NCBI GenBank assembly: GCA_021785435.1
Contig: JAJYFE010000002.1
Coordinates: 7,978 to 71,977 of the forward strand
Source: Planctomycetota bacterium
GTDB taxonomy: Bacteria; Planctomycetota; Phycisphaerae; WQYP01
DNA length: 64,000 nt
Direction of reading: 5' to 3'
Part shown: one piece after another, positions 1 to 64,000 of the stretch
How the letters are laid out: the number at the start of each line of letters is the position of its first letter
Position numbering within the stretch: position 1 is the stretch's first letter
Translations under genes and position numbers: made by a program
Notes under the pieces: generated by a model
The model's input: the letters and a program-made list of their open reading frames with translations, nothing else
What the model was told of the DNA's origin: nothing
Databases searched by the model: none

Positions 1-580
1 GGACCTGATCGCCGCCTTTGAACAGGATCAGCGGGTGCACCGTTATGAAACCTTCCCGCAGCTTCTCGACTACTGCCGACGCAGTGCGGATCCCGTGGGA
101 CGGCTCGTGTTGTATCTGTGCGGCTACCGGGATGCCCAGCGCCAGACCTTGTCCGACCAGACGTGCACCGCTTTGCAGTTAACCAACTTCTGGCAGGATG
201 TGCGCCGCGATTTGCTTCAGCGCGATCGCGTCTATCTGCCGGCGGAGTCCCTGCGCCGTTTCCACGTCTCGCTCGAACAATTGCGCCAGGGCCGCTGTGA
301 TGAAAACTACCGTCAGTTGCTGCGTTTTGAGGTGGAGCGCACCGCGGTGCGCTTCGCGGAAGGCGGGCGGTTGCTGGAGTTGATCCGGCCGGCGTTGCGC
401 CTGCCGATCGCTCTGTTCAGTGCCGGCGGCCTGGCGGTTCTAGAGGAAATACGCCGGCGCAACTACGATACGCTCAGCGCGCGCCCGGCCCTTTCCCGCA
501 CCCGCAAGCTGCGCTTGCTGATCCGGGCGGTGGCCGCCATGGCCTTCGGCGGCTGGCGGGCCAGGGAGCATGTTCCATGA
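1..580 (+). CDS. Squalene/phytoene synthase family protein, C-terminal part (HpnC/HpnD type); the N-terminus lies upstream of the window
   Basis: ORF 35..580 is open to the window edge. Motifs YCRRSADPVGRLV, QLTNFWQDVRRD and RVYLP are typical of class-1 isoprenoid synthases. The stop codon overlaps the next start (ATGA at 577). Confidence 0.7.
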   Translation, partial: DLIAAFEQDQRVHRYETFPQLLDYCRRSADPVGRLVLYLCGYRDAQRQTLSDQTCTALQLTNFWQDVRRDLLQRDRVYLPAESLRRFHVSLEQLRQGRCDENYRQLLRFEVERTAVRFAEGGRLLELIRPALRLPIALFSAGGLAVLEEIRRRNYDTLSARPALSRTRKLRLLIRAVAAMAFGGWRAREHVP

Positions 581-1701
581 GCCGCGCTGTCGTATCGCTT
601 TATGCCGGCGCCTTAGCCGCGTCGTACCAATTCTGCCGTGACGTAACCCGACGCGTGGGAAGAAACTTTTATTACGGCATGAAGTTGCTGCCGCCGGCCA
701 AGCGTTCCAGCTTGTTCGCCCTGTACGCCTGGATGCGCCGTGCGGACGATTTGGCCGATGCCACGACCGCGGAGTCTATTCCCCAGCGGATCGAAATGCT
801 GGAGCAGTTTCGCCGCGCCACCCGCCTGGCCATAGCGCTGGACGGCGCCACCCCGGCCGCTGCCGGGCCACTTTCGGGCAAGCCGTGGCCGTCGTGGGGC
901 GAGCTGGCCTTGACCCATGGCCTGCCCGCCGCTCCGCCCCCGCCGGTCGCCCCCGTCCCGCGGACACCTAGGGAAAATGAAAATGGCGCCAACCTTGCCG
1001 ATATAGCCCTGATCGGGGAGTCGCCTTGGGAGACCTTCTCGGAGGTGGTGCCTCCGGGACCACCCCACCCCGCCATTCTCAAGACAGATGACTGGTCCGG
1101 CTGGCTGGCCTTCCGTGATTGTGTGCACCGACATAGGCTTCCCGCCGCACTCTTTGACGCCATGATCGACGGGCAGCAGCAGGATCTGGCGTTTGTCGAG
1201 CCAGCGACCTTTGATCAACTGGAGCGCTATTGCTACCGGGTGGCCGGCGTCGTCGGACTGGCGAATATCCACATCTTCGGTTACACGGGTGGTTCCGCGA
1301 CGGAGGCCTTGGCCGTCGATCTCGGCACCGCTTTTCAATTGACCAATATCCTGCGCGACCTGCGGGAGGATGCGCAACGCGGCCGTATTTATCTGCCCCG
1401 GGATGAGCGGCAGCGGTTTGCGGTTACCCTCGCAGATATCTTGGCCAGCCGGTCCGGTCCGCATTTCGACGAATTTATGCAATGGCAGATCCGGCGGGCT
1501 GAGGATTTGTATAAACGGTCCGCACCGCTGGAGGCGCGCATTTGTGCCGACTCCCGCCCCGCGCTGCTGGCCATGACGGGCGTTTATCACGGCCTGCTCA
1601 AAAGAATATCGCGCCATCCACGGCGGGTGCTGCACGGCCGCGTCCGCTTAGGCGCACTGACCAAAACCGCCATCGCCTGGCGGGCCATTTTAAGCCGGTA
1701 A
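577..1701 (+). CDS. Squalene/phytoene synthase family protein (HpnD-like) carrying a ~90-aa Pro-rich insertion
   Basis: Motifs YYGMKLLP, YAWMRRADDLAD, YCYRVAGVVGL and QLTNILRDLREDAQRGRIYLP. Translationally coupled to the upstream paralog. Confidence 0.7.
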   Translation: MSRAVVSLYAGALAASYQFCRDVTRRVGRNFYYGMKLLPPAKRSSLFALYAWMRRADDLADATTAESIPQRIEMLEQFRRATRLAIALDGATPAAAGPLSGKPWPSWGELALTHGLPAAPPPPVAPVPRTPRENENGANLADIALIGESPWETFSEVVPPGPPHPAILKTDDWSGWLAFRDCVHRHRLPAALFDAMIDGQQQDLAFVEPATFDQLERYCYRVAGVVGLANIHIFGYTGGSATEALAVDLGTAFQLTNILRDLREDAQRGRIYLPRDERQRFAVTLADILASRSGPHFDEFMQWQIRRAEDLYKRSAPLEARICADSRPALLAMTGVYHGLLKRISRHPRRVLHGRVRLGALTKTAIAWRAILSR

Positions 1702-2094
1702 CCAGACCAACGAAAATTGGCCGTGGACTATTTCCCGCCCCCCCACCGAGGCGGACCCTTCGCATAAGAACATGTTCCCGATCCGCTGGATCATTTTCAC
1801 CCGCAGTTCCACCCGCTCCCCGGCGGCCGGCGCGCCGGCAATGGCTACATCCCGCAGTCCGATCAACATGCCGCGGCCGGCGCGCCCCGCCGCCGTGGCG
1901 ACGCCCGCGCAGGCCGCGGTCTGCGCTATCATTTCAATCAGCGCGCTACGTGGCAGACGTCCGCCAGTGAGAAAAGGATGTTCCGCGGAAATGGTGCTGT
2001 GGGCCGCCACGGTTCCATCCGCCTGCAGCACCGCGTCGTCCAGCCAATGCATCGGCGGGCGATGCGGAATCCCTTCCACCAAGTCGCTGTCCAT
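1690..2094 (-). CDS. FabZ/FabA-like hotdog-fold 3-hydroxyacyl dehydratase
   Basis: IPHRPPMHWLD resembles the FabZ LPHRYPFLLVD motif. Start moved from the TTG at 2160 to the internal ATG at 2094 (MDSDLVEG). Overall pattern is hotdog-like. Confidence 0.5.
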   Translation of the reverse strand: MDSDLVEGIPHRPPMHWLDDAVLQADGTVAAHSTISAEHPFLTGGRLPRSALIEMIAQTAACAGVATAAGRAGRGMLIGLRDVAIAGAPAAGERVELRVKMIQRIGNMFLCEGSASVGGREIVHGQFSLVWLPA

Positions 2095-2164
2095 GCGTTT
2101 ATTGTCACAGCGCGGTCCGCGGACCGCAACCCCAACGGCCAGACCCCAAGGCTGCGGCAAGTTT

Positions 2165-3241
2165 TCAGCTTTCGGTGTTTCGATGGGCGCGTTCCAGCGC
2201 TCTGGCGATCAGCGCCAAGCTTTCTTGTTTGAGCCGCAGGCAGGTCCGCCGAGACGCCGCCTGAAGCTGTCGGGACGGCTCGCCCCCCGCTCGATGCCGG
2301 CCGGCTTCGGAAATCTCCGACGCGCTGGTGGCGGCGTCAGGGCTATCACCAAGGTCTGGCGCACCGCCGTCGGGAGTGGATATGGCGTCAGGATACAAGA
2401 TTCCCAGCGGTTCGACCCGCAATGGCACGTCAAAAATGGCGATGTGATCCGGCGTCATGCACCGTCCAGAGCCGTGAATCGCCACCGGTACGATTGGACA
2501 ATTCGTGCGCGCCGCCAGCAGAAACGCCCCATCGTGGAATCTTCCCAGGCGTCCGTTACGCGAACGCGTTCCCTCCGGAAAGACGTATAAACTAACGCCC
2601 CGGCGCAGGCTTTCCGCGGCCTGTTCCAGCACGTCGGCGTGTTGGACGTGCAAATGGCCGCACAGCTTCATTAGAGCGCCCAGAAAGGGCATCCGAAACG
2701 GCCAGTTCTTAGCCCAGCAGCGGGCGTCCGGCGGCAATTGCAGCAGCAACAGAATGTCAATGGCCGATTGATGGTTCGCCACCAGAATGCAAGGCTGCGG
2801 AACCGCCCGCCAGTCGAACGGCGCGATCCATAGATTCCGACCGCAGAAACCGTGCATTCCGTGGCGGTACAGCGCCCGCACGATGCGCCGCGCCAGGCGC
2901 CGGTCCCGATCCCACCACTGATTGAACACCCACAGCCATGGCCCCAGCACCACCACAAAAAAGACCAGATACGTGGCAAACCATCCAAACACTTGTACGC
3001 TGCGCAACACGACGCGCCAAGTTACACGGGCCGGCTGGAATCCCGTCGGCGGCGCCGGCCGTGGTGAACCGGCGCCGGGCTGGGCCGTCCCCAAAGATGC
3101 CGACGCCACGACGGCGCACACCGCGTGCCGGCTACCAGACCTGCCGCCGCGGGGCCGTCCGCAGGTGCAACTTGCCTTCACTGAAGGCGGCCGCAGCGGC
3201 CTCGCTCCAAGAACGGCAGCTAGTCCACGAAACGGAAACAT
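2165..3241 (-). CDS. Membrane-anchored lysophospholipid acyltransferase (PlsC/LPLAT family)
   Basis: The NHQSAIDILLL (HX4D) and FPEGTRS motifs are present. A TM segment precedes the catalytic domain. AAGGTG lies upstream of the ATG at 3241. Confidence 0.6.
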   Translation of the reverse strand: MFPFRGLAAVLGARPLRPPSVKASCTCGRPRGGRSGSRHAVCAVVASASLGTAQPGAGSPRPAPPTGFQPARVTWRVVLRSVQVFGWFATYLVFFVVVLGPWLWVFNQWWDRDRRLARRIVRALYRHGMHGFCGRNLWIAPFDWRAVPQPCILVANHQSAIDILLLLQLPPDARCWAKNWPFRMPFLGALMKLCGHLHVQHADVLEQAAESLRRGVSLYVFPEGTRSRNGRLGRFHDGAFLLAARTNCPIVPVAIHGSGRCMTPDHIAIFDVPLRVEPLGILYPDAISTPDGGAPDLGDSPDAATSASEISEAGRHRAGGEPSRQLQAASRRTCLRLKQESLALIARALERAHRNTES

Positions 3242-3419
3242 CGGCAGCTCTTACACCTTTATGGCGGGCTTTTGATACTCTGCCATTCTATCCGGTTTCC
3301 ACGGCGCAGGCGTTCCCAAGCATGGGGCGATCGGCCGTGGGTGAGCGAGAACCGAAAGTCCCCCAACTGACCGCCCGAACATTCGCCCCCGCGACTGATT
3401 AAAATGGCTTGACTCCGCG

Positions 3420-3525
3420 CTGGAGTTTCGTCGCCCCCGGCGACTTTGGGGCTAGGTGGTACGCGGGGTTTTGAGTTCATAGCCCGGAGGTCGCCATGGG
3501 CGACGAAACTGCAGCGATGGGTGGT
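3420..3525. repeat. Head-to-head pair of ~47-bp family-1 palindromic elements (cores GTCGCCCCCGGCGAC at 3430-3444 and GTCGCCATGGGCGAC at 3490-3504)
   Basis: The two units are reverse complements of each other. The same unit recurs at 10040-10085 and 19048-19095. Confidence 0.6.
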
Positions 3526-3586
3526 AACGGCTCCAGCCCCGAAACAGTTACAATAATGCCAACTGAATGGTGACCGGTACGCAACC

Positions 3587-4732
3587 TTGATTGCTTGCTC
3601 TTTCTTTGGCTGCACCCGTGAATATTCGAGCTTGGACGTGCTGTTTGAAGCGTGGCTGCAACCGGCGCCGGCCCTGGCCCGGCTTGGTGAACCTTCCGAT
3701 GAGACCGTGCTCTGGAATGACCTGGTTCGCCGGGCGATTCAGCCTGTCTTACCCGCGCCCCGACAGCGCCGTCAGTGTGGCTTTATCCTCGCCACTACCA
3801 AGGGCGACATCGGCCGGCTGGAAACTTGGTTAAGCGCTGTGGATGCGAAGGGCGACGGGGAGCGCCTCCGTGGCCTGCCACCAACCGCTCCTTCCGCCTC
3901 TTACCAGACGCCTACCGCTGGCCCGTCTGTAGTCCCACTGCTATCCCAATCCGTCGGTACTCTGGCCGACCAGTTCAAGCTGGACGGGCCGCGGTTTTGT
4001 GTTTCCACGGCGTGCGCATCGGGACTGGCGGGCCTGATTGAAGCGGCCATAATGGTGCAAACCGGTGAAGCGCCGCGCATGCTGGTCTGCGGCGCCGATA
4101 TCGCCGGCGGCTTTGTCCGCGATGGGTTTGCGGCGCTAAAGGCGATCAGCGCCACCGCTTGCCGCCCGTTCGACAAACACCGTGATGGGTTGGCCCTTGG
4201 ATCCGCGGCCGCAGCCAGCCTGGTGGAACCCGCCCCGGTTATGCCGCGCCGTGGAACCAACCCCGCCATCGCTCTGGCAGGCTGGGCTGTGGCGACGGAT
4301 GCGGTGCACTTGACCGCACCGGATCGGCAGGCCGGCGGGCTTATACGCGCTATTCAAGGCGCCCTGGCCATGGCTGGAATTGAGCCTGGCCAAGTCGACG
4401 CGGTGCTTCTCCACGGCACCGGCACGCCGTACAACGACGCCATGGAGGCCACTGCGATGCGCCGGCTGTTCACGCACCAACCGCCCCTGACCGCAGTGAA
4501 AGGATTGATTGGCCATACGCTGGGGGCCAGCGGCCTGATTGAAACCGCTCTCGCCGCCCGGATGCTGCAGCGTCAGCTCGTGCCGCCCGTCACCGGCCTG
4601 CGGGAATCGCAGTTCCCGGACCTGCGCTTGGTGCAGGGTCGGCCCCTGCGCCGACCGCTGCGCCACGTCCTGAAAACCGCCAGCGGCTTCGGCGGCCTCA
4701 ATGCCGCCGTCATCCTCGCAGCGCGACGCTGA
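3587..4732 (+). CDS. Beta-ketoacyl-ACP synthase (KAS I/II family) protein
   Basis: Active-site CVSTACASG, HGTGTPYND and GHTLGASG motifs. The N-terminus is short, begins at a TTG, and is uncertain. Confidence 0.65.
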   Translation: MIACSFFGCTREYSSLDVLFEAWLQPAPALARLGEPSDETVLWNDLVRRAIQPVLPAPRQRRQCGFILATTKGDIGRLETWLSAVDAKGDGERLRGLPPTAPSASYQTPTAGPSVVPLLSQSVGTLADQFKLDGPRFCVSTACASGLAGLIEAAIMVQTGEAPRMLVCGADIAGGFVRDGFAALKAISATACRPFDKHRDGLALGSAAAASLVEPAPVMPRRGTNPAIALAGWAVATDAVHLTAPDRQAGGLIRAIQGALAMAGIEPGQVDAVLLHGTGTPYNDAMEATAMRRLFTHQPPLTAVKGLIGHTLGASGLIETALAARMLQRQLVPPVTGLRESQFPDLRLVQGRPLRRPLRHVLKTASGFGGLNAAVILAARR

Positions 4733-4872
4733 TCCCCGCCGGCTGGTTTCATCGGCGGCCATGGTTATTTCCAATTATCATAGCGCCGCCAGGTCGCCAC
4801 TGGGATGCCATTAGGCGACTCGACCAAGGCCTGCTCGTCCCCCGGCGCGGTGACCGGTGTTCGGCACTATCT

Positions 4873-5586
4873 TCACTCTCCGCGAAGCCGCTGAATTGTC
4901 GCGGCCCAATCCGGAGCGCGGAAAATCGCGGCCCCGGCCACCAGCACGTCGGCGCCCGCCCGGAGCGCGTCTGGCGCGGTCTGCAGACCGATGCCGCCGT
5001 CGATTTGAAGGCGCTGGTGCGGACTCAGGCGGCGGTGTAATTCCGTGACTTTCGACAGCGTCTCGGGCATAAAATTCTGACCTGTAAAACCCGGATGCAC
5101 GCTCATCACCAGCACCAGATCCGCCAGGGACAGGATTGACTCCAGCGCCGCGACCGGCGTGGATGGATTGAGCGCCACGCCGGCGGTGGCGCCGCGCGCA
5201 TGAATGCGCCGAATCAAATCGGAAGCGGAACACCGCGCCAGGCCCGGCGCTTCAATATGAAAGCTGATATGGCCGGCGCCGGCATCCAGAAATGGTTCGA
5301 TGAAGTTTTGCGGATCGGTCACCATCAGGTGCACGTCTGGCATCAGGCGGCAGCTTCGGCGCAAAGCCTGCACCATATCCGGCCCCATGGTCAGATTGGG
5401 GACAAAGTGACCGTCCATGATATCCACGTGGATCAGATCCGCGCCCGCCTTTTCGACTTCGTTCACCTGCCGTCCAATCTGGCCAAAATCCGCCGCCAGA
5501 AGGGACGGTGCGATTAAAGGCAAGTGCGGCGGATGCGGAAATACGCTTACGTTGCTTTTCAAACTGTATCCAGAATATCCAGACAT
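4873..5586 (-). CDS. rpe: Ribulose-phosphate 3-epimerase
   Basis: [10 protein letters not shown] and [10 protein letters not shown] motifs. The true start is probably ~60 nt inside the called ORF, which would avoid the overlap with the pgk stop. Confidence 0.8.
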
Positions 5587-6749
5587 TCCAGGCCGCGGCC
5601 TTCCATAAATTCCAGGCTCGCCCCGCCGCCCGTGGAGACGTGCGACACTTTTTCCGCGAGATGCAGCTTTTCAATGGCCGCCGCGGAATCGCCCCCGCCG
5701 ATCACCGTCGTCGCCCCGCCCGCCGTGATTTGCGCCAGGACCATGGCGATGGCCCGCGTGCCATTGGCAAACGGCTTTTTCTCAAAGACGCCCATAGGTC
5801 CGTTCCACAGCACGGTTTTGGCGTTTTGAATTTTCGCGCTATACAGCGCCACCGTTTTCGGGCCGATGTCTAGGCCTTCCTGCCCATCCGGAATATCGCC
5901 CTGCACCACCTCCGTGGCGGCGGTGTCCGAGATTTCGGCCGCGATGACCGTATCCACCGGGAGCAGTAGTTTGCCGCCGCCTTTCTGGAGCAGCGCTGCG
6001 GCCAACGGAACCTTATCTTTCTCGCACAGCGACTGGCCGATCTTACGGCCCTGCGCCAGAAAGAACGTATACGCCATGGCCCCGCCGATCAGAACCAGGT
6101 CGGCCTTGGACCGCAGATTCTCAATGACGGAAATTTTGTCCGATACCTTCGCTCCACCGAGAATCGCGACGAATGGCCGCACCGGGTGTTCCAGCGCCTC
6201 GCCAAGAAACCGCAACTCCTTTTCCACCAGAAAGCCGATGACGCGTTTACCCGGCCCGAGCAACTCCGGCACACCGTAGGTGGAGGCGTGCTTGCGGTGC
6301 GCCGTGCCAAAGGCGTCGTTGACATAAAGTGTGCCCCCTTGGGCCAGCGCGGCGGCGAAGGCGGCGTCATTTTTTTCCTCGCCTTTATGAAAACGCGTAT
6401 TCTCCAGCACCAGCACATCGCCGGCGGCCATTTTTTGAACCAGACCCTGTACCTCCGGTCCGATGCAATCCGGCGCCATGGCGACCGGCCGGTGCAGCAG
6501 TTCACCCAACCGCACGGCGGTCGGCGCCAGGGAAAATTTCGGGTTGGCCGCGCCTTGGGGCCGGCCCAGGTGGCTCATCAGAATCGCTTTGCCGCCGCGT
6601 TCTATGATGCTGCGAAGCGTCGGCACGGCGGCGACGATCCGCCGATCATCGGTAATCCGGCCGCCGTCGAGCGGCACATTGAAATCAACGCGAACCAGCA
6701 CGCGCTGATTCTGTACATTCAACTGGGCCACCGTCTTTTTCTTCGCCAT
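5559..6749 (-). CDS. pgk: Phosphoglycerate kinase
   Basis: [12 protein letters not shown]...VRVDFNVPL...ILMSHLGRP motifs. Start at the ATG at 6749, with a GGAGG RBS at 6753-6765 on the minus strand. Confidence 0.9.
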
Positions 6750-7136
6750 AAGTTCATTCCTCCCACTGGACGAAAACGCTCGACCTTCAGCTTTCAGCGA
6801 TCGGCGGCCGGCGGTCAACTGCCCGCCGCCGGCCGCAGTTGCCCGCGGCGGTGGCTGTAGGTCAACGCTTGGCCGGTATGCTAGGCCATGCTCCCGTACC
6901 GGTCAACTGCTCGGCGGCTCTATAGCGGTGTGGCAACCGATCGCGTATATAGCCGCCGGTTTACCGGCGGTGGGATGACCGTTGAAAACACGGCGCCGCG
7001 GTTATGGTCTGTGGCGTTGCGTACACCATCGGGCGTACCATCGCCGACCGGGTCGGCCCGACCGCTCTTGGCTCGGCGACTATATACACCACGCGCCGAC
7101 GGGATTGAACCCATCGGCACCGGCCGCGACGGGACC

Positions 7137-8855
7137 TCAAAGGCCGAGTTGGGACTGCGCCGGCACCGGCTGCGGCGCCTGCACCGGCACGATCAAGCTG
7201 AAAGTGGCCCCTTCGCCGGTGGCGCTGACCAGTTCAATGCGGGCGCCAAGCATATCCGCCAATTCCTTGCTGATGGCTAGCCCCAATCCGGTGCCGCTGT
7301 GTTGCCGGGTGACCGATGCGTCGAGCTGGTGGAATTTTTCGAAAATATCGTGGTGATGTTCCAAAGCAATGCCGGGGCCGGTGTCGCGCACGGCGATTTT
7401 GACATGAGCGCCATCCGGGGCGCTCACCGTCAGCCGGACTTGGCCATCCGGGGGAGTAAACTTGATGGCATTGGAAAGCAGGTTGTACAAAATCTGTTGA
7501 AACCGCCCCGGATCGGTCGTAACCAGCGCAATCGCCCCCTCCACCGTCAGCCCCACGTCAAGATTCTTCTTCTGGGCCAGCGGCTTCATAAAATTAATCA
7601 AGGATTCACAAATGTCCGGCACGTTCACGCGTTCCAAACGCAGGACCATTTTACCCGCTTCGATTTTGGCCAGATCCAACAGGTCGTTGATCAGCTCCAA
7701 TAATTGGCGCGCACTGTGGAGAATGTTTTCAACGTAGCGGGCCAGGCGCGGGTCGGCCCGCGCGGATTCACCCGCCGCGAGCAATTCGGCGAAGCCGATG
7801 ATGGCGTTTAACGGGGTCCGCAGCTCATGGCTGACGTTGGTTAAGAACTCACTTTTGATGCGGTTGGCCTGAAACAAATCGACATTCCGCTGGGCCAGCT
7901 CCCCGACCCGGGTGTCCAGGCTGCGGTTGGTGGCCTGCAGTTGATCCTGGGACATTTTTAAAGTGGCGAGCATGGCGTTGAACGTTTCAGAAAGCTGCTG
8001 GAATTCGTCCCCGGTGGAAATGGCCGAGCGGATGGACAGGTCGCCTTGGGCCACTTTTTCGGCGGTGTTGCGCAGCACCCGCACGGGTTGGAGGATCAGC
8101 CGCGTGGTAATCAGGTAAAACACGATGATGGCCAGGGCGCAGCCGATCAGACCGGAAACGATGATCACCAGGCGATTCAAGAGCAATTGGTCTTCATCAA
8201 TGTGGACCGGCATGGCCACGCGCACCACCGCCACCAGCGGATGTTGGTCGTGGACGCCGGCGCCGCTTCGCGCCAGGGCGGCCGGTGATGGAAACCAGGC
8301 GGCCCAGTTGCCGTGGCAGCGCAAACAGGAAACCGAGGCTCGCACCGCGGAAACGTAGTCGTACCAGGGATGTTTCTGAAAGGCGTTTTCAACCCGGCCG
8401 AAATCAAGGCGCGACCCGTGCAGAAAAAGATGAATCGCCCGCAGCGTGAGCTTATCGCGAATTTTTGGCGCCACGCCCGGCGCCGGCAGGACCACAATGC
8501 GCGGCGCTGGATAGTTCTCACCGGGTAAACCCTTGGGCCCGCCGGCGCGCCGGCGCCAGGCGGGCGACGGCGGCTTGCTCGGACGAGTGGCGCCGACGTT
8601 CCTCGGGATCAAACCCGGCGCTTGGGATAGCGCGGCCTGTTGCAAGCGGACTGCCGGCGACGCTGGACTCTGATGCACCTGGCGCAGAGCCAGGTCCGCC
8701 GCAACCCGCGCTTCATAGTACGGCTGACGGTCGGTCAGTTGCTCCATCCGCTGCCACGGAATGGTCAGGGCGCCGGCGATAATGATCAGCACGGCAAAGC
8801 CAAACAGCAGCTGGCATTTCGCAGCCAGAGATATGGTCAGCTCGCGTTTGGCCAT
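7137..8855 (-). CDS. Sensor histidine kinase (TM segments, HAMP, HisKA, HATPase_c)
   Basis: H-box SHELRTPLNAIIGFAELL plus N/G1/G2 boxes (DTGPGI, GTGLGLAI). Start taken at the internal ATG at 8855 (MAKRELT); the upstream part of the ORF is Arg/Cys-rich junk. Confidence 0.8.
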   Translation of the reverse strand: MAKRELTISLAAKCQLLFGFAVLIIIAGALTIPWQRMEQLTDRQPYYEARVAADLALRQVHQSPASPAVRLQQAALSQAPGLIPRNVGATRPSKPPSPAWRRRAGGPKGLPGENYPAPRIVVLPAPGVAPKIRDKLTLRAIHLFLHGSRLDFGRVENAFQKHPWYDYVSAVRASVSCLRCHGNWAAWFPSPAALARSGAGVHDQHPLVAVVRVAMPVHIDEDQLLLNRLVIIVSGLIGCALAIIVFYLITTRLILQPVRVLRNTAEKVAQGDLSIRSAISTGDEFQQLSETFNAMLATLKMSQDQLQATNRSLDTRVGELAQRNVDLFQANRIKSEFLTNVSHELRTPLNAIIGFAELLAAGESARADPRLARYVENILHSARQLLELINDLLDLAKIEAGKMVLRLERVNVPDICESLINFMKPLAQKKNLDVGLTVEGAIALVTTDPGRFQQILYNLLSNAIKFTPPDGQVRLTVSAPDGAHVKIAVRDTGPGIALEHHHDIFEKFHQLDASVTRQHSGTGLGLAISKELADMLGARIELVSATGEGATFSLIVPVQAPQPVPAQSQLGL

Positions 8856-9889
8856 TGAGAACCGTTCAGCAATATGCGATGGTAGCTCGAACGCAGCGCA
8901 GCATAAAAACCCAAGATGGCGCCTGTCATGCCCGCTGCGACATAGGCGATCGGAAGACCGCGGACAAGGTAAATCGGCCAGCCATACACGGCCAGCCGTG
9001 GAACCTGGCCCGGAAGCGCCGCCGCGGAGGCCAGAGGGCTGGCGGCCAGAAGATAACCGGCAGCGGCCGTCGCAGGCACGGCCAGCCAGAGGCTCCAGGT
9101 GGAAGTCCCGGGAATCGTGCGACCGGTGGCAAACGTGGCGACAAAAAAAGCGGCAAAGCACGCAAACAAAACTTGCCCCACATCCTGAGATTGAAGCAAT
9201 ATTGCCAGAATTGCCCCCGCCAACAGGCCGGTTAACAAGAATCCAGCCACCTGATCAAGCCAACGGCCCGGTGACGCCTCAGCCGCCGATTTTGCGCCGG
9301 CCAGAAGCACCCGCCCCGTGGAAGGAAAACCTGGCCCCCCCGCCCCGACGGATCGCCACGGCGCCGCCCCCGGAACACCCAGCAGCGCCGGCCAATCCTG
9401 ATGCCGGGAAAACCAGGCAAAGACCAGCCGGCAGCAAACCTCGCCCAGCAGAATAAAGATCAGCCAAAACCCACATTGCAGCAGCAAGTTGTGGAAAACG
9501 CCGCTGGAAGCGGTAGGATCCAGCAGCAAGGGCTGGACCCCGCCCCAGCGGACCGCCAGGGCCATCAAGCCGGCGTTGGCGATGAACAGCCCGGCATGGG
9601 GCATGTCGCACCAGGTCACGAGCGTTCCCACCGCCAGCGCCAGCACCAGGGCGGCGAGAATCGCCCCTGCGGCGAACCCGGAAACCGCCGGCCCCCAGGA
9701 CAACGCCAGTGTTCCATCCAGCTCCGGCGCCGGCACGCTGTGCGTGCCAACCCATAGAAATATCGCCGCAGCGATGACGATGCCCACCAGATAGCGAAGC
9801 TCACGCAGGAAAAGCCGCGCCCCCAGGGGTACCGCGTGGTCACCCGACCTGGGGTTTATGGTTTTGTTGGAAGCTGTATCCTGCGACAT
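8837..9889 (-). CDS. Polytopic integral membrane protein, unknown function
   Basis: About 9 hydrophobic helices. The 3' end overlaps the histidine kinase start by 19 nt, suggesting an operon. Confidence 0.45.
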   Translation of the reverse strand: MSQDTASNKTINPRSGDHAVPLGARLFLRELRYLVGIVIAAAIFLWVGTHSVPAPELDGTLALSWGPAVSGFAAGAILAALVLALAVGTLVTWCDMPHAGLFIANAGLMALAVRWGGVQPLLLDPTASSGVFHNLLLQCGFWLIFILLGEVCCRLVFAWFSRHQDWPALLGVPGAAPWRSVGAGGPGFPSTGRVLLAGAKSAAEASPGRWLDQVAGFLLTGLLAGAILAILLQSQDVGQVLFACFAAFFVATFATGRTIPGTSTWSLWLAVPATAAAGYLLAASPLASAAALPGQVPRLAVYGWPIYLVRGLPIAYVAAGMTGAILGFYAALRSSYHRILLNGSQWPNAS

Positions 9890-10039
9890 AGTCGGCCCGT
9901 TGGAGACTCTATGAATCGAACCACCTTCGACAATTCCCGTGCCGGCTATTATATAGGTAACCGTTCACGGGCCGCACCTGGCCCCGCGGCACGCCCGATG
10001 ACCATCGGGAGGGCTGCCGAGGTATCATGCGGCCTGTGG

Positions 10040-10085
10040 TTCATAGCCTGGAGGTCGCCGTGGGCGACTAAACTGCAATGGTGGG
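10040..10085. repeat. Family-1 palindromic element, single copy (core GTCGCCGTGGGCGAC at 10054-10068)
   Basis: Aligns to the reverse complement of the 3421-3468 unit. Confidence 0.55.
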
Positions 10086-10197
10086 CGGGAACCGCCCCCG
10101 TCCCGAGAGTCCCGATGGACATCGGCAGACCTGTGAATGGTTATTTATATACTCGGACTGGATTGGGGAGCAGCGACACGTGCCAATAGTATGCTGG

Positions 10198-10368
10198 CGA
10201 GGATGTGGCCATAAATTGTGGCTCAACGTGGTAGGTCGAAGATCCGCCCCGGTGGACACACTCCGATGTGCTGTCCTCCCGCCGCTGCGACGCCGCGGGC
10301 GGTACGGCAACCTATCCCGACTTAGAGTACGCGGGATAGGATCGTGCCTGCTACTGCCACAATTTATG
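10198..10368. mobile_element. MITE-like element: 22-bp imperfect inverted ends (GGATGTGGCCATAAATTGTGGC vs its reverse complement, 2 mismatches) flanked by a 9-bp direct repeat TGCTGGCGA, with an internal hairpin CCTATCCCG-N10-CGGGATAGG
   Basis: 18-bp perfect inverted repeat at 10207-10224 and 10342-10359. The direct repeat TGCTGGCGA lies at 10194-10202 and 10364-10372. Confidence 0.4.
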
Positions 10369-11397
10369 GCCACGCCCTGCTGGCGACATGGTGGAACGCG
10401 GTGGAACGCTGTAGCGTTATGGGTCCTGTTCGCCTGGGCGAGCGCCTCGGTGGGCGCCGCTCCAGTGGTCCGCTCCACCCCACCGCCGCCGGCGAACCTC
10501 CCCGCCCACCCCCACCCGGAAACTCTGGTCCAACCTCTTAAAGTTCCGCCCGCCTCCGGCGGGGCCAGCGGTCTGCCGGTGGCCGCCGTGCGAACCAACG
10601 CAGCCTCCCGGCTCGCCACGGCAAGCCGGCCGATCCCCTCGCCGCCAGCCCTGCGTGAAGGCATGATGATCGTCCATGCTGCGGGCCTTCTGGTGCCCGC
10701 GCGGGGGGCGCGGTATGCGCGTTTCCAGTTTATCCTGCCTCCGCGGCGCTGGCCGCCGCGGGTAAGACTGTTACCCTGTCTGGCCCTCGCCGCCATGCAG
10801 ACTGCCGCGTCCAGGCGCCACCACGCCATTTTTGTCATCGACGGCCAAGTCCTGGTTTATAGGAGGAAAATTTACGTTTTGCCTTCGGCCAACATTCGCT
10901 GGCGCTGGACGCCACGGAGATCGACCGTCCGTGCGGGGCCGCACCCGGCAATCCAGATGGGCGCCGCCAGCGCCGGAAATCCCGAGGGGGTGCTACGAAG
11001 CCTCCTTAGGCACCACCTCCAGCGGCCGCTGGCGGCAATGAATCCAAGTCGAGCGGCCACACGGGTAAAGGCGATTCTGCCGTCGCCCGTGCCTGGAGCG
11101 CCGCTCACATGGCCGGCGCGGCCGCAAGAAAGCTATTTATGGAATCGCCGCGGTCGTCTGCTCTACAATCCGGCGGACCAAGACTGGTTATTGCAACTGC
11201 GCGCGCCCGACCATCTCCTACCCGGCGCCACGTTGATCCTGTTGCCCTGCCGCCTGCTGGCGGTGATGCGCCGACGGGCCGGCGCGAGGGTCAGCCCCCT
11301 GACGTTTCGCGTCAGTGGCCGGATTACCCAGTACCGACATCGCAATTATCTGTTGCTGACCTACGTGCACGTGTTCCATAACTTGGGCCGATTTTAA
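10363..11397 (+). CDS. Hypothetical secreted protein (signal-peptide-like N-terminus WNAVALWVLFAWASASVGAAP)
   Basis: Long ORF with Arg/Pro-biased composition and no recognisable domain. The start overlaps the right inverted end of the MITE-like element, so this could be spurious. Confidence 0.3.
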   Translation, partial: FMATPCWRHGGTRWNAVALWVLFAWASASVGAAPVVRSTPPPPANLPAHPHPETLVQPLKVPPASGGASGLPVAAVRTNAASRLATASRPIPSPPALREGMMIVHAAGLLVPARGARYARFQFILPPRRWPPRVRLLPCLALAAMQTAASRRHHAIFVIDGQVLVYRRKIYVLPSANIRWRWTPRRSTVRAGPHPAIQMGAASAGNPEGVLRSLLRHHLQRPLAAMNPSRAATRVKAILPSPVPGAPLTWPARPQESYLWNRRGRLLYNPADQDWLLQLRAPDHLLPGATLILLPCRLLAVMRRRAGARVSPLTFRVSGRITQYRHRNYLLLTYVHVFHNLGRF

Positions 11398-13415
11398 CGC
11401 GCGTGGGCGCCATCTTCAGCGCGGCGTTTAAGGTTCATGATCGCCTGCATGATTGTCTCGGCGACGTGCTGCAATACTTCACGCTCCCTATGTCGGGAGC
11501 GCCATTCGTCAAACCGCAGGGGCGCACCGAAATACACCCGCACATTGGCGCGGCGGAAATAATCGTCCGCCAGCGACCGGTGCCGACGGGTCCCGTGAAT
11601 ATACACCGGCACCACCGGCGCCCCGGAAAGCAGGGCCAGCATGGCCACGCCCAATTCCGGCGCGCGCAGCACGTGATCCACGCTCAGCGCGCCTTCCGGA
11701 AAGATGCCCACCACCGAGCCTTCCCGCAGCGCCTGTACCGCGGCGAGCACGGCGACCGGATCATGGCCGCTGCGGTCCACGGGAATAGCGCCGTCCAGGC
11801 GGCAGGACCACGCCACCAGCGGCCCAATGGCAGGCAGACGGTAGGAAGCGCGATCCACCATGAAACGAATCAGACGGCGGCGACTGGCCAGCAGCAGCAG
11901 CAGCGGATCCAGGGTGCTGGTATGGTTGGCCGCCACAATCGCCGCACCGGTCGCGGGAATGCGGCAGGCCCCGGCCAGCCGCCAGCGATGCCAGAATCTT
12001 ATATACATGGAGATCAGACGCAGCAGGAAGGCCTGCCGCAGGGGCAGCGGTTGACGGCGCATGTAAAGGACGACCAGCACCGCCCCCAGCGCCGCCGTTC
12101 CGTAGGCTGTCGCCACCACCAGATCGTGCACATACGCATCCACATTCGGCCACATCGCCAGGGGCACGGTCATCATCACCAGGCCCAGCGTGGTGGCCAT
12201 ATCGCGCACCGCCATCACGCGCCCACGGACGTAATCCGGCACCACGCGCTGCAACAGGGTGTCCACGCTGCTGAACATGATAGCGCCGAAGAAAGCCCCG
12301 CTTACCAGATAGGCCAACAACATCTCCCAGTGGCTGGCCCACGAAGCCAGCAGAAGACTGCCGCCCATCAGCACCGTGGACCAGGCAATGCCCAGCTCTT
12401 TCGGAATACCCTGCCGCGCCTGGCTGATCGCCGCGGCGCCAGCCACCATCCCCGCCCCCGCCAGCCCCATAAAAATTCCGAAATCCTGTGGAGGTAAATG
12501 AAAACGTTGCGTTAAAATGCTCGGCAGGCTGTTGAACACCACGGAACTGATTGTGAAAAAGACCATCTCCAGGCCAATCACTTGAAAAGGCCGCTTATGC
12601 CGCCGCAAATAGGCCACGCCTGGCCCGATATCGCGCCACAGTTTGCCTGGGCTGGTTGAACGGCCTTCGGCTGTCGCCGCAGCCTTTTCCACAGCCGGCT
12701 CGCCCAACGGCGAGGCCGGCTCGCCCAGCGGTTTCCCGGCCGTCAACGGCCGCGGTGGGCGCATCAGCGCCAGGCCGCCGGCCGAAAGTAGGAAAGCCGC
12801 GCCATCGACGTATAGGGCGTAATCGAGCCGCCAGGCGACCAACACCCCGCCGGCGATGAACCCGAGCAGCGAAAAGATCGTCCCGGCGGTGGTAATCATG
12901 GCGTTGGCCTGCAGCAGTTGCCGTGGATGCACCAGATTGGGCAAAATGGCGGCACGGGCCACGTAGAAGAATTCTCCCACACTCGACAGGATGATTTCCG
13001 AGCCAAACAAAAGAATCAGCAGAGTAGTCAGGGGCAGCCAATGCCCGGCGGCGCCCGCCAACAGCACCGTGCGGGCCAGAAACACCAGACCAGCGCGAAC
13101 CAGGTCAGCGGTGATCATGATGCTGCGCCGCGGCCAACGGTCGGAAAGTATTCCGGCCAGCGGAGCCACGGCCAGGAAGGGTAGAAACATCGCCAGGTTC
13201 AACTGGGCGGTCTGCTGGGAGCCGATGTGGTGCTGGCGCAACAGAACGATGCAAAGCAGTTGGAGCATCACCAGCCAGTGCACGCGATCGGCCAGCGCGG
13301 ACACGACATAGCTCAACCAAAGCAAAATGAAGTTACGATTTTTGCCCAACGACGGGAAATCTTGCAGCAACGGCGCAACGGTCAGCTCGGACGAGACCTG
13401 GGGCTGGGTCATCAT
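11394..13415 (-). CDS. MFS lysophospholipid transporter (LplT-like) fused to a C-terminal PlsC-type acyltransferase
   Basis: 12 TM helices in the N-terminal half. The C-terminal half has the NHTSTLDPLLL (HX4D) and FPEGALS motifs. Start at the ATGATG at 13415 (MMTQPQV). Confidence 0.75.
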   Translation of the reverse strand: MMTQPQVSSELTVAPLLQDFPSLGKNRNFILLWLSYVVSALADRVHWLVMLQLLCIVLLRQHHIGSQQTAQLNLAMFLPFLAVAPLAGILSDRWPRRSIMITADLVRAGLVFLARTVLLAGAAGHWLPLTTLLILLFGSEIILSSVGEFFYVARAAILPNLVHPRQLLQANAMITTAGTIFSLLGFIAGGVLVAWRLDYALYVDGAAFLLSAGGLALMRPPRPLTAGKPLGEPASPLGEPAVEKAAATAEGRSTSPGKLWRDIGPGVAYLRRHKRPFQVIGLEMVFFTISSVVFNSLPSILTQRFHLPPQDFGIFMGLAGAGMVAGAAAISQARQGIPKELGIAWSTVLMGGSLLLASWASHWEMLLAYLVSGAFFGAIMFSSVDTLLQRVVPDYVRGRVMAVRDMATTLGLVMMTVPLAMWPNVDAYVHDLVVATAYGTAALGAVLVVLYMRRQPLPLRQAFLLRLISMYIRFWHRWRLAGACRIPATGAAIVAANHTSTLDPLLLLLASRRRLIRFMVDRASYRLPAIGPLVAWSCRLDGAIPVDRSGHDPVAVLAAVQALREGSVVGIFPEGALSVDHVLRAPELGVAMLALLSGAPVVPVYIHGTRRHRSLADDYFRRANVRVYFGAPLRFDEWRSRHREREVLQHVAETIMQAIMNLKRRAEDGAHAR

Positions 13416-13529
13416 GGTTCCGTCTACAGACTTCTGGCCCACTCCAAGATAACCGAGCCAACAGCGATGAACCAGTGCATGGTCGCCGCCGCCGGGGTGG
13501 CTGACCGATTTGGCGAACGAGACCACCGC

Positions 13530-13730
13530 CGCGTAAGGTCGAAACCATCGCGGCCGGATCCAGCGGACCACCCCTTCGGAGACAGCTTTCCAGGCCGCCA
13601 GTCTTGGACCGAGTCGGGCAAGTCGCCTCAGTTTTACCCGCTGCCGCGCGGCGACTCCCTGCCGCGAGATACCCGATCCCCTGGAGGTCTTCCAACCATG
13701 TCTCAATTTTCAAGTGCGCGCGGTGTCGCG
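13530..13730. repeat. Structured ~200-bp repeat, copy A (homologous to 51120-51315)
   Basis: About 75% identity to copy B. Shared blocks: GAAACCATCGCGGCCGG, TTCCAGGCCGCC, ACCCGCTGCCGCG, CTTCCAACCATGTCTCAAT and AAGTGCGCGCGGT. Confidence 0.55.
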
Positions 13731-13893
13731 AACTTTCCAGTTCGCCCGCCTTCCAGTTCGCCCCTTTCGTGCAGCGGGGTACCCCGCGCGGCGCAGCAGG
13801 AAGGCGCCGGTCTGGCCCAGCGGCAGTTTGGACAGACGCCCGGAATAAACCTTAAGATGATACAGACGATGACGAGCAGGCTTAGGAGTTAAC

Positions 13894-14604
13894 ATGCCCG
13901 CACCACCGATTCTGGCCATTCAGCACGTTCCATGTGAAACCATCGGGGCTATTTCCGGTGCGCTCGCCGCCGCGGGTTTGTCCGCGCAGATCTGCGAAAT
14001 TTTTGCTGGTCAAACCCCGCCGCGGACGTTGGACGGCTATGCCGGACTGATCATTATGGGTGGGCCGATGAGTGTGTACGAATCAAACCGCTATCCCTTT
14101 ATCCGGGATGAGCTGCGCCTGCTTGAGGCGGGCCTCCACGCCGGGAAAGCCATTTTAGGCGTCTGTCTGGGCAGTCAACTTCTGGCCGCGGCGCTCGGAG
14201 CGAAAGTGGTTCCAGGGCCGACGAAGGAAATCGGCTGGTATCCGGTGCGCAAACTCCCTGCCGCCGCGGACGACCCCTTACTGGCGGAACTACCGGCGAG
14301 TTTCACTGCGCTGCATTGGCACGGCGATATTTTTGAGTGCCCGTTTGGCAGCACCGCCTTGCTGTCCTCCGACCTGACCGCGTGCCAGGGGTTTCGGCAC
14401 GGCAGCCGCGCATATGGTCTGCTCTGCCACTTGGAAGTCACCTGCCCGCAACTTATCCGCATGGTAACCACGTTCCGGGAGGAACTGGGCCAAAGCCGGA
14501 TTTCAGGTGAAAATATCCTCAAGCAGGCGCCAGCGTATATGATTGATCTGGAAAAATACGCCGGGCAGGTCTTTTCCCGCTGGACGGCCTTGGTTTCGTC
14601 ATAA
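13894..14604 (+). CDS. Class I glutamine amidotransferase-like protein
   Basis: GATase1 nucleophile elbow GVCLGSQLL and a HWHGD motif. AGGAG RBS upstream of the ATG. Confidence 0.7.
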   Translation: MPAPPILAIQHVPCETIGAISGALAAAGLSAQICEIFAGQTPPRTLDGYAGLIIMGGPMSVYESNRYPFIRDELRLLEAGLHAGKAILGVCLGSQLLAAALGAKVVPGPTKEIGWYPVRKLPAAADDPLLAELPASFTALHWHGDIFECPFGSTALLSSDLTACQGFRHGSRAYGLLCHLEVTCPQLIRMVTTFREELGQSRISGENILKQAPAYMIDLEKYAGQVFSRWTALVSS

Positions 14605-14645
14605 GCGTGCACGACTGTTTTCTCACACGATAAATTTCTGCTTGG

Positions 14646-14785
14646 CAAAAGAGCCCCGGCCCCGCCACTGAACCCGAAGCACTGGCTCTCGGGTCGCCGT
14701 GGCGAGTCGCTCGCGGCGACCCGGTGAATGGCGGCGACCGTGGCGCCCGAAAGCTAAGTGGTGAACAGAGCACTGGCCCCAACCC
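14646..14785. repeat. Family-2 dispersed gene-end element
   Basis: AAAGAGCCCC...GAACCCGAAGCAC...[GC-rich hairpin]...CCGGTGAATGG...CCCGAAAGCTAAGTGGTGA...AGCACTGGCCCC. Homologous to 30490-30605 and 56608-56755. Confidence 0.5.
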
Positions 14786-14823
14786 GACCCCGCACCGGAG
14801 TTTGACCTCCAAGGAGAATCCCG

Positions 14824-15321
14824 ATGCCTCTATCTTCACCGCTCATTTCTGGTGAATCCGGCCCCACCGAACGCGTCACCGCCGAATTGGTTTGGCTCGA
14901 GCATGGCCGCGGTTTGGAACCGCCGGCCTATCAGAGCGCTCTATCCGCCGGCATGGATTTGCGGGCGGCGATCACCGCGCCGCTTCTGCTGGGGCCACGG
15001 GATCGCCGGGCCGTTCCCTGCGGCTTTAAGATGGCTTTGCCGGCCGGATACGAGGCGCAGATCCGCCCCCGGTCGGGACTGGCGCTTCAACACGGCATCA
15101 GCGTACCCAACGCCCCGGGCACCATCGACGCTGATTACCGCGGCGAGGTGATGGCGCTGTTGATCAATCTTGGCTCCGAGCCTTTCACCATTACGCGGGG
15201 AATGCGTATTGCCCAGATGGTGGTGGCCCCGGTGACCCATCTGCGATGGCAGGTGCTTGACGGCACGGAACTATCCGCCACCGCCCGCGGCGCCGGCGGT
15301 TTCGGCAGCACGGGTCGGTGA
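14824..15321 (+). CDS. dut: dUTP diphosphatase
   Basis: [16 protein letters not shown] and GSTG motifs. AAGGAGA RBS upstream. Confidence 0.8.
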
Positions 15322-15373
15322 TCCTTTTCATCCACCCTTGAACGTGCCCAAGTGTCTTGTAGATCCTGTTGAC

Positions 15374-15402
15374 TTGACTTTTAAAAACTTATACCGTATA
15401 GT
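15374..15402 (+). promoter_or_regulatory. Sigma70-type promoter TTGACT-N17-TATAGT in an AT-rich island
   Basis: -35 TTGACT at 15374-15379 (duplicated at 15369-15374) and -10 TATAGT at 15397-15402. The local AT richness is exceptional for this genome. Confidence 0.45.
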
Positions 15403-15454
15403 ATATGTATTGGACGATCGTTTATAGTTTGTATTTTGTGAAAATGCATTTTTG

Positions 15455-16720
15455 ATGATTATTATGCCGGAAAATAAACGTGAAACTGGCACGGCAACGA
15501 AACGCTCGCGTATCGTCGATATGCTCGAAGAGCGTATTCGCCGGGGTGATTACGTGGCCAACGGCCTGCCCACGGAACCAGAGTTGGCCGCCGAAGTTGG
15601 CGTGTCGCGGACGACGGCCCGGCTGGCCATGTTGGACTTGGTCCGCAAGGGCTTGATGGTCCGCAAACCGCACGGAAAACTCGAACTCAACCGGGCGCAT
15701 CAAACGCTATCCAACGGGTTGCAGGTGGCGTTGTTGATGCCGGCGTTTAGCTCGGCGGTTTCTGAAAATTGGCGGTTTGCCATTGAACGTGTGGCAGCCG
15801 GTCAAAACGCCCTGGCGCGGGTGGTGGATTTTGTGCATTGGGATGACCCGGCCATTCCCCGGACCCTGGCCGGCTTTGACGGCGTGTTCCTGATACCGTC
15901 TTGCGAGCCGATTTCCCAAGGGGTGTTGGAGCAGTTTAAACGCTGTCGCCACCTGGTGGTTCTGGACGAAGACCTCAGCCGCGAGGGCATCGCGTCCGTG
16001 GACCTGCTTCCAGCCATGTTCATCCGCCGTTTGGGGGAACATCTGTATGCCCTTGGCCACCGCCACGTTGACTGCCTGAACACGCAGCCGGCCTCCCCGG
16101 GCGTGGTCCGCCGGCTCGAACAATGGCGGCTATGGCAGAGGCTGCGGAAAGCGGATGGCCGCGTCATTGACGAGCCGGTGGAATCTTACACCCATCCGAC
16201 GCCGCACGCGTATGCGGTGATGAAACGGCTGCTGGAAAGCGGTGAATTCAAGGCTACCGCGCTGGTTTGCATCACAGGGGCGGCCGCAACGGGCGCCATG
16301 CGAGCCCTACGCGAGCACGGCCTGGAGGTCGGCAAGGATGTGTCGGTCTGTGCGGTGGAAGGCGAGGGGTTGGAACGCTACCAATACGTCTCATTAACCG
16401 TGCTGGAACCCGTCGACGCCAGGCCGTACCTGGAGGTTTTCTTTGAGTGGTTTGCAAAACGCACCGAGCCATGGAGGGGACCGAAGCTGGTCCAACCCGC
16501 CGATCTGGCTGTACTTGTCGGCGAATCCACAGGGCCGGCGCCGGGTGCGGCGCGGGATTGCACCACAAAGGGCACGGAGGCGACGGATAACGCACGCGAT
16601 CCCGATAGCCAACCGCGGGCAAGGGAAACCGGGGAACACGCGAAGGGGGACGATTCGCCGCAACGGGCACGAGGGAGCGTAGCCGGCGGGGCCCCACCCG
16701 CCGCCGCGATTGAAAGATAG
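15455..16720 (+). CDS. GntR-type HTH transcriptional regulator with a periplasmic-binding-protein-like effector domain; the last ~60 codons are low-complexity
   Basis: HTH LPTEPELAAEVGVSRTTARLAMLDL. The C-terminal half resembles a LacI/sugar-binding domain. The ORF-track start at 15452 is a TTG; the first ATG is at 15455. Confidence 0.6.
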   Translation: MIIMPENKRETGTATKRSRIVDMLEERIRRGDYVANGLPTEPELAAEVGVSRTTARLAMLDLVRKGLMVRKPHGKLELNRAHQTLSNGLQVALLMPAFSSAVSENWRFAIERVAAGQNALARVVDFVHWDDPAIPRTLAGFDGVFLIPSCEPISQGVLEQFKRCRHLVVLDEDLSREGIASVDLLPAMFIRRLGEHLYALGHRHVDCLNTQPASPGVVRRLEQWRLWQRLRKADGRVIDEPVESYTHPTPHAYAVMKRLLESGEFKATALVCITGAAATGAMRALREHGLEVGKDVSVCAVEGEGLERYQYVSLTVLEPVDARPYLEVFFEWFAKRTEPWRGPKLVQPADLAVLVGESTGPAPGAARDCTTKGTEATDNARDPDSQPRARETGEHAKGDDSPQRARGSVAGGAPPAAAIER

Positions 16721-17565
16721 TGCCGTGGCAAAACCACGCACGAAAGCTCACACGAAGCCGCGAAGAGCGCGAAGGACGAATTAGAGAACCCGGGGGCAAT
16801 AGTTGCAGCGAAGTGAACTCGGAAAGAGTTTTAAGGGACCATTAAAAAGGTGTTTTCGCGGCCTTCGCGGCGTAGTTTAGTCGCCAGGGCGACCGTGAGA
16901 TAAGGAATCATAAACACCGCGTCGAAGAGTCGCTACGGCGACCTTTAGCGCGGTGAACCGAACGAGAATGGAGCACCCGAAGGCCCCGCGGAAGAGGAAT
17001 GATGAGCCGCGGGTGACCCGAAACACCAGAACCACAGTTTACCCGCCGCGGCGGGGATCACACGGATGGCACGGATGACGTTGGTTTTCTCCCTCGATTC
17101 GTGCAACCAGGTAGTCTGTGGTGAAGGACGCTAAAAAGACGAACTCCAAGCACCGCGCTTCAGCGCGGTGAACCGATGTAGACAGGTTTTAGGTTATAGC
17201 GGTCAGGGAGCAGGGAACCGTAAGGGAAAAAGTAAAAGGAAAAAAACTGAAAACTGAACACCGAAAACTTCGTTAGTTCCGTCCCGGCGGATGTGGGTGT
17301 GCACCGGGTCGAGTGATCCGGGGCCGGCTTTTCGCGCGGCGTTTAAAAAGGGAGGTGCCTTATGGCACGGCAGGATTTACATCTTCGTGACGGTGGTTTG
17401 TTCGCGGAATTCCGGGCGGCGTTCGCCGGGAGCCGCAAGATTGGTCCCCTTTTTTCAAAGGAGTCTGTCATGTTTAGCCCACGGAAAACGGATCGCGGAG
17501 TCGCCAGGGCGACCAACTTAACCCTGGAAACTGGTAATACTGGCTCTCTTTTAAAGGAGATTACG
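16721..17565 (+). other. Purine-rich ~850-bp non-coding region (candidate long 5' leader or ncRNA) between the regulator and the DUF1559 gene
   Basis: No credible ORF. Repeated GCGCGGTGAACCGA motifs at ~16946 and ~17163. Hairpins CACCGCGC-ttca-GCGCGGTG, GTCGCCAGGGCGAC (16880 and 17500) and GTCGCTACGGCGAC. GC content is lower than in the flanks. Confidence 0.4.
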
Positions 17566-18849
17566 ATGAGAGCGTACCAAAACATCCAATCCGTAATCGC
17601 GGCCGGGTTGTCCCCCGTTACCTGGCTGCTTGCTTGTGTGGCCCTGTTTCTGAATTCCATGGTGCTGAGCCTGGCCCGGGGGCTGGGCGCCTATGGTGAC
17701 CTGGAATCCCTGGTCAGCCGAGCGGGATTCCGGTCGTGGCGACACCGTTTCCGGGGCGCCTTGGGCTTTACCCTGATCGAACTGCTGGTGGTGATATCGA
17801 TAATAGCCATTCTCATATCTATATTACTACCTGCGTTAGCCAAGGCCCGCGAACTGGCCAATCGGGCGGTATGCATGGCGAATGTCAGGGGGATCATCCA
17901 GGCCATGGTGGTCTACGCACAATCGAACAACGGAACCTTCCCGGCGACGCTGCTGGCCTCCGGCATACCGGGTTACCAGAACTCGCCAGCTGAAGCCCCA
18001 GCCTACGTGCCGGCGAACTGTGCCACCGCCGTGGCGGCCGCGCAGGCCTGGTACGAGCCGAACAACACAAACCCGGTCTTCGGCTGGCCCTCTCCCACAG
18101 GCTCCATGTGGCTGCTGGTGCTCAAGGGCTACACCACCCCGGCGAGCTTCATCTGCCCGTCGGATCCAATTGGAGGCGCCGCCGGTCCCTCGGCGGAATA
18201 TTACGTAAACGGCGCCTCCAATGAGTACGTCAGCAACTTCGGCTACATACCCGGCCTGGCCAGTTCCACCTCGCCGCCGAACGGTGCATTCTTCGCGATC
18301 ACAAACACCACCGGCCAGGGCGAAAGCTACTCCTTCGCCTTCGCCTGGCCGTGGCATTCTGCCTCCGGCCAGCTTGGCCAGCCCGGCCAGTGGTGGACCA
18401 CGAACGGCGCCAACACGCAGGTTCCCCTGGTTGGCGATATGGCGCCGGAAAGCGATGATGGGACAACCGGCCTCACGGGCAACGGTGACAACACGGGAAC
18501 TTACCTACGCATCACCACCACCCTGCCCACCGCCAACACCTATGGCCCGTACATTTACAACTCCGGCAATCACGCCGGCGACGGCCAGAATGTCGGCTTC
18601 GGCGACGATCACGTGACCTGGGAAACCTCGCCTTATGTGGGTGAAAACGGCGACAATATTTTCACCTACACCACCGCCACGGGCGTGGTGAACGGTACCA
18701 CGGACACCAATCAGGTGCCGATGAAGTATCCAGGCGGCATGGGAGCGCTGCAGGGGATCGAAACCTTGGCTCCTCCGTTTGACACCTGCATGGTGCCGGT
18801 GCGCACGGTGAACCCGCAGTCCGCCGTCAGCGGCTATTGGGCGTGGTGA
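17566..18849 (+). CDS. DUF1559 (H-X9-DG) protein with a type IV prepilin-like N-terminal methylation motif
   Basis: [30 protein letters not shown] and a C-terminal [18 protein letters not shown] motif. AAAGGAGA RBS before the ATG at 17566. An alternative start at 17658 is possible; the 17362 start reads through a family-1 hairpin. Confidence 0.7.
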
Positions 18850-19047
18850 GGATGGCTCGCGGCGCGCCGGAGAAATTGGCCGCCGTCAGCCCTGCGCTGA
18901 CCGGACAAAAGGCTAATTCCGGCGCGCCGGCAGCGCACGGAGGAAAATAACGGGTGCGCCAGCCGTACGCCCCCGCATTCCTGAAAGCAGAGACAAATAA
19001 TATAGCGCGTAATCGTTCATAGGCCCAGGCCTGCCCCCGCGCTGCAG

Positions 19048-19095
19048 TTTAGTCGCCCGCGGCGACTTTGGGGCTATGTGGTACGCGACCAAGAG
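19048..19095. repeat. Family-1 palindromic element (core GTCGCCCGCGGCGAC at 19052-19066)
   Basis: CTGCAGTTTAGTCGCCCGCGGCGACTTTGGGGCTATGTGGTACGCG aligns with 3421-3468. Confidence 0.55.
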
Positions 19096-19201
19096 CGGGT
19101 GATTGCTGTGGCCACGACCCGGCCGACGCATCCAATCAGGAAGCGTTAAACCAAAACGACGGAAAGGATGAATGTCTACTGAGTTTCGCAAGGAGTCACA
19201 C

Positions 19202-21001
19202 ATGAAGCGTTTTGCCCTGATGTTTGTAGTTGGTTTGGCGCTGCTGGTAGCTGGTGGTGCGGCGTCGGCAAAGACAGGCGCCGGAGCCTGGGCGGCGGAT
19301 TGGCCCATCGGGCGGATTGGAATGGCGCAGGTGCCGGATTCCCTGGGAGTGAATATCCATTTCACCAACCCCCGGCCCGGTGAGATGCGGATGCTGGCGG
19401 CAGCCGGCTTCCGTTGGATCCGCATGGACTTTGCCTGGGGCGCAACCGAGCGGATCAAGGGCCGCTACGATTTCCACGCCTATGACCGTCTGCTGGCGGC
19501 GCTGGAGCGCCACCACATGCGGGCCTTATGGATACTGGACTACGGCAATCCGCTGTATCAACATGGCCACGCCCCGACCACGCCGGCGGCTCGCCACGCT
19601 TTCTGCCGCTGGGTGGCCGCGGCGGTGCGGCATTTCAAAGGCCATGGCATCGTGTGGGAGATGTGGAATGAACCGAATGGCGGCTCCTTCAGTAGCGGCA
19701 CCGGCGGGCCGATGGGCCACTGGGGCGGTGCCGACGATGGTGTCCTGCATTTTCCGACCACCAGCGTAGCCTTCGGCATCCTCAATGTCGTGCGCCCGGG
19801 CCTTGGGAACTTCGCCGGCACGCTGGACTTTTCCAGCGCCAGTTTCGCAGCCGGAAAGGGAAGGCCCGCGACGCTGAAACTCTTCACCCGAGGGCGGTCC
19901 TGGAAATTCTGGAACGGCGCGGAATTTCCCGGCGCCAAGGGGAGTTTCAAACTGGCCAAGGTTCATGGCCAACGGGCGGGTGTCTTCTCCTACAATTTCT
20001 CCGGCGGCGGCAACTATGTGGACGCCACAACCAGGCTACGGCTCCGCGGGCCGGGGGTTCTGCGCTTCGAGGTCCGGTCGGTCGCGCCGCAGACCGTGCT
20101 GGTGCGAATCACGGACCACACGGGGCAAACGCTGCAGTTTTACCGCACGTATCCCACGGTTGGCCGCTGGCAGGAATTCCACATCCGACTCAGCCGCTGG
20201 CCGTCCACGGCCGCCGCTTACGCCCGGCTGGCGCTCGATGTCGGCAAGACGATCCGACGGGTGGCGCCGCAGGAGCTTTACGTCGGGCCGGCCTTGGCGG
20301 GCGTGCCGCATCTGAATTTCCTGCGGAGCTGTTTTCAGGCCGGCCTCTTGAAGTATTGGAACGCCGTTACGGTGCATCCTTATCGGCTGGGCGGCCCGGA
20401 AAGCGTGGTGGGCGACTATGCCGCCATTCGTAAGCTTATCACCCAATACGCCCCGCCGGGCAAGCGGATTCCCCTACTCTCCGGCGAATGGGGCTATAGC
20501 AGCACCTGGTACCGCGGCAATAATGGCCACCAGGCCCGCTACGTCGCGCGCGAGCTGCTGGTGAATCTGTGGCGGAAGATTCCGCTGTCCATCTACTATG
20601 ACTGGCACAATGACGGCGCCAATCCCGCAAACCGCGAGGATAATTTTGGCTTGGTGGATTTCGCTTACCACCCTGCCCGCGATCCCGTCTACACGCCCAA
20701 GCCAGCTTATCTGGCGGTTAAGACGTTGGCGAGCCAATTGCACGGCTGTGTTTGTACTGGGCGTCTGAAGGTCCGCCAATCCAACGACTATATCCTGCGG
20801 TTCGCTGGTCCAGGCGGCAAACGCCTCGTGGTGTGGAAAATCGGCAAGGGGCCGCGCGCTGTCTTTGTGCCGCTGCAATCCGGACGCTGGCGGGTCACCA
20901 ATTACATTGGCACGAAGACCCGCACCGTGGTGGTTCCACCCGGGGTGCACGGGCTGAAGCTGGCGATCTCCTACAACCCACAATATCTGATCCGGCGGTG
21001 A
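19202..21001 (+). CDS. Secreted glycoside hydrolase family 5-like (cellulase superfamily) protein with C-terminal beta-rich domains
   Basis: Signal peptide MKRFALMFVVGLALLVAGGAASA. Catalytic acid/base motif IVWEMWNEPN. AAGGAG RBS before the ATG at 19202. Confidence 0.7.
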   Translation: MKRFALMFVVGLALLVAGGAASAKTGAGAWAADWPIGRIGMAQVPDSLGVNIHFTNPRPGEMRMLAAAGFRWIRMDFAWGATERIKGRYDFHAYDRLLAALERHHMRALWILDYGNPLYQHGHAPTTPAARHAFCRWVAAAVRHFKGHGIVWEMWNEPNGGSFSSGTGGPMGHWGGADDGVLHFPTTSVAFGILNVVRPGLGNFAGTLDFSSASFAAGKGRPATLKLFTRGRSWKFWNGAEFPGAKGSFKLAKVHGQRAGVFSYNFSGGGNYVDATTRLRLRGPGVLRFEVRSVAPQTVLVRITDHTGQTLQFYRTYPTVGRWQEFHIRLSRWPSTAAAYARLALDVGKTIRRVAPQELYVGPALAGVPHLNFLRSCFQAGLLKYWNAVTVHPYRLGGPESVVGDYAAIRKLITQYAPPGKRIPLLSGEWGYSSTWYRGNNGHQARYVARELLVNLWRKIPLSIYYDWHNDGANPANREDNFGLVDFAYHPARDPVYTPKPAYLAVKTLASQLHGCVCTGRLKVRQSNDYILRFAGPGGKRLVVWKIGKGPRAVFVPLQSGRWRVTNYIGTKTRTVVVPPGVHGLKLAISYNPQYLIRR

Positions 21002-21183
21002 TGCGTCAGCTGACTGCAGGAATTGTCCGCCACCAGGCCGCAGCGGTGCTGGACGCACGAGACCCCGAACGTGTTAAACTATTTACCCAAGAACGTACAC
21101 CGCCAGGCCAAGGACCAAATCAATCAGATAACCATGGCGGAAAACCGTGAAGAGGCCGACCAGGCGTTTAAATGGAGACCATC

Positions 21184-22863
21184 ATGACCGTTTGGCGGAT
21201 GCACCGTTCCGCGCACGCGCTCGGCCTGTTGTTGGTATGGGCGTCGATTCACGTGCCGGTGGCGCAGGCCACCGGCACGAAGCCACTGTATGTGGTATCA
21301 ATCGGGAACCCGGCACGCGCCGCTCAGCTTCCCACCGAGTTGGCCGAGGTACATGCCCACGGCGCGGTGGACATTAAGATCAATCCCGGCGTTTACCGGC
21401 TGCCCAAGACGGCCAACGCCAACAAGCCGGTATTCAACCTGGTGCGTTGGCGGCACGTTGTGATTGGGGGTCATCACGTCATTTTGGTCATGCGCTCAAC
21501 CGATTCCGGGGACTGCTTCCGTTTGGATCGCTGTCGGCACGTGACCATCGAAGGGCTGACCATCATCCAAACCCGCCTCACGTTCTACCAGGGCAAGATT
21601 ACCGCGGTGCACAACACGAAGGCCGGGCTCACGTGTAACTGGCGCTGCGCTGCCGGCTACCCCTGCCCGGACGCCCACGCCAAGGGATTCCCGGCCAGCC
21701 AATTCCAGGCGACCACCAAGGGCCGAGTCCTGTTCAACTTGGTGGATCGCGAAACCAGGCGTTTGAGCCGTGGCGTGCCCGATTTGTGGGGGCGGGTTAC
21801 CCCGCTCGGGAGCCGGCTCTGGCGCGTGGCCTTTCAGGATCCCCGCCTGCCGTTGAAGGTCGGCGACTGGTTGGTTTCGCGATACGGTAATTGGCCACGA
21901 AAAATATTTCTCGATCACAGCCGAGGCTGTACGGTGCGGGGCGTCACACTGATGCGCAACGACTTTGCGCCGATCTTCGAGAACTACGGCGGCGGAAACC
22001 GCTTGCTCGATGACCGCTGGGTTCCGGGACCCAAGCCCGCAGGCGCACGGCAAGCCCCGCTGGTCACCAACGAGGCCGACGGCTTTCACAGTATCGGCGC
22101 TGAGCCGGGGCCGAGTGTCGAACATTGTGTTTTTCGGGGCGTGTTCCTCGACGATTGCATTGCCATTCATGGTTTCTTCCAGCAGGTGATCGCTGGGTCG
22201 GGCCGAAATCTAACTGTTCGGGAGCATGTGGCACGCCCGTATATGCACGCCGATCTTCGGGTCGGTGAACCTATACAAATTTCCGATACGCACGGTTTCT
22301 TCGCTGTTGCCCGGGTGATTTCTATCAAGTGCCACCGCAACCACACCGTCACCGTGACGCTGGACCGTAGCCTGGCCGTCCCTGCGGACGCGGATGTCAC
22401 CAACCCAGACCACTGCGGCCAGGGTTATCGGATTATCGACTGCTGGCTGGGAGATACGCGATCCCGTGGCATAATTGCCAAGGCGAATAACGGGATTATT
22501 CTCAACAATACCATCCGCGGCTGCGGTATGGCGGGCATATGTATCGGCCCTGAACTCGTGCATTGGTACGAAGCCGGATACTGCCATAACGTGATCATCG
22601 AGGGCAACACCCTCAGCCACAACGGAAAGGGTGGTGGCAATAATGCCGCGATCTACGTACACGGCGCGGTCTATGGATGCCAGCACCCCAACGCCGGCGC
22701 CATGGGCAACAGCGGCATCGTGATCAAGGACAACACACTGGCTGCCAACTACTCCGGCGGGATTCGCATGACCTGGACGGATGGCGGCGTGATCCGCGGC
22801 AATTGGTTTATAGGCGGTCCACCCTCTGTCGCAACCAGTCACTGCGTCTTGGTCCGCCATTGA
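21184..22863 (+). CDS. Secreted right-handed parallel beta-helix repeat protein (pectate-lyase fold)
   Basis: Tandem PbH1-like turns (NNTIRGCGMAGICIG, NVIIEGNTLSHNG, GIVIKDNTLAANYSGGIRM). Signal peptide present. GGAGA RBS before the ATG at 21184. Confidence 0.65.
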   Translation: MTVWRMHRSAHALGLLLVWASIHVPVAQATGTKPLYVVSIGNPARAAQLPTELAEVHAHGAVDIKINPGVYRLPKTANANKPVFNLVRWRHVVIGGHHVILVMRSTDSGDCFRLDRCRHVTIEGLTIIQTRLTFYQGKITAVHNTKAGLTCNWRCAAGYPCPDAHAKGFPASQFQATTKGRVLFNLVDRETRRLSRGVPDLWGRVTPLGSRLWRVAFQDPRLPLKVGDWLVSRYGNWPRKIFLDHSRGCTVRGVTLMRNDFAPIFENYGGGNRLLDDRWVPGPKPAGARQAPLVTNEADGFHSIGAEPGPSVEHCVFRGVFLDDCIAIHGFFQQVIAGSGRNLTVREHVARPYMHADLRVGEPIQISDTHGFFAVARVISIKCHRNHTVTVTLDRSLAVPADADVTNPDHCGQGYRIIDCWLGDTRSRGIIAKANNGIILNNTIRGCGMAGICIGPELVHWYEAGYCHNVIIEGNTLSHNGKGGGNNAAIYVHGAVYGCQHPNAGAMGNSGIVIKDNTLAANYSGGIRMTWTDGGVIRGNWFIGGPPSVATSHCVLVRH

Positions 22864-23607
22864 CCGTCTCGGGGCCGAGCAATGAGGCTGGGCAGAGACT
22901 CCGAGGGAAAGGGGCGACGCCCAGTCGTCATGTGCACGTTTAGGTAACCTCGGACCTGGCCAATGGTCGCTGCCGGAGCTGCTCGCCTTCGCAGACCACA
23001 GCATCGCTCCCGATGGCTGGCCCCACACGCCCTCTGTGCCGCAGCACGCCTACCCACCAAAGGAGGCCACACTGATCGGAGCGCGAAACGGGCACGCCAA
23101 TAGTTCCGTCGTGCGCGACCCGCGCCAGCCGCTCCGCCGTGCGGTTCAGCATGTGATGAACCTCGGCACCCCCGTAGAGCCGACGCCCTCATCGGCCAAG
23201 CCAAATCGCGTGCCGGCGCTCCCCCGGAAATCAGTGACCGCCCGTTTGTCGAAGCCCTACTGTACCCTGCCCGGACGGGTATTCCGTGGGGGGATTGGCC
23301 GACCCGTTTTGCTGCTTGGGACGCGGTATACCAGTGACTTCGGCGCCGGCAAAACGGCGGTATCTGGCGAGCGTGGTTCGAACGTTCGCCGGAAAGCTGG
23401 CCGCCGGCTGTACAGGTGTTATTTCTCGACAGTATGCTTATCCGCGCCCATCCTCCTGCGGCCGGTACGGTCCCATTCGACTTTGGGCTACCAGCCGCGG
23501 GCGCCGGAGACACAAGCCGTGGATGCCCCTGTGCTCCGCTCCCCCCCACGGCTTGCCAGCTTCGATGGACTCTCACACGTTGTGGTATGACGCGTGGGGG
23601 AAGGTCA

Positions 23608-25614
23608 CTACCGTTTCTCGCCTCGTACCGCCACGGCGCCTTGCATCTGGCCGGTGGTACGTTCAGCACCGGTGAAGCCCAGAGTTTCGTCGAGCCATTG
23701 ATCGGCAAGGGTTACGCCGCGTCTCTGGCGGACGGCGCGATGACTGGCGAAAAATTGGGCCAAACGCAGAATCAGGCGGCCCGCCAAGTTTGGCAGTGGT
23801 TGGCGACGTCGCCACAGAACCCGCAGCAGACTCGAAAGTCGCGCTAACCGCAGGCGCATCAGATCATCTTCCAGAGAGGCAAAAATGATCGAACTGCCGG
23901 GGTCGCCTTGGCGACCGGCTCGACCGGCGAGTTGGCGGTCAATGCGCGGAGCTTCGTGGCATTCGGTGGCAATCACATGCAGGCCGCCGCGACGGCGGAC
24001 ATCGTCCGATAATTGGATGTCCGTTCCGCGACCGGCCATATTGGTGGCCACGGTGATGACAGCCGTTTGCCCGGCCTGAGCGACAATATGGGCTTCTTGC
24101 TCATGGTGCAGGGCGTCAAGCACCACATGCCCAAGCCCCAGGGCGGTTAAGCGCCGGCTTAGGTCGCCGCTGGCGCGGACACTGCGCGTACCAATCAGAA
24201 GCGGGCGGCCCTGGGCATGCACACGCTGAATCTCGGCCAGCACGGCCTGCGTGCGGGATTCACTGTCGGCGAAAAGATGGGTTCCCTCCCGCCGGCGGAT
24301 ACAAGGCCGGTGCGGACCGATGCGGACCAGGGGCAGGCCATAGGTGCGCATCAGCTCCGAGCGAACCTCGGCCATGGTGCCAGACATACCCGCCAGCTTG
24401 GGGTAGCCGCGGAAGAACTGCTGAAAGCTGATGCGGGCCATGGTGCTCCGCGGGCCTTGGACATCTACGCGTTCGCGAGCCTCGACCATCTGGTGCAGGC
24501 CGTCGCGCCACTGGCGATCCGGCATCAGCCGGCCGGTAAATTCATCGACGATGACCACTTTGCCTTCGCGCACCACATACTGGACATCCGGCAGGTAGAA
24601 ATGTTTCGCTTCCAGCGCACGGCCGATCAGTTCGGCGCTGCGCCGGTGGGAGCGCCACACGCCGGGCAGGTCGTGGCGGAGTTCATCAATGCGGTTGGGG
24701 CCGGAGCCGGTGATTTCGACGGTTTTATCCGCCGCCACCAACTGATAGTGGACGCCTAACCGCATCCGCTCCGCCAGACGGTTGGCCATATGGTAGGCTT
24801 CAAGTTGCTCGGAGTTGGGCTGATCGGTGGAAATAATCAGGGGCGTAACCGCTTCATCGATGAGGATGGAATCGGCCTCGTCGACGATGGCGAAATGTAA
24901 CTCCCGCTGCACCCGCCCCGTCGCTGCCGGGCCAAGGCCGGCATGGCCACGCCGGTTCCCCGCCGCCCGGGCGATCAAGCGGTCTCGCAAGAGATCGGCG
25001 CAAACTTCCTTGTTGGTGCAATAGGTGACATCCGCGGCATAAGCCTGCGCGCGGGCGACCGCATCCATTTCGGCGTGGATATAGGCGACCGAAATCCCGC
25101 AGAAATTGTAGAGTTCGGCAAACTGTGCGGCGTCACGCCTGGCCAGATAGTCGTTGACGGTCACCACGTGTACGCCCCGACCACGCCAGCCTTCCAGTAC
25201 GGCCGGCAATACGGCGGTGATCGATTTACCCTCGCCGGTGGCCATTTCGATAAACAGGCCGTCGGCCAGAGCCAGGCCGCCGGCAAACTGTTCCAAGTAG
25301 AGCGTCAGACCGATTTTCCGGCGAACGACCTCGCCGATCAGGGCCGTGGCCCGCACACGATCAGCGGTAGATTGGCGATTACGGCGAAAACGTACGGCTA
25401 AACTGACCAGTTCATCGCGCAGGGCGGCCTCCGAAATATCGCGCAACGCGGGCAGGAGGCATAGGGCTTGCTCCGCCAGACGAAGGTAGTAATTTCGGCG
25501 GGGCCTAAGCTCGCGCAGTTTGCAAGCGGCCGCGTACCACAAGGCATCCAGGCCGGTCGGCAACGGCTCCGCCGAAAATTCAGCAGCGCGTTTTCGCCGC
25601 TGGCCGCTCGACAT
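23608..25614 (-). CDS. SecA-family ATPase paralog (NBD1-PPXD-NBD2 with a truncated scaffold/wing region)
   Basis: Walker A EMATGEGKSI followed by VHVVTVNDYLARRDA. Walker B LHFAIVDEADSILIDEAVTPLIIS. PPXD-like YVVREGKVVIVDEFTGR. Motifs KLAGMSGT, TNMAGRGTDI and RIDRQLAGRAGRQGDPGSS. Only ~95 aa follow motif VI, against ~330 in E. coli SecA. GGAGG RBS 7 nt before the ATG at 25614. Confidence 0.8.
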   Translation of the reverse strand: MSSGQRRKRAAEFSAEPLPTGLDALWYAAACKLRELRPRRNYYLRLAEQALCLLPALRDISEAALRDELVSLAVRFRRNRQSTADRVRATALIGEVVRRKIGLTLYLEQFAGGLALADGLFIEMATGEGKSITAVLPAVLEGWRGRGVHVVTVNDYLARRDAAQFAELYNFCGISVAYIHAEMDAVARAQAYAADVTYCTNKEVCADLLRDRLIARAAGNRRGHAGLGPAATGRVQRELHFAIVDEADSILIDEAVTPLIISTDQPNSEQLEAYHMANRLAERMRLGVHYQLVAADKTVEITGSGPNRIDELRHDLPGVWRSHRRSAELIGRALEAKHFYLPDVQYVVREGKVVIVDEFTGRLMPDRQWRDGLHQMVEARERVDVQGPRSTMARISFQQFFRGYPKLAGMSGTMAEVRSELMRTYGLPLVRIGPHRPCIRRREGTHLFADSESRTQAVLAEIQRVHAQGRPLLIGTRSVRASGDLSRRLTALGLGHVVLDALHHEQEAHIVAQAGQTAVITVATNMAGRGTDIQLSDDVRRRGGLHVIATECHEAPRIDRQLAGRAGRQGDPGSSIIFASLEDDLMRLRLARLSSLLRVLWRRRQPLPNLAGRLILRLAQFFASHRAVRQRRGVTLADQWLDETLGFTGAERTTGQMQGAVAVRGEKR

Positions 25615-25683
25615 GGCGACGCCTCCACCGCTATTCGTCGGCTGGCAGGTTGGCGCAAGCGGCAATTTAGGCATGTGCGTCAT

Positions 25684-25830
25684 AGGCAGTGACCAGTGAC
25701 CAGCGAACCGTGACCAGAGATAAGGAACTCCTTAATGATGACCAATGGCCAGCGAGCAGTGACCAGTGACCGAAGATAAGGCATTCCTTTTTTCTGGTCT
25801 CTGCGTCACTGATCACTGGTCACTGGATCA
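25684..25830. repeat. Two tandem hairpin units of the TGACCAG-heptad / AGATAAGGAAYTCCTT element filling the gap between the M50 gene and the SecA paralog
   Basis: GTGACCAGTGACC arms at 25688-25703, matched by the reverse-complement arm GGTCACTGATCACTGGTCAC at 25808-25828. Cores AGATAAGGAACTCCTTA (25717) and AGATAAGGCATTCCTTTTTT (25777). Confidence 0.6.
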
Positions 25831-28009
25831 TGCGGGCGATCATATCCCACACCTGCACGGCCGCCGGCGCGGATTGCAAGGACAACCGTACCGACACCGT
25901 CTGGCCGGGCCGTAAACACGACAGGCACGGGGAGGTCGGCTGCAACTCCAGGACAAAAAAGGGATTCCGGGCGGCCTGGGGCGTTTTCGCGGCCGGGGCG
26001 ATGGCTCCGCCAGCCAGATAGCTTAGGGCGGCCGAAAACAGTTGGGTTTCCCCGCCGGGGTATTCATGCACGATACGGGCGGATATCAAATCACCCGGTT
26101 GGCCAAACGGCCGGATCTGAGCCTGCCGAGATCCCCCCTGAAAGATGCGGCCCGCTTGATCCTGGCTGACGGCGGCCAACACCAGCAGTTGGTTACAGTT
26201 GACGACTTCACCCAAAGGGTCTCCGCGATGAAAATACGCCCCTATCCGCCGATCTAGATCAGCCGCCACCCATTCACCCGCCACCGGCGCGCGCACCACC
26301 AAGTCCGCGATACGCCGCTTAACATCGGTCAACTCGTCGTTGATGGCGCGAATTTGCCGGGCATAAATTTGCGCTTCAGCCGGATCGTGGGCAATCGCCT
26401 GGAGCCTCTTCATGCGGGTCTGGTCCCACTGCGCCAATAGTTCGGCGCGTTGGGTCAAGAGGTCGGGATTGGTCAAACGCACGAGAACTGTTCCGTCCCG
26501 GCCGGCGGTGACCTCTCGGCCTGATGCGACAAAACGGTGCAGGAATCCATCCGCCTGCGCGTAGACATTCCGTTGCGGTTCACCCCGCACCACGGCCTCA
26601 GCACGGCAATGCTGGGGCAGGGGAATCATCCCCAAGCCGACAATCGCCGCCGCGGCGATTCCGCCGCTCCATAGCAAGGCCCGGGGCCGCCGCCCGTGCA
26701 GTTCCGGGCTGGTCAGCACGTACCAGACACAACGGCCCAGCGGCACGACCACCCAGGCGATGATGCCGGCGGCCGCCATCACCATCAGCAGCAGCATGGC
26801 CGCCGGATATTGGTTCAGCGCCCTGATCAGGAACAACAAGATGCCGACCGATACCAACACCCTCACGACAACCGCACCAACCATATACGCCACCAGCCAA
26901 GCCCGCTGGCCGGGGGCTTCGGTCGGATCCAGCGCCCGTGGCACACGGAAAAGATAGTGGCGGAACAGGAATGAGACATATTGCATGCATCGGCCCAATA
27001 GATTGGGAATCTGCAATAGATCACAGCAAATGTAGTAACCGTCATAACGCAGAAATGGATTGCCGTTGAAAAGCACCGTTGCGACCGAGCCAATGAGCAC
27101 CAGGTCGTAGCAGAGAATGTTCGCCGCACTGCCGGGACTGGTCAGCGTCCAGAGAATCGCCGCGGTCGCGGCAACGGCAAAATCCATCCACATGCCCGCC
27201 GCCCCCACCACGACCCGGCGCCAGCGGTTCTTAAACGCCCACGCGCTGGAGGCATCGACATACGGAATGGGGGTGAAAACCAGCAGCATCAGCCCCATGA
27301 TGTGCACTTCGCCCGTGCGGCCTTCGCGCCAGCCGAATTTCTTGCACGCCAGGGCGTGGGCGGATTCGTGGAGCGTTTTGTCGATTACAAAGGCCAGGTA
27401 CAGCAGCAGCCAGTTGCCGGGCTTGAGCACCGTGGCGATACTCTGGGCCGCGCTGGAGAGACTGCGGCCCGAAGTCAGCACCGCGTAGACGGCGGCGACG
27501 AACAGCGCCAGCCAGAGCAGCAGCCCCGGCCAGGAAAATATCCAACCGAATACTGGAGTCACGGCGTTCAGCACGGCATCCGGATCAAAAAGCGGAATGC
27601 GTGGGAAGAGTAGGTTCATCAGGTTACCTTGGAGTTCGCGTTTGCGACGCTGCCGGTAGCGCCGCATCATCGACGCGGCATCCGGCGGCAACTCGGATTC
27701 CAATAGATTGCTGGACGCCAGTTGGCCAAGCAGTTCCAACGCCTCGGGTTGGGAAGGGGCGTCGTCTTCCAGCCGAGCCAGGCAGATCTCCCAGCACTGG
27801 GCCACGGTCCGTCTCCCGTCCATGAGGCCGATGAACTCGTAGGCCGAGCGGTTCAGCCGGAAATGGGTGTTGTTGGCTTGATCCTGCACCACATACCAGC
27901 GTTTGCCGCGATACGTTTGGCGGACGATCGCCACGCCGCTGCGGATGCGTGGCTTTAAGCCCGCCACCAAGTGCCAGGATTCATGGAAAATGGATTCAAT
28001 GCGCGGCAT
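25820..28009 (-). CDS. Tri-domain fusion: PqqD-like peptide-binding domain + peptidase M50 (site-2 protease) membrane domain + HlyD-family periplasmic adaptor domain
   Basis: N-terminal HFRLNRSAYEFIGLMDGRRTVAQCWEICLARL matches the PqqD consensus (LNxtAxxIxxLxDGRRxVA). HESAH zinc motif inside a TM helix. NGNPFLRYDGY matches the M50 NxxPxxxLDG motif. The C-terminal 250 aa is a HlyD-type barrel-sandwich/beta-barrel domain (VVRAPVAGEWV). The ORF-track start at 28036 lies inside a heptad repeat, so the start was moved to the ATG at 28009. Confidence 0.65.
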   Translation of the reverse strand: MPRIESIFHESWHLVAGLKPRIRSGVAIVRQTYRGKRWYVVQDQANNTHFRLNRSAYEFIGLMDGRRTVAQCWEICLARLEDDAPSQPEALELLGQLASSNLLESELPPDAASMMRRYRQRRKRELQGNLMNLLFPRIPLFDPDAVLNAVTPVFGWIFSWPGLLLWLALFVAAVYAVLTSGRSLSSAAQSIATVLKPGNWLLLYLAFVIDKTLHESAHALACKKFGWREGRTGEVHIMGLMLLVFTPIPYVDASSAWAFKNRWRRVVVGAAGMWMDFAVAATAAILWTLTSPGSAANILCYDLVLIGSVATVLFNGNPFLRYDGYYICCDLLQIPNLLGRCMQYVSFLFRHYLFRVPRALDPTEAPGQRAWLVAYMVGAVVVRVLVSVGILLFLIRALNQYPAAMLLLMVMAAAGIIAWVVVPLGRCVWYVLTSPELHGRRPRALLWSGGIAAAAIVGLGMIPLPQHCRAEAVVRGEPQRNVYAQADGFLHRFVASGREVTAGRDGTVLVRLTNPDLLTQRAELLAQWDQTRMKRLQAIAHDPAEAQIYARQIRAINDELTDVKRRIADLVVRAPVAGEWVAADLDRRIGAYFHRGDPLGEVVNCNQLLVLAAVSQDQAGRIFQGGSRQAQIRPFGQPGDLISARIVHEYPGGETQLFSAALSYLAGGAIAPAAKTPQAARNPFFVLELQPTSPCLSCLRPGQTVSVRLSLQSAPAAVQVWDMIARMIQ

Positions 28010-28040
28010 TTTCGGTGACCAGTGACCAGTGGCCAATGAT
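28010..28040. repeat. TGACCAG heptad repeat (left flank of the four-helix-bundle cassette)
   Basis: GGTGACCAGTGACCAGTGGCC. Confidence 0.55.
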
Positions 28041-28046
28041 ATGGAA

Positions 28047-28505
28047 TTACCCAGATTTCAGGCGGAGTGTGCGGATCGTGGCAAAAAGAATCCGCGCGAT
28101 TTCATCCGCAGCGTCGAGCAGTTGCTGCGCCGTCTGATGGTCCAAGTAATCTATATCCCGCATCCAGCTGATCCAGTACTTCGACTCCTGACATTCCTTG
28201 TATGCAATTGACGCCTGGTGCGACAGTTCCATGCCAGAAATGGCGGCGCCCGCCTCCGCCAGATTTGCGCCGATGGAGGTCCCGCTTCTGAGCAGCTGTC
28301 TGGACAATACGAAGTCGCGCTTTCGCCGGCGCGCGTCTTCGCAAGTCTTCACCACACGGAGCGCAAAGCCATAAGCCTTCACATACGCGGGACCCCCGGC
28401 GGCAGCGCCATCATTCTTGGGGTATCGCACTGCCGGCCCCGTCGTGCAACTGCCCTCTGCCACGTTATCGGTCACGGTGTTCCCTTTCCTCTGGTCACTG
28501 GTCAC
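28047..28505 (-). CDS. Four-helix-bundle protein (23S rRNA intervening-sequence protein family)
   Basis: LSRQLLRSGTSIGANLAEAG and KECQESKYWISWMRDIDYLD are signatures of this family. 152 aa. Confidence 0.8.
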   Translation of the reverse strand: MTSDQRKGNTVTDNVAEGSCTTGPAVRYPKNDGAAAGGPAYVKAYGFALRVVKTCEDARRRKRDFVLSRQLLRSGTSIGANLAEAGAAISGMELSHQASIAYKECQESKYWISWMRDIDYLDHQTAQQLLDAADEIARILFATIRTLRLKSG

Positions 28506-28532
28506 TGGTCACTGGTTACTGGTCACTGACTT
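28487..28532. repeat. Five tandem copies of heptad CTGGTCA (one variant CTGGTTA); right flank of the four-helix-bundle cassette, overlapping the stop codon of the TolC-family gene
   Basis: CTGGTCACTGGTCACTGGTCACTGGTTACTGGTCACTGAC. Inverted relative to the 28010-28040 copy. Confidence 0.65.
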
Positions 28533-30414
28533 TCACGCCGCTGAAACGCAGTAGCGTGCCTTTGGCCTGCTGAAACTTCACCAGGTCCACATCGTAACGG
28601 GCAATGGCGGCCTGCTCGGCTTGACTGGCCGCCGCGAGGTTTTGCGCCGCATCCAACTCCAGCTGCAAGAACGTGGGGGTCAGACTTTGGCCCGATTGTT
28701 CCTGCACGCGCAGGCCCGTCACCACGCGCTGGGCGGCCGCGCGCCGCCGTCGAGCCGCCCGCAATTGCTGCCAGTCTTCCGCCAGATTCCACAGGCTGAT
28801 TACAATGTCGCGCGTGACATTCTGGGCATCACGCAGCAGACGAGTAAGCGCCCCTTGGCGCTGGTAGCGACGACGCTCCAGCTCGGCTTTTGCGGCCCGG
28901 TTGCCCAGCGGCACTTCCAATTTCAAACCCACTTCGTACCCAATATGCGGATCATTGAGCATGCGATTGTCCGCGCCGGCGAAACTGCCGTTCGGGGCCA
29001 ACCCCATGGAACTCGTCGAGGCCACCAAGTCCAGCTTGGGTAAAAGGCCGTTTTCCGCAACCTGCACATCGATTCCAGCGCGGGCCATCGCGGCGCGATC
29101 GTGCGCCAATTCCGGCCGATTGTGCAAAGCCGTGGCAATGTCGTCGCGCAAATCGAACAGGATGGGCACCGCTAACAGCGGTGTGGACGGTACCATCCGC
29201 ACCGTGGAAGCCACCGGAATCGAAGGCGTGTTTATCTGGGCCTTAAGCCGCTGCGAGTAATCATGGGCGTCGCGCAGCGTGCCGGCCAGTGTGAAACGCG
29301 CCTGGGCCAGCGCCGAATTCGCCTGGCTGATCTGCACGGCATCGACATCCATGCCTTGACGCGCCAGCAACCGCGATCGGATCTGCTGGAGCGAGGCGAT
29401 CAACCGCTGTTCGATGCGGATGTCGGCCGTCGCATTGGCCAATGAAAAATAGGTTTCCTCCAACTGGGCGAGGATCTTGATCACGCCGGCGCGAAAGTCC
29501 GCCAGGGCGATCCGCCGGTTGGTCCGGGCGATGCGTATCTTGGCCGAAGTGACCGTGGGACCAAAACCCCGTAACAACGGTTGGGAGAGGCCCAGCGTCA
29601 GGGCATTGCTGTAGGAAGGATTAATGTCCGGCGGCAAGCTGGAAGAGGAATGGACATCCAAATAGTTGGATGTTCCTTGCAGATACATGGTGCCGCCAGT
29701 GGGCAGCAAACCCCGCAATCCGATGTCGTTATTGAACGTGTCCTGATTGTTGTAACCGATGGGTCCTACTCCGCCGATAGTGGACGGGTATGGGGTTGGC
29801 TGATTCTGCTTCTGCCAGTCGCTTTCGCCAAAAAAGATCGGGTCGAATGCCGCCTCGGCTTGGATCAGTTCGGACTGGGCGATTCGAGGCGAAAACGATT
29901 CGAGCTTGATGGATAAATTATGCCCGAGGGCATCGTCCATCGCCTTGGCCAGTGAAATGGGAACCCTGCCGCCAGGGGGCAGCGTGGCGATGGTGGGTTG
30001 GGTTGACGCCGTGGTTGTGGTTGGGCCGGGGGTGGGCTGTGACGATGGCCCCACTTGGGTACCGGGCGCGGGGAGTTCCTGTATGCCATGGTCGGCCAGT
30101 ATCGCCTCTTTTCCTAAAACCAGGCCGTAATTATTACGGATGTTATGCGCCACCGCAGCAGCCGCATAAGCCTGCCATTCGGCGCCATGGGGACCTTGCT
30201 CGAACACTGAGGCACAGCCGGCCAAGGCAAACAGCGCGGCTACCAGTGCCGTCAAGGCACACGCGCCCCAGCCGGAGCGCTGTAGCCGGCAGCTGACACG
30301 AAGCAACGAAGACTTAACGGATTTTTGGGGTGCGGGGCGCGGTGGAACCGGCAACCGAAAGAATTCGCGGATTACGCGGAGGGCGGGGATTTTGGGTAGG
30401 AACGAAATGAACAA
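28516..30414 (-). CDS. TolC/NodT-family outer-membrane factor lipoprotein
   Basis: Signal peptide and lipobox ALFALAGC. Two OEP-type repeat halves with long coiled-coil segments. Thr/Pro-rich linker. The start is probably non-ATG and lies upstream of the signal peptide. Confidence 0.75.
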   Translation of the reverse strand: MFISFLPKIPALRVIREFFRLPVPPRPAPQKSVKSSLLRVSCRLQRSGWGACALTALVAALFALAGCASVFEQGPHGAEWQAYAAAAVAHNIRNNYGLVLGKEAILADHGIQELPAPGTQVGPSSQPTPGPTTTTASTQPTIATLPPGGRVPISLAKAMDDALGHNLSIKLESFSPRIAQSELIQAEAAFDPIFFGESDWQKQNQPTPYPSTIGGVGPIGYNNQDTFNNDIGLRGLLPTGGTMYLQGTSNYLDVHSSSSLPPDINPSYSNALTLGLSQPLLRGFGPTVTSAKIRIARTNRRIALADFRAGVIKILAQLEETYFSLANATADIRIEQRLIASLQQIRSRLLARQGMDVDAVQISQANSALAQARFTLAGTLRDAHDYSQRLKAQINTPSIPVASTVRMVPSTPLLAVPILFDLRDDIATALHNRPELAHDRAAMARAGIDVQVAENGLLPKLDLVASTSSMGLAPNGSFAGADNRMLNDPHIGYEVGLKLEVPLGNRAAKAELERRRYQRQGALTRLLRDAQNVTRDIVISLWNLAEDWQQLRAARRRRAAAQRVVTGLRVQEQSGQSLTPTFLQLELDAAQNLAAASQAEQAAIARYDVDLVKFQQAKGTLLRFSGVKVSDQ

Positions 30415-30489
30415 CTGGGTTACTCTCCGTTTGCGTTAATGATACTCTGACACCCCTGGCGCGTTGTCAAACGATAGATTTCGGGTCGG

Positions 30490-30605
30490 AGAAAGAGCCC
30501 CAGACTCCCCACCGAACCCGAAGCACCCGCCTTTAGGCGGGTGAACGGATTCCGGACGCGATACCCGAAAGCTAAGTGGTGACAAAGCACTAAAGCCTTG
30601 GCCGG
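30490..30605. repeat. Family-2 dispersed element (intra-operon copy)
   Basis: GAAAGAGCCCC...GAACCCGAAGCACCCGCCTTTAGGCGGGTGAACGG...CCCGAAAGCTAAGTGGTGACAAAGCAC. Confidence 0.5.
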
Positions 30606-30653
30606 ACATCCCTCCCCCACGCCATCGCCACGGCGATGGCGTGGGGGATCGCG

Positions 30654-32120
30654 CTACACCCATAACTTCATCCGCAGCCAGTCGATAAGGCGGCGCGTCC
30701 AAATCCAGATGTAATGGCCTTTCCCCGCGTCGATGCGGGCCGTGCCCTGCATCCCCGGATGAAACCAGGTCGGGGGGCGAATCAACCGCGCCCATACATC
30801 GAACACATTCTTCTTATGCCTCACCTGGGCCGCCGGATCGACCCGGGAAACGACCAAACGCACCTTGATGCCCGGATTGGAGGCCGGCGCCAGGGAGCCA
30901 CTTTCGCCCGCGTGGATATAAAGAATGTCCGCATCCGCCACGCGGATGCGCGCCACCAACGGTTTCAGCGGCGCCACCGTAAAAAGCACCTGACCCTTGC
31001 GCACCGGCGAACCGATTTTCCGCTCCAGCCGACCCGTCAGGACCTCGCCGGAAAGGGCCGACCGGATATCCGCATGGCGGATTTCCCGTTTGAGCAGACG
31101 AATCCGAGCCGCGGCGGCGTTGGCCCCATCCGCCGCGATCTGGGCGTCGGCGAACTTGCCCCGACTTTGGGCGATCTGCTCTTGTTTAAGATAGGTTGAC
31201 CGTTTCGCCTCGGCCGTGGCCAATTGGTCGCGCAAACTGGCTGTATCCAGGGTCGCCAATGTGGTCTGTTTAGCCGTGATCTCATCGCCAGGCAAAACGT
31301 CAACTGTCCGCAGATAGCCGTCGAATGGAGCGATCACCTGGGCCTGCCGAGTTGGTTCCAGCCGAAAGGGCGCCCGAATTCGAAATGTCCCGACGCCAAA
31401 AATCGCCCATCCCAGCAACCCAGCAATCGCCACCGCCGCCGCTTTCACCCACGTGTGCTTTGGCCCCACCGCCAGCGCCAAGCCACGCCGCAGCGATTCA
31501 GCCAGTTTTACGCCAATCCACCGCTCGTGCCGCCAGGCGTCCGCGATCCGCGGCGTCAACAAATCCGCCAGCCGGCGCATCGTTTCAAGTTCGGTCTGAT
31601 CCGGTGTGCGCGGCGCGGCGAACTCGAAAAGCAACGCCCCCCCAAGCTCGCCGTGCCGCAGCGGAAGCACGAGCACCGAACGATGCTCATCGCTTTGGCT
31701 TAACTTCTCGGCGCAACGGTACAGAAATTTAGAATCCGGTGGCGCTGGGACCAGGACTTCGCAATCCTGATCCAGGCATTCCTCCATCGCCTCCTCAATC
31801 AGGATCACTGCCTGCATCTTGCGCAGGATTTTTTCCGTGTGGCTCATTGCCACGACGTGGACTTGGCGGCCTTTCAGTATCCCCAGCGTCACCCGCGCGG
31901 CGGCGAAATCCGCGGCGAGCTGGTTGCAAACCGCCATCGCCAGGGCCATGAAGTGCTTGAAGTCCTGCGCCAGGGCCGCCAGAGAGCCTAGCGTCTTTTC
32001 GTGTAGTTCCGCCCGCCGTTGCTGCTCTTGCGCCGCCTGGACCTGCTGCTGCGTATGCTCCCACGCCGCCTGCGGCACCATCACATAGGGGGACTCGGTC
32101 ACACTCTGCGGCTGACTCAT
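30654..32120 (-). CDS. GAF-like N-terminal cytoplasmic domain + TM helix + HlyD-family membrane fusion (periplasmic adaptor) protein
   Basis: GAF-like block ending VLVLPLRHGELGGALLFEF. TM WVKAAAVAIAGLLGWAIFGV. Lipoyl-like QVIAPFDGYLRTVDVLPGDEI. Coiled coil. Beta-barrel GMQGTARIDAG. Confidence 0.6.
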   Translation of the reverse strand: MSQPQSVTESPYVMVPQAAWEHTQQQVQAAQEQQRRAELHEKTLGSLAALAQDFKHFMALAMAVCNQLAADFAAARVTLGILKGRQVHVVAMSHTEKILRKMQAVILIEEAMEECLDQDCEVLVPAPPDSKFLYRCAEKLSQSDEHRSVLVLPLRHGELGGALLFEFAAPRTPDQTELETMRRLADLLTPRIADAWRHERWIGVKLAESLRRGLALAVGPKHTWVKAAAVAIAGLLGWAIFGVGTFRIRAPFRLEPTRQAQVIAPFDGYLRTVDVLPGDEITAKQTTLATLDTASLRDQLATAEAKRSTYLKQEQIAQSRGKFADAQIAADGANAAAARIRLLKREIRHADIRSALSGEVLTGRLERKIGSPVRKGQVLFTVAPLKPLVARIRVADADILYIHAGESGSLAPASNPGIKVRLVVSRVDPAAQVRHKKNVFDVWARLIRPPTWFHPGMQGTARIDAGKGHYIWIWTRRLIDWLRMKLWV

Positions 32121-32140
32121 AATCGCTCACGCTTCAGGGG

Positions 32141-32195
32141 CCAGTGACGCAGTGGCCAGAGACCCTAAATAAGGAACTCCTTTGCTCTGGTCACG
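32141..32195. repeat. Degenerate heptad/AAATAAGGAACTCCTTT hairpin element that fills the 70-bp gap between the two adaptor genes
   Basis: CCAGTGACGCAGTGGCCAGAGACCCTAAATAAGGAACTCCTTTGCTCTGGTCACGGGTCA, with CCAGAG/CTCTGG stem arms. Confidence 0.55.
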
Positions 32196-33120
32196 GGTCA
32201 TTGAAATTCACCGTTACTTCCTGGCCCGCGGGGAGATGGCGCGGATTCGGCACGCGCAATTCCACCTGCACCGTCGCACTCGAGGGATCCGCTACCTCGG
32301 CGATCCACCGCACCGTACCGGTAAGCCGCCCGCCTGAGGCGAGCGTAACGGTACCCGTCTGTCCAACCCGCAACCGCCGTGCGGCGTCCAGCGCTACGGT
32401 CGCCATCACCCGCAAAGGATCGACCTGCACCAACTGGATCACTTTTTGCGCTGGCTGCACCGGCATTCCGATCCGGCCGCGCCGATCGTCGATGACTCCA
32501 TCGAAGGGCGCTAAAATTTCACGATCTATCAGCGCCTGCCGGGCTTGCCCCAGCGCCAACTGATCCGCCTGATGCTTGAGCCGGGCCAGCTGCAACGACA
32601 GTTGATCCATAATCACTTTCAGCTTCGCCTGCTGCAGTTCAAAATTCGTGACCGCATGTTTGCGGTAACCAAATTCCTTTTCCGCCAGAACCACTTGGTC
32701 GTACGCGAGTTGGGCCTTGCCGGCGGCAACTTGCAGCGTGCTCTTGGCCTTAAGCGCCGCCGCCCGGACCGCGAAGTCTTCGCGCTCATGATGTTCCGCG
32801 GCGAGCAATTCGCCGCGCTTAACCGCCGCTCCGCGCTGCACGCGAACCTCGCCAATCACGCCGCCCTGCGCGAAGCCCAGCCACACATTCCGCCAGGCGC
32901 GGGCTACCCCGGGAAAGCCCGCCGCATTGTCGGATGGACGGGTGGCTTGAGCGCTGTTCGCAGTAAACAGAAATATCAGCAACACCAGCGCTGCCGTATG
33001 GTTTAAGAATAAAGCGGTTTTCCCTATATATTCTTTCGCTTGCATTGTGGCCTTTGCTTTGTGACCAAGCCAGGAAACTGTGGCGCTTAGGTAGCCAGCA
33101 ACACCCCCGGCAAAAGCCAT
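32191..33120 (-). CDS. HlyD/RND-adaptor family periplasmic membrane fusion protein
   Basis: N-terminal TM anchor, coiled-coil hairpin, lipoyl motif EILAPFDGVIDD and a beta-barrel domain. An alternative start is the ATG at 33045 (MQAKEY). Confidence 0.6.
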   Translation of the reverse strand: MAFAGGVAGYLSATVSWLGHKAKATMQAKEYIGKTALFLNHTAALVLLIFLFTANSAQATRPSDNAAGFPGVARAWRNVWLGFAQGGVIGEVRVQRGAAVKRGELLAAEHHEREDFAVRAAALKAKSTLQVAAGKAQLAYDQVVLAEKEFGYRKHAVTNFELQQAKLKVIMDQLSLQLARLKHQADQLALGQARQALIDREILAPFDGVIDDRRGRIGMPVQPAQKVIQLVQVDPLRVMATVALDAARRLRVGQTGTVTLASGGRLTGTVRWIAEVADPSSATVQVELRVPNPRHLPAGQEVTVNFNDP

Positions 33121-33388
33121 CGGCGTTCAGCTTTCCGCATGCGATATTCAACAACAATCAGCCATTGGCAAGCCAACCGGCGGTTTATTCCGACCAGCGG
33201 AATCACTGTTCGTCGGCGCCAATGCAGGCGGCACGCCTGCGCTACAGCAGACCCGGAGGTCTGCGCCACAAGGCCTGGCAGGCTGGAAAGGTCTCCTGGG
33301 GCGACTCTCCGACGTGCCCCACAAGCAACTGCCCACCGCCGCCGAGCCACGGGGCGAAATCCCGATGCCGATCTGGAACGGGAATCAC

Positions 33389-36300
33389 TTATTTCAGCGC
33401 GATCGCCACGCCGGCCATGACGCTTTGGGCCATCTGGTGTTCCTGGCCAACCTGGGCTTCATAATTGAGGAACAACGTCATATTCTTCGCCAAGTTGCCG
33501 CTGACGCCCGCCCCTAACAACGCCGAGTCTCGTTCCGGTGCGGGCGTGCTGATGGCAAACGGCACGCCGCCGGGGAAGAACGCATTGATCGCCCGACTGC
33601 CATTTAAATATTCATGCTGCCAAAAGGCGTTGCCGGTGAAATTCACCGCCGGGGCGGTTGGCCGCAGGCGCCAGGCGTAAGCGAGCTGGGCGCCGAGCAA
33701 GGACCGTAAGGAATCAACGGACATCGGTGCTATCGTCAGGTCCTGCGCCGGGGCGCCGGTTTCCGTATAACCGGAAACATTCAAGTGCGTGTAACCCAGG
33801 CCCACCGCGGGACCGGCCTTAAAGCCACGGAAGAAATGGAAGTTGTAGCCGGCCAGGGCGTCTAAATCGAACTGGTGGCCATAGGGACTGCTGCTGGCCG
33901 TGGCCGCGGTGACATTGCGGTGCAACCGGTAATCGTTGTACGTATAGCTGGCCAGGCCGTTCAGATAAAAATGGCTCTTCCGCACGCCAAAATAAACGCC
34001 TGGCGAATAGGCGTTGTCGCGCAGGGCGCTGCCGATATTGTCCAGCTTCGCGCCGGTATAGTTGTACGCGAACATCGCCCCGACCACCAAATGGGAGGCC
34101 AGGTTGTAATCCACGCCTGCAATCACCCCGCCGGTGGTGTAATGGGCCACTTCGCCGGTATCGGCGACGATGATATCGCCGGTGACAAAGCCGGAGAGGG
34201 TATTCTTCCGCGATTCACTGCTCGGGACCGGCACCGCCCCGCCTCCAGCCGCTACGCCGGGATTGAAGACATCCAGATCCCGCACAGAATCCCGCGCCTG
34301 CTGGCTGGTGGATTTCATCGCCGCGTTAAGCGCGGTGGTGAATGGATCCGCATCGGGCGTGTGCAGCAGGCTAAGGCCGGAGGCGTTAAAGCCGGTGACG
34401 CCATTAAAAATGTCGCCGATTTCCTGGAAGATCGTTTCACTGGTGAAGATGCCGGTTTCCACGCTCGTATTGCCCATATCCGCCGCCGCCTCTTCCGTCA
34501 GCTCCGGCTTGATGGGCAGAACCTCGATGGTATCCGTAGTGCTGGTGGCGGTCTGGGTAAGGGTGTATAGCGGATCGGTGCTCCTGGCGTTCGCGAACGG
34601 GCCGGTGACGCTGGCAGCGGTGACCACGGTGTACTTGTCCAGGGCGGCCGGGCTGTAGCCGTGGTTGAACTGCACCAACAGGTTGCCATTCGGCAAATTG
34701 GCTGTCCCAGCCACATTCAGCGTGTCGTAGCTGCCCGTGTCCGTCGATGGTCCGGCGATGGCCAGAACCAGGGTGGAATTAGCGCCCATGGTGTAATTGC
34801 CACCGACGTTAATGGCTATGCCGGTGCTGTTATTGATGTTGGCCGGAACGGCGTTGATGCTGGCCAGCACCGCCCCGCTGTTCAGGATGACATCGCCGGT
34901 TCCCAATGCCGAGGAATTGCCCACATCAATGGCGGCGCCGCTGTCAATGGTCGTGCCGCCGACGTAGCTGTTGGCATTGGGTAGGATCAGTTCGCCGCCG
35001 GGGCGGCTGGAGGCAACCGTCAACCCCCCGCCGCCGGTGATGGCGCCGGAATAGGTTTCCGCGGCAACGCCGCCGAAGCCGTTGGCATCGATGGTTCCGC
35101 TGCTACTGAGCGTCAGGTTGTTGGCGACGTTCAAACTCGCGGCGCCAAACTGAATCGTTCCACCCCCATCCCCCTTGATGGTGACGCCGCCGCTGCCGAG
35201 AGAGCTGGACTGGCCCACTTGGACCACGCTGGCATTGGTAAGAGTCGTGCCGCCCGAGTAAGTGTTGGCGCTGGAAAGAGCCAGGGTGCCGCCACCAGAT
35301 AGGATTAGGCTGCCGCCCGTACCGCTGCCGATGCCGCCATCTTGAACCACGCCGGCAAAGGTATTGGCGCCGCTGGAGATATTGATCGTCAAGGCCTTGC
35401 CGCCCAAGGCCACGGTTCCGCCCGCGCCCGTTAGGCCAAGAATAGTCGCACCGCTGGTGGTTTGCGAAATGTCAAACGCGGCCCCGCCGCTTAACGCCAC
35501 ACCGCTGGAATCGGCAATGCTCCCGGCGCCGGAAAGGGCCAGCGTGCCGGAAGCGACGCTGGTGGCGCCGGTGTAGGTCTCGGTCACGGAAAAGGTCAGC
35601 GTGGTATCCGCTGCGCCATTTTCGGCTACGCCGCCGCTGCCGGAGATTGCACCCGAAAGGCCGCTGCTGGCGGCCTGCGCGAAAATCAACGCTGTATTAT
35701 CAGTCACATTGCCGGTCAGCTCGGCGGTGCTGGCCGTGAATTCCAGCGTGCCGCCGGAGATGGTGGTCGTGCCGGTATAGGTATTCGCGCCAGAGAGGAT
35801 CAGCGTGCCGTTACCGCCAAGCACCAGGCTGCCGCCGGCGCCACTGCCGATACCGCCATCTTGAATCGCGCCGCCAAAGGTGTCGGAGCCGCTGGCGATA
35901 TTGATCGTCAAGGCTTTACCGCCCAAAGCGACGGTTCCCCCCGTGCCGGTCAGGCCAGGAATGGTTGCACCGCTGGTGGTTTGGGAAATATCCAACGTGC
36001 CGCCGCTGCTTAGCGCTACGCTGGAATCAGCGATGCTGCCGCCACTGCCCAGCGCCAGCGTGCCGGCGCTGATGGTGGTCGTCCCCGTGTAGGTGTTGGC
36101 ACCCGTGAGCGTTAGCGTGCCGGCGCCGGAAAGGGTCAGGCCGCCGCCCGTACCGCTGCCGATGCCGCCGTCCTGGATGACGCCGCCAAAGGTATTGGCG
36201 CCGCTGGCGACGTTCACCGTCAGGGTTTCGCCACCCAACGCCACCGTGCCACCCGGTCCGGTCAGGCCAAGTATGGTTGCACCTGTGGTAACTTGCGAAA

Positions 36301-39300
36301 TATCAAACGTCGCGCCGCTGCTCAAAACCACACCGCTGGAATCGGCCACGCCGCCGGCCCCGGAAAGCGCCAGCGTGCCGGCGCTGAGGGTGGTCGCGCC
36401 GGTGTAAGTGTTAGCGCCGGAAAGCGTTTCGGCGCCGGAATTGAGCACCACGCCGCCGTTGCCGCTGGCGCCGTTCTGGATGATACCGGAGAAGGTGCCG
36501 CTGGCGTCGGTTAGCGTCAAATTCTTCGCCCCCAGCGTGACGGTACCACCGCCCGCTAGCGAGGTGATCGACGTACCGGCGGCATTGATCCGTGAGATAT
36601 CAAACGTGGCCCCGCCGCCAACCGTCACCCCGCTGGAATCAGCGATGCTGCCATCCGTACTGGTGCCGCTGTTGTAGGCGAGCGCCAGCGTGCCGGAATT
36701 GACGGCGGTGGCGCCGGTATACGTGTTGACGCCCTCAAGCGTCAGCGTATCCGGCCCGGCGACGGTCAACACGCTGCCGCCAATGATGGGGGCGCTGATC
36801 GTGGCGCTGGCGTTCATGGTGACCGCGCCGTTGAGAACCAGGCTGCCTCCCCCGCTGGCGGCAATGGTATAGGAACCGCCTGTCCCCATCGCGTTAAATG
36901 TAATTCCCGCCGCGGTGACACCGGCCTGGTCAATCGTCACCGTGACCGCGCTGGTCCCGCCCGCGCCGAAGGAAGCGATATCACCGTTCGCCCACACTTG
37001 AGCCGTTCCGCCGGTCTGCGCTGTGCTCCACAGCGTGTTTCCGCTGCTGGTGTCCCAGTTGCCGTTGTTATCCGCCTGCGCTGTTCCGCCCACCGTGCCG
37101 GTCCAATAGAGCGTCGGCGTACTGACGAGCGAAATAACCTCGCCGGTGTCGGCCACATAGGCGGCCGTATAAGAAAGGGATCCCGCGTTGGTAAGATGCA
37201 CGGCGCTGAAATTACCGGTGACCGGGCCGGTCGTCCCAATCACGGTATAATTTTGGCCCGCCTGCGGGTTGGCGCCGCTGGCGAAGATCAAGTCCAGCGT
37301 GCCGGCCAATGAGGCCGCCCCGCTGCCGAGTCGAAGGGAATCGTAGCTGGTGCTGCTGCCCACCAGCAGGGCCAGCGTGGAATCAGCTTGCTGAGTGTAG
37401 CTGGCGGCGTTGACGGCCAGCGTCGTGCCCGATCCCGCCTGCGCGCCGGTGGTTTCAAGCGTTGTCCCGGAATTGACAGTTAAGGCCCCCGTTCCGAACG
37501 CGCTATCGCTGCCCGCGACCAACTTTCCATTGCTGACAACCGTTCCCCCGGTGTAAGTGTTGGTTCCAGAAAGCGTCAGTGTCGTGGCGGTCGTACCAGC
37601 ATCCAGGACCACGCGGCCGCCGCCGGAGATGACGTGTGAAAAACTGGTGTTGCCGGCTGGCGGCTCGGCGCTTGGGGCGAAGATCAGGGCGGAATTATCC
37701 ACGATGCCGCCGCCTAACTGCGACGTGTCGCCCTCCAATCGCAGCGTGGCGCCGTTGCCGATGGTGGTGGTGCCGCTGTAGGTGTTGGCGCCGGAAAGGA
37801 TCAGTTCGCCGCCGCCGTCGTTGGAGGTGACGGTCAAGGCGCCGCCACTGGTTTTGTCAGCGATCACACCGGAGAGCGTAAAGACCGTGCCCGTGCCGAC
37901 ATTGATCGTGTTGGTAACGCCCGTCCCGTTGAAAAGATACCAGTTGTTGGCGAGGCTGGAACCGCTGCCGCTGTTATTGTCGCCGAAGTCAATGGTTCCG
38001 TTGTCCAGGTAAAACAGGACGTTGCTTGTCGGCTGCCCGCCGCCGCTGCCGACCTGGAATGTCGTCGGCGTGCTCGCCCCGCCGCCGATTTGCAGCGTAC
38101 CGGCGGTCACGCCCGTGAAGTTAGCGCCATTGTCGACAAAAGTGCCGTCCGTCAATACCAGAATATTGCCGGCGCCGCTGCTGGTGACCGATCCGCTCAG
38201 GGTGAGCGTCTGGCCACCGGCGTCAATGAAGTTGTTGGCGCCGGATATGGTAATGTTATTGGGGACACCCAGCCCGATTCCCGTTTCATTTACAAATGTT
38301 CCATCATCCAGCGCGATGGTGGCGCCGGCGCCGATAAAGCCATTAGCCTTCGGCCCGGCCGTAAATGTCGCCGCGGTGGCCAGCGTGCCGTTACCGGTCT
38401 GAATTGTCCCCGCGGTAAAGCCGGTAAAACTGCCATTATCGACAAATCCGCCGTCCTGCAGGATCAACGTGTTTCCCGCCGCGGCGCTGCTGACCGTACC
38501 GGTCCAGGTGATGGTGGTGCCGAAGCCGCCGGCGTCGATGGTATTGGTGGTCGAGCCGGTGACGGTGATAGCGGTGTTCGATGAGAAGCTCGTGCCGCTC
38601 GCATTGACCACTGTGGCGCCTGCGAGCGTCAGCGGACCGGTTCCAAGGTCGGGTCCGGACGTTGTCTCCAAGTCAACTGTTACGCCGCCTTCCAACGTGG
38701 TGCCGCCGCTGTAAGTGTTGGCGTCGCTTCCCAAGGTGAGCGTATGGGCCCCGGTGATGGTCACCGCGCCGCTGCCGGAGATCGCGTGCGAAAAACTGGT
38801 GTTGGCCGTTAGTTCAAAAATCAGGGCGGAATTATCCACGATGCCGCCGCCTAACTGCGAGATGTCACCTTCCAGCTCCAGTGTCGCGCCGGCCTCAATC
38901 GTGGTCGTGCCGGCGTAGGTGTTCGCCGCCGGATTGCCGCCGCTCTGGGGGTTCAAAATCAAGGTGCCTCCGGCGGTGCTGGAGGCGACCGTCAGGCCGC
39001 CACCGCCGGAAATAACGCCGTCGAGTTCCTGCGAGCTTTCGTTGCCCACGTCGATGGTGTTGGTGACGCCCGTGCCGGAAAGGAGGGTCCAGGGATTGCT
39101 CCTCGGGCTCCCGGCGCCGCCGCTGCCGCCGGCGAAGGACAACGTGCCGTTGTCGAGTTGAAAGATCACGGCACTTTTGGGCTGACCGTTTGCGACGTTG
39201 TTGCCGCCGACCTGCAAAGTTGCCGGCGTGTCGGCCCCACCGCCAATTTGCATCGTGCCAGCAGTGACGCCGCCGAAATCGGCGCCGCTAAGCACAAAGT

Positions 39301-40075
39301 GGCCGTTCTGGAAGACCAGGGTGTTGCCGACGCCGCTGCCGCTGGATCCAGTGCCGTTGACGATGGAACCGCTAAGCGTCAGCGTGTTGCCGGAACCACC
39401 GGCATCGATGATGTTGACGGTCGTGCCCGAGGTGTCGGTGATGTTGATGCCGGTGATAATGCCGCTGGTGCTGGTGCCGGCCGTAAGGTCCAGTGTCCCG
39501 CCACCGGTGAACTGAAGGCTGACGGGAATCGCGGGGCTGGCGTTTTGAAACATGCTTAACGTGTCGTAAGAAACGCTGACCGGACTGTTGCTGCTGTTAA
39601 CAGCGATACCATATTGCACGGTGGTTGTGCTTGGATTGGCGGTCGAGCTTTGGTAGGTGCCACTACTATTTATCCATCCAAGCACCAGGTCGGTCGCATC
39701 TTTTGAAGTATCATAGATATTACCGAGGTCCCAGGTGCCGGCGGTGACGATCTGCGGTGAAGTGGGCGAGGATGCCTCTTCGCCTACGCCGGTAGTCGTA
39801 GCCCCGGTCGACTCCCAGGTCATTGGAAATTGTTTCTGCACCGGGCCTTCATAGCCCGCCGGGATCACCAAGCCCGCGTCTGTGCTTGAGAACACGGAGT
39901 ACCCCTGCATCTGGGTGCCATTGCCAACCAAACTTAGGTCACCGCTGGCAATATCCACCTCTATGGTCATATCGCTCGATGACGGTGGCAGCGTGAACGC
40001 CATCGCGGGCAGGGATAGGGAACCAACGGCGGCCATCGCGGCCAACAGGCACAGTCTCTTCTGGGTACGTTTCAT
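33389..40075 (-). CDS. Giant type Va autotransporter: signal peptide, passenger with many autotransporter-associated beta-strand (PATR) repeats, C-terminal 12-strand beta-barrel translocator
   Basis: Signal peptide MKRTQKRLCLLAAMAAVGSLSLPAMA, start ATG at 40075. Dozens of LTLSGANTYTGTTTISAGTLAL repeats with ~516-bp periodicity in the DNA. Autotransporter barrel (GVDYNLASHLVVGAMFAYNYTG ... LNYEAQVGQ). Confidence 0.85.
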   Translation of the reverse strand: MKRTQKRLCLLAAMAAVGSLSLPAMAFTLPPSSSDMTIEVDIASGDLSLVGNGTQMQGYSVFSSTDAGLVIPAGYEGPVQKQFPMTWESTGATTTGVGEEASSPTSPQIVTAGTWDLGNIYDTSKDATDLVLGWINSSGTYQSSTANPSTTTVQYGIAVNSSNSPVSVSYDTLSMFQNASPAIPVSLQFTGGGTLDLTAGTSTSGIITGINITDTSGTTVNIIDAGGSGNTLTLSGSIVNGTGSSGSGVGNTLVFQNGHFVLSGADFGGVTAGTMQIGGGADTPATLQVGGNNVANGQPKSAVIFQLDNGTLSFAGGSGGAGSPRSNPWTLLSGTGVTNTIDVGNESSQELDGVISGGGGLTVASSTAGGTLILNPQSGGNPAANTYAGTTTIEAGATLELEGDISQLGGGIVDNSALIFELTANTSFSHAISGSGAVTITGAHTLTLGSDANTYSGGTTLEGGVTVDLETTSGPDLGTGPLTLAGATVVNASGTSFSSNTAITVTGSTTNTIDAGGFGTTITWTGTVSSAAAGNTLILQDGGFVDNGSFTGFTAGTIQTGNGTLATAATFTAGPKANGFIGAGATIALDDGTFVNETGIGLGVPNNITISGANNFIDAGGQTLTLSGSVTSSGAGNILVLTDGTFVDNGANFTGVTAGTLQIGGGASTPTTFQVGSGGGQPTSNVLFYLDNGTIDFGDNNSGSGSSLANNWYLFNGTGVTNTINVGTGTVFTLSGVIADKTSGGALTVTSNDGGGELILSGANTYSGTTTIGNGATLRLEGDTSQLGGGIVDNSALIFAPSAEPPAGNTSFSHVISGGGRVVLDAGTTATTLTLSGTNTYTGGTVVSNGKLVAGSDSAFGTGALTVNSGTTLETTGAQAGSGTTLAVNAASYTQQADSTLALLVGSSTSYDSLRLGSGAASLAGTLDLIFASGANPQAGQNYTVIGTTGPVTGNFSAVHLTNAGSLSYTAAYVADTGEVISLVSTPTLYWTGTVGGTAQADNNGNWDTSSGNTLWSTAQTGGTAQVWANGDIASFGAGGTSAVTVTIDQAGVTAAGITFNAMGTGGSYTIAASGGGSLVLNGAVTMNASATISAPIIGGSVLTVAGPDTLTLEGVNTYTGATAVNSGTLALAYNSGTSTDGSIADSSGVTVGGGATFDISRINAAGTSITSLAGGGTVTLGAKNLTLTDASGTFSGIIQNGASGNGGVVLNSGAETLSGANTYTGATTLSAGTLALSGAGGVADSSGVVLSSGATFDISQVTTGATILGLTGPGGTVALGGETLTVNVASGANTFGGVIQDGGIGSGTGGGLTLSGAGTLTLTGANTYTGTTTISAGTLALGSGGSIADSSVALSSGGTLDISQTTSGATIPGLTGTGGTVALGGKALTINIASGSDTFGGAIQDGGIGSGAGGSLVLGGNGTLILSGANTYTGTTTISGGTLEFTASTAELTGNVTDNTALIFAQAASSGLSGAISGSGGVAENGAADTTLTFSVTETYTGATSVASGTLALSGAGSIADSSGVALSGGAAFDISQTTSGATILGLTGAGGTVALGGKALTINISSGANTFAGVVQDGGIGSGTGGSLILSGGGTLALSSANTYSGGTTLTNASVVQVGQSSSLGSGGVTIKGDGGGTIQFGAASLNVANNLTLSSSGTIDANGFGGVAAETYSGAITGGGGLTVASSRPGGELILPNANSYVGGTTIDSGAAIDVGNSSALGTGDVILNSGAVLASINAVPANINNSTGIAINVGGNYTMGANSTLVLAIAGPSTDTGSYDTLNVAGTANLPNGNLLVQFNHGYSPAALDKYTVVTAASVTGPFANARSTDPLYTLTQTATSTTDTIEVLPIKPELTEEAAADMGNTSVETGIFTSETIFQEIGDIFNGVTGFNASGLSLLHTPDADPFTTALNAAMKSTSQQARDSVRDLDVFNPGVAAGGGAVPVPSSESRKNTLSGFVTGDIIVADTGEVAHYTTGGVIAGVDYNLASHLVVGAMFAYNYTGAKLDNIGSALRDNAYSPGVYFGVRKSHFYLNGLASYTYNDYRLHRNVTAATASSSPYGHQFDLDALAGYNFHFFRGFKAGPAVGLGYTHLNVSGYTETGAPAQDLTIAPMSVDSLRSLLGAQLAYAWRLRPTAPAVNFTGNAFWQHEYLNGSRAINAFFPGGVPFAISTPAPERDSALLGAGVSGNLAKNMTLFLNYEAQVGQEHQMAQSVMAGVAIALK

Positions 40076-40258
40076 GGCACTTTCCCTTTCATATAATGGG
40101 GCATGATAATCCTCATCGTTGCCACCTGGCCAATAGCGTCTGCGCCCGAACCGAATACGCCTTTGACCGCAAAAAATTTCCCCTGTTTCGCGCCAGAAAA
40201 AGCTGGAGCGCATAATAACCAGGCCGACCAAGGCTGTCCACACATTACAGTTCACTCC

Positions 40259-43200
40259 TCACGCGGCCAACAGCGCCCCGGATATCAACGGCGGCTGCAG
40301 CGGATTGGCCAAAAGCCCTGTTGGGCCAATGATCGCCGGAGGTAGGGCAAATTCACTGTTGTCCGCGGTTGGCGCTGTGCCGCCCGCGAAGCTTGCTTCA
40401 GATGCGGCGCCGAATATCGATCCGCCGACAGTGACGGATGGCGTCAAATTGCCGGTGGGGCCCACGCCACCGGTGCACGGCGCAGCGGGCGTCAACGTGC
40501 CAGTGTTATTCAGCGTCAATGTCTCGCCGGTATTCAGGCTCGGCGCGCTATCGAGTGTCGCCGTCAAGGTCAGGACCGCGCCACCGCCCGCGCCGCCCGG
40601 GGTCAAGCCGGCGCCACCGGGCGTGGTGGCGCCGGACAAAATGGCGTCGATGGCCGGCGACTGCGTGGTGGCGCTCAACGCCTTACCATAGTGGTCACGC
40701 ACCGCCGTGAAGTCTTGCAGATTCACGACACCGCTGTAGCCGAAGTTGCCGTGGTCCCAGCCCTGATTCGCCTGGCCGTAATGATCCCGCACCGCGGTGA
40801 AATCCGGCAAGGTCACGAGGCCGTCCAGGTTGGCATCGCCCGGCAGGGTGGCCATGATTTTCTCCTGGCCCGCGCTTAAGCCGTTGACAACGCCATCGGC
40901 GCCGTTGGCGTAGCCTACGCTATAGCCGCTCGGCGCGGTGATGGCGCCACTGGCGATGTAGCCCTGGATCGTGGTATTGGGGTTTGTCCCGCTGCCATAG
41001 GTGATGATCACGCCGTTGCCAACAGCAGTGTTATCCAGATTCAGCGTCGCCCCGCCGGCGATCGTCAAACCGGACGTGCCGTCCAATGTGCCGCCGGAGC
41101 CGACAATCAGCGCACCGGCGTTGATGGTTGTCAGACCGGTGAAAGTGTCGCTGTTTTCAAGGGTCAACGCCCCGCCGCCGGTGACGGTCAAACCGCCGTT
41201 GCCGGTGATGGCGCCGGTCGCGAGGCTAGCCAACAGATTGGTGTTGACCGTGCCGCCGCCGCTGTTGAGCGTCAGGGCGTTACCGATGGTCAGGCTGCCG
41301 CCGCTGTTGTTTTCCAATGTGCCGCCGTCGAGGGTGATCCCGCCACCGGGCAGGGCGTTGCCCGAGTCGGCCAGCAGGGTCGAAGAACCGGCGGTATCGC
41401 TTAATTCCAGCGTGCCCGCAAAACCCGCATTGTTGCCGGAAAGCTCGACGTTGCCGTCGGTCAGTTGCAGTGTGGCTGCCGCTGGACCGTCGATGTCGCC
41501 GGTGAATTGGAGCGTATATGCACCGCTGAAACCGCCGGAGTCGATTATATTCGAAGTTCCCGATACCGCCAGAACATTACCAATGCTCACTGTGGATGCC
41601 GTGGAACCGGTGTAAGCCAGGTCGCCATTATTCAAAGTGATCGTGGCGCCGGGAGCGGGCAAACTCGCGGGGCTGGCGAACTGCAGTGTGGCCGCCGCCA
41701 AAGGCCCACCAACCTGCAACGTGCCGAGGGTGAAATCGCCCGTGCCATTGTTGGTGCCGCTGAAATTGACTGCACCATTTTCAATCGTCAACGTCTGGCC
41801 GGTCGTATCGGTGACCGTTCCGGAATACGTCACAGGGTTACTGGCGGTGGCCCCGCCGGCATTGATGATACCGTTAGCCTGAAGGGTGAGGTTATTCGCA
41901 GAGCTTAGACCGGAGGCATATTGCAGGGTGCCGCCACCAAGACCAACGGTAATGGCGGCGCTGGCTGGCAACAGCGCGGGTGCCGTGGTGAAATCGACCG
42001 TGGCGCCATTCTCAAGCGTCAGACCGCCGGTTAGCTGCGAATCATCACCGCTTAGCGTGAGCGTATGAGGGCCAGAGACAACCAACGGCCCGCTGGCGAT
42101 GATCGGGGCACTGATGGTGGCGTTATTGTCGAGCGTGATGGTGCCGCTAAGGGTCAAAGGATCGCTGCTGGTGCCGGAAATTGTGTAAGAATCGCCGCTG
42201 CCCATGCTGTTGAAGATCAGGCCACCGGCGGAAACCTGGCCGCCACTGTCATCAATAGTGATTGTGTACGATCCGCTGCCGCCGTTGCCGATGGAAGCAA
42301 CATCGCCGCTGGTCCAGGCCGTGGTGCCGCTGCCCCAGCTGGCGGCGCTCGCGCTCCAGGTGCCGTCGCCATCAACGCCGGTGCCCTTTGGATCCCAAGT
42401 TAACGCCGTTGGCCCCGCGGTAGGCGTCAACAAAAACGCCTCGGTTTTGCCGCCGCGAACGGCCCCGAACCCTACGATGTCTCCGTTGGAATTAATGCCC
42501 GTGGATTCCTCAAGCGCCCAGCCCGGATTGTTCAGAATCAATGAAGCCAGTGGTGTCATGGTTCCATTGGCGTAGATGAAGGCCTGGCTGTCACCAAGCG
42601 AGTCCGAACGGTAGTAGCCCACAATGACGCCTGAATTGTTGATCGCCAAGGGGTACGTGCCGAAGCCATCGACGTCGCCTAAGTCATGCATCGTGCCATC
42701 GTAGAAGAAAGCATGGTCATCGCCGCCGGTGGTGGCGGGAGAGAAGCCAACCACGTCGCCGGAATCATTGACCGCGGTAGCAGTGCTGGCGTTGCCGCCC
42801 AGCGTACCAAGATCCTGCATTTCAGGATTGCCGGAGACACCGCTGGTCCCACCGTTGGTCCACAGGAACGCGTGGGATGGATTCCCCGTGCCGGAGGTCG
42901 TTGAACTGCCAACGATATAGGTACCGTTCGGGCTGATTCCGCTGGCATAGCTTGCTGATCCACCCAGCGTGCCCAAATCCGTCATGCTGTTGTTTGACAC
43001 GGTCGGGTTGGGGAAGAGGAACGCATGGTATGCGTCGGCGTTGGTGCCGCTGGTGCCGACTACGTCTCCAGCGGTGTCAATGCCCGCACCGTAGCTGACT
43101 GGAAGACCCAGCGAGCCGCTCAGTGAGCCTAGAGCCACCGTGAGTCCGCCGGTGTCTGCGGTGCCGCTGCCGCCCGAATAAAGGAACGCATTGTAATTTT

Positions 43201-43741
43201 GCCCGGCGGTTTGGCCGGAGCCGGCGATCTGGCCGCTGGCGTTAATGGCGAGCGCCGACCAGTTGGAACTGCCCGGGAACGGCACGGGGCTATATTGGTT
43301 GCCGGAATACACGAACCCCTGGTTGTAGGAGGAAGTTGAGGTCTCAAAAGTCGCGTAACCCACGATCTGGTTGGAGTCGTTCATCCCGGTGGCGAACGTG
43401 GCCGAGGCGTCGGAAGGAATGCCCAAGCCCTGAATCGTATAATAAGTTGGCACGGATGGAGCATCAGTGCCGGCCTGTTGCGACCCGGCCGTCAACGGCA
43501 TCACAACCGACGCGGATGTCGGCGGGTTATTCGCCAACAGGCCAGCGGCGGCCCCGGCCGATGCGCTCAGGAGCACGCGCGGCTCCAGCGCTTCAAGACG
43601 TGGGCCGCGCCGTGCCACGCGGCGATGCTTGGCGGCCCTGCGGCGGCTGCGCCTCCGTAATACGCTGTCCAAATTGTGCAAAAAGATAAGGAAGGGCACC
43701 GCCGCACTCCCTAAATTCGAGCACCGCTCGCTGGAATCCAC
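40259..43741 (-). CDS. Giant secreted protein: Arg-rich N-terminus with a LEALEPRVLLSA motif, beta-strand repeat passenger-like region, two dockerin-like Ca-binding repeats
   Basis: N-terminus RRRSRRRAAKHRRVARRGPRLEALEPRVLLSASAG. Dockerin-like DANLDGLVTLPDFTAVRDHYG and VVNLQDFTAVRDHYG. PATR-like GxxTLTLSG repeats. Confidence 0.7.
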   Translation of the reverse strand: MDSSERCSNLGSAAVPFLIFLHNLDSVLRRRSRRRAAKHRRVARRGPRLEALEPRVLLSASAGAAAGLLANNPPTSASVVMPLTAGSQQAGTDAPSVPTYYTIQGLGIPSDASATFATGMNDSNQIVGYATFETSTSSYNQGFVYSGNQYSPVPFPGSSNWSALAINASGQIAGSGQTAGQNYNAFLYSGGSGTADTGGLTVALGSLSGSLGLPVSYGAGIDTAGDVVGTSGTNADAYHAFLFPNPTVSNNSMTDLGTLGGSASYASGISPNGTYIVGSSTTSGTGNPSHAFLWTNGGTSGVSGNPEMQDLGTLGGNASTATAVNDSGDVVGFSPATTGGDDHAFFYDGTMHDLGDVDGFGTYPLAINNSGVIVGYYRSDSLGDSQAFIYANGTMTPLASLILNNPGWALEESTGINSNGDIVGFGAVRGGKTEAFLLTPTAGPTALTWDPKGTGVDGDGTWSASAASWGSGTTAWTSGDVASIGNGGSGSYTITIDDSGGQVSAGGLIFNSMGSGDSYTISGTSSDPLTLSGTITLDNNATISAPIIASGPLVVSGPHTLTLSGDDSQLTGGLTLENGATVDFTTAPALLPASAAITVGLGGGTLQYASGLSSANNLTLQANGIINAGGATASNPVTYSGTVTDTTGQTLTIENGAVNFSGTNNGTGDFTLGTLQVGGPLAAATLQFASPASLPAPGATITLNNGDLAYTGSTASTVSIGNVLAVSGTSNIIDSGGFSGAYTLQFTGDIDGPAAATLQLTDGNVELSGNNAGFAGTLELSDTAGSSTLLADSGNALPGGGITLDGGTLENNSGGSLTIGNALTLNSGGGTVNTNLLASLATGAITGNGGLTVTGGGALTLENSDTFTGLTTINAGALIVGSGGTLDGTSGLTIAGGATLNLDNTAVGNGVIITYGSGTNPNTTIQGYIASGAITAPSGYSVGYANGADGVVNGLSAGQEKIMATLPGDANLDGLVTLPDFTAVRDHYGQANQGWDHGNFGYSGVVNLQDFTAVRDHYGKALSATTQSPAIDAILSGATTPGGAGLTPGGAGGGAVLTLTATLDSAPSLNTGETLTLNNTGTLTPAAPCTGGVGPTGNLTPSVTVGGSIFGAASEASFAGGTAPTADNSEFALPPAIIGPTGLLANPLQPPLISGALLAA

Positions 43742-44102
43742 CGGGTAATCAGCCAGACGCCAACAAAGTCACCTGGCGCAGCGCCATTGACCCTGTGGCG
43801 ACAGGATCAAACCGCCGCGTGTGCCCAAAAACCGCCTCTTGCCCCGAAAATCCAGACCGCCATGCCCGTTGGCCTGCCCATGCATCGCGGCACGAGGCGG
43901 CGCGCCGAGTCGCAGCAACTCTACTCCGTCTTTCCCTCCCATACGAAATACAACAACCGGTTGAAAGAGTTACGGCAGATGAATAACCCGGCAACCGGAT
44001 TGCAACACAAAGAACGACTGCATTGTCGGACCCCCAAGATATCTGTCAAGCCACCAATCATGATGGCAGCAACCCGGCGTCTGCGTTCAACCGGGCGCCC
44101 CC

Positions 44103-47100
44103 TCAAAGCGGCCTCGCCTCTAACGGCAACCTTAAAATATCCGGCGCAAGGCTGGCGTCCAATCCACCCGCTAGCCGGGACGTGGGGCTGGCTCCCGGCG
44201 GAGAAACCGTGCCGAAGCTCGCGGTGGAAATCGGCCCGCCGGAGAAATCCCCCGCTGGCAGGATCCAATATGCGCTACCGCCGAACGACGCGACGACCCG
44301 GACGGCGCCCGAGGTCGTCGAACGGGCCAGCGCCGAGCCGATCGCCGAATCGAAGGCAAGCGCACTACCGTTGCCCGCAACCCCGGCCCCGGCGCGACCA
44401 AGCGGGACCCCTACCTGTGCGGCGGGCCCGTAGCCGCTATTCAATGAGCCAGCGTGTGTCCGGCTCGTGCCCTGGCTGCTCTGCGGGACCGCGGTCGCGC
44501 TAACCACACCCGGTACCAGGAGGTTCGCTATCGGGCTGCCCAAGCCGGTGACCAAGTCGTACCCGGGGCCAGCGTAGTAGCCGTTATAGCCGCTGGTAAT
44601 GTCGTGGAAATCCGTGCTTGGGAGATTATAAAGTGCAGATAGGGTCTGGCCCGAAGAGAGAGAGCCGTCACCCAAAGACGCCCGGCCCTGGTCGACGAGC
44701 GCTACCAGGCCAGCCCACATGGGACAAGCCAGGCTCGTACCGCCCTCCTCTCTATTTATCCACGGTGCCGCTGATCCATAGTCGTAGGAGTCATAGATCG
44801 GCACGCCAGTGGCTGGATCGGCGTCCATCGAGACATCGGGCGTGGTTCGGTACCCAGAACCTAGCCCGTTGGTCTTGCCGCTCTGGTAGGCTGGCTGCGG
44901 TTCGCTTTGGCTGATCCCGCCACCCCCGGCGATCGCTGGATTCCACGAGTCGCTTCCCAGGCTCCAGCCCACCTCGCCACCCCAACTATACCCGCCGCTG
45001 CCATTCGCGTTGACAGTGAGCGTCGTTCCCCCGACCGCGACCACATTGGGCGAATAAGCTGGGTAATTGCCGGGCGCTCCCTGGTCCCCCGTCGAAGCGA
45101 GGAACGTGACTCCACCCGCCAAGCCGGAGCCGCCCGTGTGCCCGGGAGGCGTCACCAGAAGTTTATCGTAACTCGGTTCATATGACCACCACAAGGTCGT
45201 CAGGTCCGACTCAGGCTCGCCCCAGCTCATGGAAACCGCGACGACCCCATTCAACGATGCCGCGGTCTGCACGGCGGTATAAAGGTCGCCAGCAGAGCTA
45301 TTCGCCTCGACGAGCACGATATTGGCGTCCGGCGCGATGACGTGCGCCCATTCGACGTCAAGGGATTCCTCGCTGGTCCAGCTACCGCCATCGGACGGCA
45401 ACTCCGATGAACCACCATCCTGGTTGACCACGGAAAGCGTCGGGCCGCCTGCCGTACCGAACTGCGGCAGACCAAATTCAGCGCTAAACGCATTGGCATC
45501 GGCAACAATGTAGGGATCGTTGTACGCATCGACGATAGCGATCGTCTGGCCCTGCCCGTAAGCCGGCGTACCGCCAAAATTAATCGTGCTGGCGCCATAG
45601 GCGCCCAGACCATACGCCTCCCGCATTTGCGTCGGCGTCAGTCCGGACGGCGTGGTGCTGCCTGGGCCCAGAGCGGGGAGTATGGCCGTAGCGACATTCG
45701 AGACTAAACCCGTGCCGGGGTTGCTTACGGTAACTTCAATGGTATCGCCCGGCTGAGCTTGGTAAGGCCAGTCGCCATACGCCCAACCGCTGAACCCCGC
45801 AACCGTTAACTCTGAGTCGGTCCAATTCGTCACCTCCAGGCCAACAGCATCGCCCGTGCCGCCAGCGTGGAAGTCTTGCGTGACATCGTACACGTCGATG
45901 TACGGGCTTGTGCCGTCGAAAGCTGCCTGCGAGCCGAAGCCGCTGCCACTGATCGTGAGGTCATCATTGTAGTACCAGAGAAACTCGGTTGGCGAACCGG
46001 GAGCAACGCCTGATATCGCTGGTGACTGGGCAGCCGAGTAAGCCGCCAGGTACGGTACCAGCAGGTTGGCCTTGGGGGTTCCCAGGCCTGTCTCATCCTG
46101 ATAGCCGTATTTGGCGTACTGGGAGCCGGCGCTGTTGAGGTAGAAGTCGCTCGCGGAGGCGGTGTACAAGGCGGGCAACGTTTGTGCGTTTCCCGTGAGC
46201 GTCGGCAGACCAGCGTCTGCACGCCCCTGATCCGCCAACGCAATCAGACCGGCCCACTGCGGCGCGCCGGCGCTGGTCCCCAGAACGGCCTCCCAGCCGC
46301 TGCTGGTGTAGATAGCGTACGGCTTAGCGCAGTATGACACGTCCGGGGTGGAGCGGTCGGAGGTGTCGGAGAGGCCGTTGGCGCCCTGTTGATAGCTTGG
46401 CTGCGGCTCGTACTGGCTGGTACCCCAAGCAGTGCCCTGATAGGGACCGTTGCCATCGTGCCAGGCGCTCTCACCACCGGATGGATAGTCGCCCGCAGCA
46501 TCCAGCCCACCGGTCGCCGAAGGGCCGTTAAACACCGTGCCGCCGACGGATAAAACATTGCCTGAAGCGGACGGCCAGTTCACCGTGTTCCATTGGTCGC
46601 CGGCGGCGGCGACGAACGTGACACCGCTCGTTGCGAACGCGGAGTCGAGGGATGTTTCCGTCGCACCACCCCAAAGGGAATCGGACGAATTCCATTCCCG
46701 CCACCCGAGGCTCATCGACACAACCGACGGACTAAAGTTCAGCGCGGTTTTCACAGCGTTCGCTAGATCCACAGGGCTATATGCGCCAATCTGAGGGAGG
46801 CCCCGCCAGGTCCAACCGACCCACGCACTGCTGTCTTCCTCCACTACGACGATTTTCGCGGCCGGCGCCACGGCGTGCGCCCACTCAACGTCAAGCACGT
46901 TTTCCAGTCCATCGCCCGAATCGTTGCCGCAGTTTTCAGTGTCGGGATTATACTGGCCGGGCGAAAGCACGTTGCCGTTTTGGTCGGTTACCGTCAGCCA
47001 GGTACTGGCACCACCGTAGGTGCCATACAGGTTATCGCCATTGGCCGCCTTCATGTTGTAGTCAAACGCGTTCACATCTGCGTAAAGGTTTAGATCGTTG

Positions 47101-49856
47101 GTAAGGCCGATGACGGCGATCGTCTGGCCCTGGCCGGTATAAGCGTTGCCGGCTGAATCAGTCGTCAATTGGTTGAAACCATAAGCATTGAGAACTTGGG
47201 TGGTCGCGAGCTCAGAAGCTGGCGGCGGTTCATGCCCCTGCGAAATCGTAAACTGGTATACCTGCGAGGAAAGGCCGGTTCCAGGATTCACCACACGCAG
47301 GCTTAGCGGATCGTTCGGCGAAAGCACGTTTGTGGTCTCATTGACCTGCTGCCCATACTCGCCACCGAGGCTGGCGACCTGAATCGAATTTGGAGTCCAC
47401 GAGGTGACGTCGGCTGTGACCCAGTCGTATGAGTGACCGGCATTGAACGATGCATTAAAGTCCTCCAGCCAAAGGTCGGGGCTGTCGCCGTTGAAGGCAT
47501 TCTGCGTTCCAAAGTTGCTGCCCTGGATCGCGAAGCTCCAATTGTCATAGCTCTGGCCCGATACGGGAATGGCTGTCGCCGTCACACCCGTGATCTTTGG
47601 CGGGCTTGCCGAGGTCCCAACCGATGGCGCTTGGAACGCGTAAACATTCGACACCTGGTTATTGTCTGGGTTCACCACCGTCAGGGTCAAGTTATCGCCG
47701 GGATTGATGAAGTACGTGCCCGTGCCGTAGTTGCCGCCCAGATTCGAAATGGCGATGGAGGTCGCGCTCCAGGCGCCGGAAGCTATGTTGGCCGTGACGC
47801 CGTTCTTCGAATCGGTGCTCCAACCAGCGGTGCTGTCGCTCAAGACCAGGTCAGCACCGGTGCCGTTGGAACCGAATCCGCCGCCGGTGACAGCAAAACT
47901 CCAATTATAGCCGCCGCCGCTCATCGGAATGGCGCCGGGAGTGGCATTCGTAATCGCTGGAACGGCCGAGTTGGTTACATTGCACCAGTCGATGACGTTG
48001 GTGGGAGTCCACGCGTTGCCGGCGGTGCTATACTCGCCGCCCGCGAACATCACTAGGTCGCCCACGGACGCCGAGGCCATCCCATAGCGTGGTTGGGACA
48101 ACTCAGCGAATGACCACTGGTTCGTGGTAACGTCAAATATATTGACGATGCCCGTGTAGTTACCAACCGCGGCATCGGATTCTGTGTCCCCACCCGCAAA
48201 AAAAGCAAGATCGCCGGAAGTAACTGCGGACATTTCACCCGCCGCCTGTGGCACAGCGGCGGTTGTCCACTGGTTAGTATCCAAGTTGTAGATGTCTACG
48301 GCGCCGCTGGCGGCGTAGCCGCCTACACCCGGCGGCAACCAGTTGCCCATCGTTACAACATCAGTTTGGTGGGTCTGTCCGCCAGCGAAGATCGCATCGT
48401 CGCCCACAGTTGTCGCTGCGATGCTGCTACGCGCCTGCGAGAGCAAGGCGGTGGACCATTTTCCATTGTTGGCGTTATAAATGTCCACTGCGGCAGTTGT
48501 ATTGGGAGTGGCGCTGGCAACATTGTTGACCGTCCCGCCCGCAAAGATCGCCAGATCGCCCACGGTGGTCGCGGCAATAAACCAGCGTGCTACCGAAAGC
48601 GTTGCCGTCGACCATGTTCCCGTGCTTGTGTTGTAAATGTCCACATCGCTGCTGGGCGACCATGTTCCGTCCGAATACGTGGCGCCACCGGCGAATATTG
48701 CGAGACTGCCCACGGTCCCGGCGGCCAAACCGTAACGCGCTTGCGAAAGGGCGGGTGCGCTGGACCACTGGCCGGTGCTGACATTGTAGGTATTTACCGC
48801 AGCGGTCGGAGCCCAAGCTCCGTTCGAGTATGACGCGCCGCCAGCGATGATCAGCTCATCGCCGACCGCAGTCCACCCCGCCCCGACCGTTGCGTCTGGC
48901 TGTACAGTGGCGGACCATTGGTCCGTGCCGGTGTTATATATCTCGAGACTGCTGTTAATAGCCCACCCGCCGCTTGTGTAATAACTTCCGCCCGAGAGGA
49001 CGACGTATTGGCCCACCGAGATCGCGCGCATCGCGCCACCGGGACTGGGCAATGAACTGGTTGACCATTGTCCTACGCCGGGCTGCGGCGCTGGAGCTGC
49101 TACCTGGTAAATGTTGGATGCTTGGCCGGTGCTGGGATTGGCGATCTGTACGGTCAGGGCGTCGCCTGACGAAATAACCCAGCTACCGCTGCCATAACCG
49201 CCCGTCAGACCGTCAATTTGAATCTGCGTGTCCGACCAATTGACGACATTTGCGGTTACGGCGTCGTTGGAACCGGAATACCCGGCACCCCAACCTGCTG
49301 TGGCGTCGTAGATCAGCAAGTTGGAACTATCGCCGTTGAAGGGCGATTGCGACCCAAAACCACCGCCCGTAATCGTAAATTCCCAGTTGTAGTAACTTTG
49401 TCCGTTGATTGGTATCGCGGTGAGGCTCACGCTGGCGATCACGGGGCCCGTCGTTGTAGCATCGGTGGATACGGCCAGACTGACCGAGTCTGTGGAGGGC
49501 TGCAGTAGCGTGGGGGATTCGGCCGGATTCGCCGTGCCGACAGTGGTGGAATCCACGCCCGCTACCAACGGCACCGTGACGGACCGCGTGGCGGCGGATA
49601 GGGCCGCCAGTGCAGCGGTGGGAAGCAGGCCGGACCCGCTCAACAGCAGCCGCGGCTCGAGGGCTTCAAAGACGGGGCGCTGGGCACGGGGCGGCCGCCT
49701 GAAAGATCGGCTGGGCCAAGCGTCCACCCCCGTAAAGGGCAGGCCAAGGTTTAACGAGGCCACAACTCGCTTAATAAACGCACGCCCCCGCACCCGGCCG
49801 ATCCGAGGCGCGCGACCCGTGTCAGAACGCGCCGCGGAAAATATGCGAACACCCAT
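44103..49856 (-). CDS. Giant secreted protein: FEALEPRLLLSGS N-terminal motif, IPT/TIG-like and Kelch-type propeller repeats, two sedolisin (S53) peptidase domains
   Basis: Two copies of GQGQTIA[VI]... VEWAH[AV][VI]AP... GGTS[AL][GA][AC]P[QM]WAGL[IV]AL[AV]DQG. Kelch-like repeats (IYNTGTDQWS, VDIYNTSTGTWS). AAGGAGG RBS before the ATG at 49856. Confidence 0.7.
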   Translation of the reverse strand: MGVRIFSAARSDTGRAPRIGRVRGRAFIKRVVASLNLGLPFTGVDAWPSRSFRRPPRAQRPVFEALEPRLLLSGSGLLPTAALAALSAATRSVTVPLVAGVDSTTVGTANPAESPTLLQPSTDSVSLAVSTDATTTGPVIASVSLTAIPINGQSYYNWEFTITGGGFGSQSPFNGDSSNLLIYDATAGWGAGYSGSNDAVTANVVNWSDTQIQIDGLTGGYGSGSWVISSGDALTVQIANPSTGQASNIYQVAAPAPQPGVGQWSTSSLPSPGGAMRAISVGQYVVLSGGSYYTSGGWAINSSLEIYNTGTDQWSATVQPDATVGAGWTAVGDELIIAGGASYSNGAWAPTAAVNTYNVSTGQWSSAPALSQARYGLAAGTVGSLAIFAGGATYSDGTWSPSSDVDIYNTSTGTWSTATLSVARWFIAATTVGDLAIFAGGTVNNVASATPNTTAAVDIYNANNGKWSTALLSQARSSIAATTVGDDAIFAGGQTHQTDVVTMGNWLPPGVGGYAASGAVDIYNLDTNQWTTAAVPQAAGEMSAVTSGDLAFFAGGDTESDAAVGNYTGIVNIFDVTTNQWSFAELSQPRYGMASASVGDLVMFAGGEYSTAGNAWTPTNVIDWCNVTNSAVPAITNATPGAIPMSGGGYNWSFAVTGGGFGSNGTGADLVLSDSTAGWSTDSKNGVTANIASGAWSATSIAISNLGGNYGTGTYFINPGDNLTLTVVNPDNNQVSNVYAFQAPSVGTSASPPKITGVTATAIPVSGQSYDNWSFAIQGSNFGTQNAFNGDSPDLWLEDFNASFNAGHSYDWVTADVTSWTPNSIQVASLGGEYGQQVNETTNVLSPNDPLSLRVVNPGTGLSSQVYQFTISQGHEPPPASELATTQVLNAYGFNQLTTDSAGNAYTGQGQTIAVIGLTNDLNLYADVNAFDYNMKAANGDNLYGTYGGASTWLTVTDQNGNVLSPGQYNPDTENCGNDSGDGLENVLDVEWAHAVAPAAKIVVVEEDSSAWVGWTWRGLPQIGAYSPVDLANAVKTALNFSPSVVSMSLGWREWNSSDSLWGGATETSLDSAFATSGVTFVAAAGDQWNTVNWPSASGNVLSVGGTVFNGPSATGGLDAAGDYPSGGESAWHDGNGPYQGTAWGTSQYEPQPSYQQGANGLSDTSDRSTPDVSYCAKPYAIYTSSGWEAVLGTSAGAPQWAGLIALADQGRADAGLPTLTGNAQTLPALYTASASDFYLNSAGSQYAKYGYQDETGLGTPKANLLVPYLAAYSAAQSPAISGVAPGSPTEFLWYYNDDLTISGSGFGSQAAFDGTSPYIDVYDVTQDFHAGGTGDAVGLEVTNWTDSELTVAGFSGWAYGDWPYQAQPGDTIEVTVSNPGTGLVSNVATAILPALGPGSTTPSGLTPTQMREAYGLGAYGASTINFGGTPAYGQGQTIAIVDAYNDPYIVADANAFSAEFGLPQFGTAGGPTLSVVNQDGGSSELPSDGGSWTSEESLDVEWAHVIAPDANIVLVEANSSAGDLYTAVQTAASLNGVVAVSMSWGEPESDLTTLWWSYEPSYDKLLVTPPGHTGGSGLAGGVTFLASTGDQGAPGNYPAYSPNVVAVGGTTLTVNANGSGGYSWGGEVGWSLGSDSWNPAIAGGGGISQSEPQPAYQSGKTNGLGSGYRTTPDVSMDADPATGVPIYDSYDYGSAAPWINREEGGTSLACPMWAGLVALVDQGRASLGDGSLSSGQTLSALYNLPSTDFHDITSGYNGYYAGPGYDLVTGLGSPIANLLVPGVVSATAVPQSSQGTSRTHAGSLNSGYGPAAQVGVPLGRAGAGVAGNGSALAFDSAIGSALARSTTSGAVRVVASFGGSAYWILPAGDFSGGPISTASFGTVSPPGASPTSRLAGGLDASLAPDILRLPLEARPL

Positions 49857-50197
49857 GGAAAGCCTCCTTACGTCGGCTTCACCCTAATCTCCAGGTTTAC
49901 ACGCTTCCTTGAAATTAATTACAGCAAAGGCGGAAAATGGTTACACTCGGCGGCCATGAGTTTCCCGTATTCCACGGTTTTTCCGCCCTTGGCGTGGACC
50001 GCGGCACACAAGCCCATGCGACCACCCTTCCACCGCCACGCACGGCAACCCGCGAACGCCGCCGCCCCTGGCAACGCCCATCCGCCGAAAGCCCCAAGCA
50101 ACCCCCTTGCCCCGAGCGCCACAACCGGCTTGGCCATCCTTGTGCTAATGCTCTCCGTCACCCGACAACCGGGTCGAAATATATGTTAATCGCGGGC

Positions 50198-50225
50198 CAT
50201 TATACTGGAGCTAAAAAATATTGCA
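50198..50225 (-). promoter_or_regulatory. Candidate sigma70-type promoter on the minus strand (TTGCAA-N16-TATAAT), ~340 nt upstream of the giant sedolisin gene
   Basis: On the minus strand, -35 TTGCAA at 50220-50225 and a perfect -10 TATAAT at 50198-50203. It sits in an AT-rich patch that also belongs to repeat family 5. Confidence 0.4.
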
Positions 50226-50309
50226 AGCCATCAATTGTGATGACGCCGTTAAGCCTCCAGCGATCAGCATCCGGCGATCAGCGGACCGCCTTTCGCGCTG
50301 GAAACGGCG

Positions 50310-50927
50310 CTAACGCATCGCCGCGATGATGTCAGGCACGGCCCGCTTCATCGCGTCCTGCAGTGCCGCGGCTATGCCTTTCTCGTAGTCGGCGGTGGAC
50401 ATGAACCCGCTCAGACGCGGCTGGCTGACATCACCCTCATACTCTTTATTCAGGACGATAGCCCCGCCCTTCCTCACGGTCAGCGTGAACCTTACCGTGC
50501 TGTGGATGACGTACTGATAGTCGTCCGAAAATATTTTCAGCACAGTGCCGCTGACGACGACCGCGTCGCGGGCCTGTTGGCGCCGATCGACGAGTTGCAC
50601 GCGGCAGCCGGCATGGGTCAACTCGGCCGCCAGGGCTCTGGCCACCCAGCCGCCGGCCGAGTTCGGCTTCTTCAGCTCGATCTGCCCGATCTGCAGCGCC
50701 AGTCGCTGCGCGGCCACCGCCTTCTTGTTTTTGCGGGCGTCCGCGAAACGCGCGACGGAGAGCGCCTTGCCCTGGGCCGCCGCGTTAGGCGGCGTAATGG
50801 GCGCGGGATACGTCAGCCGCACCAGTCCGGCACCGCATCCGGCCAGACCCACCAGGCTCAGCGTGACCAGCACGCCAGGCTCAGCCGTCCGAAGAATTCG
50901 ACCGATCATGGTAAATCCGCTATGCAA
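50310..50927 (-). CDS. Lipoprotein of unknown function
   Basis: Signal peptide plus lipobox LVGLAGCGAG. 205 aa. No recognised domain. Confidence 0.55.
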   Translation of the reverse strand: MHSGFTMIGRILRTAEPGVLVTLSLVGLAGCGAGLVRLTYPAPITPPNAAAQGKALSVARFADARKNKKAVAAQRLALQIGQIELKKPNSAGGWVARALAAELTHAGCRVQLVDRRQQARDAVVVSGTVLKIFSDDYQYVIHSTVRFTLTVRKGGAIVLNKEYEGDVSQPRLSGFMSTADYEKGIAAALQDAMKRAVPDIIAAMR

Positions 50928-51119
50928 GCCGCGATTTTGAATCCTCGCCCCTTATCCACTTACAACTTCCGCCGCGAAAGGTTACAAGGCGCTTACGGAC
51001 CACCGGACCGGAATATTAAGAACCTCGCCGATTATCGTCAGGTCAGGATATTTGCCAAGTCGTCAATTGTGATGATATCACTAAGCGGTCGGCGATCAGC
51101 GGTCAGCACTTATACCACA

Positions 51120-51315
51120 GGCACGTAAGATTGAAACCATCGCGGCCGGGGCCAGCGGACCGCCCATTGGGGGGCGGCCTTCCAGGCCGCCATGGCCTCG
51201 GGTCGAATCGGGCAGGCCGCCACAGTTTAACCGCTGCCGCGGAGCGACTCGCCGCGGCGAGATGCCCGCCCCCATGCGGGCCTTCCAACCATGTCTCAAT
51301 CTTTAAGTGCGCGCG
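51120..51315. repeat. Structured ~200-bp repeat, copy B (homologous to 13530-13730), preceded by a family-5 front segment at 51040-51110
   Basis: See copy A. The 51040-51110 stretch (CAATTGTGATGA...CGGCGATCAGCGG) is homologous to 50213-50290. Confidence 0.55.
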
Positions 51316-51814
51316 GTATGGCATCCGGCATTTGGCGTCCGCGTCTCAATCTGGACGTTGATCCGGGCCGTGGGCTGACCCACGGCCTGTTGGTCGGGAC
51401 CGCCACGGATCTGATGCCGCTGGTGCTTTTCGTGATAACGTATACTCGGTGCGGCCACCAATGATACATCCTTGTGAAGGCAAGAAGAGTATCTATACCG
51501 CCCCGGTGCGCCGGGATACCGCCTGCTGTTGTCGCGCTGGCGATGCAGGCAAGATGCCTGCGGTACAAGGGACTGCGCCGTCGATTGGCCTCATTCGGGG
51601 GCGAGCGAAGTATAGATACCCTATTCGGCCGCGCAGATAGCCGATGACACGGCCGACCCGAAACGAAACTTGCTCTCCCTGGGCGGAACCTCCGGAGAAC
51701 CCACCGCCTCAAAGCGCCGCAGACCGCGCTACAAGCCGGGGTTCTCCAGGACCGCCCCGGAATGGCAAGCGCTCGTGGCATGGCCACTGACGACCCAGGG
51801 GCGATCAGGGAAAC

Positions 51815-51900
51815 GGAGAGAGTGGGATTCGAACCCACGTCGCACTTGCGCACGAACCGGTTTTCGAAACCGGCGCCTTCAGCCGCTCAGCCATCTCTCC
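51815..51900 (-). tRNA. tRNA-Ser (anticodon CGA), class II with long variable arm
   Basis: Reverse complement reads GGAGAGA-TG-GCTGAGCGGCTGAAGGCG-CCGGT-TTCGAAA-ACCGG-[TTCGTGCGCAAGTGCGACG]-TGGG-TTCGAAT-CCCA-CTCTCTCC. 7-bp acceptor stem, T-loop TTCGAAT, anticodon loop uuCGAaa. Confidence 0.85.
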
Positions 51901-52027
51901 ACGGCCGCCACGGGCGGTGAGCTAAGTTGTATTTTCAGCCATTCCACCGTCTGCGCCAAGCGCCCTGTCTCCCAACCGCTGCCGCCGCCCGCGCAGCCCC
52001 CCGCCGGGACTGAAAAGTGAAAACGGT

Positions 52028-53053
52028 TTAGGCATACGACACCCGTGGGTCGGCGATGGCGTAACATATATCGGTTATCAAATATGAAATCAACGTCAGC
52101 GCCGAAACGATCAGACTGACGTCCTGAATCACCGGCAAATCCCGGGCCAGGATGGCCGAATACGCCAACTGGCCCATTCCGGGAATGGAAAAAATGGTCT
52201 CCACGATCACCGATCCGCCCAGCATGCCCGGCAGGATCGCGGCGGAAATGGTCAGCAGCGGCAGCAGGCTGTTGCGAAACACATGCCGGAGGATCACCGT
52301 GGTTTCCCGGAGACCCTTGGCCCGGGCGGTCCGGGTGTAATCCTGACGCAGGTTTTCCAGCATGGCGGACTGCACCTGCTGCGCCAGGAACGCGAAACTT
52401 CCATAGCTTAAGCACACCACGGGCAGCGCCACATGCCAGAAATAATCACCCAGATATTGAAAGAAAGTCAGGCTGGAGGTGTTCGTGGAATGAATGCCCG
52501 CGGCGGGGAACCAGTCCAGATACTGTGGATTCGCCAGAAACCCGACGGCCATCGATCCCACCCAGATCAGGGGCAGGGAAAACAGGGCCAGGGCGGTGAA
52601 GTTGAACACCCGGTCAAACCACCGGCCGCGCTGCACCGCCGCCAGCAAACCACCGGGAATCGCCACCCCATACACCACCACCAGGGAAATGAGATTCAGC
52701 GCCAGCGTCACCGGCAGACGCTGGCGGATCAGCGTCAGCACCGGCTCATCGTACTCCAGGGAAGTGCCGAACCGGCCGGTCACGGTGTCGCGCAGCCACA
52801 GCAGATATTGCAGGGGCAGAGCAATCGGCTGACCGCGGCGGTTCACCAGGTGCAGCCGGCGGGCCAGATAGCGGCTTTCCTGGGCCTGGGCCTGCTTGGA
52901 TTGCAGCAGGCCCGCGTTCATTTGTCCGCCGCTGGTGGTCAGGCCCGGGGCGAAACGGACCACGGCGAACAGCAGGAAAGTCATGCCCAGCAGGGTGGGA
53001 ATCATCAGCAACACGCGTTTGACGATATACGTAAACATGTAGATCCAACCCAT
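52028..53053 (-). CDS. ABC transporter permease (DppB/OppB family)
   Basis: Start MGWIYMFTYIVKRVLLMIPTLLGMTFLLFAVVRFAPG, six TM helices and an EAA-like loop (RTARAKGLRETTVILRH). Confidence 0.8.
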   Translation of the reverse strand: MGWIYMFTYIVKRVLLMIPTLLGMTFLLFAVVRFAPGLTTSGGQMNAGLLQSKQAQAQESRYLARRLHLVNRRGQPIALPLQYLLWLRDTVTGRFGTSLEYDEPVLTLIRQRLPVTLALNLISLVVVYGVAIPGGLLAAVQRGRWFDRVFNFTALALFSLPLIWVGSMAVGFLANPQYLDWFPAAGIHSTNTSSLTFFQYLGDYFWHVALPVVCLSYGSFAFLAQQVQSAMLENLRQDYTRTARAKGLRETTVILRHVFRNSLLPLLTISAAILPGMLGGSVIVETIFSIPGMGQLAYSAILARDLPVIQDVSLIVSALTLISYLITDICYAIADPRVSYA

Positions 53054-53183
53054 GCATGGCGCCCGCGCGGCCCGCAGCGCCCGGGGCCGGTGGAAGCACC
53101 GCCCGCCGTGTCCCGTCCACCTGGTTTTTCCAGGGAAGGCCTGAAGGCGACGGCCCGGGTGTGGCGCGGGGGGCGATCCTGAT

Positions 53184-53972
53184 TTAAGCCGCCGGGTTCA
53201 CACCCGGGGCCGGTGCGGCCCTATCCCCCACCGCGGCCAGCAGGGCGGCACAGGCCAGGGCCGCCGTCTCCACCCGCAATATATGTTCGGCCAGGCGCAC
53301 GGGCCGGGCCCGGCGCGTGCCGCTTAGCAGATCCCGTTCACGGGGGCTGAAATCCCCTTCCGGCCCGATCAGTATAACCGGTCCCGGAATCGGCGCGGAG
53401 GAAGCGACGGCTGCGGCCAGCACATGCCGGTCCAACCACGTCCACAGCGACTGGGCGGCCGCCGGATCAGCCCAAAGCACATCCCGGGCGCTATACGCCG
53501 GGTGTTCGAGAAGTTGCTCCAGCGGGGTGGGGCCGTCGAGCGCCAAAACGAAGTTCCGACCGCATTGTTTAGCGGCCTCGATCGCAGTCCGGCGCCAGGA
53601 GCGCATCTTTTCCCCCTCCGCGGCCGGCCGCACCACGCTGTGCGCGCAATGAAGCCATATCAGACGCGGAACGCCCAGCTGGCTGGCCTGTTCCACCAGC
53701 ATGGAAGCCCGCTGCCCCTTCGGAACAGCGGAAGCTAAAATCCAGTCCAGCCGGGGCGGCGGATCCTGATGCGGCGCTTCGCTCAAGACGCAGAAAACCG
53801 CGGCACCCTGAAGCTGCATCGTCCCCGCCGCCCATCCGCCGCGACCGTCGAACACGATCAGCGGATCGTCGGGGCGGGTGCGTAACACGTGCCGGGCATG
53901 GTGGGCCTCCTCGGCGGAGAGGCGACACCGCGGGGCCGTCAGGTTTTCAACGTAAAAACGTGGCACTTCCAC
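53184..53972 (-). CDS. rsmE: 16S rRNA (uracil1498-N3)-methyltransferase
   Basis: RsmE pattern: PUA-like N-terminus and ILIGPEGDFSPRE. Confidence 0.7.
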   Translation of the reverse strand: MEVPRFYVENLTAPRCRLSAEEAHHARHVLRTRPDDPLIVFDGRGGWAAGTMQLQGAAVFCVLSEAPHQDPPPRLDWILASAVPKGQRASMLVEQASQLGVPRLIWLHCAHSVVRPAAEGEKMRSWRRTAIEAAKQCGRNFVLALDGPTPLEQLLEHPAYSARDVLWADPAAAQSLWTWLDRHVLAAAVASSAPIPGPVILIGPEGDFSPRERDLLSGTRRARPVRLAEHILRVETAALACAALLAAVGDRAAPAPGVNPAA

Positions 53973-54340
53973 GGGCCTTGGCTCCGGTCGCCATCAGATG
54001 TCCCCAGATTACCCCGCGCGGCGGATGCACCGCAACTCTAAAACCACAGATCCGACGCATTTCACGGATTTTAAATGAAATGGACCGGCCCGCGCGCTAC
54101 GCGAAAAAACCTTGTGCCCACTGTGGAGATTCGAATGGATTGTGGGCCAACGCGGCCCGCCGCGGCAGCTGTTTTCCATGGGGCCTGCCAGGAAAAATTT
54201 TGGCGGGACGCGGGAACCTTGAGGGATAGTGATACGGATTTTTAACCCCAACCCGTCGGGACGCACCCGGATAAACTCCCCGCGTTAAATTCGCGCAAAC
54301 GACAGGCAACCGCTGCTTAAAGCAACGACAAGTTAAACGG

Positions 54341-55024
54341 TTAGTGGATTTTCATCGCCTTCGGTTTGGCCGCCGCAGCCGATGGCGCAGGATGGATCGC
54401 CGCGGCGGCGCGCGGTCCGGGGCCGGGGGCTGGCTCCTGTCGCGCATGGCTGGTCAACATGATGGTCGCGACAATGCCAATGATCAGCACAATGGCGGTG
54501 GCGATCACAAAGCGCGACCAAGGGGATAAATTCAGGCCCTCCATGGGATCTTCACCCGGTGCCGACCGTTTCTGCGGCGCCAGCAGGGGGTCATAGGCGA
54601 GCATGGATTGTTCCGCGGCGCCGCCGAGGCGCGCCGCCTCAATTTGCACCGCGGCCGCGAGGCGCGCCCAAGTATCCGCGGGCATGGCGACCGATGCTGT
54701 TGCCGGCGCGGCCATGCTGCTGGCGGAGTCAGGGGCGTGCGGGGAGTTCTCCAGCGCCTCCGTATTGCTCCGCACCGCGGAGCAATCAGCCGCGGACCGG
54801 GGAGCGGGCCCGGCTTGTTGAATCATCTGCGCCAACCGGGCCCCCAAGTTTTCATCCGTACAGGCCCCCGTGGCATAGACGCGATAGGCTTGCCGCACCG
54901 CCCGCTGCAGGATCAGTTCGGCTTTTGCCGCCCCCCCCGCGGACTGCGCCAGCGCGTACAGGTTGTCGCGCTGCGGATCCACCATCTCAAGAAAGCGACG
55001 ACTTACGGATTCAATCATTTGCAA
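54341..55024 (-). CDS. Hypothetical single-pass membrane protein (anti-sigma-factor-like architecture)
   Basis: Cytoplasmic helical N-terminus, Ala-rich linker, TM FVIATAIVLIIGIVATIMLT. No motif identified. Confidence 0.35.
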   Translation of the reverse strand: MQMIESVSRRFLEMVDPQRDNLYALAQSAGGAAKAELILQRAVRQAYRVYATGACTDENLGARLAQMIQQAGPAPRSAADCSAVRSNTEALENSPHAPDSASSMAAPATASVAMPADTWARLAAAVQIEAARLGGAAEQSMLAYDPLLAPQKRSAPGEDPMEGLNLSPWSRFVIATAIVLIIGIVATIMLTSHARQEPAPGPGPRAAAAIHPAPSAAAAKPKAMKIH

Positions 55025-55127
55025 CGATCCGGGCTTGGCTTATAGGTTCCAAGTCTTACACCCCCGGTTGCGGGTGGCTTCTTTCTCCGCGCCTATCTCC
55101 TATCTCCGGACCCCTACAACCGGAAAC

Positions 55128-55832
55128 CTACTTTCCCGGCACCGGCGCCGGGGCGGGTAGTGGAGGACTCAGCAACGCGTCGGAAATCGTAACGCCATCA
55201 TGGAGCATCATCGGAACCAGACCGGGATAAGATGGATCATCCCGGTAGGCCTGCTCGTAATACCGCGCGGCCTGTGTTTTTTGGCCCAGACGATCGAAGA
55301 ATTTCCCCACCTGTACCAGGACCGCCGGATTTTGCCGCGCCATCACGGCGGCTTTCATGTAATTCACGCGGGCGTCATCCAAGTCTCCCAGCCGCGCATA
55401 GAAGCGCGCGACGCGCAGCCGCCCGGTGACGCGCCCGGTCAACGCGGCATCGTGCTCCAGAAAATTCATGGCCTCGTTGGATTTACCTTCTTTAATCAGG
55501 GCCTCGGCCATGGCGCTCTTCACATTGCCGTAATTCGGATCCACCTGCCAGGCCAGTTTGTAGTGGTAAACCGCCTGCTCGTATCGGCCGAGCATAAAAT
55601 CGGCGGCGCCAGCGTAATAGTTGCCGCGCGGCTCGGATTGGTTGTATTGCAGTGCGGCATGGAATTTACTCAACGCCGCCTGATACCGCCCCTGGTGGTA
55701 AAGGCTCAGCCCCTGGTTGCGCAGTTGCATGGCCGGTGATTGGCAACCGGCCAAAAACGCCATGATCCCCGCCGCTGCGAGCATGGCCAACCCCCGAACC
55801 TTTCCGCTTCCAATTACGCCTTGAGTTTGCAT
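55128..55832 (-). CDS. TPR-repeat lipoprotein
   Basis: Lipobox FLAGCQSP. About 5 TPR-like units (YHQGRYQAALSKF, YYAGAADFMLGRYEQA...). Confidence 0.6.
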   Translation of the reverse strand: MQTQGVIGSGKVRGLAMLAAAGIMAFLAGCQSPAMQLRNQGLSLYHQGRYQAALSKFHAALQYNQSEPRGNYYAGAADFMLGRYEQAVYHYKLAWQVDPNYGNVKSAMAEALIKEGKSNEAMNFLEHDAALTGRVTGRLRVARFYARLGDLDDARVNYMKAAVMARQNPAVLVQVGKFFDRLGQKTQAARYYEQAYRDDPSYPGLVPMMLHDGVTISDALLSPPLPAPAPVPGK

Positions 55833-55950
55833 ACCAGACTCCCAACTTTCCCGAATGGAAACCTAAATCCCAGGACCTTGTAGCCTCGAACCTTTATCCT
55901 CAAACCGGATCCCGAAAACCTACGGCACTGCTTGATGGTATCATTGAAAT

Positions 55951-56532
55951 ATGGTTTGGCAAGGGCGCGGCTGCGAAGGAAAAAGTAAAAATTATAAGGA
56001 AGGACTTTTGGCAGGCGCACGGGTGCGAAGTAAGAAGGCCAAAGGTGTTGCCCGCTCATGCCGGGCAACTTGCCCCCCCCACCGTTCTTCCAGCCTGGCC
56101 TTGGATCGTTTCGCCATCCTGCGGCACACCCCGGGGGCCGGTAAGGTAACTTCACCTTACGCGGGGCGATCGGTGGGGCTGCATTGGGACCTCCTTCTGG
56201 CGCCTGCCGGGAGTCCCCGCGCCACCACGTGGCGAATTCCAACCGATCCGCGACAATGGTTCACGAACCCTCGACGGGCCTTCAGTACCCTGGTGGAAGC
56301 GCTTCCGCCTCATCGCCTGCTTTATCTAACCTATGAGGGGCCGGTCTCCGGCGAGCGCGGCCTGGTAAAGCGAGTCGATGGGGGCAGGATGCGGGTGATC
56401 CGTTGGGACCCTGATGCCATCGAAGTTGACTTGCTGAGCGCACGAAGGATCGTGCGGCTGCGGTTGGCCCAGCGCTGCAATCAGACCAATCGCTGGCAGC
56501 TGCGCGTTAAACTCCTCGGGGCGCTGCGATAG
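55951..56532 (+). CDS. LigD phosphoesterase-domain-like protein (DNA polymerase/ligase N-terminal domain family); the start is probably internal
   Basis: RFAILRHTPGAG...GLHWDLLL...TTWRIPTDP fits the pattern FVIQKHxAxxLHYDLRLE...SWAVP. The N-terminal ~45 codons of the ORF look non-coding. Confidence 0.4.
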   Translation: MVWQGRGCEGKSKNYKEGLLAGARVRSKKAKGVARSCRATCPPHRSSSLALDRFAILRHTPGAGKVTSPYAGRSVGLHWDLLLAPAGSPRATTWRIPTDPRQWFTNPRRAFSTLVEALPPHRLLYLTYEGPVSGERGLVKRVDGGRMRVIRWDPDAIEVDLLSARRIVRLRLAQRCNQTNRWQLRVKLLGALR

Positions 56533-56607
56533 GCCGGACCAGTTCACAGCGTACCATGATGCTTTTATATCCTGGCGCTTGGTCAATCGATAAACTTCTG
56601 GTCGACG

Positions 56608-56755
56608 AAATAGCCCCGGATCCGCCGCCGAACCCCAAGCACCGGGCTTCAGCCCGGTGACGGCTTCAGCCCGGTGACGGCTTCAGCTCGCCGTAGCGAT
56701 TTGCCCGCAGCGACCCGGTGAATGGCTTTCGGCCGCCGGCCCCAACGTGTGCTGG
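56608..56755. repeat. Family-2 dispersed element (partial, with internal tandem duplication GCTTCAGCCCGGTGACG x2) between convergent gene ends
   Basis: GAACCCCAAGCACCGGGCTTCAGCCCGGTGACGGCTTCAGCCCGGTGACGG...GCGACCCGGTGAATGGC. A related fragment lies at 63680-63730. Confidence 0.45.
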
Positions 56756-56830
56756 TCAAGATTTTCGAGGAATAAGGCCGAATGGCCGCCTTCAGGGTAG
56801 CCGCGTGAAACTCTTCCGCTGGAAACGGCG

Positions 56831-58372
56831 CTAACGCATCAACAACAAGGTTGACAACGGCAAGGAAACAATACGCGGGTCGTCCGGCGTAGGTTCATCC
56901 GTCAGCGTCACCAACACGCCGAACGATGCGTTATAGGCCGATTTTTCCATGAACGCCCGTAAGCCATACGTATCGACATGATCAAGGCGCCGGCGATATT
57001 TAATCTCCATTGGAATTCGCTGTTCGCCGACGGTCAAGACGTAGTCGACCTCCGGCTCGCTTGGTCGTTGCGGAAAATGTGCGACCTCCAGCCCGGTAAT
57101 CGAAGCCAGAAAATAACCGACCGTACTCTCCGCAATCCTGCCGGCAAGGTCGGCCAAGTGCGGGTGCGCTTCCAAAGCCTCCGGCGTAAGGGGAATTGTT
57201 TCCTGTAACCAGGCGGCCCGCAAGGCGTGATCACAAAGACCTATCTTCGGCGCGCCGCGCCGGCGCTTGAGCCTTAATTCCAGCGGTTCGATCAGCCGCA
57301 GCAGCAGCGTCCCATCCAGAAATTTTAAATAGTTGTGGACCCGGCTCCAGCCGATATTGGCGTTCATCGCCGCTGTGAGCTGCTGAATATAGAGACCTGG
57401 GGCCGGCGCTTGGCCTGTATATCTGCAGGCCAGGCGAAACACCTCTTCCAACAACTGTTCGTCCCGCTTCTGCCCGCGTGGTCCCCTCCGCAAATCATGC
57501 TGGATGGCGCGCTTGATCACGGTTTCATTGAGCGCATCCGCGAGGCGCTCCCACCGTAAATCGTTTTGCGCCTGCGCCATCGGATAGGCCCCCCGCGCGG
57601 AAAACGCCTCGAACGCCTTATCGCGAAATTCACGGTGCTTCTCGCCATAGGAGCGCAGCTCCCGCCACCAGGCTTTGTCTTTCAGGGGGCCTACACCATT
57701 GGGTGGCAGATAGGGTTGGATGGAGCCTAAATGCTGGAACTCCCCGATCTCCCGCAAAAACAACGGCCCCATTTCCAGGGTGCTGATCCGCCCCGCCAGA
57801 CTATCCCGTCCAGCCTCAATCCGCAGGGCGGAACTGCCGGTAACCACCGCGCGCACCGGCTGCGTGTCCACCAGGTGTTTGACCTGCGGCGCCCAATTGG
57901 CAAGGTTCTGCACCTCATCCAGAAATATTAAGGCTCCGCGCCCCTCATGGGCCGCCTGGTTCAACGTCGAGCCGAGAACGTTATCCGCATACCACTGCAC
58001 CAGGGTGAGAATTGGGTTTTCCATGGCGATCAGAGCGGGCAAGTCGTCAAATTGAATGCGCAGTATCCGTTGGGGATCCATCCCTTCGGCTTGAAAGCTA
58101 TCTATGATCTGATTCAGTAGAGTGGTCTTGCCCACCTGCCGTGGCCCGCGCAGCGCGACGGCGGGCGTCAGGCCCTTAAGCAGACCCCTCCGCACCGGCT
58201 CGAAGGCCCAGCGGCGAATCGGCGGTATTCCATAACGCCGCTCGCCACGCCACCAGAGATTGTCCGCCCGCAACAGCGATTCCACCGTCGGCATGGCTTG
58301 CGCCAGACCTGTCGGCCGCGAGCGCGTCAGCGGTGATGGATGGTCAGCGGCGAAAAGACCTTGAGGGCTCAT
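56831..58372 (-). CDS. AAA+ ATPase (P-loop NTPase with DUF4143-type C-terminal domain)
   Basis: Walker A GPRQVGKTTL and Walker B ALIFLDEVQ. A C-terminal restriction-endonuclease-like region is typical of the AAA_14/DUF4143 family. Confidence 0.65.
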   Translation of the reverse strand: MSPQGLFAADHPSPLTRSRPTGLAQAMPTVESLLRADNLWWRGERRYGIPPIRRWAFEPVRRGLLKGLTPAVALRGPRQVGKTTLLNQIIDSFQAEGMDPQRILRIQFDDLPALIAMENPILTLVQWYADNVLGSTLNQAAHEGRGALIFLDEVQNLANWAPQVKHLVDTQPVRAVVTGSSALRIEAGRDSLAGRISTLEMGPLFLREIGEFQHLGSIQPYLPPNGVGPLKDKAWWRELRSYGEKHREFRDKAFEAFSARGAYPMAQAQNDLRWERLADALNETVIKRAIQHDLRRGPRGQKRDEQLLEEVFRLACRYTGQAPAPGLYIQQLTAAMNANIGWSRVHNYLKFLDGTLLLRLIEPLELRLKRRRGAPKIGLCDHALRAAWLQETIPLTPEALEAHPHLADLAGRIAESTVGYFLASITGLEVAHFPQRPSEPEVDYVLTVGEQRIPMEIKYRRRLDHVDTYGLRAFMEKSAYNASFGVLVTLTDEPTPDDPRIVSLPLSTLLLMR

Positions 58373-58424
58373 GGTTCCATCCTAACGCTTACCCGCGAGC
58401 CTGGCGAGAGCGAAGGTGCACTTC

Positions 58425-58525
58425 TATAATACTATGGGGTTCGCCAGGGGGAGCGCCGATGCTTAACTGAGCATACACCCTTGGAATCCCAGCGCGCCGG
58501 GATTTGTACCGGTGTAAGGAACGCG
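58425..58525 (+). ncRNA. TPP (THI-box) riboswitch
   Basis: ACTATGGGGTTCGCC...CTGAGCATACACCCTTGGAATCC...GGGATTTGTACCGGTGTAAGGAA matches the THI-box cores (CUGAGA, ACCCUU-GAAYC, GUAAGGGA-like). A perfect TATAAT lies at 58425-58430 just upstream. thiC is downstream. Confidence 0.7.
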
Positions 58526-58810
58526 AGCCCATGGCTCCCGCAAAGGTCACCCGCTGGCCGGCCTTCCCATTACGCCGCAGGTTCGCCGGCGCGGCTTTTC
58601 GGCCCCTTACCAGGGTAACTGGGACGCCGCCCCCGATCGAAGAGTCGCCGTGGAGACCCGCTGTCCGCCCCGCCAACGGCCGGGCAGGTCGCCAGGGGGC
58701 GACTCGCAGACTGGCAAGCTTTGTCGAGTCGCCCCGAAGGGTTCTCCGTGGCGACTTGGTGGCGACCAGGCGCTGCCGATGGGCAACGCCGATTTTCAGG
58801 AGTCGCACTC

Positions 58811-60562
58811 ATGTCCGTATCCGCCTCATCGCACCGTTGCAACGGTCGCCCTCCGGTGACGCAGCTGGAATTCGCGCAGGCCGGAATGATTACGCCACAG
58901 GTGCGCCGCGTGGCGCAGCGTGAAGCCCAAACACCGGAGTTTATCCGCCAGGAGGTCGCCCGGGGTCGGCTGGTTATTCCCGCCAACATCCGCCATCTGC
59001 AGGGTACCGAGGGACAGGCCGGCGTCTCTTCGCCCCTGCGGATTGACTATCCGCCTCCTGCAGACCGCGGCCATCCCGGAGCCGAAAATGCCGCCGCCCA
59101 ACTTTGGGTTAATCAAACCGTCGCCCAGCGCACCGCGGCCCTGGCCGATGCCGAAACGCTCCGCGGCTGCGCTGCGCCGTGCCGCCTCGATCCCACCGGC
59201 ATCGGTCGCCTGATCACCACCAAAATCAACGCCAACATCGGCGCCTCGCCCGTCAGCAGCGGTACGCGGGAGGAAGTTGAAAAACTCCAGTGGGCCCAGA
59301 AATTCGGCGCCGATACGCTCATGGACCTCTCCACCGGCGGCAACCTGCTCCAGTGCCGCCAGGCCATCATCGATCACAGCACCATCCCCATCGGCACCGT
59401 TCCTATCTATTCCATGATCATCGGCCGACGCCTTGAAGAACTTACCTATGCCATGATCCTCGCGGAAATCGAACGCCAGGCCCAACAGGGCGTCGATTAT
59501 TTCACCATTCATGCCGGCGTGCTCCGGGAGCATCTGCCGCTGATTAAAAATCGCCTCACCGGCATCGTCAGCCGCGGCGGAAGCCTGCTCGCCAAGTGGA
59601 TGATCCATCATGGCCGCCAGAATCCTATGTATGAATTGTTCGATGAAATCTCCGCTATCATGCGGCAATACGATGTAACCTATTCGCTCGGCGACGGCTT
59701 GCGCCCCGGCTGCCTGGCCGACGCCACCGACGCGGCCCAGTTGGCCGAATTGCAAACCTTGGGCGAACTGGTGCAGCGGGCGCGGGAAGCGGGCGTGCAG
59801 GTTATGGTGGAAGGCCCGGGGCATATTCCTCTGGATCAAATTGCGGTGAATATGCAGTTGGAGCAGCGAATTTGCGATGACGCCCCATTTTATGTATTAG
59901 GCCCCCTGACCACCGATGTTTTCCCCGGTTACGACCACATCACCAGCGCTATTGGGGCCGCCGAAGCGGCGCGGGCGGGCGCGGCTATGCTCTGTTACGT
60001 CACCCCCAAAGAGCATGTCGGTCTGCCCAAGGCGCAGGATGTCAAGGCCGGGTGCATTGCTTATAAAATCGCCGCCCACGCCGGCGATCTGGCCCGGGGC
60101 ATCGCTTCGGCCCGACAGTGGGATGACGATATGTCCCGGGCCCGCGCTGCCCTGAATTGGCCGAAAATGTTCGAGCTGGCCTTCGACGGCGAAACCGCCC
60201 GGGCCTTGCACGATGAAGACCTCGACGCCGACACGGATTTCTGCGCCATGTGCGGCCACGATTGGTGCTCCATGCGCATCAGCAAGGAAATTCAGGAATT
60301 TGCCAGCGGCAAAGATCCTGCGTTCCAGCCGTCGAAAAAGTCGGCTGTCTCCAGCGGTTTAACCAAGGATGGCGCCGAACTTCTCCGCCAGCGCGGCGTA
60401 ATCACCGAACGGCAAATCCAGGCCTTGGTGCATAAAGGCCGTAAGGCCCCGTGCCATAGCGACTTGGTGGCCGACCCCGCCCAAGCCCAGCTGGTCCAGT
60501 TAAATGCCGTGAAATCCGGTTCTACGGCATCCCCCGCCACCCCTGCGTCGGTCAATGCATAG
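58811..60562 (+). CDS. thiC: Phosphomethylpyrimidine synthase
   Basis: Conservation throughout ([40 protein letters not shown]). Start at the ATG at 58811 with a CAGGAG RBS; the ORF-track start is a TTG at 58721. Confidence 0.9.
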
Positions 60563-60813
60563 CCCAAATAACTTGTATATGTTTTCTACACAACATACTG
60601 ATCGGCGATGGATTCGCCTCACTCGAAGAATCGCCGAAGAGCTGCTGGTCGAGGAGTCGCCTCCGGTACCCGGTCCAGTAACCACGAGGTCAGCCGCAAC
60701 CGCAAGCCCTTCCATTTTCAGAACCGCGGAATATGACACGCTGCCGCCCCCAGAGCGGATGAAAAGACAAAATTAGGAACTTTGCCTTTCCCTGCGGCGC
60801 GGCATGGTCGAAC

Positions 60814-61038
60814 TTAAGGTGGAATCTGGTCCCGATAACGCTCGCGGAAAGCCTCCAGCGATTCAACGCCCTCCGGCAGCTCGGCCTCCTCGATCAGCAA
60901 CACCGGCAGCCCGTCCCGAATCGGGTAGCGCAGGCCGCCGACCTGTCCAACCAGATGATCGCCTTCCAGCCGCAGCGGGCTGCGCGTCAGCGGGCAAACC
61001 AGAATTTTCAACATCTCCGGATCCAGGCCATTCCCCAT
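60814..61038 (-). CDS. Trm112-family small protein
   Basis: LKILVCPLTRSPL...YPIRDGLPVLLIEEA matches the Trm112/DUF343 signature. 74 aa. Confidence 0.7.
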   Translation of the reverse strand: MGNGLDPEMLKILVCPLTRSPLRLEGDHLVGQVGGLRYPIRDGLPVLLIEEAELPEGVESLEAFRERYRDQIPP

Positions 61039-61062
61039 GGTGCTTGCTCCACCTTTCCGCGA

Positions 61063-61965
61063 TCAGACCTCAGGAGAGCGGAAGGGTAGGCCGCTCAAGC
61101 GCTCATACGCCTCGATATACCGGCGACGCGTATTTTCCACCACTTCCGGCGGCAGAGCGGGACCGGGCGGCCGCTTGGTCCAGGCAAGCGTTTCGAGATA
61201 GTTGCGCACGTACTGTTTGTCGAAGCTGGCTGATTCCACGCCCGGCTTATAGCGATCCTTAGGCCAGAAGCGTGAGCTGTCGGGCGTGAGCACTTCGTCG
61301 ATTAAAATGGGTTGTTCGGCCCCTGGCGGCAAGCCCCATTCAAATTTGGTATCAGCGATAATAATACCGCGTGCCAGCGCCATCTCCGCCGCGCGCCGAT
61401 AAATCCGCAGGGACTGCGCGCGGACAAACTCCATCACGGCACGGCCGACGCGCTCCGCTGCCTGCTGCCAGGTAATGCTTTCATCGTGTCCTGTGGCGGC
61501 TTTGGTGCTGGGCGTAAAAATTGGTTCCGCCAATTGCTCGGAAAGGCGCAGTCCGACGGGCAGGCGCACCCCGCTGACCGTGCCGCTTTGCTGATATTCC
61601 TTCCAGCCGCCGCCAGCCAGGTAGCCGCGCACCACGCATTCCACCGGGATCACCTTGGTTTTTCGCACCAGCACCGCTCGACCACGCAGTTGCGCCGCGA
61701 AGGGCTCCAGTTCCGCCGGAAAATCTTCCACCCGGCTGGCGAGCAGATGGTGCGACACCTCGCCATCCAGCCAGCGGAACCAGAAGTTGCTCAGCCCGGT
61801 CAGAATCACGCCTTTATCGGGAATGGGTGTCGGCAGCACAACGTCAAAGGCGCTGAGCCGGTCGCTGGCGACAATTAATAATTTTTCCCCAAGATCGTAA
61901 ACATCCCGCACCTTGCCCCGGCGGACCGGCCATCCCGGCAGGTGGGATTGCATCAACGGCGGCAT
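61063..61965 (-). CDS. purC: Phosphoribosylaminoimidazole-succinocarboxamide synthase
   Basis: RGKVRDVYDLGEKLLIVASDRLSAFDVVL... Start at the ATG at 61965 (MPPLMQ), with GGGAG upstream. Confidence 0.85.
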   Translation of the reverse strand: MPPLMQSHLPGWPVRRGKVRDVYDLGEKLLIVASDRLSAFDVVLPTPIPDKGVILTGLSNFWFRWLDGEVSHHLLASRVEDFPAELEPFAAQLRGRAVLVRKTKVIPVECVVRGYLAGGGWKEYQQSGTVSGVRLPVGLRLSEQLAEPIFTPSTKAATGHDESITWQQAAERVGRAVMEFVRAQSLRIYRRAAEMALARGIIIADTKFEWGLPPGAEQPILIDEVLTPDSSRFWPKDRYKPGVESASFDKQYVRNYLETLAWTKRPPGPALPPEVVENTRRRYIEAYERLSGLPFRSPEV

Positions 61966-61979
61966 AACTCGGCTCCCAT

Positions 61980-62312
61980 TCACACCCGCACGCTCTGCAG
62001 CAAGCTGGCGGAAACCACAAAATCGCGGCGCACCCACACCACGCTACGGTTTACATGCACGCCCAACTGCCGGGCTTGGGCGATATAAAACTCTTTGGTG
62101 GACCGGCTGTCGCTGCAGTCGTGCACATCAACTTCCTCCAGGATCAGGGCGTCCGGGAAAACCTCCTTCAGCGTACCGATGTAAATCAGCGGGCCAGCGG
62201 TGTCCAACACCACCACCGCGCCAAGCCAGCGGGCCAGCGTCGTAGTCGCGGCGGGGATAGTCAGCGGTGCCGCCGCGTTTCCAGAACCACTCTGTTCTTG
62301 AGGCGTTTCCAT
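61980..62312 (-). CDS. Hypothetical small protein
   Basis: Internal ATG start (METPQEQ). Moderately hydrophobic core; no motif found. Weak call. Confidence 0.3.
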   Translation of the reverse strand: METPQEQSGSGNAAAPLTIPAATTTLARWLGAVVVLDTAGPLIYIGTLKEVFPDALILEEVDVHDCSDSRSTKEFYIAQARQLGVHVNRSVVWVRRDFVVSASLLQSVRV

Positions 62313-62361
62313 GTCGGCATTATAGTACGGGCACGGAACAATCAAGCCAAGGAGACCGGTC

Positions 62362-63549
62362 ATGAAGGACTCTGGCCGAATTTCGGGGCGCGGCCTCGCC
62401 CACCATCCGTTTGACGTCGGGGAACGAGGCGGCTCAGCTCGGCGTGCGGCATCGCCGTCGGAGGCCTTTCGTCTCATGCGCTCCGCCCCGGCTCGTACCT
62501 CCTACCGGTGGCGGAACGGCAGGTGGCTCCCAGCCGCCGCGGTATTGCTGCTCATGGCGCTGGGCGCTGGACTCTGGACGCCAGCCCCGCGGCTTGCCGC
62601 CGCGGCGCCGATGTCCGGGCGGGAGATTGCCCGCCGGATCGCAGCGCTCAATCCCCATGACGCTCCCGGTCACGAACACCTGGCGAAGCGATTGTATCAG
62701 CAAAAGCTTTATCCCCAGGCGCTCCAACAGGTGGATGCGGCCTTAAAGATCAATCCGCATTATCAGGATGCGTTTTTGCTCAAGCGCCTGATCCAAGCGG
62801 CCCAGCGGCGCCAGGCCGCCGCCACCACCCCCAGCACCGCGCCGGCGGCTCGGCCGCGACTGCTGACGCCAGCCGACATTGACGCAATCCGACTCTGGGA
62901 ATTAACGCCCGGCGAACTGGCCGGGCCCGGCCGCGTGCCCCTGGAAGCCCGCATCCGGCAGCGGCAACGGATTCTCAAGAAATTCTGGCGCCAGATCATC
63001 TTGACCAACCCCGCCTATCAGCGGCGTCCGCTGAGCCGAACCGATATGGAGCATTTCATCCGCCGGTCTAATTTCCGCCGACAAATCTATTTGATGTTGA
63101 TTCTCGGCAACGCGTACTACTGGAGCAAAATTCAGATTTCCAGCGATCCCGCGGTGCTACGCACCTACCGCACCGCTATCCAGCCTGTGGTGCTGCACAG
63201 TTGCGCCACCGCGGGCTGCCATCGCGGCCAGGCCTTTCACGGCTTTAAGCTCTTCGGGGCTGCGCGCGGTCCCACCCTGCGGCAGAGTTACACCAATTTC
63301 TATATGCTGACCCATTACCGGTACCGCGGCCGTGGTCTGATTGATTACCACAATCCGCGTCTTTCACTGGTGCTACAATATCTTCTGCCCCCGGCCACCG
63401 CGGTGTATCATCATCCCGGCAAGAAAGGCCCGGCGCCACGCCAATTTAACGGCGCCCGGATCGTCCAATGGATTGATTCGCTGCGTTATCCGCCCCACCA
63501 TTATGGATTTCACTTCGCCTGGCCTCGGCCAGTAAAAAAGCCAAGATAA
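62362..63549 (+). CDS. Hypothetical membrane-anchored or secreted protein with a TPR-like segment
   Basis: N-terminal hydrophobic helix WLPAAAVLLLMALGAGLW. TPR-like AKRLYQQKLYPQALQQVDAALKINPHYQDA. Cys/His-rich C-terminus. Confidence 0.4.
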   Translation: MKDSGRISGRGLAHHPFDVGERGGSARRAASPSEAFRLMRSAPARTSYRWRNGRWLPAAAVLLLMALGAGLWTPAPRLAAAAPMSGREIARRIAALNPHDAPGHEHLAKRLYQQKLYPQALQQVDAALKINPHYQDAFLLKRLIQAAQRRQAAATTPSTAPAARPRLLTPADIDAIRLWELTPGELAGPGRVPLEARIRQRQRILKKFWRQIILTNPAYQRRPLSRTDMEHFIRRSNFRRQIYLMLILGNAYYWSKIQISSDPAVLRTYRTAIQPVVLHSCATAGCHRGQAFHGFKLFGAARGPTLRQSYTNFYMLTHYRYRGRGLIDYHNPRLSLVLQYLLPPATAVYHHPGKKGPAPRQFNGARIVQWIDSLRYPPHHYGFHFAWPRPVKKPR

Positions 63550-64000
63550 GGGCCAAGCCGCAGGGAAGTCCTTGTATCTTGACGCGGTCTTGACGATTTT
63601 CTGTTTGATAACCGTTTACGACTCAAGCCGCTGGCACGGCCCGCCATCGACCTCGCGCCGGGGCGTTCGTGCCGCCAATAGCACCGTGGCTTCAGCCCGG
63701 TGAACGAACGCGCCCGGGATCCAGGATTGCCCCGCGGCCCCACGCCGCCACGGTGCCTCCGTACACCACCCTCCACCGGGCACGGTGCGCTGACGCGGAA
63801 CAGGTTTCGTGACCGGGCGGTCGGTACTGAACCGCCCGCCTTAACGCAGGCTCCGGAAATGCTGCGGTGATTCGGCGTTGTTCGTGCGGTGCGAGACCAG
63901 CAGGGCGGTCATCATCGACGCCGTTTCGATCAGCCCATGCGGCCAGCCTCGTTGCGGCGACGGCGGCGCCGTGAATTGCCGGCAAAATTCCTCCAGCTCC

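Follow-up and report, generated by a model that had tools for sequence, protein, structure and literature searches.

The stretch of DNA analysed here (the window, 64 kb) contains an export operon read on the minus strand, in which a giant gene is followed by HlyD309, HlyD488, TolC, an M50-HlyD fusion and a SecA-like gene. The nearest relatives of the genes flanking the features described below are from Planctomycetota/Phycisphaerae. The window contains 23 occurrences of the heptad TGACCAG (5.2 expected), a number reached by none of 100 shuffles, and 12 of the 23 fall inside three short elements, which we call A, B and C. TRF detected period-7 arrays at 25687-25717, 25739-25771, 25806-25830, 28015-28039 and 28491-28528, so the heptad arrays described in the initial annotation are real and far above chance. 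They had been placed at every intercistronic junction of the operon. Actually, only three of the five junctions are occupied, while those from the giant gene to HlyD309 (33120-33389) and from HlyD488 to TolC (30415-30653) are free of heptads. The arm heptads contain the stop codons of the three upstream genes (25820, 28516 and 32191). A profile of the element ends found no further copy in the 64 kb, indicating that the copies are locally clustered, in agreement with the concentration suggested before. A related motif proposed at 16895 has neither heptads nor a palindromic half, and was also missed by this profile.

Element B (28012-28529, minus strand, 518 nt) is a full cassette in which two 28-nt arms, 86% complementary and separated by 462 nt, surround a gene of the PF05635 family. 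The 5' arm in mRNA sense (28502-28529, with heptads over 28491-28528) includes the TolC stop codon at 28516-28518, confirming an overlap already noticed, and the 3' arm (28012-28039) is followed at 3 nt by the start codon of M50-HlyD (28009). The segments 28010-28040 and 28487-28532 had been taken as separate hairpin units; they are instead the two inverted arms of this single element, and the gene cassette between them had been overlooked. Element A (25684-25830, no strand assigned), delimited by inverted repeat, TRF arrays, core matches and RNA fold, is an ORF-less composite hairpin made up of direct heptads (25687-25717), a first core (25718-25733), more direct heptads (25739-25773), a second core (25774-25789) and inverted heptads (25795-25826). 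It represents the entire spacer between M50-HlyD, with the stop codon (25820-25822) in the arm, and the SecA-like gene, starting at 25683. Within A, arm and core are tandemly duplicated. Element C (32137-32204, no strand assigned), identified by core match, end alignment and fold, is an ORF-less degenerate hairpin with one core (32167-32182), located between HlyD309, whose stop codon (32191-32193) falls within the arm, and HlyD488, starting at 32120. The cores of A and C are the sole matches to the 16-mer core in the window.

The gene enclosed in B (28047-28475, minus strand) codes for a 142-aa 23S rRNA intervening-sequence protein (IVP or S23p, an Avd-like four-helix bundle), and is annotated with this length in GCA_027429555.1. 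The protein matched PF05635 (E 1.4e-22), TIGR02436 (E 4.3e-25, 88 bits for a cut-off of 24) and, with the family profile, the structure PDB 2RLD (E 1.8e-37). The gene starts with GTG and ends with TAA, and both this stop and an SD-like AGGAAAGGGAAC sit in the inner ends of the inverted repeat. Compared with the related strain L091 the constraint is relaxed (2 synonymous and 6 nonsynonymous changes) and in L083 the ORF is frameshifted; judging from these changes, the IVP ORF seems to be decaying in this lineage.

The eight inward-reading ends of A, B and C all fit one architecture when aligned, (CAGTGAC)n-AGATAAGGAA, where CAGTGAC is the TGACCAG heptad and AGATAAGGAA is a non-repetitive inner end common to the three elements. 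They also have irregular units in common, among them CAGTGACGCAG, present in element C and in the right end of A. The core palindrome 'AAGGAAYTCCTT' of the ORF-less A and C is explained as two inner ends abutted. The inner palindrome AAGGA..TCCTT that had been attributed to every copy does exist in A (two cores) and C (one core), but not at 28010-28040 or 28487-28532. Like in MITEs, the terminal inverted repeats (TIRs) of A and C are common to a longer element of the same genome, since their ends align with those of B. No target-site duplication was recognized, the flanks having only non-boundary 4-mers in common, and no empty-site comparison was found for any of the three. None of the elements contains a transposase, the sole cargo being the 142-aa four-helix bundle, a protein without known catalytic domain.

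Regarding structure, the minus (mRNA) strand of A has a folding energy of -73.7 kcal/mol (z -8.2), compared with -62.4 for the plus strand. In B, the arms pair in a long-range stem in both the MFE and the centroid structure of a 541-nt transcript (z -4.6). For C we obtained -31.9 (plus strand) and -24.0 kcal/mol (minus strand), with a z of -1.6 on the mRNA strand. The long mRNA hairpins predicted in the initial annotation are thus supported for A and B and weak for C. Stable GC-containing hairpins after stop codons could act as intrinsic terminators or attenuators between sub-operons, but none of the three is followed by a U-tract on the mRNA strand, all were missed by a terminator scan whose total of terminator-like structures was not above shuffles, and the downstream start codons come within 3-20 nt. 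We consider this explanation very improbable.

The comparison with orthologous export operons that had been suggested was carried out, and the elements are absent there. Over 20 kb in each of L092, L094 and L095 we found no period-7 arrays, and the junctions were 11-60 nt long or overlapped by 4 nt. The junction occupied here by A is 11-60 nt in the orthologues, and the two HlyD genes that flank C overlap by 4 nt in L094. Such tight, heptad-free junctions demonstrate that A, B and C are lineage-specific insertions. Of the options considered initially, footprints of an integrating element is supported. In the related strains L091 and L083, B occupies the corresponding site, with 3/3.5 heptads in the former and 3/6 in the latter, so that at 97% and 93% identity the site is kept and the heptad numbers differ. 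Both B arms of L083 have a matching variant heptad, CGACCAG. Heptad copy number has therefore changed between strains, as expected from slippage.

We have examined 78 PF05635 loci from many phyla, scored against control positions. Lag-7 periodicity was above the 95th percentile of controls in the upstream flank of 64 loci and in the downstream flank of 70, and arm complementarity exceeded the 99th percentile of control positions in 59. Overall, about 80-90% of the PF05635 genes are flanked by inverted period-7 arrays. Stems were present in 71 out of 79 PF05635 loci, their median length being 27 nt. A co-directional ORF ends in the 5' arm in 33 of 61 loci (4% of control windows), and the cassette is fully intercistronic in 24 of the 61. 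The heptad varies by lineage (GGGTGTA, AAGGGAA, AATTACG and others), and the same architecture appears in unrelated operons with polysaccharide or plasmid partition genes, as well as in distant plasmid-borne members of Calothrix, Nostoc punctiforme and Geminocystis. The family is large (about 15,000 clusters at 50% identity). One copy (P0059) had an identical context in 24 contigs, and viral contigs yielded no close relatives. The heptad arrays also add spurious residues to gene calls.

These data bear on the possibility that the arrays are plain STRR-type simple-sequence repeats, produced in place by replication slippage, with no mobile element involved and PF05635 as an unrelated neighbor. 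The change in heptad number between strains fits this explanation, and heptamers are over-represented among bacterial SSRs (PMC4692102). Besides, we found more than 120 metagenome stretches with (TGACCAG)3, mostly lacking an IVP and with unrelated loops; the IVP gene was present in 3 of 80 metagenomic (TGACCAG)n arrays. Heptad arrays can accordingly occur without the cassette, and perhaps also originate without it. Against it, the inner end AGATAAGGAA and the irregular units that A, B and C have in common imply the copying of a composite element, and the arrays are always paired and inverted. The link between gene and arms in most loci, made with lineage-specific heptads, is also far from the 10% of other intergenic gaps of the same loci in which comparable arrays were detected. 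Slippage as the whole explanation is unlikely.

The initial annotation had also considered the repeats a plausible device specific to this operon, setting the expression of the giant genes versus the export machinery. Dedicated hairpins of this kind, processing or stabilizing the mRNA so as to balance giant adhesin-like genes and export proteins, would account for the exact placement at cistron borders, the strong folds on the mRNA strand and the higher stability of A on the minus strand. Transcript stabilization or translation coupling has been proposed for the STRR hairpins of cyanobacterial hupS/hupL (PMC2670836). But the orthologous operons and two of the five junctions do without the elements, one of the copies is a gene cassette, and the architecture is repeated in unrelated operons of other phyla. 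The RNA-level wobble signature is absent too: over 71 loci, arm mismatches on the sense strand showed no bias of G.U over A.C (51 vs 64, p 0.26), so that arm complementarity looks like a DNA-level inverted repeat and not like a selected RNA structure. We find a purpose-built regulator improbable, and the hairpins of this operon are probably passengers.

Another alternative is that the arms are REP-like binding sites for a protein or, as a variant, that the heptad stems are bound by the Avd-like pentamer encoded between them. In its favor, a CAGT-type motif is conserved at regular 7-nt spacing with a preferred polarity, the CAGT-type array preceding the gene and the ACTG-type following it (44:8 upstream and 57:5 downstream), and a structured RNA element is bound by Avd, a pentamer with positive charge. 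Still, the heptads diverge widely among lineages, the IVP ORF appears to decay in this one, and a RAYT-like gene is absent from the neighboring genes examined. This makes binding sites a decidedly unlikely explanation.

Several known systems resemble parts of what we describe. The 23S IVSs of Leptospira and Coxiella burnetii have a PF05635 ORF enclosed by a terminal stem of about 28 bp, strain-variable tandem heptamers at the 5' end, a decaying ORF and a sporadic, lineage-specific distribution (PMC4990558). In Coxiella the IVS contains an S23p ORF, its 28-bp terminal stem is cut by RNase III and its GACAGAT heptads vary in number between strains (PMC4990558). Element B has both the terminal stem of 20 bp or more (28-nt arms, 86%, in MFE and centroid) and the enclosed PF05635/TIGR02436 ORF, the latter missing in A and C. 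It differs in being located in an intercistronic spacer of an export operon and not in helix 25 or 45 of the 23S rRNA (the only Rfam match in the window is a tRNA and the flanks are protein-coding), and in being accompanied by ORF-less copies. Cyanobacterial STRRs (e.g., STRR2, TTGGTCA) likewise consist of tandem 7-nt units that fold into hairpins between operon genes, as in hupS-hupL (PMC2670836). Period-7 arrays in spacers were detected here by TRF, the heptad is enriched (23 vs 5.2 expected), and in our survey such arrays flank the PF05635 genes of cyanobacterial loci and plasmids. We take TGACCAG to be identical at 6 of 7 positions to the reverse complement of STRR2. The arrays described here differ in that they come in pairs, one of which encloses a gene, and have a defined inner end that is not repetitive; their unit is TGACCAG in a context of Planctomycetota/Phycisphaerae relatives and not one of the canonical STRR1-3 of a heterocyst-forming cyanobacterium. 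We found no link between STRRs and PF05635 in the literature.

Xanthomonas genomes, a genus that contributes a PF05635 member (PDB 2GSC), contain about 185 intergenic arrays of the heptamer GGGAATC each, 70-75 convergent inverted pairs among them, with lengths varying between species (PMC4692102). Intergenic location, inverted pairing and variable length are all shared with our elements, but those arrays are G-rich, have been studied as quadruplex formers and no cargo gene was reported there. For A and C the best functional analogue is the Correia (CREE) or enterobacterial ERIC type, short ORF-less inverted-repeat MITE insertions co-transcribed with their neighbors. In Neisseria the TIR hairpins of Correia elements in operon mRNAs are bound and cleaved by RNase III, altering expression (PMC2649163, PMC10969869). 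Correia elements differ in having unique 26-bp TIRs, TA duplication and IHF sites in place of tandem heptads, and no ORF-bearing partner. The Avd of DGRs has a homologous fold, a pentameric, positively charged, RNA-binding four-helix-bundle barrel, but Avd genes have not been described as heptad-flanked, and the cassette lies next to TolC and the M50-HlyD fusion, no RT or TR/VR being present among the genes examined. An integron cassette with attC does not fit either, as tandem-heptad arms are found on both sides of the ORF and the region has no integrase or cassette array.

We favor, with a probability of about two in three, that A, B and C are copies of one palindromic IVS-like insertion, with TIRs of tandem heptads followed by the inner end, a tolerated selfish element having side effects on expression through RNase III and coupling. 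B would be the full form, with the PF05635 gene in the loop, the left inner end serving as SD and the stop in the right one, and A and C would be ORF-less derivatives. The distribution of the element suggests that it is mobile. Against our reading count the weak mRNA hairpin of C, the missing wobble bias, the constant context of P0059 in 24 contigs, the lack of a transposase or target-site duplication, the lack of close relatives on viral contigs and the many metagenomic arrays with no IVP gene. When co-transcribed, the arms would pair into dsRNA of at least 20 bp at the borders between cistrons and, being made of tandem repeats, could do so in several registers even with unequal copy numbers in the two arms. 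RNase III cutting is established for the IVSs of Coxiella, Leptospira and Salmonella. Here it would divide the polycistronic mRNA and set the IVP message free, while uncut stems could mask the start codons, which come 3-20 nt after the 3' arm. Translational coupling might result if ribosomes that reach the stop codon in the 5' arm and terminate there melt the base of the stem. RNase III processing, structure-dependent coupling or both are the most likely consequences of these long stems, incidental to the insertion and not the work of a purpose-built regulator.

To our knowledge, the origin and role of the rRNA IVSs and their conserved ORF have been a standing question since the early 1990s, and we know of no accepted function for cyanobacterial STRRs. 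This locus and the survey across phyla show that the 'IVS protein' gene is almost always within a hairpin of inverted 7-nt repeats, that the usual site of the cassette is precisely between co-directional genes, and that ORF-less copies bearing the same ends are present beside it. We place these elements among selfish hairpin elements of a class that is widespread but has barely been described. Heptad arrays can be mistaken for other repeat classes; '23S rRNA IVP' appears among the CRISPR-array-associated domains in PMC10910872, and our guess is that mis-called arrays are behind this listing. A more ambitious and rather unlikely reading is that PF05635 genes are the cargo of a distinct, unrecognized class of palindromic mobile elements with register-tolerant heptad ends, in which the Avd-like pentamer, acting on the heptad hairpin of its element (as RNA or ssDNA), would serve propagation or processing, perhaps by bringing in a polymerase, reverse transcriptase or RNase of the host. 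The 23S IVSs, STRR arrays and Xanthomonas pairs would then be a single system. For the host, the effect at the mRNA level is probably the fragmentation of operon transcripts. Taken together, the locus and the survey join disconnected observations into one testable object.

In the window the heptad TGACCAG was counted 23 times (5.2 expected from shuffled sequences, none of which reached this number), and 12 of the copies lie in three short stretches. Tandem Repeats Finder detected period-7 arrays at 25687-25717, 25739-25771, 25806-25830, 28015-28039 and 28491-28528. The 16-mer AGATAAGGAAYTCCTT, which matches both strands because it is palindromic, was found at 25718, 25774 and 32167 only (up to three mismatches over the window). 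Therefore, the heptads and the core described in the initial annotation exist and are not a product of chance. They form three elements, here called A, B and C, which were the only copies retrieved from the 64 kb by a profile of their ends (heptads plus AGATAAGGAA). The motif GAGATAAGGAA at 16895, that had been considered a relative, was undetected by this profile and has neither heptads nor a palindromic half. Its location is a 640-nt intergenic region (16720-17362) with direct repeats of GCGCGGTGAACCGA around 16950 and 17162. The same region has a short array, (AAAACTG)x4, at 17243-17269, ahead of a gene whose start is at 17362. Two more repeats were seen in the window, a perfect tandem one at 56645-56687 (17 nt x 2.5, GGCTTCAGCCCGGTGAC) and one of 312 nt x 2.1 at 35743-36412, within the gene of a 2288-aa PATR protein.

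The export operon is encoded on the minus strand and contains, downstream of giant genes for PATR-repeat proteins, two HlyD genes (HlyD309, 32191-33120, and HlyD488, 30654-32120), a TolC/OEP gene (28516-30414), a small ORF (28047-28475/28505), a PqqD-M50-HlyD fusion (25820-28009) and a SecA-like ATPase (23608-25683). The small ORF belongs to PF05635, the "23S rRNA intervening sequence protein" (E 1.4e-22), and also scores 88 bits, over a cut-off of 24, against TIGR02436, "four helix bundle protein", and its family profile matches PDB 2RLD (E 1.8e-37). The heptad repeats at 28010-28040 and 28487-28532, initially listed as separate copies, are instead the two arms of a single inverted repeat, element B, that encloses this ORF (28012-28039 and 28502-28529; 28 nt, 86% complementary and 462 nt apart). 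Elements A (25684-25830) and C (about 32137-32204) contain no ORF. On the mRNA strand each unit had been expected to form a long hairpin, and the predicted folds agree for A and B only. A folds as a single long hairpin (-73.7 kcal/mol with z -8.2, and -62.4 on the opposite strand) and the arms of B are paired in the MFE as well as in the centroid structure of a 541-nt sense transcript (-229 kcal/mol, z -4.6), while C folds weakly on the mRNA strand (-24, z -1.6; -31.9 on the plus strand).

When aligned reading inwards, all eight ends of the three elements fit one architecture, (CAGTGAC)n-CAG-AGATAAGGAAYTCC, in which a non-repetitive inner end follows the heptads. The left inner end of B, AGGAAAGGGAAC, lies 3 nt ahead of the GTG start and looks like a ribosome-binding site, and the stop codon of the ORF sits within the right one (GGAATTA, read inwards). 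The right inner end of the same element in a close relative (L083) is AGATACGGAATTA, nearer to the consensus. In A and C the inner ends abut, giving the palindrome AAGGAAC-TCCTT, and in A the arm plus core is duplicated. An irregular 8-nt unit, CAGTGACGCAG, is common to the right end of A and the left end of C, which speaks for the copying of a composite element and against slippage at each site by itself.

Each element fills one junction completely: A that between the M50-HlyD fusion and the SecA-like gene, B that between TolC and the fusion, and C that between HlyD309 and HlyD488. At all three, an arm heptad supplies the stop codon (TGA or TAA) of the upstream gene, and the start codon of the following gene is found 3-20 nt beyond the other arm. 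The junctions between the giant gene and HlyD309 (33120-33389) and between HlyD488 and TolC (30415-30653, also free of heptads) have no element, and therefore the initial claim that every junction of the module is occupied was wrong. None of the three hairpins qualified as an intrinsic terminator in a terminator scan, and Rfam gave no known RNA family at A, B or C. The 240-nt HlyD488-TolC spacer is unique and strongly structured (-112.9 kcal/mol, z -4). A perfect hairpin of 16/17 bp (30613-30648) immediately follows the stop codon of HlyD488, a site resembling a terminator is located at 30524-30497, and the spacer could be a sub-operon boundary.

We have compared the operon with three orthologous loci (L092, L094 and L095). 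The window itself matches the MAG GCA_027429555.1 at 99.98% identity, and the closest orthologs of the M50-HlyD fusion are planctomycete-like and about 50-53% identical. The spacer between the fusion and the SecA-like gene is 60, 11 and 33 nt long in L092, L094 and L095; in the window it has 136 nt and consists entirely of element A. In L094 the two HlyD genes share a 4-nt overlap, against a 70-nt spacer containing C in the window. The gene of the intervening-sequence protein (IVP), as we call the PF05635 product, was absent from the three loci, and a lag-7 scan of 20 kb per locus was negative for heptad arrays. The elements are thus insertions relative to the orthologous operons, in agreement with the integrating element that had been among the initial suggestions. 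The fusion and the truncated SecA-like ATPase form a gene pair (23608-28009) conserved in the three loci, with HlyD-HlyD-TolC genes and giant PATR-repeat proteins as neighbors. The fusion (PqqD, M50 with HExxH, HlyD) is weakly similar to the daptide HExxH protease, and the pair looks like an uncharacterized planctomycete export or maturation module. The gene order around it varies among relatives, and B is located exactly at the lineage-specific TolC-M50 junction.

Element B is kept at the same site in two close relatives, L091 (96.9% identity) and L083 (93.5%). The numbers of heptads in the upstream and downstream arms were 5 and 3 in the window, 3 and 3.5 in L091, and 3 and 6 in L083, where the ORF carries a frameshifting 13-nt deletion. 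The ORF of B in the window differs from its L091 counterpart by 2 synonymous and 6 nonsynonymous changes, against 20 and 6 in the adjoining M50 gene. Thus, the arms are dynamic and the constraint on the cargo is relaxed, as has likewise been reported for the S23p gene of Coxiella. A variant heptad, CGACCAG, appears at matching positions of both L083 arms (830-860 and 1285-1335; 23 nt perfectly complementary) and is absent from the window and L091, which indicates a double change or copying from arm to arm. We found no transposase for the elements, and the search for target-site duplications around them gave only short shared 4-mers away from the boundaries. Recent mobility was sought in identical IVP proteins placed in differing contexts and was discarded, one such copy (P0059) keeping a single location throughout 24 contigs. 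Viral contigs contained no relatives by the patterns used.

We have examined the PF05635 family, which has 15,482 clusters at 50% identity (E <=0.001), in 80 loci with relatives, one genome per species, from Phycisphaerales, Cyanobacteria, Bacteroidota, Acidobacteriota, Desulfobacterota, Chloroflexota, Calditrichota and others. Taking 120-nt flanks of the 78 testable loci, lag-7 periodicity exceeded the 95th percentile of 404 control positions upstream in 64 and downstream in 70, and reverse complementarity between flanks was above the 99th control percentile in 59. A stem was present in 71 of 79 loci (median 27 nt), and comparable arrays were found in just 10% of the other intergenic gaps of the same loci. 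The heptads vary by lineage (CAGTTAT/ATAACTG, CATTTAT/ATAAATG, AATTACG/CGTAATT, GGATAAT/ATTATCC, CAGTCAC/GTGACTG and others), and the termini of several homologues are translated heptads, e.g., WSLVTGHWSLVTGH and MTNDQ. Among 61 evaluable loci, the 5' arm contained the stop codon of a co-directional ORF of at least 100 aa in 33 (4% in control windows), a co-directional ORF started within 40 nt past the 3' arm in 34, and both were found in 24. That 5' arms serve generally as stop signals in all three frames could be rejected, since over 66 loci these arms had 1.58 stop-bearing frames vs. 1.44 in shuffled sequences and 2.02 in the 3' arms. The layout recurs in more distant members. Heptad arms flank the copies on plasmids of Calothrix (GGGTGTA/TACACCC), Nostoc punctiforme (pNPUN02, TCAGGAG/CTCCTGA) and Geminocystis (AAGGGAA/TTCCCTT), though not one in Pseudanabaena, and TGACCAG arms enclose a distant PF05635 gene of a metagenome locus (L149). 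Two of the genomes with IVP cassettes contain several heptad families within a few kb (AGAAGTT, AGAACCT, GGTTACA and GATCACG in L003; AACCTGT, CAATGAT and GCTTCTA in L085). In the second one (GCA_027436295.1, 2500-3600 of L085), a polysaccharide operon that includes an IVP cassette with (CAATGAT)n arms also has a small PDDEXK_3 (PF13366) gene with a complete hairpin on each side (...CAGAT-type repeats, apex TAAATAAGGCAAAAATAA). Related hairpins may serve other small cargo genes.

The converse rule, that a heptad array implies an IVP gene, does not hold. (TGACCAG)3 was found in more than 120 metagenome stretches and only 3 of the 80 fetched had an IVP gene nearby. About 25 of the 80 were short ORF-less hairpins with unrelated loops, which rules out the AAGGAAYTCCTT core as a general trait of TGACCAG hairpins; this core is specific to the present lineage. 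No true 23S rRNA intervening sequence (IVS) appeared among the fetched loci. A single one (L146), from a metagenome contig, touches an rRNA operon, at whose end (TGACCAG)3 lies at 2002-2022, about 160 nt downstream of the 5S gene.

The anatomy of B is like that of the Coxiella IVS, which has 428 nt, an S23p ORF with signs of decay, a 28-bp terminal stem cleaved by RNase III and tandem GACAGAT heptamers in strain-dependent number at the 5' end (PMC4990558); B, however, is located in an mRNA operon. Cyanobacterial STRR heptamers form hairpins in spacers such as hupS-hupL, with proposed roles in translational coupling or transcript stabilization (PMC2670836), Xanthomonas has about 185 GGGAATC arrays, 70-75 as convergent pairs (PMC4692102), and Correia elements are MITE hairpins within operon mRNAs bound and cleaved by RNase III (PMC2649163, PMC10969869). 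A homologue of PF05635, the accessory protein Avd of DGRs, forms a positively charged pentamer and binds structured RNA. In the open-access literature we did not find a general link between PF05635 and inverted heptad arrays, the Coxiella description alone touching both, and elements of this kind go unmentioned in a MITE review of 2024. The "23S rRNA IVP" is named among CRISPR-array-associated domains in a figure legend of a large clustering study (PMC10910872); our guess is that flanking heptad arrays may be taken for repeat arrays.

The anatomy of the elements, their status as insertions, the changing heptad numbers and the membership in the PF05635 class are direct results, and what follows on their effect is inferred. 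In the operon transcript the arms would form stems of at least 20 bp that, being built of tandem repeats, could pair in more than one register even when the arms differ in length. RNase III might cut them, segmenting the mRNA at three cistron borders and freeing the IVP message. Uncut stems would hide the downstream start codons, and a ribosome ending the upstream gene, with its stop in the 5' arm, could melt the stem base and couple translation. Selection on the stem at the RNA level was not supported, the sense-strand arm mismatches being G.U in 51 cases vs. A.C in 64. With no excess of G.U, the complementarity is therefore best read as a terminal inverted repeat at the DNA level. As a whole, the initial observation was confirmed in part and its interpretation found partial support. 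B is best seen as a heptad-armed cassette of the IVS type, and A and C as two ORF-less derivatives, all of them inserted where cistrons of a planctomycete export operon meet. Their functional weight for this operon is probably minor, and the part worth following is the association of PF05635 genes with heptad arms across phyla.

What the first reader, a model, noticed from the sequence alone, without database searches (positions are those of the whole stretch)
40259..49856. Two adjacent giant secreted proteins share an Arg-rich N-terminus followed by the conserved motif LEALEPRxLLS — candidate dedicated sorting or leader signal
One reads RRRSRRRAAKHRRVARRGPRLEALEPRVLLSASAG and the other RRPPRAQRPVFEALEPRLLLSGSG. 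In both the motif sits directly before a short hydrophobic stretch. Motifs of this LExLExRxLLS type recur at the N-termini of large Planctomycete extracellular proteins, and to my knowledge their function is unresolved. The neighbouring autotransporter has a classical signal peptide instead. The proximity of these proteins to a PqqD/M50/SecA-like module suggests the motif could be that module's recognition and cleavage site. The payload domains (two S53 sedolisin peptidases, Kelch propeller, dockerin repeats) suggest an extracellular protein or glycan degrading and adhesive role.
Basis: partly seen in the sequence, partly recalled or inferred. Interest (0 to 1): 0.65.

Follow-up and report, generated by a model that had tools for sequence, protein, structure and literature searches.

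The report
Export tag for giant surface proteins
Both large proteins begin with the already catalogued 'LEPR-XLL' tag. Comparison with about 180 loci from other bacteria shows that genes with this tag repeatedly sit beside the same little-studied SecA-like/protease/TolC export gene cluster found here, so the tag is most likely that machine's address label.

Summary
ORFs 40259-43741(-) and 44103-49856(-) carry RLEALEPRVLLS and VFEALEPRLLLS behind Arg-rich stretches.

The motif is not new. Both proteins pass NCBIfam NF012209 (LEPR-XLL domain). It is the 'Planctomycete extracellular' signal of Studholme 2004 (PF07595), whose export route is unknown.

The downstream module is also published, by Kamneva 2015, as a T1SS-like locus with no known cargo. 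It comprises two adaptors, a TolC-like OEP, a PqqD/M50/adaptor fusion and a truncated SecA.

- LEPR-type genes directly abut the module in 10 of 83 module loci, from Phycisphaerae/Planctomycetota and Nitrospira.
- Module genes lie just upstream of 11 of 65 LEPR loci from metagenomes.
- A giant LEPR-XLL gene sits immediately upstream of the module in 8 of 8 alphaproteobacterial replicons, and within or beside it in Thiomicrospira cyclica and a metagenome operon.

Most LEPR N-termini lack a Sec-type hydrophobic core.

Best reading: LEPR-XLL is the N-terminal leader for this SecA-like/M50/adaptor/TolC pathway. Recognition by the RRE-like domain and cleavage by M50 are inferred, not shown. The S53 and dockerin payload claims were not confirmed; Kelch, HAF and PATR repeats were.

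The parts
44103..49856 (-). LEPR-XLL protein, 1917 aa from ATG 49856 (AGGAGG 7 nt upstream); Kelch beta-propeller region plus unassigned domains
49605..49673 (-). LEPR-XLL domain (residues 62-84 of the ORF; core FEALEPRLLLS at 49670-49638)
   Evidence: NF012209 26.1 bits against cut-off 17; regex
40259..43741 (-). LEPR-XLL protein, maximal ORF 1160 aa (true start probably a later GTG/TTG); six HAF repeats and a PATR repeat
43535..43600 (-). LEPR-XLL domain (residues 48-69 of the maximal ORF; core LEALEPRVLLS at 43597-43565)
   Evidence: NF012209 25.5 bits against cut-off 17; regex
33389..40255 (-). Classical autotransporter (10 PATR repeats, C-terminal barrel, Sec-type signal peptide). It lies between the LEPR genes and the module and does not carry the motif.
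32191..33120 (-). Periplasmic adaptor (MFP/HlyD family), 309 aa
30654..32120 (-). Periplasmic adaptor (MFP/HlyD family), 488 aa; it precedes the M50 fusion in most module loci elsewhere
28516..30414 (-). TolC-like outer membrane factor (OEP)
28047..28505 (-). Four-helix-bundle protein (23S rRNA IVP family) inserted in the module; not conserved in other loci
25820..28036 (-). PqqD/RRE-like domain + M50 intramembrane metalloprotease + MFP adaptor fusion
23608..25683 (-). Truncated SecA paralogue (NBD1-PPXD-NBD2; homology to solved SecA ends within NBD2, leaving about 80 unmatched C-terminal residues)

Best explanation
The shared N-terminus is the LEPR-XLL domain (NCBIfam NF012209; the 'Planctomycete extracellular' motif). 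I read it as the N-terminal leader that routes large and giant surface proteins into a type-I-like secretion apparatus. That apparatus is encoded 7-26 kb downstream on the same strand. It consists of a truncated SecA-like ATPase, a fusion of a PqqD/RRE-like domain with an M50 intramembrane protease and a periplasmic adaptor, two further adaptors and a TolC-like outer-membrane channel.

Proposed steps:
1. The cytoplasmic RRE-like domain binds the basic-[F/L]-E-x-L-E-x-R-x-L-L-S leader.
2. The SecA-like motor, which keeps its preprotein clamp, feeds the unfolded chain into the membrane complex.
3. The M50 protease removes the leader.
4. The adaptors and the TolC-like channel carry the protein across the periplasm and outer membrane.

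Shown: family membership of the motif, the domain make-up of the module, and a statistically strong cross-phylum gene-neighbourhood link between LEPR-XLL genes and the module.

Inferred: that LEPR proteins are the cargo, that the RRE-like domain reads the motif, that M50 cuts it, and that SecYEG is not used.
For: Membership: both proteins pass NF012209.

Module make-up:
- Pfam and NCBIfam assignments.
- HExxH (H214, E215, H218) and N315/N317/P318/D323 are invariant among 14 homologues of 41-53% identity to the window protein.
- The AF2 model (pLDDT 79) has three strands then three helices at residues 26-99, as RRE domains do; helices through 109-460; and a C-terminal half whose best Foldseek hits are MacA, MexA and AcrA.
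- The SecA-like protein aligns with B. subtilis SecA residues 17-552 only, and the GEGKS and DEAD-type motifs are kept.

Forward synteny:
- In 83 distinct module loci, 11 carry a LEPR-type N-terminus in the flanks.
- 10 of those are immediate neighbours of the module or lie inside it.
- In 6 of the 12 cases counted (11 loci plus the window), the motif starts within 600 bp of a module gene. The binomial P is 3e-5 against uniform placement in a 10-kb flank.
- One of the loci is a Nitrospira (L071, NF012209 27.8 bits).

Reverse synteny:
- Of 65 metagenomic LEPR loci with at least 2 kb upstream, 11 have module genes upstream.
- 6 of them have the M50/SecA core, P about 7e-7 at a chance rate of 0.47%.

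Whole operons:
- T. cyclica: giant, SapC, OEP, MFP, LEPR-XLL protein (3177 aa), MFP, M50, SecA-like.
- Metagenome L171: SapC, OEP, MFP, MFP, M50, SecA-like, LEPR protein (3843 aa).

Annotated replicons: in 8 of 8 alphaproteobacterial plasmids/chromids, a 4,000-12,900-aa gene with the motif sits directly upstream of the module. Three of them are named 'LEPR-XLL domain-containing protein' by RefSeq.

Not a classical Sec or T1SS signal:
- In 38 proteobacterial homologues the motif starts at median residue 19 after about 5 K/R and is followed by S-A-D-P. The best 15-residue hydrophobicity has a median of 1.53, against 2.19 for a real signal peptide.
- P0140 and P0168 have no RTX or any other Pfam domain.

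Literature:
- The module's cargo was unknown (PMC4452313).
- The Chlorochromatium LEPRxLL giants 'lack known signals', are flanked by sapC and tolC, and are co-expressed with a horizontally acquired secA (bioRxiv 10.64898/2026.03.19.712371).
Against: - In this window the LEPR genes are not immediate neighbours of the module. Their motifs lie 10.5 and 16.6 kb from the nearest module gene. A Sec-dependent autotransporter lies between them, and each large gene has its own promoter-like site.
- Most module loci (72 of 83) show no LEPR gene within the flank seen, although only 41 have at least 8 kb of flank. L001 and L006 are flanked by housekeeping genes.
- Planctomycetes hold dozens of motif-bearing genes: 52 in Tuwongella immobilis, with a variant motif (PMC8567305). 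Kamneva found the module only in 'some' Planctomycetes. Whether every LEPR-bearing genome has a module was not tested.
- The Thalassospira locus and L072 lack a SecA-like gene next to the M50 fusion.
- The PqqD hit is just below Pfam's cut-off in the window protein, 22.3 against 23.4 bits.
- A Vibrio LEPR-XLL giant also has C-terminal RTX/serralysin domains typical of ABC-type T1SS cargo (PMC10868602).
- The two window proteins have an Ala/Leu-rich stretch after the motif, so Sec export cannot be excluded for them.
- There are no binding, cleavage or secretion data.
Confidence: 0.68

Rival explanations
1. LEPR-XLL is a specialised, extended n-region of an otherwise ordinary Sec (or Tat) signal peptide, comparable to ESPR or YSIRK. 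The proteins cross the inner membrane through SecYEG and are cut by signal peptidase I. The module acts only later, at the outer-membrane step, or is merely co-regulated.
For: - The region before the motif is basic, and in the two window proteins an Ala/Gly/Leu-rich stretch with possible A-x-A sites follows it (VLLSASAGAAAGLLA; LLPTAALAALSAA).
- Studholme 2004 and PMC8567305 call it a signal peptide.
- The module has no obvious inner-membrane channel other than the M50 domain (PMC4452313).
Against: - Most LEPR N-termini have no hydrophobic core. An Asp sits at position +11 (SADP), and the 15-residue hydrophobicity is 0.6-1.5 in the module-adjacent planctomycete examples, against 2.19 for a real signal peptide.
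- No twin-arginine consensus precedes a hydrophobic region.
- A PCAT-like layout, with a leader-binding domain and a protease fused to the exporter, fits an N-terminal leader better.
- No signal-peptide predictor was available.
Confidence: 0.17
2. The proximity is incidental. The module exports small ribosomal peptides (RiPP-like), as its PqqD/RRE and M50 parts suggest. Giant surface-protein genes merely travel in the same horizontally transferred islands.
For: - The best NCBIfam hit of the M50 fusion is the daptide leader protease (152.7 bits, below the cut-off of 300), and YydH/LiaK matches weakly.
- The locus is horizontally mobile (PMC4452313) and often plasmid-borne.
- Three small ORFs follow the LEPR gene in L170.
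- Many module loci have no large neighbour.
Against: - No conserved small-peptide gene was seen next to the module. The recurrent small partners are SapC or DUF3467.
- The LEPR gene is the immediate same-strand or divergent neighbour in 8 of 8 annotated replicons and in several phyla, sometimes inside the module. Hitch-hiking does not predict this.
- The positional statistics argue against chance.
Confidence: 0.07
3. LEPR-XLL is not an export signal but an N-terminal retention or anchoring element. It would act like the retention module of LapA/MpIBP-type adhesins, holding the protein in the TolC-like channel or at the cell surface after export by another signal.
For: - A Vibrio LEPR-XLL giant carries C-terminal RTX/serralysin domains, typical of C-terminal T1SS signals.
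- In Tuwongella, 8 of 20 detected motif proteins are found only in the SDS-soluble envelope fraction.
- The Chlorochromatium giants stay cell-associated until contact with the partner.
Against: - The element is only about 24 residues, not a folded plug domain.
- The module-linked examples P0140 and P0168 have no RTX or other Pfam domain.
- Homologous beta-helical passengers carry either LEPR-XLL or a TPS secretion domain at the same N-terminal position (P0174, P0181, P0186). That suggests interchangeable export signals.
Confidence: 0.08

Closest known systems
LEPR-XLL domain (NCBIfam NF012209) / 'Planctomycete extracellular' motif (Pfam PF07595; Studholme, Fuerst & Bateman 2004)
   Same: A motif of about 24 residues at the N-terminus, with the core ExLExRxLL[S/A] after a basic stretch, on large to giant extracellular proteins. 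Both window proteins pass the NF012209 cut-off.
   Different: Nothing differs in kind; these are further members. The Pfam model itself does not report the two window N-termini. No export route has been assigned to the family in the papers found.
Secondary SecA_DEAD / T1SS-like conserved locus (Kamneva, Poudel & Ward 2015, PMC4452313)
   Same: Short SecA paralogue, M50/HlyD protein, further HlyD-type adaptors and OEP, without an ABC transporter. The phyla match too: Planctomycetes, Verrucomicrobia, Proteobacteria, Nitrospirae, Chlorobi.
   Different: That paper names no cargo and calls the biological role completely unknown. Here LEPR-XLL genes are shown to be its recurrent neighbours. The window's copy has an inserted four-helix-bundle gene, and no GAF domain was detected in its 488-aa adaptor.
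Peptidase-containing ABC exporters with double-glycine leaders (PCAT; e.g. CvaB-CvaA-TolC for colicin V) (from my own knowledge)
   Same: An N-terminal leader is recognised and cut by a protease that is part of the exporter. A periplasmic adaptor and TolC complete a one-step route.
   Different: The ATPase here is SecA-like rather than ABC. The protease is an M50 metalloprotease with an RRE-like domain rather than C39. The protease is fused to the adaptor, not to the ATPase. The cargo is thousands of residues long rather than a peptide.
Accessory SecA2/SecY2 system with KxYKxGKxW-type signal peptides; ESPR and YSIRK signal-peptide extensions (from my own knowledge)
   Same: A conserved motif in the N-terminal region marks very large surface proteins for a special route or mode of export. 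A SecA paralogue is dedicated to a small cargo set.
   Different: Those motifs precede a normal hydrophobic core and use SecY-type channels. LEPR-XLL usually lacks such a core, and no SecY paralogue is in the locus.
RiPP leader recognition (PqqD-like RRE) with M50 leader proteases (daptide protease NF041824; YydH/LiaK NF058609)
   Same: An N-terminal beta3-alpha3 domain followed by an M50 membrane protease, homologous over residues 29-431 (model).
   Different: The score is below the equivalog cut-off (152.7 against 300). Here the unit is fused to an MFP adaptor and paired with a SecA-like ATPase and TolC, and its neighbours are giant proteins rather than short precursor peptides.

Membership tests
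NCBIfam NF012209 LEPR-XLL domain | HMM score at or above the curated cut-off (17 bits) | tested here: met
   25.5 bits (1160-aa ORF, residues 48-69) and 26.1 bits (1917-aa ORF, residues 62-84)
NCBIfam NF012209 LEPR-XLL domain | Located at the N-terminus of a large or giant protein, after a short basic stretch | tested here: met
   The start codons are uncertain, so the distance from Met is 20-62 residues here, against a median of 19 in 38 homologues
Pfam PF07595 Planc_extracel | HMM score at or above the gathering threshold (25.5 bits) | tested here: not met
   No hit reported for either window N-terminus, even at E<=10. The T. cyclica LEPR-XLL N-terminus scores 18.7 bits. By eye, the published consensus RRLxxExLExRxLLA matches.
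Sec-type (SPI) signal peptide | Hydrophobic core of about 7-15 residues after a positive n-region, then an A-x-A-like site | tested here: inconclusive
   Window proteins: 15-residue KD of 1.85 and 1.57, against 2.19 for the autotransporter control. Family-wide median is 1.53, with a conserved Asp inside the stretch. No SignalP was available.
Tat signal peptide | S/T-R-R-x-F-L-K consensus directly before the hydrophobic core | tested here: not met
   RR pairs occur (RRRSRRR, SFRRPP) but not in the consensus context. They are separated from the weak hydrophobic stretch by the acidic LEALEPR motif (read by eye).
Classical ABC-type T1SS cargo | C-terminal secretion signal, usually with RTX (HemolysinCabind) repeats | tested here: not met
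   No RTX domain in the two window proteins or in the module-embedded P0140 and P0168.
Secondary SecA_DEAD / T1SS-like locus (PMC4452313) | Short SecA paralogue with the DEAD motor and preprotein-binding domain but no scaffold/wing domain | tested here: met
   691 aa; SecA_DEAD, SecA_PP_bind and P-loop_SecA only. Aligns with B. subtilis SecA residues 17-552.
Secondary SecA_DEAD / T1SS-like locus (PMC4452313) | Adjacent M50/HlyD protein plus further HlyD-type adaptors (and often OEP), with no ABC transporter | tested here: met
   The order HlyD-like, M50 fusion, SecA-like recurs in the large majority of the 86 loci mapped.
RiPP recognition element (PqqD-like RRE) | Three-stranded sheet plus three helices; Pfam PF05402 at or above the gathering score; binds a leader peptide | tested here: inconclusive
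   PF05402 scores 22.3 against 23.4 bits in the window protein but is precomputed as a hit in many homologues. The AF2 model shows beta3-alpha3 at residues 26-99. Binding is not testable here.
M50 site-2 protease | HExxH and NxxPxxxxDG-type motifs in membrane helices | tested here: met
   H214, E215, H218 and N315, N317, P318, D323 are invariant in 14 homologues. The Pfam M50 hit is weak (21.8 against 27.2 bits).

The most novel reading that the evidence does not exclude
LEPR-XLL is the dedicated N-terminal leader of a distinct, widely distributed secretion pathway found in Planctomycetota, Nitrospirota, Chrysiogenota, several classes of Pseudomonadota and probably Chlorobiota. In it, a RiPP-type leader-recognition domain fused to an M50 protease and a periplasmic adaptor, driven by a truncated SecA motor, replaces the ABC transporter of type I secretion. 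The pathway exports proteins of up to more than 12,000 residues in one step through TolC. This would pair an orphan signal (2004) with an orphan machine (2015). It would also explain how giant proteins such as the Chlorochromatium symbiosis factors leave the cell.
Probability: 0.5. Interest if true: 0.85.

Novelty: new member of a known kind. Interest (0 to 1): 0.7.

Why it matters
Both the signal and the machine are in the literature, but as orphans. The motif has been a 'putative novel export signal' since 2004. The secondary-SecA locus has been a secretion-like module of 'completely unknown' role since 2015. A 2026 study of giant LEPRxLL proteins states that they lack known transport signals.

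The neighbourhood evidence gathered here joins the two. It turns the open questions into direct experiments: delete the SecA-like or M50 gene, map the mature N-terminus, and test leader binding. If confirmed, it would define a further route for exporting very large adhesin-like proteins in environmental and symbiotic bacteria. It would also give annotators a cargo predictor for it.

Tried and rejected
- The first four context look-ups around M50-fusion homologues (L001, L003, L004, L006) gave no hit with a strict regex, which at first argued against any link. A small HMM later recovered variant motifs in L003 and L004.
- P0001, the window's own M50 protein, is not on record for context look-up, and its cluster carries no name. 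The nearest genomes are Phycisphaerae at 53% identity.
- A 19-sequence alignment that mixed planctomycete and proteobacterial leaders was too diverse for the metagenome scan. A narrower set was used instead, so the reverse test samples mainly the LE[PSA]R[VI]LLSAD type.
- I looked for the Chlorobium chlorochromatii SecA paralogue in paper supplements and in the SecA-like homologue list, without success.
- Pfam, NCBIfam and PDB sequence searches for S53/sedolisin and dockerin domains in the payloads found nothing.
- The promoter and terminator scan does not settle operon structure.
- Other large ORFs near module loci (L011, L020, L037, L050, L054, L015) proved to be helicases, RND pumps, spurious high-GC ORFs or Sec-signal proteins, and were not counted.
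Full report
**1. Observation**

The two ORFs named in the finding exist: 40259..43741(-), 1160 aa, and 44103..49856(-), 1917 aa. Their translations contain the quoted N-terminal strings.

A six-frame scan of the whole window finds the E-x-L-E-x-R-x-L-L-S pattern only at these two places. Both N-termini pass the curated threshold of NCBIfam NF012209, 'LEPR-XLL domain', at 25.5 and 26.1 bits against a cut-off of 17. So the resemblance is family membership, not chance.

The 1917-aa gene has a strong AGGAGG 7 nt before ATG 49856. The 1160-aa ORF has several candidate GTG/TTG starts.

Payloads:
- Kelch repeats are found in the longer protein, and six HAF repeats plus a PATR repeat in the shorter one.
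- The neighbouring 2288-aa protein is a classical autotransporter with a Sec-type signal peptide.

**2. What the motif is in the literature**

It is the consensus RRLxxExLExRxLLA that Studholme, Fuerst and Bateman described in 2004 in Rhodopirellula baltica (Pfam PF07595). [quoted passage not shown]

In Tuwongella immobilis, 52 genes carry a variant of it, including 8 of the 10 longest proteins. Twenty of the 52 were detected by proteomics (PMC8567305).

RefSeq's name 'LEPR-XLL domain-containing protein' also appears on:
- a roughly 8000-aa Vibrio protein (PMC10868602);
- the 36,806- and 20,647-aa Chlorochromatium proteins Cag_663 and Cag_665. [quoted passage not shown]

No paper found assigns an export route to the motif.

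**3. The module**

Downstream on the same strand lie:
- two MFP/HlyD adaptors (32191-33120 and 30654-32120);
- a TolC-like OEP (28516-30414);
- a four-helix-bundle gene (28047-28505);
- a PqqD + M50 + HlyD fusion (25820-28036);
- a 691-aa SecA paralogue (23608-25683).

The SecA paralogue aligns with B. subtilis SecA residues 17-552 only. That covers the motor domains and the preprotein clamp, with the ATPase motifs intact. Its homologues show the same three Pfam domains and never the scaffold/wing domain.

The fusion family is large, with at least 1419 hits. HExxH and the N..NP....D motif are invariant among its members. An AF2 model (pLDDT 79) shows an N-terminal beta3-alpha3 domain of the RRE type, a helical membrane domain, and a C-terminal half whose best structural matches are MacA, MexA and AcrA.

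This locus was described by Kamneva, Poudel and Ward in 2015 (PMC4452313) as 'secondary SecA_DEAD' proteins with T1SS-related neighbours. They found it in Planctomycetes, Verrucomicrobia, Proteobacteria, one Nitrospirae and one Chlorobi. They proposed SecA_DEAD as the ATPase and M50 as the membrane component, but named no cargo and called the biological role completely unknown.

**4. Testing the link, from module to motif**

A genome scan with the fusion protein returned more than 592 loci, of which the best 80 were kept. With the earlier look-ups this gives 83 distinct module loci. The order HlyD-like, fusion, SecA-like recurs in the large majority of them.

LEPR-type N-termini occur in the flanks of 11 of the 83 loci:
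- Four pass NF012209: L053 at 33.6, L071 at 27.8, L075 at 23.7 and L072 at 17.4 bits.
- Three fall below the cut-off, and three are variants with no NF012209 hit. The single-Glu variant in L042 was not scanned against the model.
- Ten of the 11 LEPR genes are immediate neighbours of the module or lie inside it.
- Counting the window as a twelfth case, in 6 of 12 the motif starts 169-592 bp from a module gene. The binomial P is 3e-5 under uniform placement within a 10-kb flank.
- One case is a Nitrospira (L071).

In Gammaproteobacteria, a giant ORF cut by the locus end abuts the module in Pseudomaricurvus, Thiomicrospira microaerophila and L077.

Full-length homologues of the Thiomicrospira ORF almost all begin M-(basic)-F/W-x-[VL]-E-x-L-E-x-R-[VIL]-L-L-S-A-D-P. 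Several are named LEPR-XLL by RefSeq.

**5. From motif to module**

A metagenome scan for LE[PSA]R[VI]LLSAD gave 80 loci.
- Of the 65 with at least 2 kb upstream, 11 have module genes directly upstream.
- Six of those have the M50/SecA core. The other five are cut by contig ends after the OEP or adaptor gene.
- At a generous chance rate of 0.47%, the P value for the six is 7e-7.
- This is a lower bound. In most other loci, the LEPR ORF (more than 3400 aa) or a tandem giant fills the flank that could be seen.

Individual contexts:
- T. cyclica: 13,846-aa giant, SapC, OEP, MFP, LEPR-XLL protein of 3177 aa, MFP, M50 fusion, SecA-like.
- Metagenome L171: SapC, OEP, MFP, MFP, M50 fusion, SecA-like, LEPR protein of 3843 aa.
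- Chrysiogenes arsenatis and Marinomonas sp. A79: a giant gene directly before the module.

**6. Annotated replicons**

A tblastn search of PLSDB with the T. cyclica fusion found alphaproteobacterial plasmids and chromids. In all eight that I examined, a gene of 4,000-12,900 codons carrying the motif lies immediately upstream of the module. The module there reads: DUF3467 where present, then MFP, M50 fusion, SecA-like and MFP, with TolC in some. In Pseudosulfitobacter, SapC instead lies between the M50 fusion and the SecA-like gene.
- RefSeq names the giant gene 'LEPR-XLL domain-containing protein' in Pontibrevibacter, Pseudosulfitobacter and Thalassospira.
- I read the motif in Methylosinus (FDTLEPRVLLNAD), Mesorhizobium ciceri and Pseudohalocynthiibacter.
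- In Alisedimentitalea and Rhizobium johnstonii the motif lies in frame just upstream of a mis-called start.
- The Thalassospira locus has no SecA-like gene.

**7. Is it a Sec signal?**

In 38 homologues the motif starts at median residue 19, after about five K/R residues. It is followed by the conserved S-A-D-P and only weakly hydrophobic residues. The module-adjacent planctomycete examples are weaker still. The two window proteins are the most hydrophobic of that set, so Sec export cannot be excluded for them.

The module-embedded LEPR proteins have no RTX or other Pfam domain, which argues against a classical C-terminal T1SS signal.

Homologous passengers carry either LEPR-XLL or a TPS domain at the N-terminus. 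This is what interchangeable export signals would look like.

**8. Interpretation**

The best-supported reading is that LEPR-XLL is the leader for the SecA-like/M50-adaptor/TolC pathway, and that the two window proteins are likely cargo.

The closest mechanistic analogue is a double-glycine leader exported by a peptidase-containing ABC transporter with an adaptor and TolC. Here the ATPase and the protease have been replaced.

The gene-neighbourhood link is shown. Leader binding by the RRE-like domain, cleavage by M50 and independence from SecYEG are inferred.

Caveats:
- In this window the link is looser than elsewhere: the motifs lie 10.5 and 16.6 kb from the nearest module gene, and an autotransporter lies between.
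- Most module loci show no LEPR gene in the flank available.
- Planctomycetes have dozens of motif proteins per genome but one or two modules.
- Phyletic co-occurrence was not tested.

**9. Novelty**

The motif family and the module are both published, so the window holds new members of known kinds. I found no paper that pairs them, and NCBIfam release 20 has no specific models for the module proteins.

Noticed in passing
L180 (NZ_CP123586.1, about 183224) and L185:10682-10826 (NZ_CP140822.1): RefSeq start codons of two giant genes are called downstream of the LEPR-XLL motif, which lies in frame 7 and 48 codons upstream. The proteins are therefore named 'calcium-binding' and 'Ig-like' rather than LEPR-XLL. 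Start miscalls will hide this signal in genome-wide counts.
   Followed up: yes
P0174, P0181, P0186 against the other homologues of L083:1-6855: Homologous beta-helical 'hemagglutinin-like' passengers carry a classical signal peptide plus TPS (PF05860) domain in some proteins and LEPR-XLL in others. This suggests swapping of N-terminal export signals on the same passenger.
   Followed up: partly
L087, L171, L172, L177 (SapC); L006, L174, L175, L181, L182, L185, L186 (DUF3467): A small SapC-family or DUF3467 protein accompanies the module and giant gene in most proteobacterial loci and in one planctomycete-like locus. Its role is unknown, possibly a chaperone. Neither was found in the window's cluster.
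   Followed up: partly
window 28047-28505 (-): A four-helix-bundle gene (23S rRNA intervening-sequence protein family, TIGR02436) sits between the OEP and the M50 fusion with 10-bp gaps. It is absent from all other module loci examined.
   Followed up: partly
L174 and L177 (annotation), P0215: RefSeq and GenBank label the SecA-like ATPase of this module variously as 'prepilin peptidase', 'DEAD/DEAH box helicase', 'preprotein translocase subunit SecA' or 'hypothetical protein'. The M50 fusion appears as 'PqqD family peptide modification chaperone', 'site-2 protease' or 'biotin/lipoyl-binding protein'. No consistent name exists.
   Followed up: no
L186 (Thalassospira marina NZ_CP024200.1) and L072: Two module loci have the M50 fusion, adaptors and OEP/TolC next to a LEPR gene but no SecA-like gene adjacent. 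The ATPase may be encoded elsewhere or may be dispensable.
   Followed up: no
L014 and L041 (same MAG, JAUHYI01): One Phycisphaerae genome carries two copies of the module. Kamneva also lists two copies in Planctomyces brasiliensis and in Magnetococcus marinus.
   Followed up: no
window 40259-43741 (-): The 1160-aa LEPR protein combines six HAF repeats (TIGR02913) with an autotransporter-type PATR repeat but has no beta-barrel. It also has a C-terminal pair of DxxxDG-like repeats that no model recognised.
   Followed up: partly
L108/L117, L093/L121, L114/L120, L088, L169, L170: LEPR-XLL giant genes often occur in tandem, two or more per contig. One example is a 2,900-aa gene followed by an 11,500-aa gene in Massilia.
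   Followed up: no
window 17362-18849 (+), 21172-22863 (+), 56831-58372 (-): The other genes in the window look ordinary for a planctomycete: an N-methyl (prepilin-like) protein, a beta-helix protein, AAA_14/DUF4143, ThiC, PGK, a histidine kinase and an MFS-acyltransferase fusion.
   Followed up: partly
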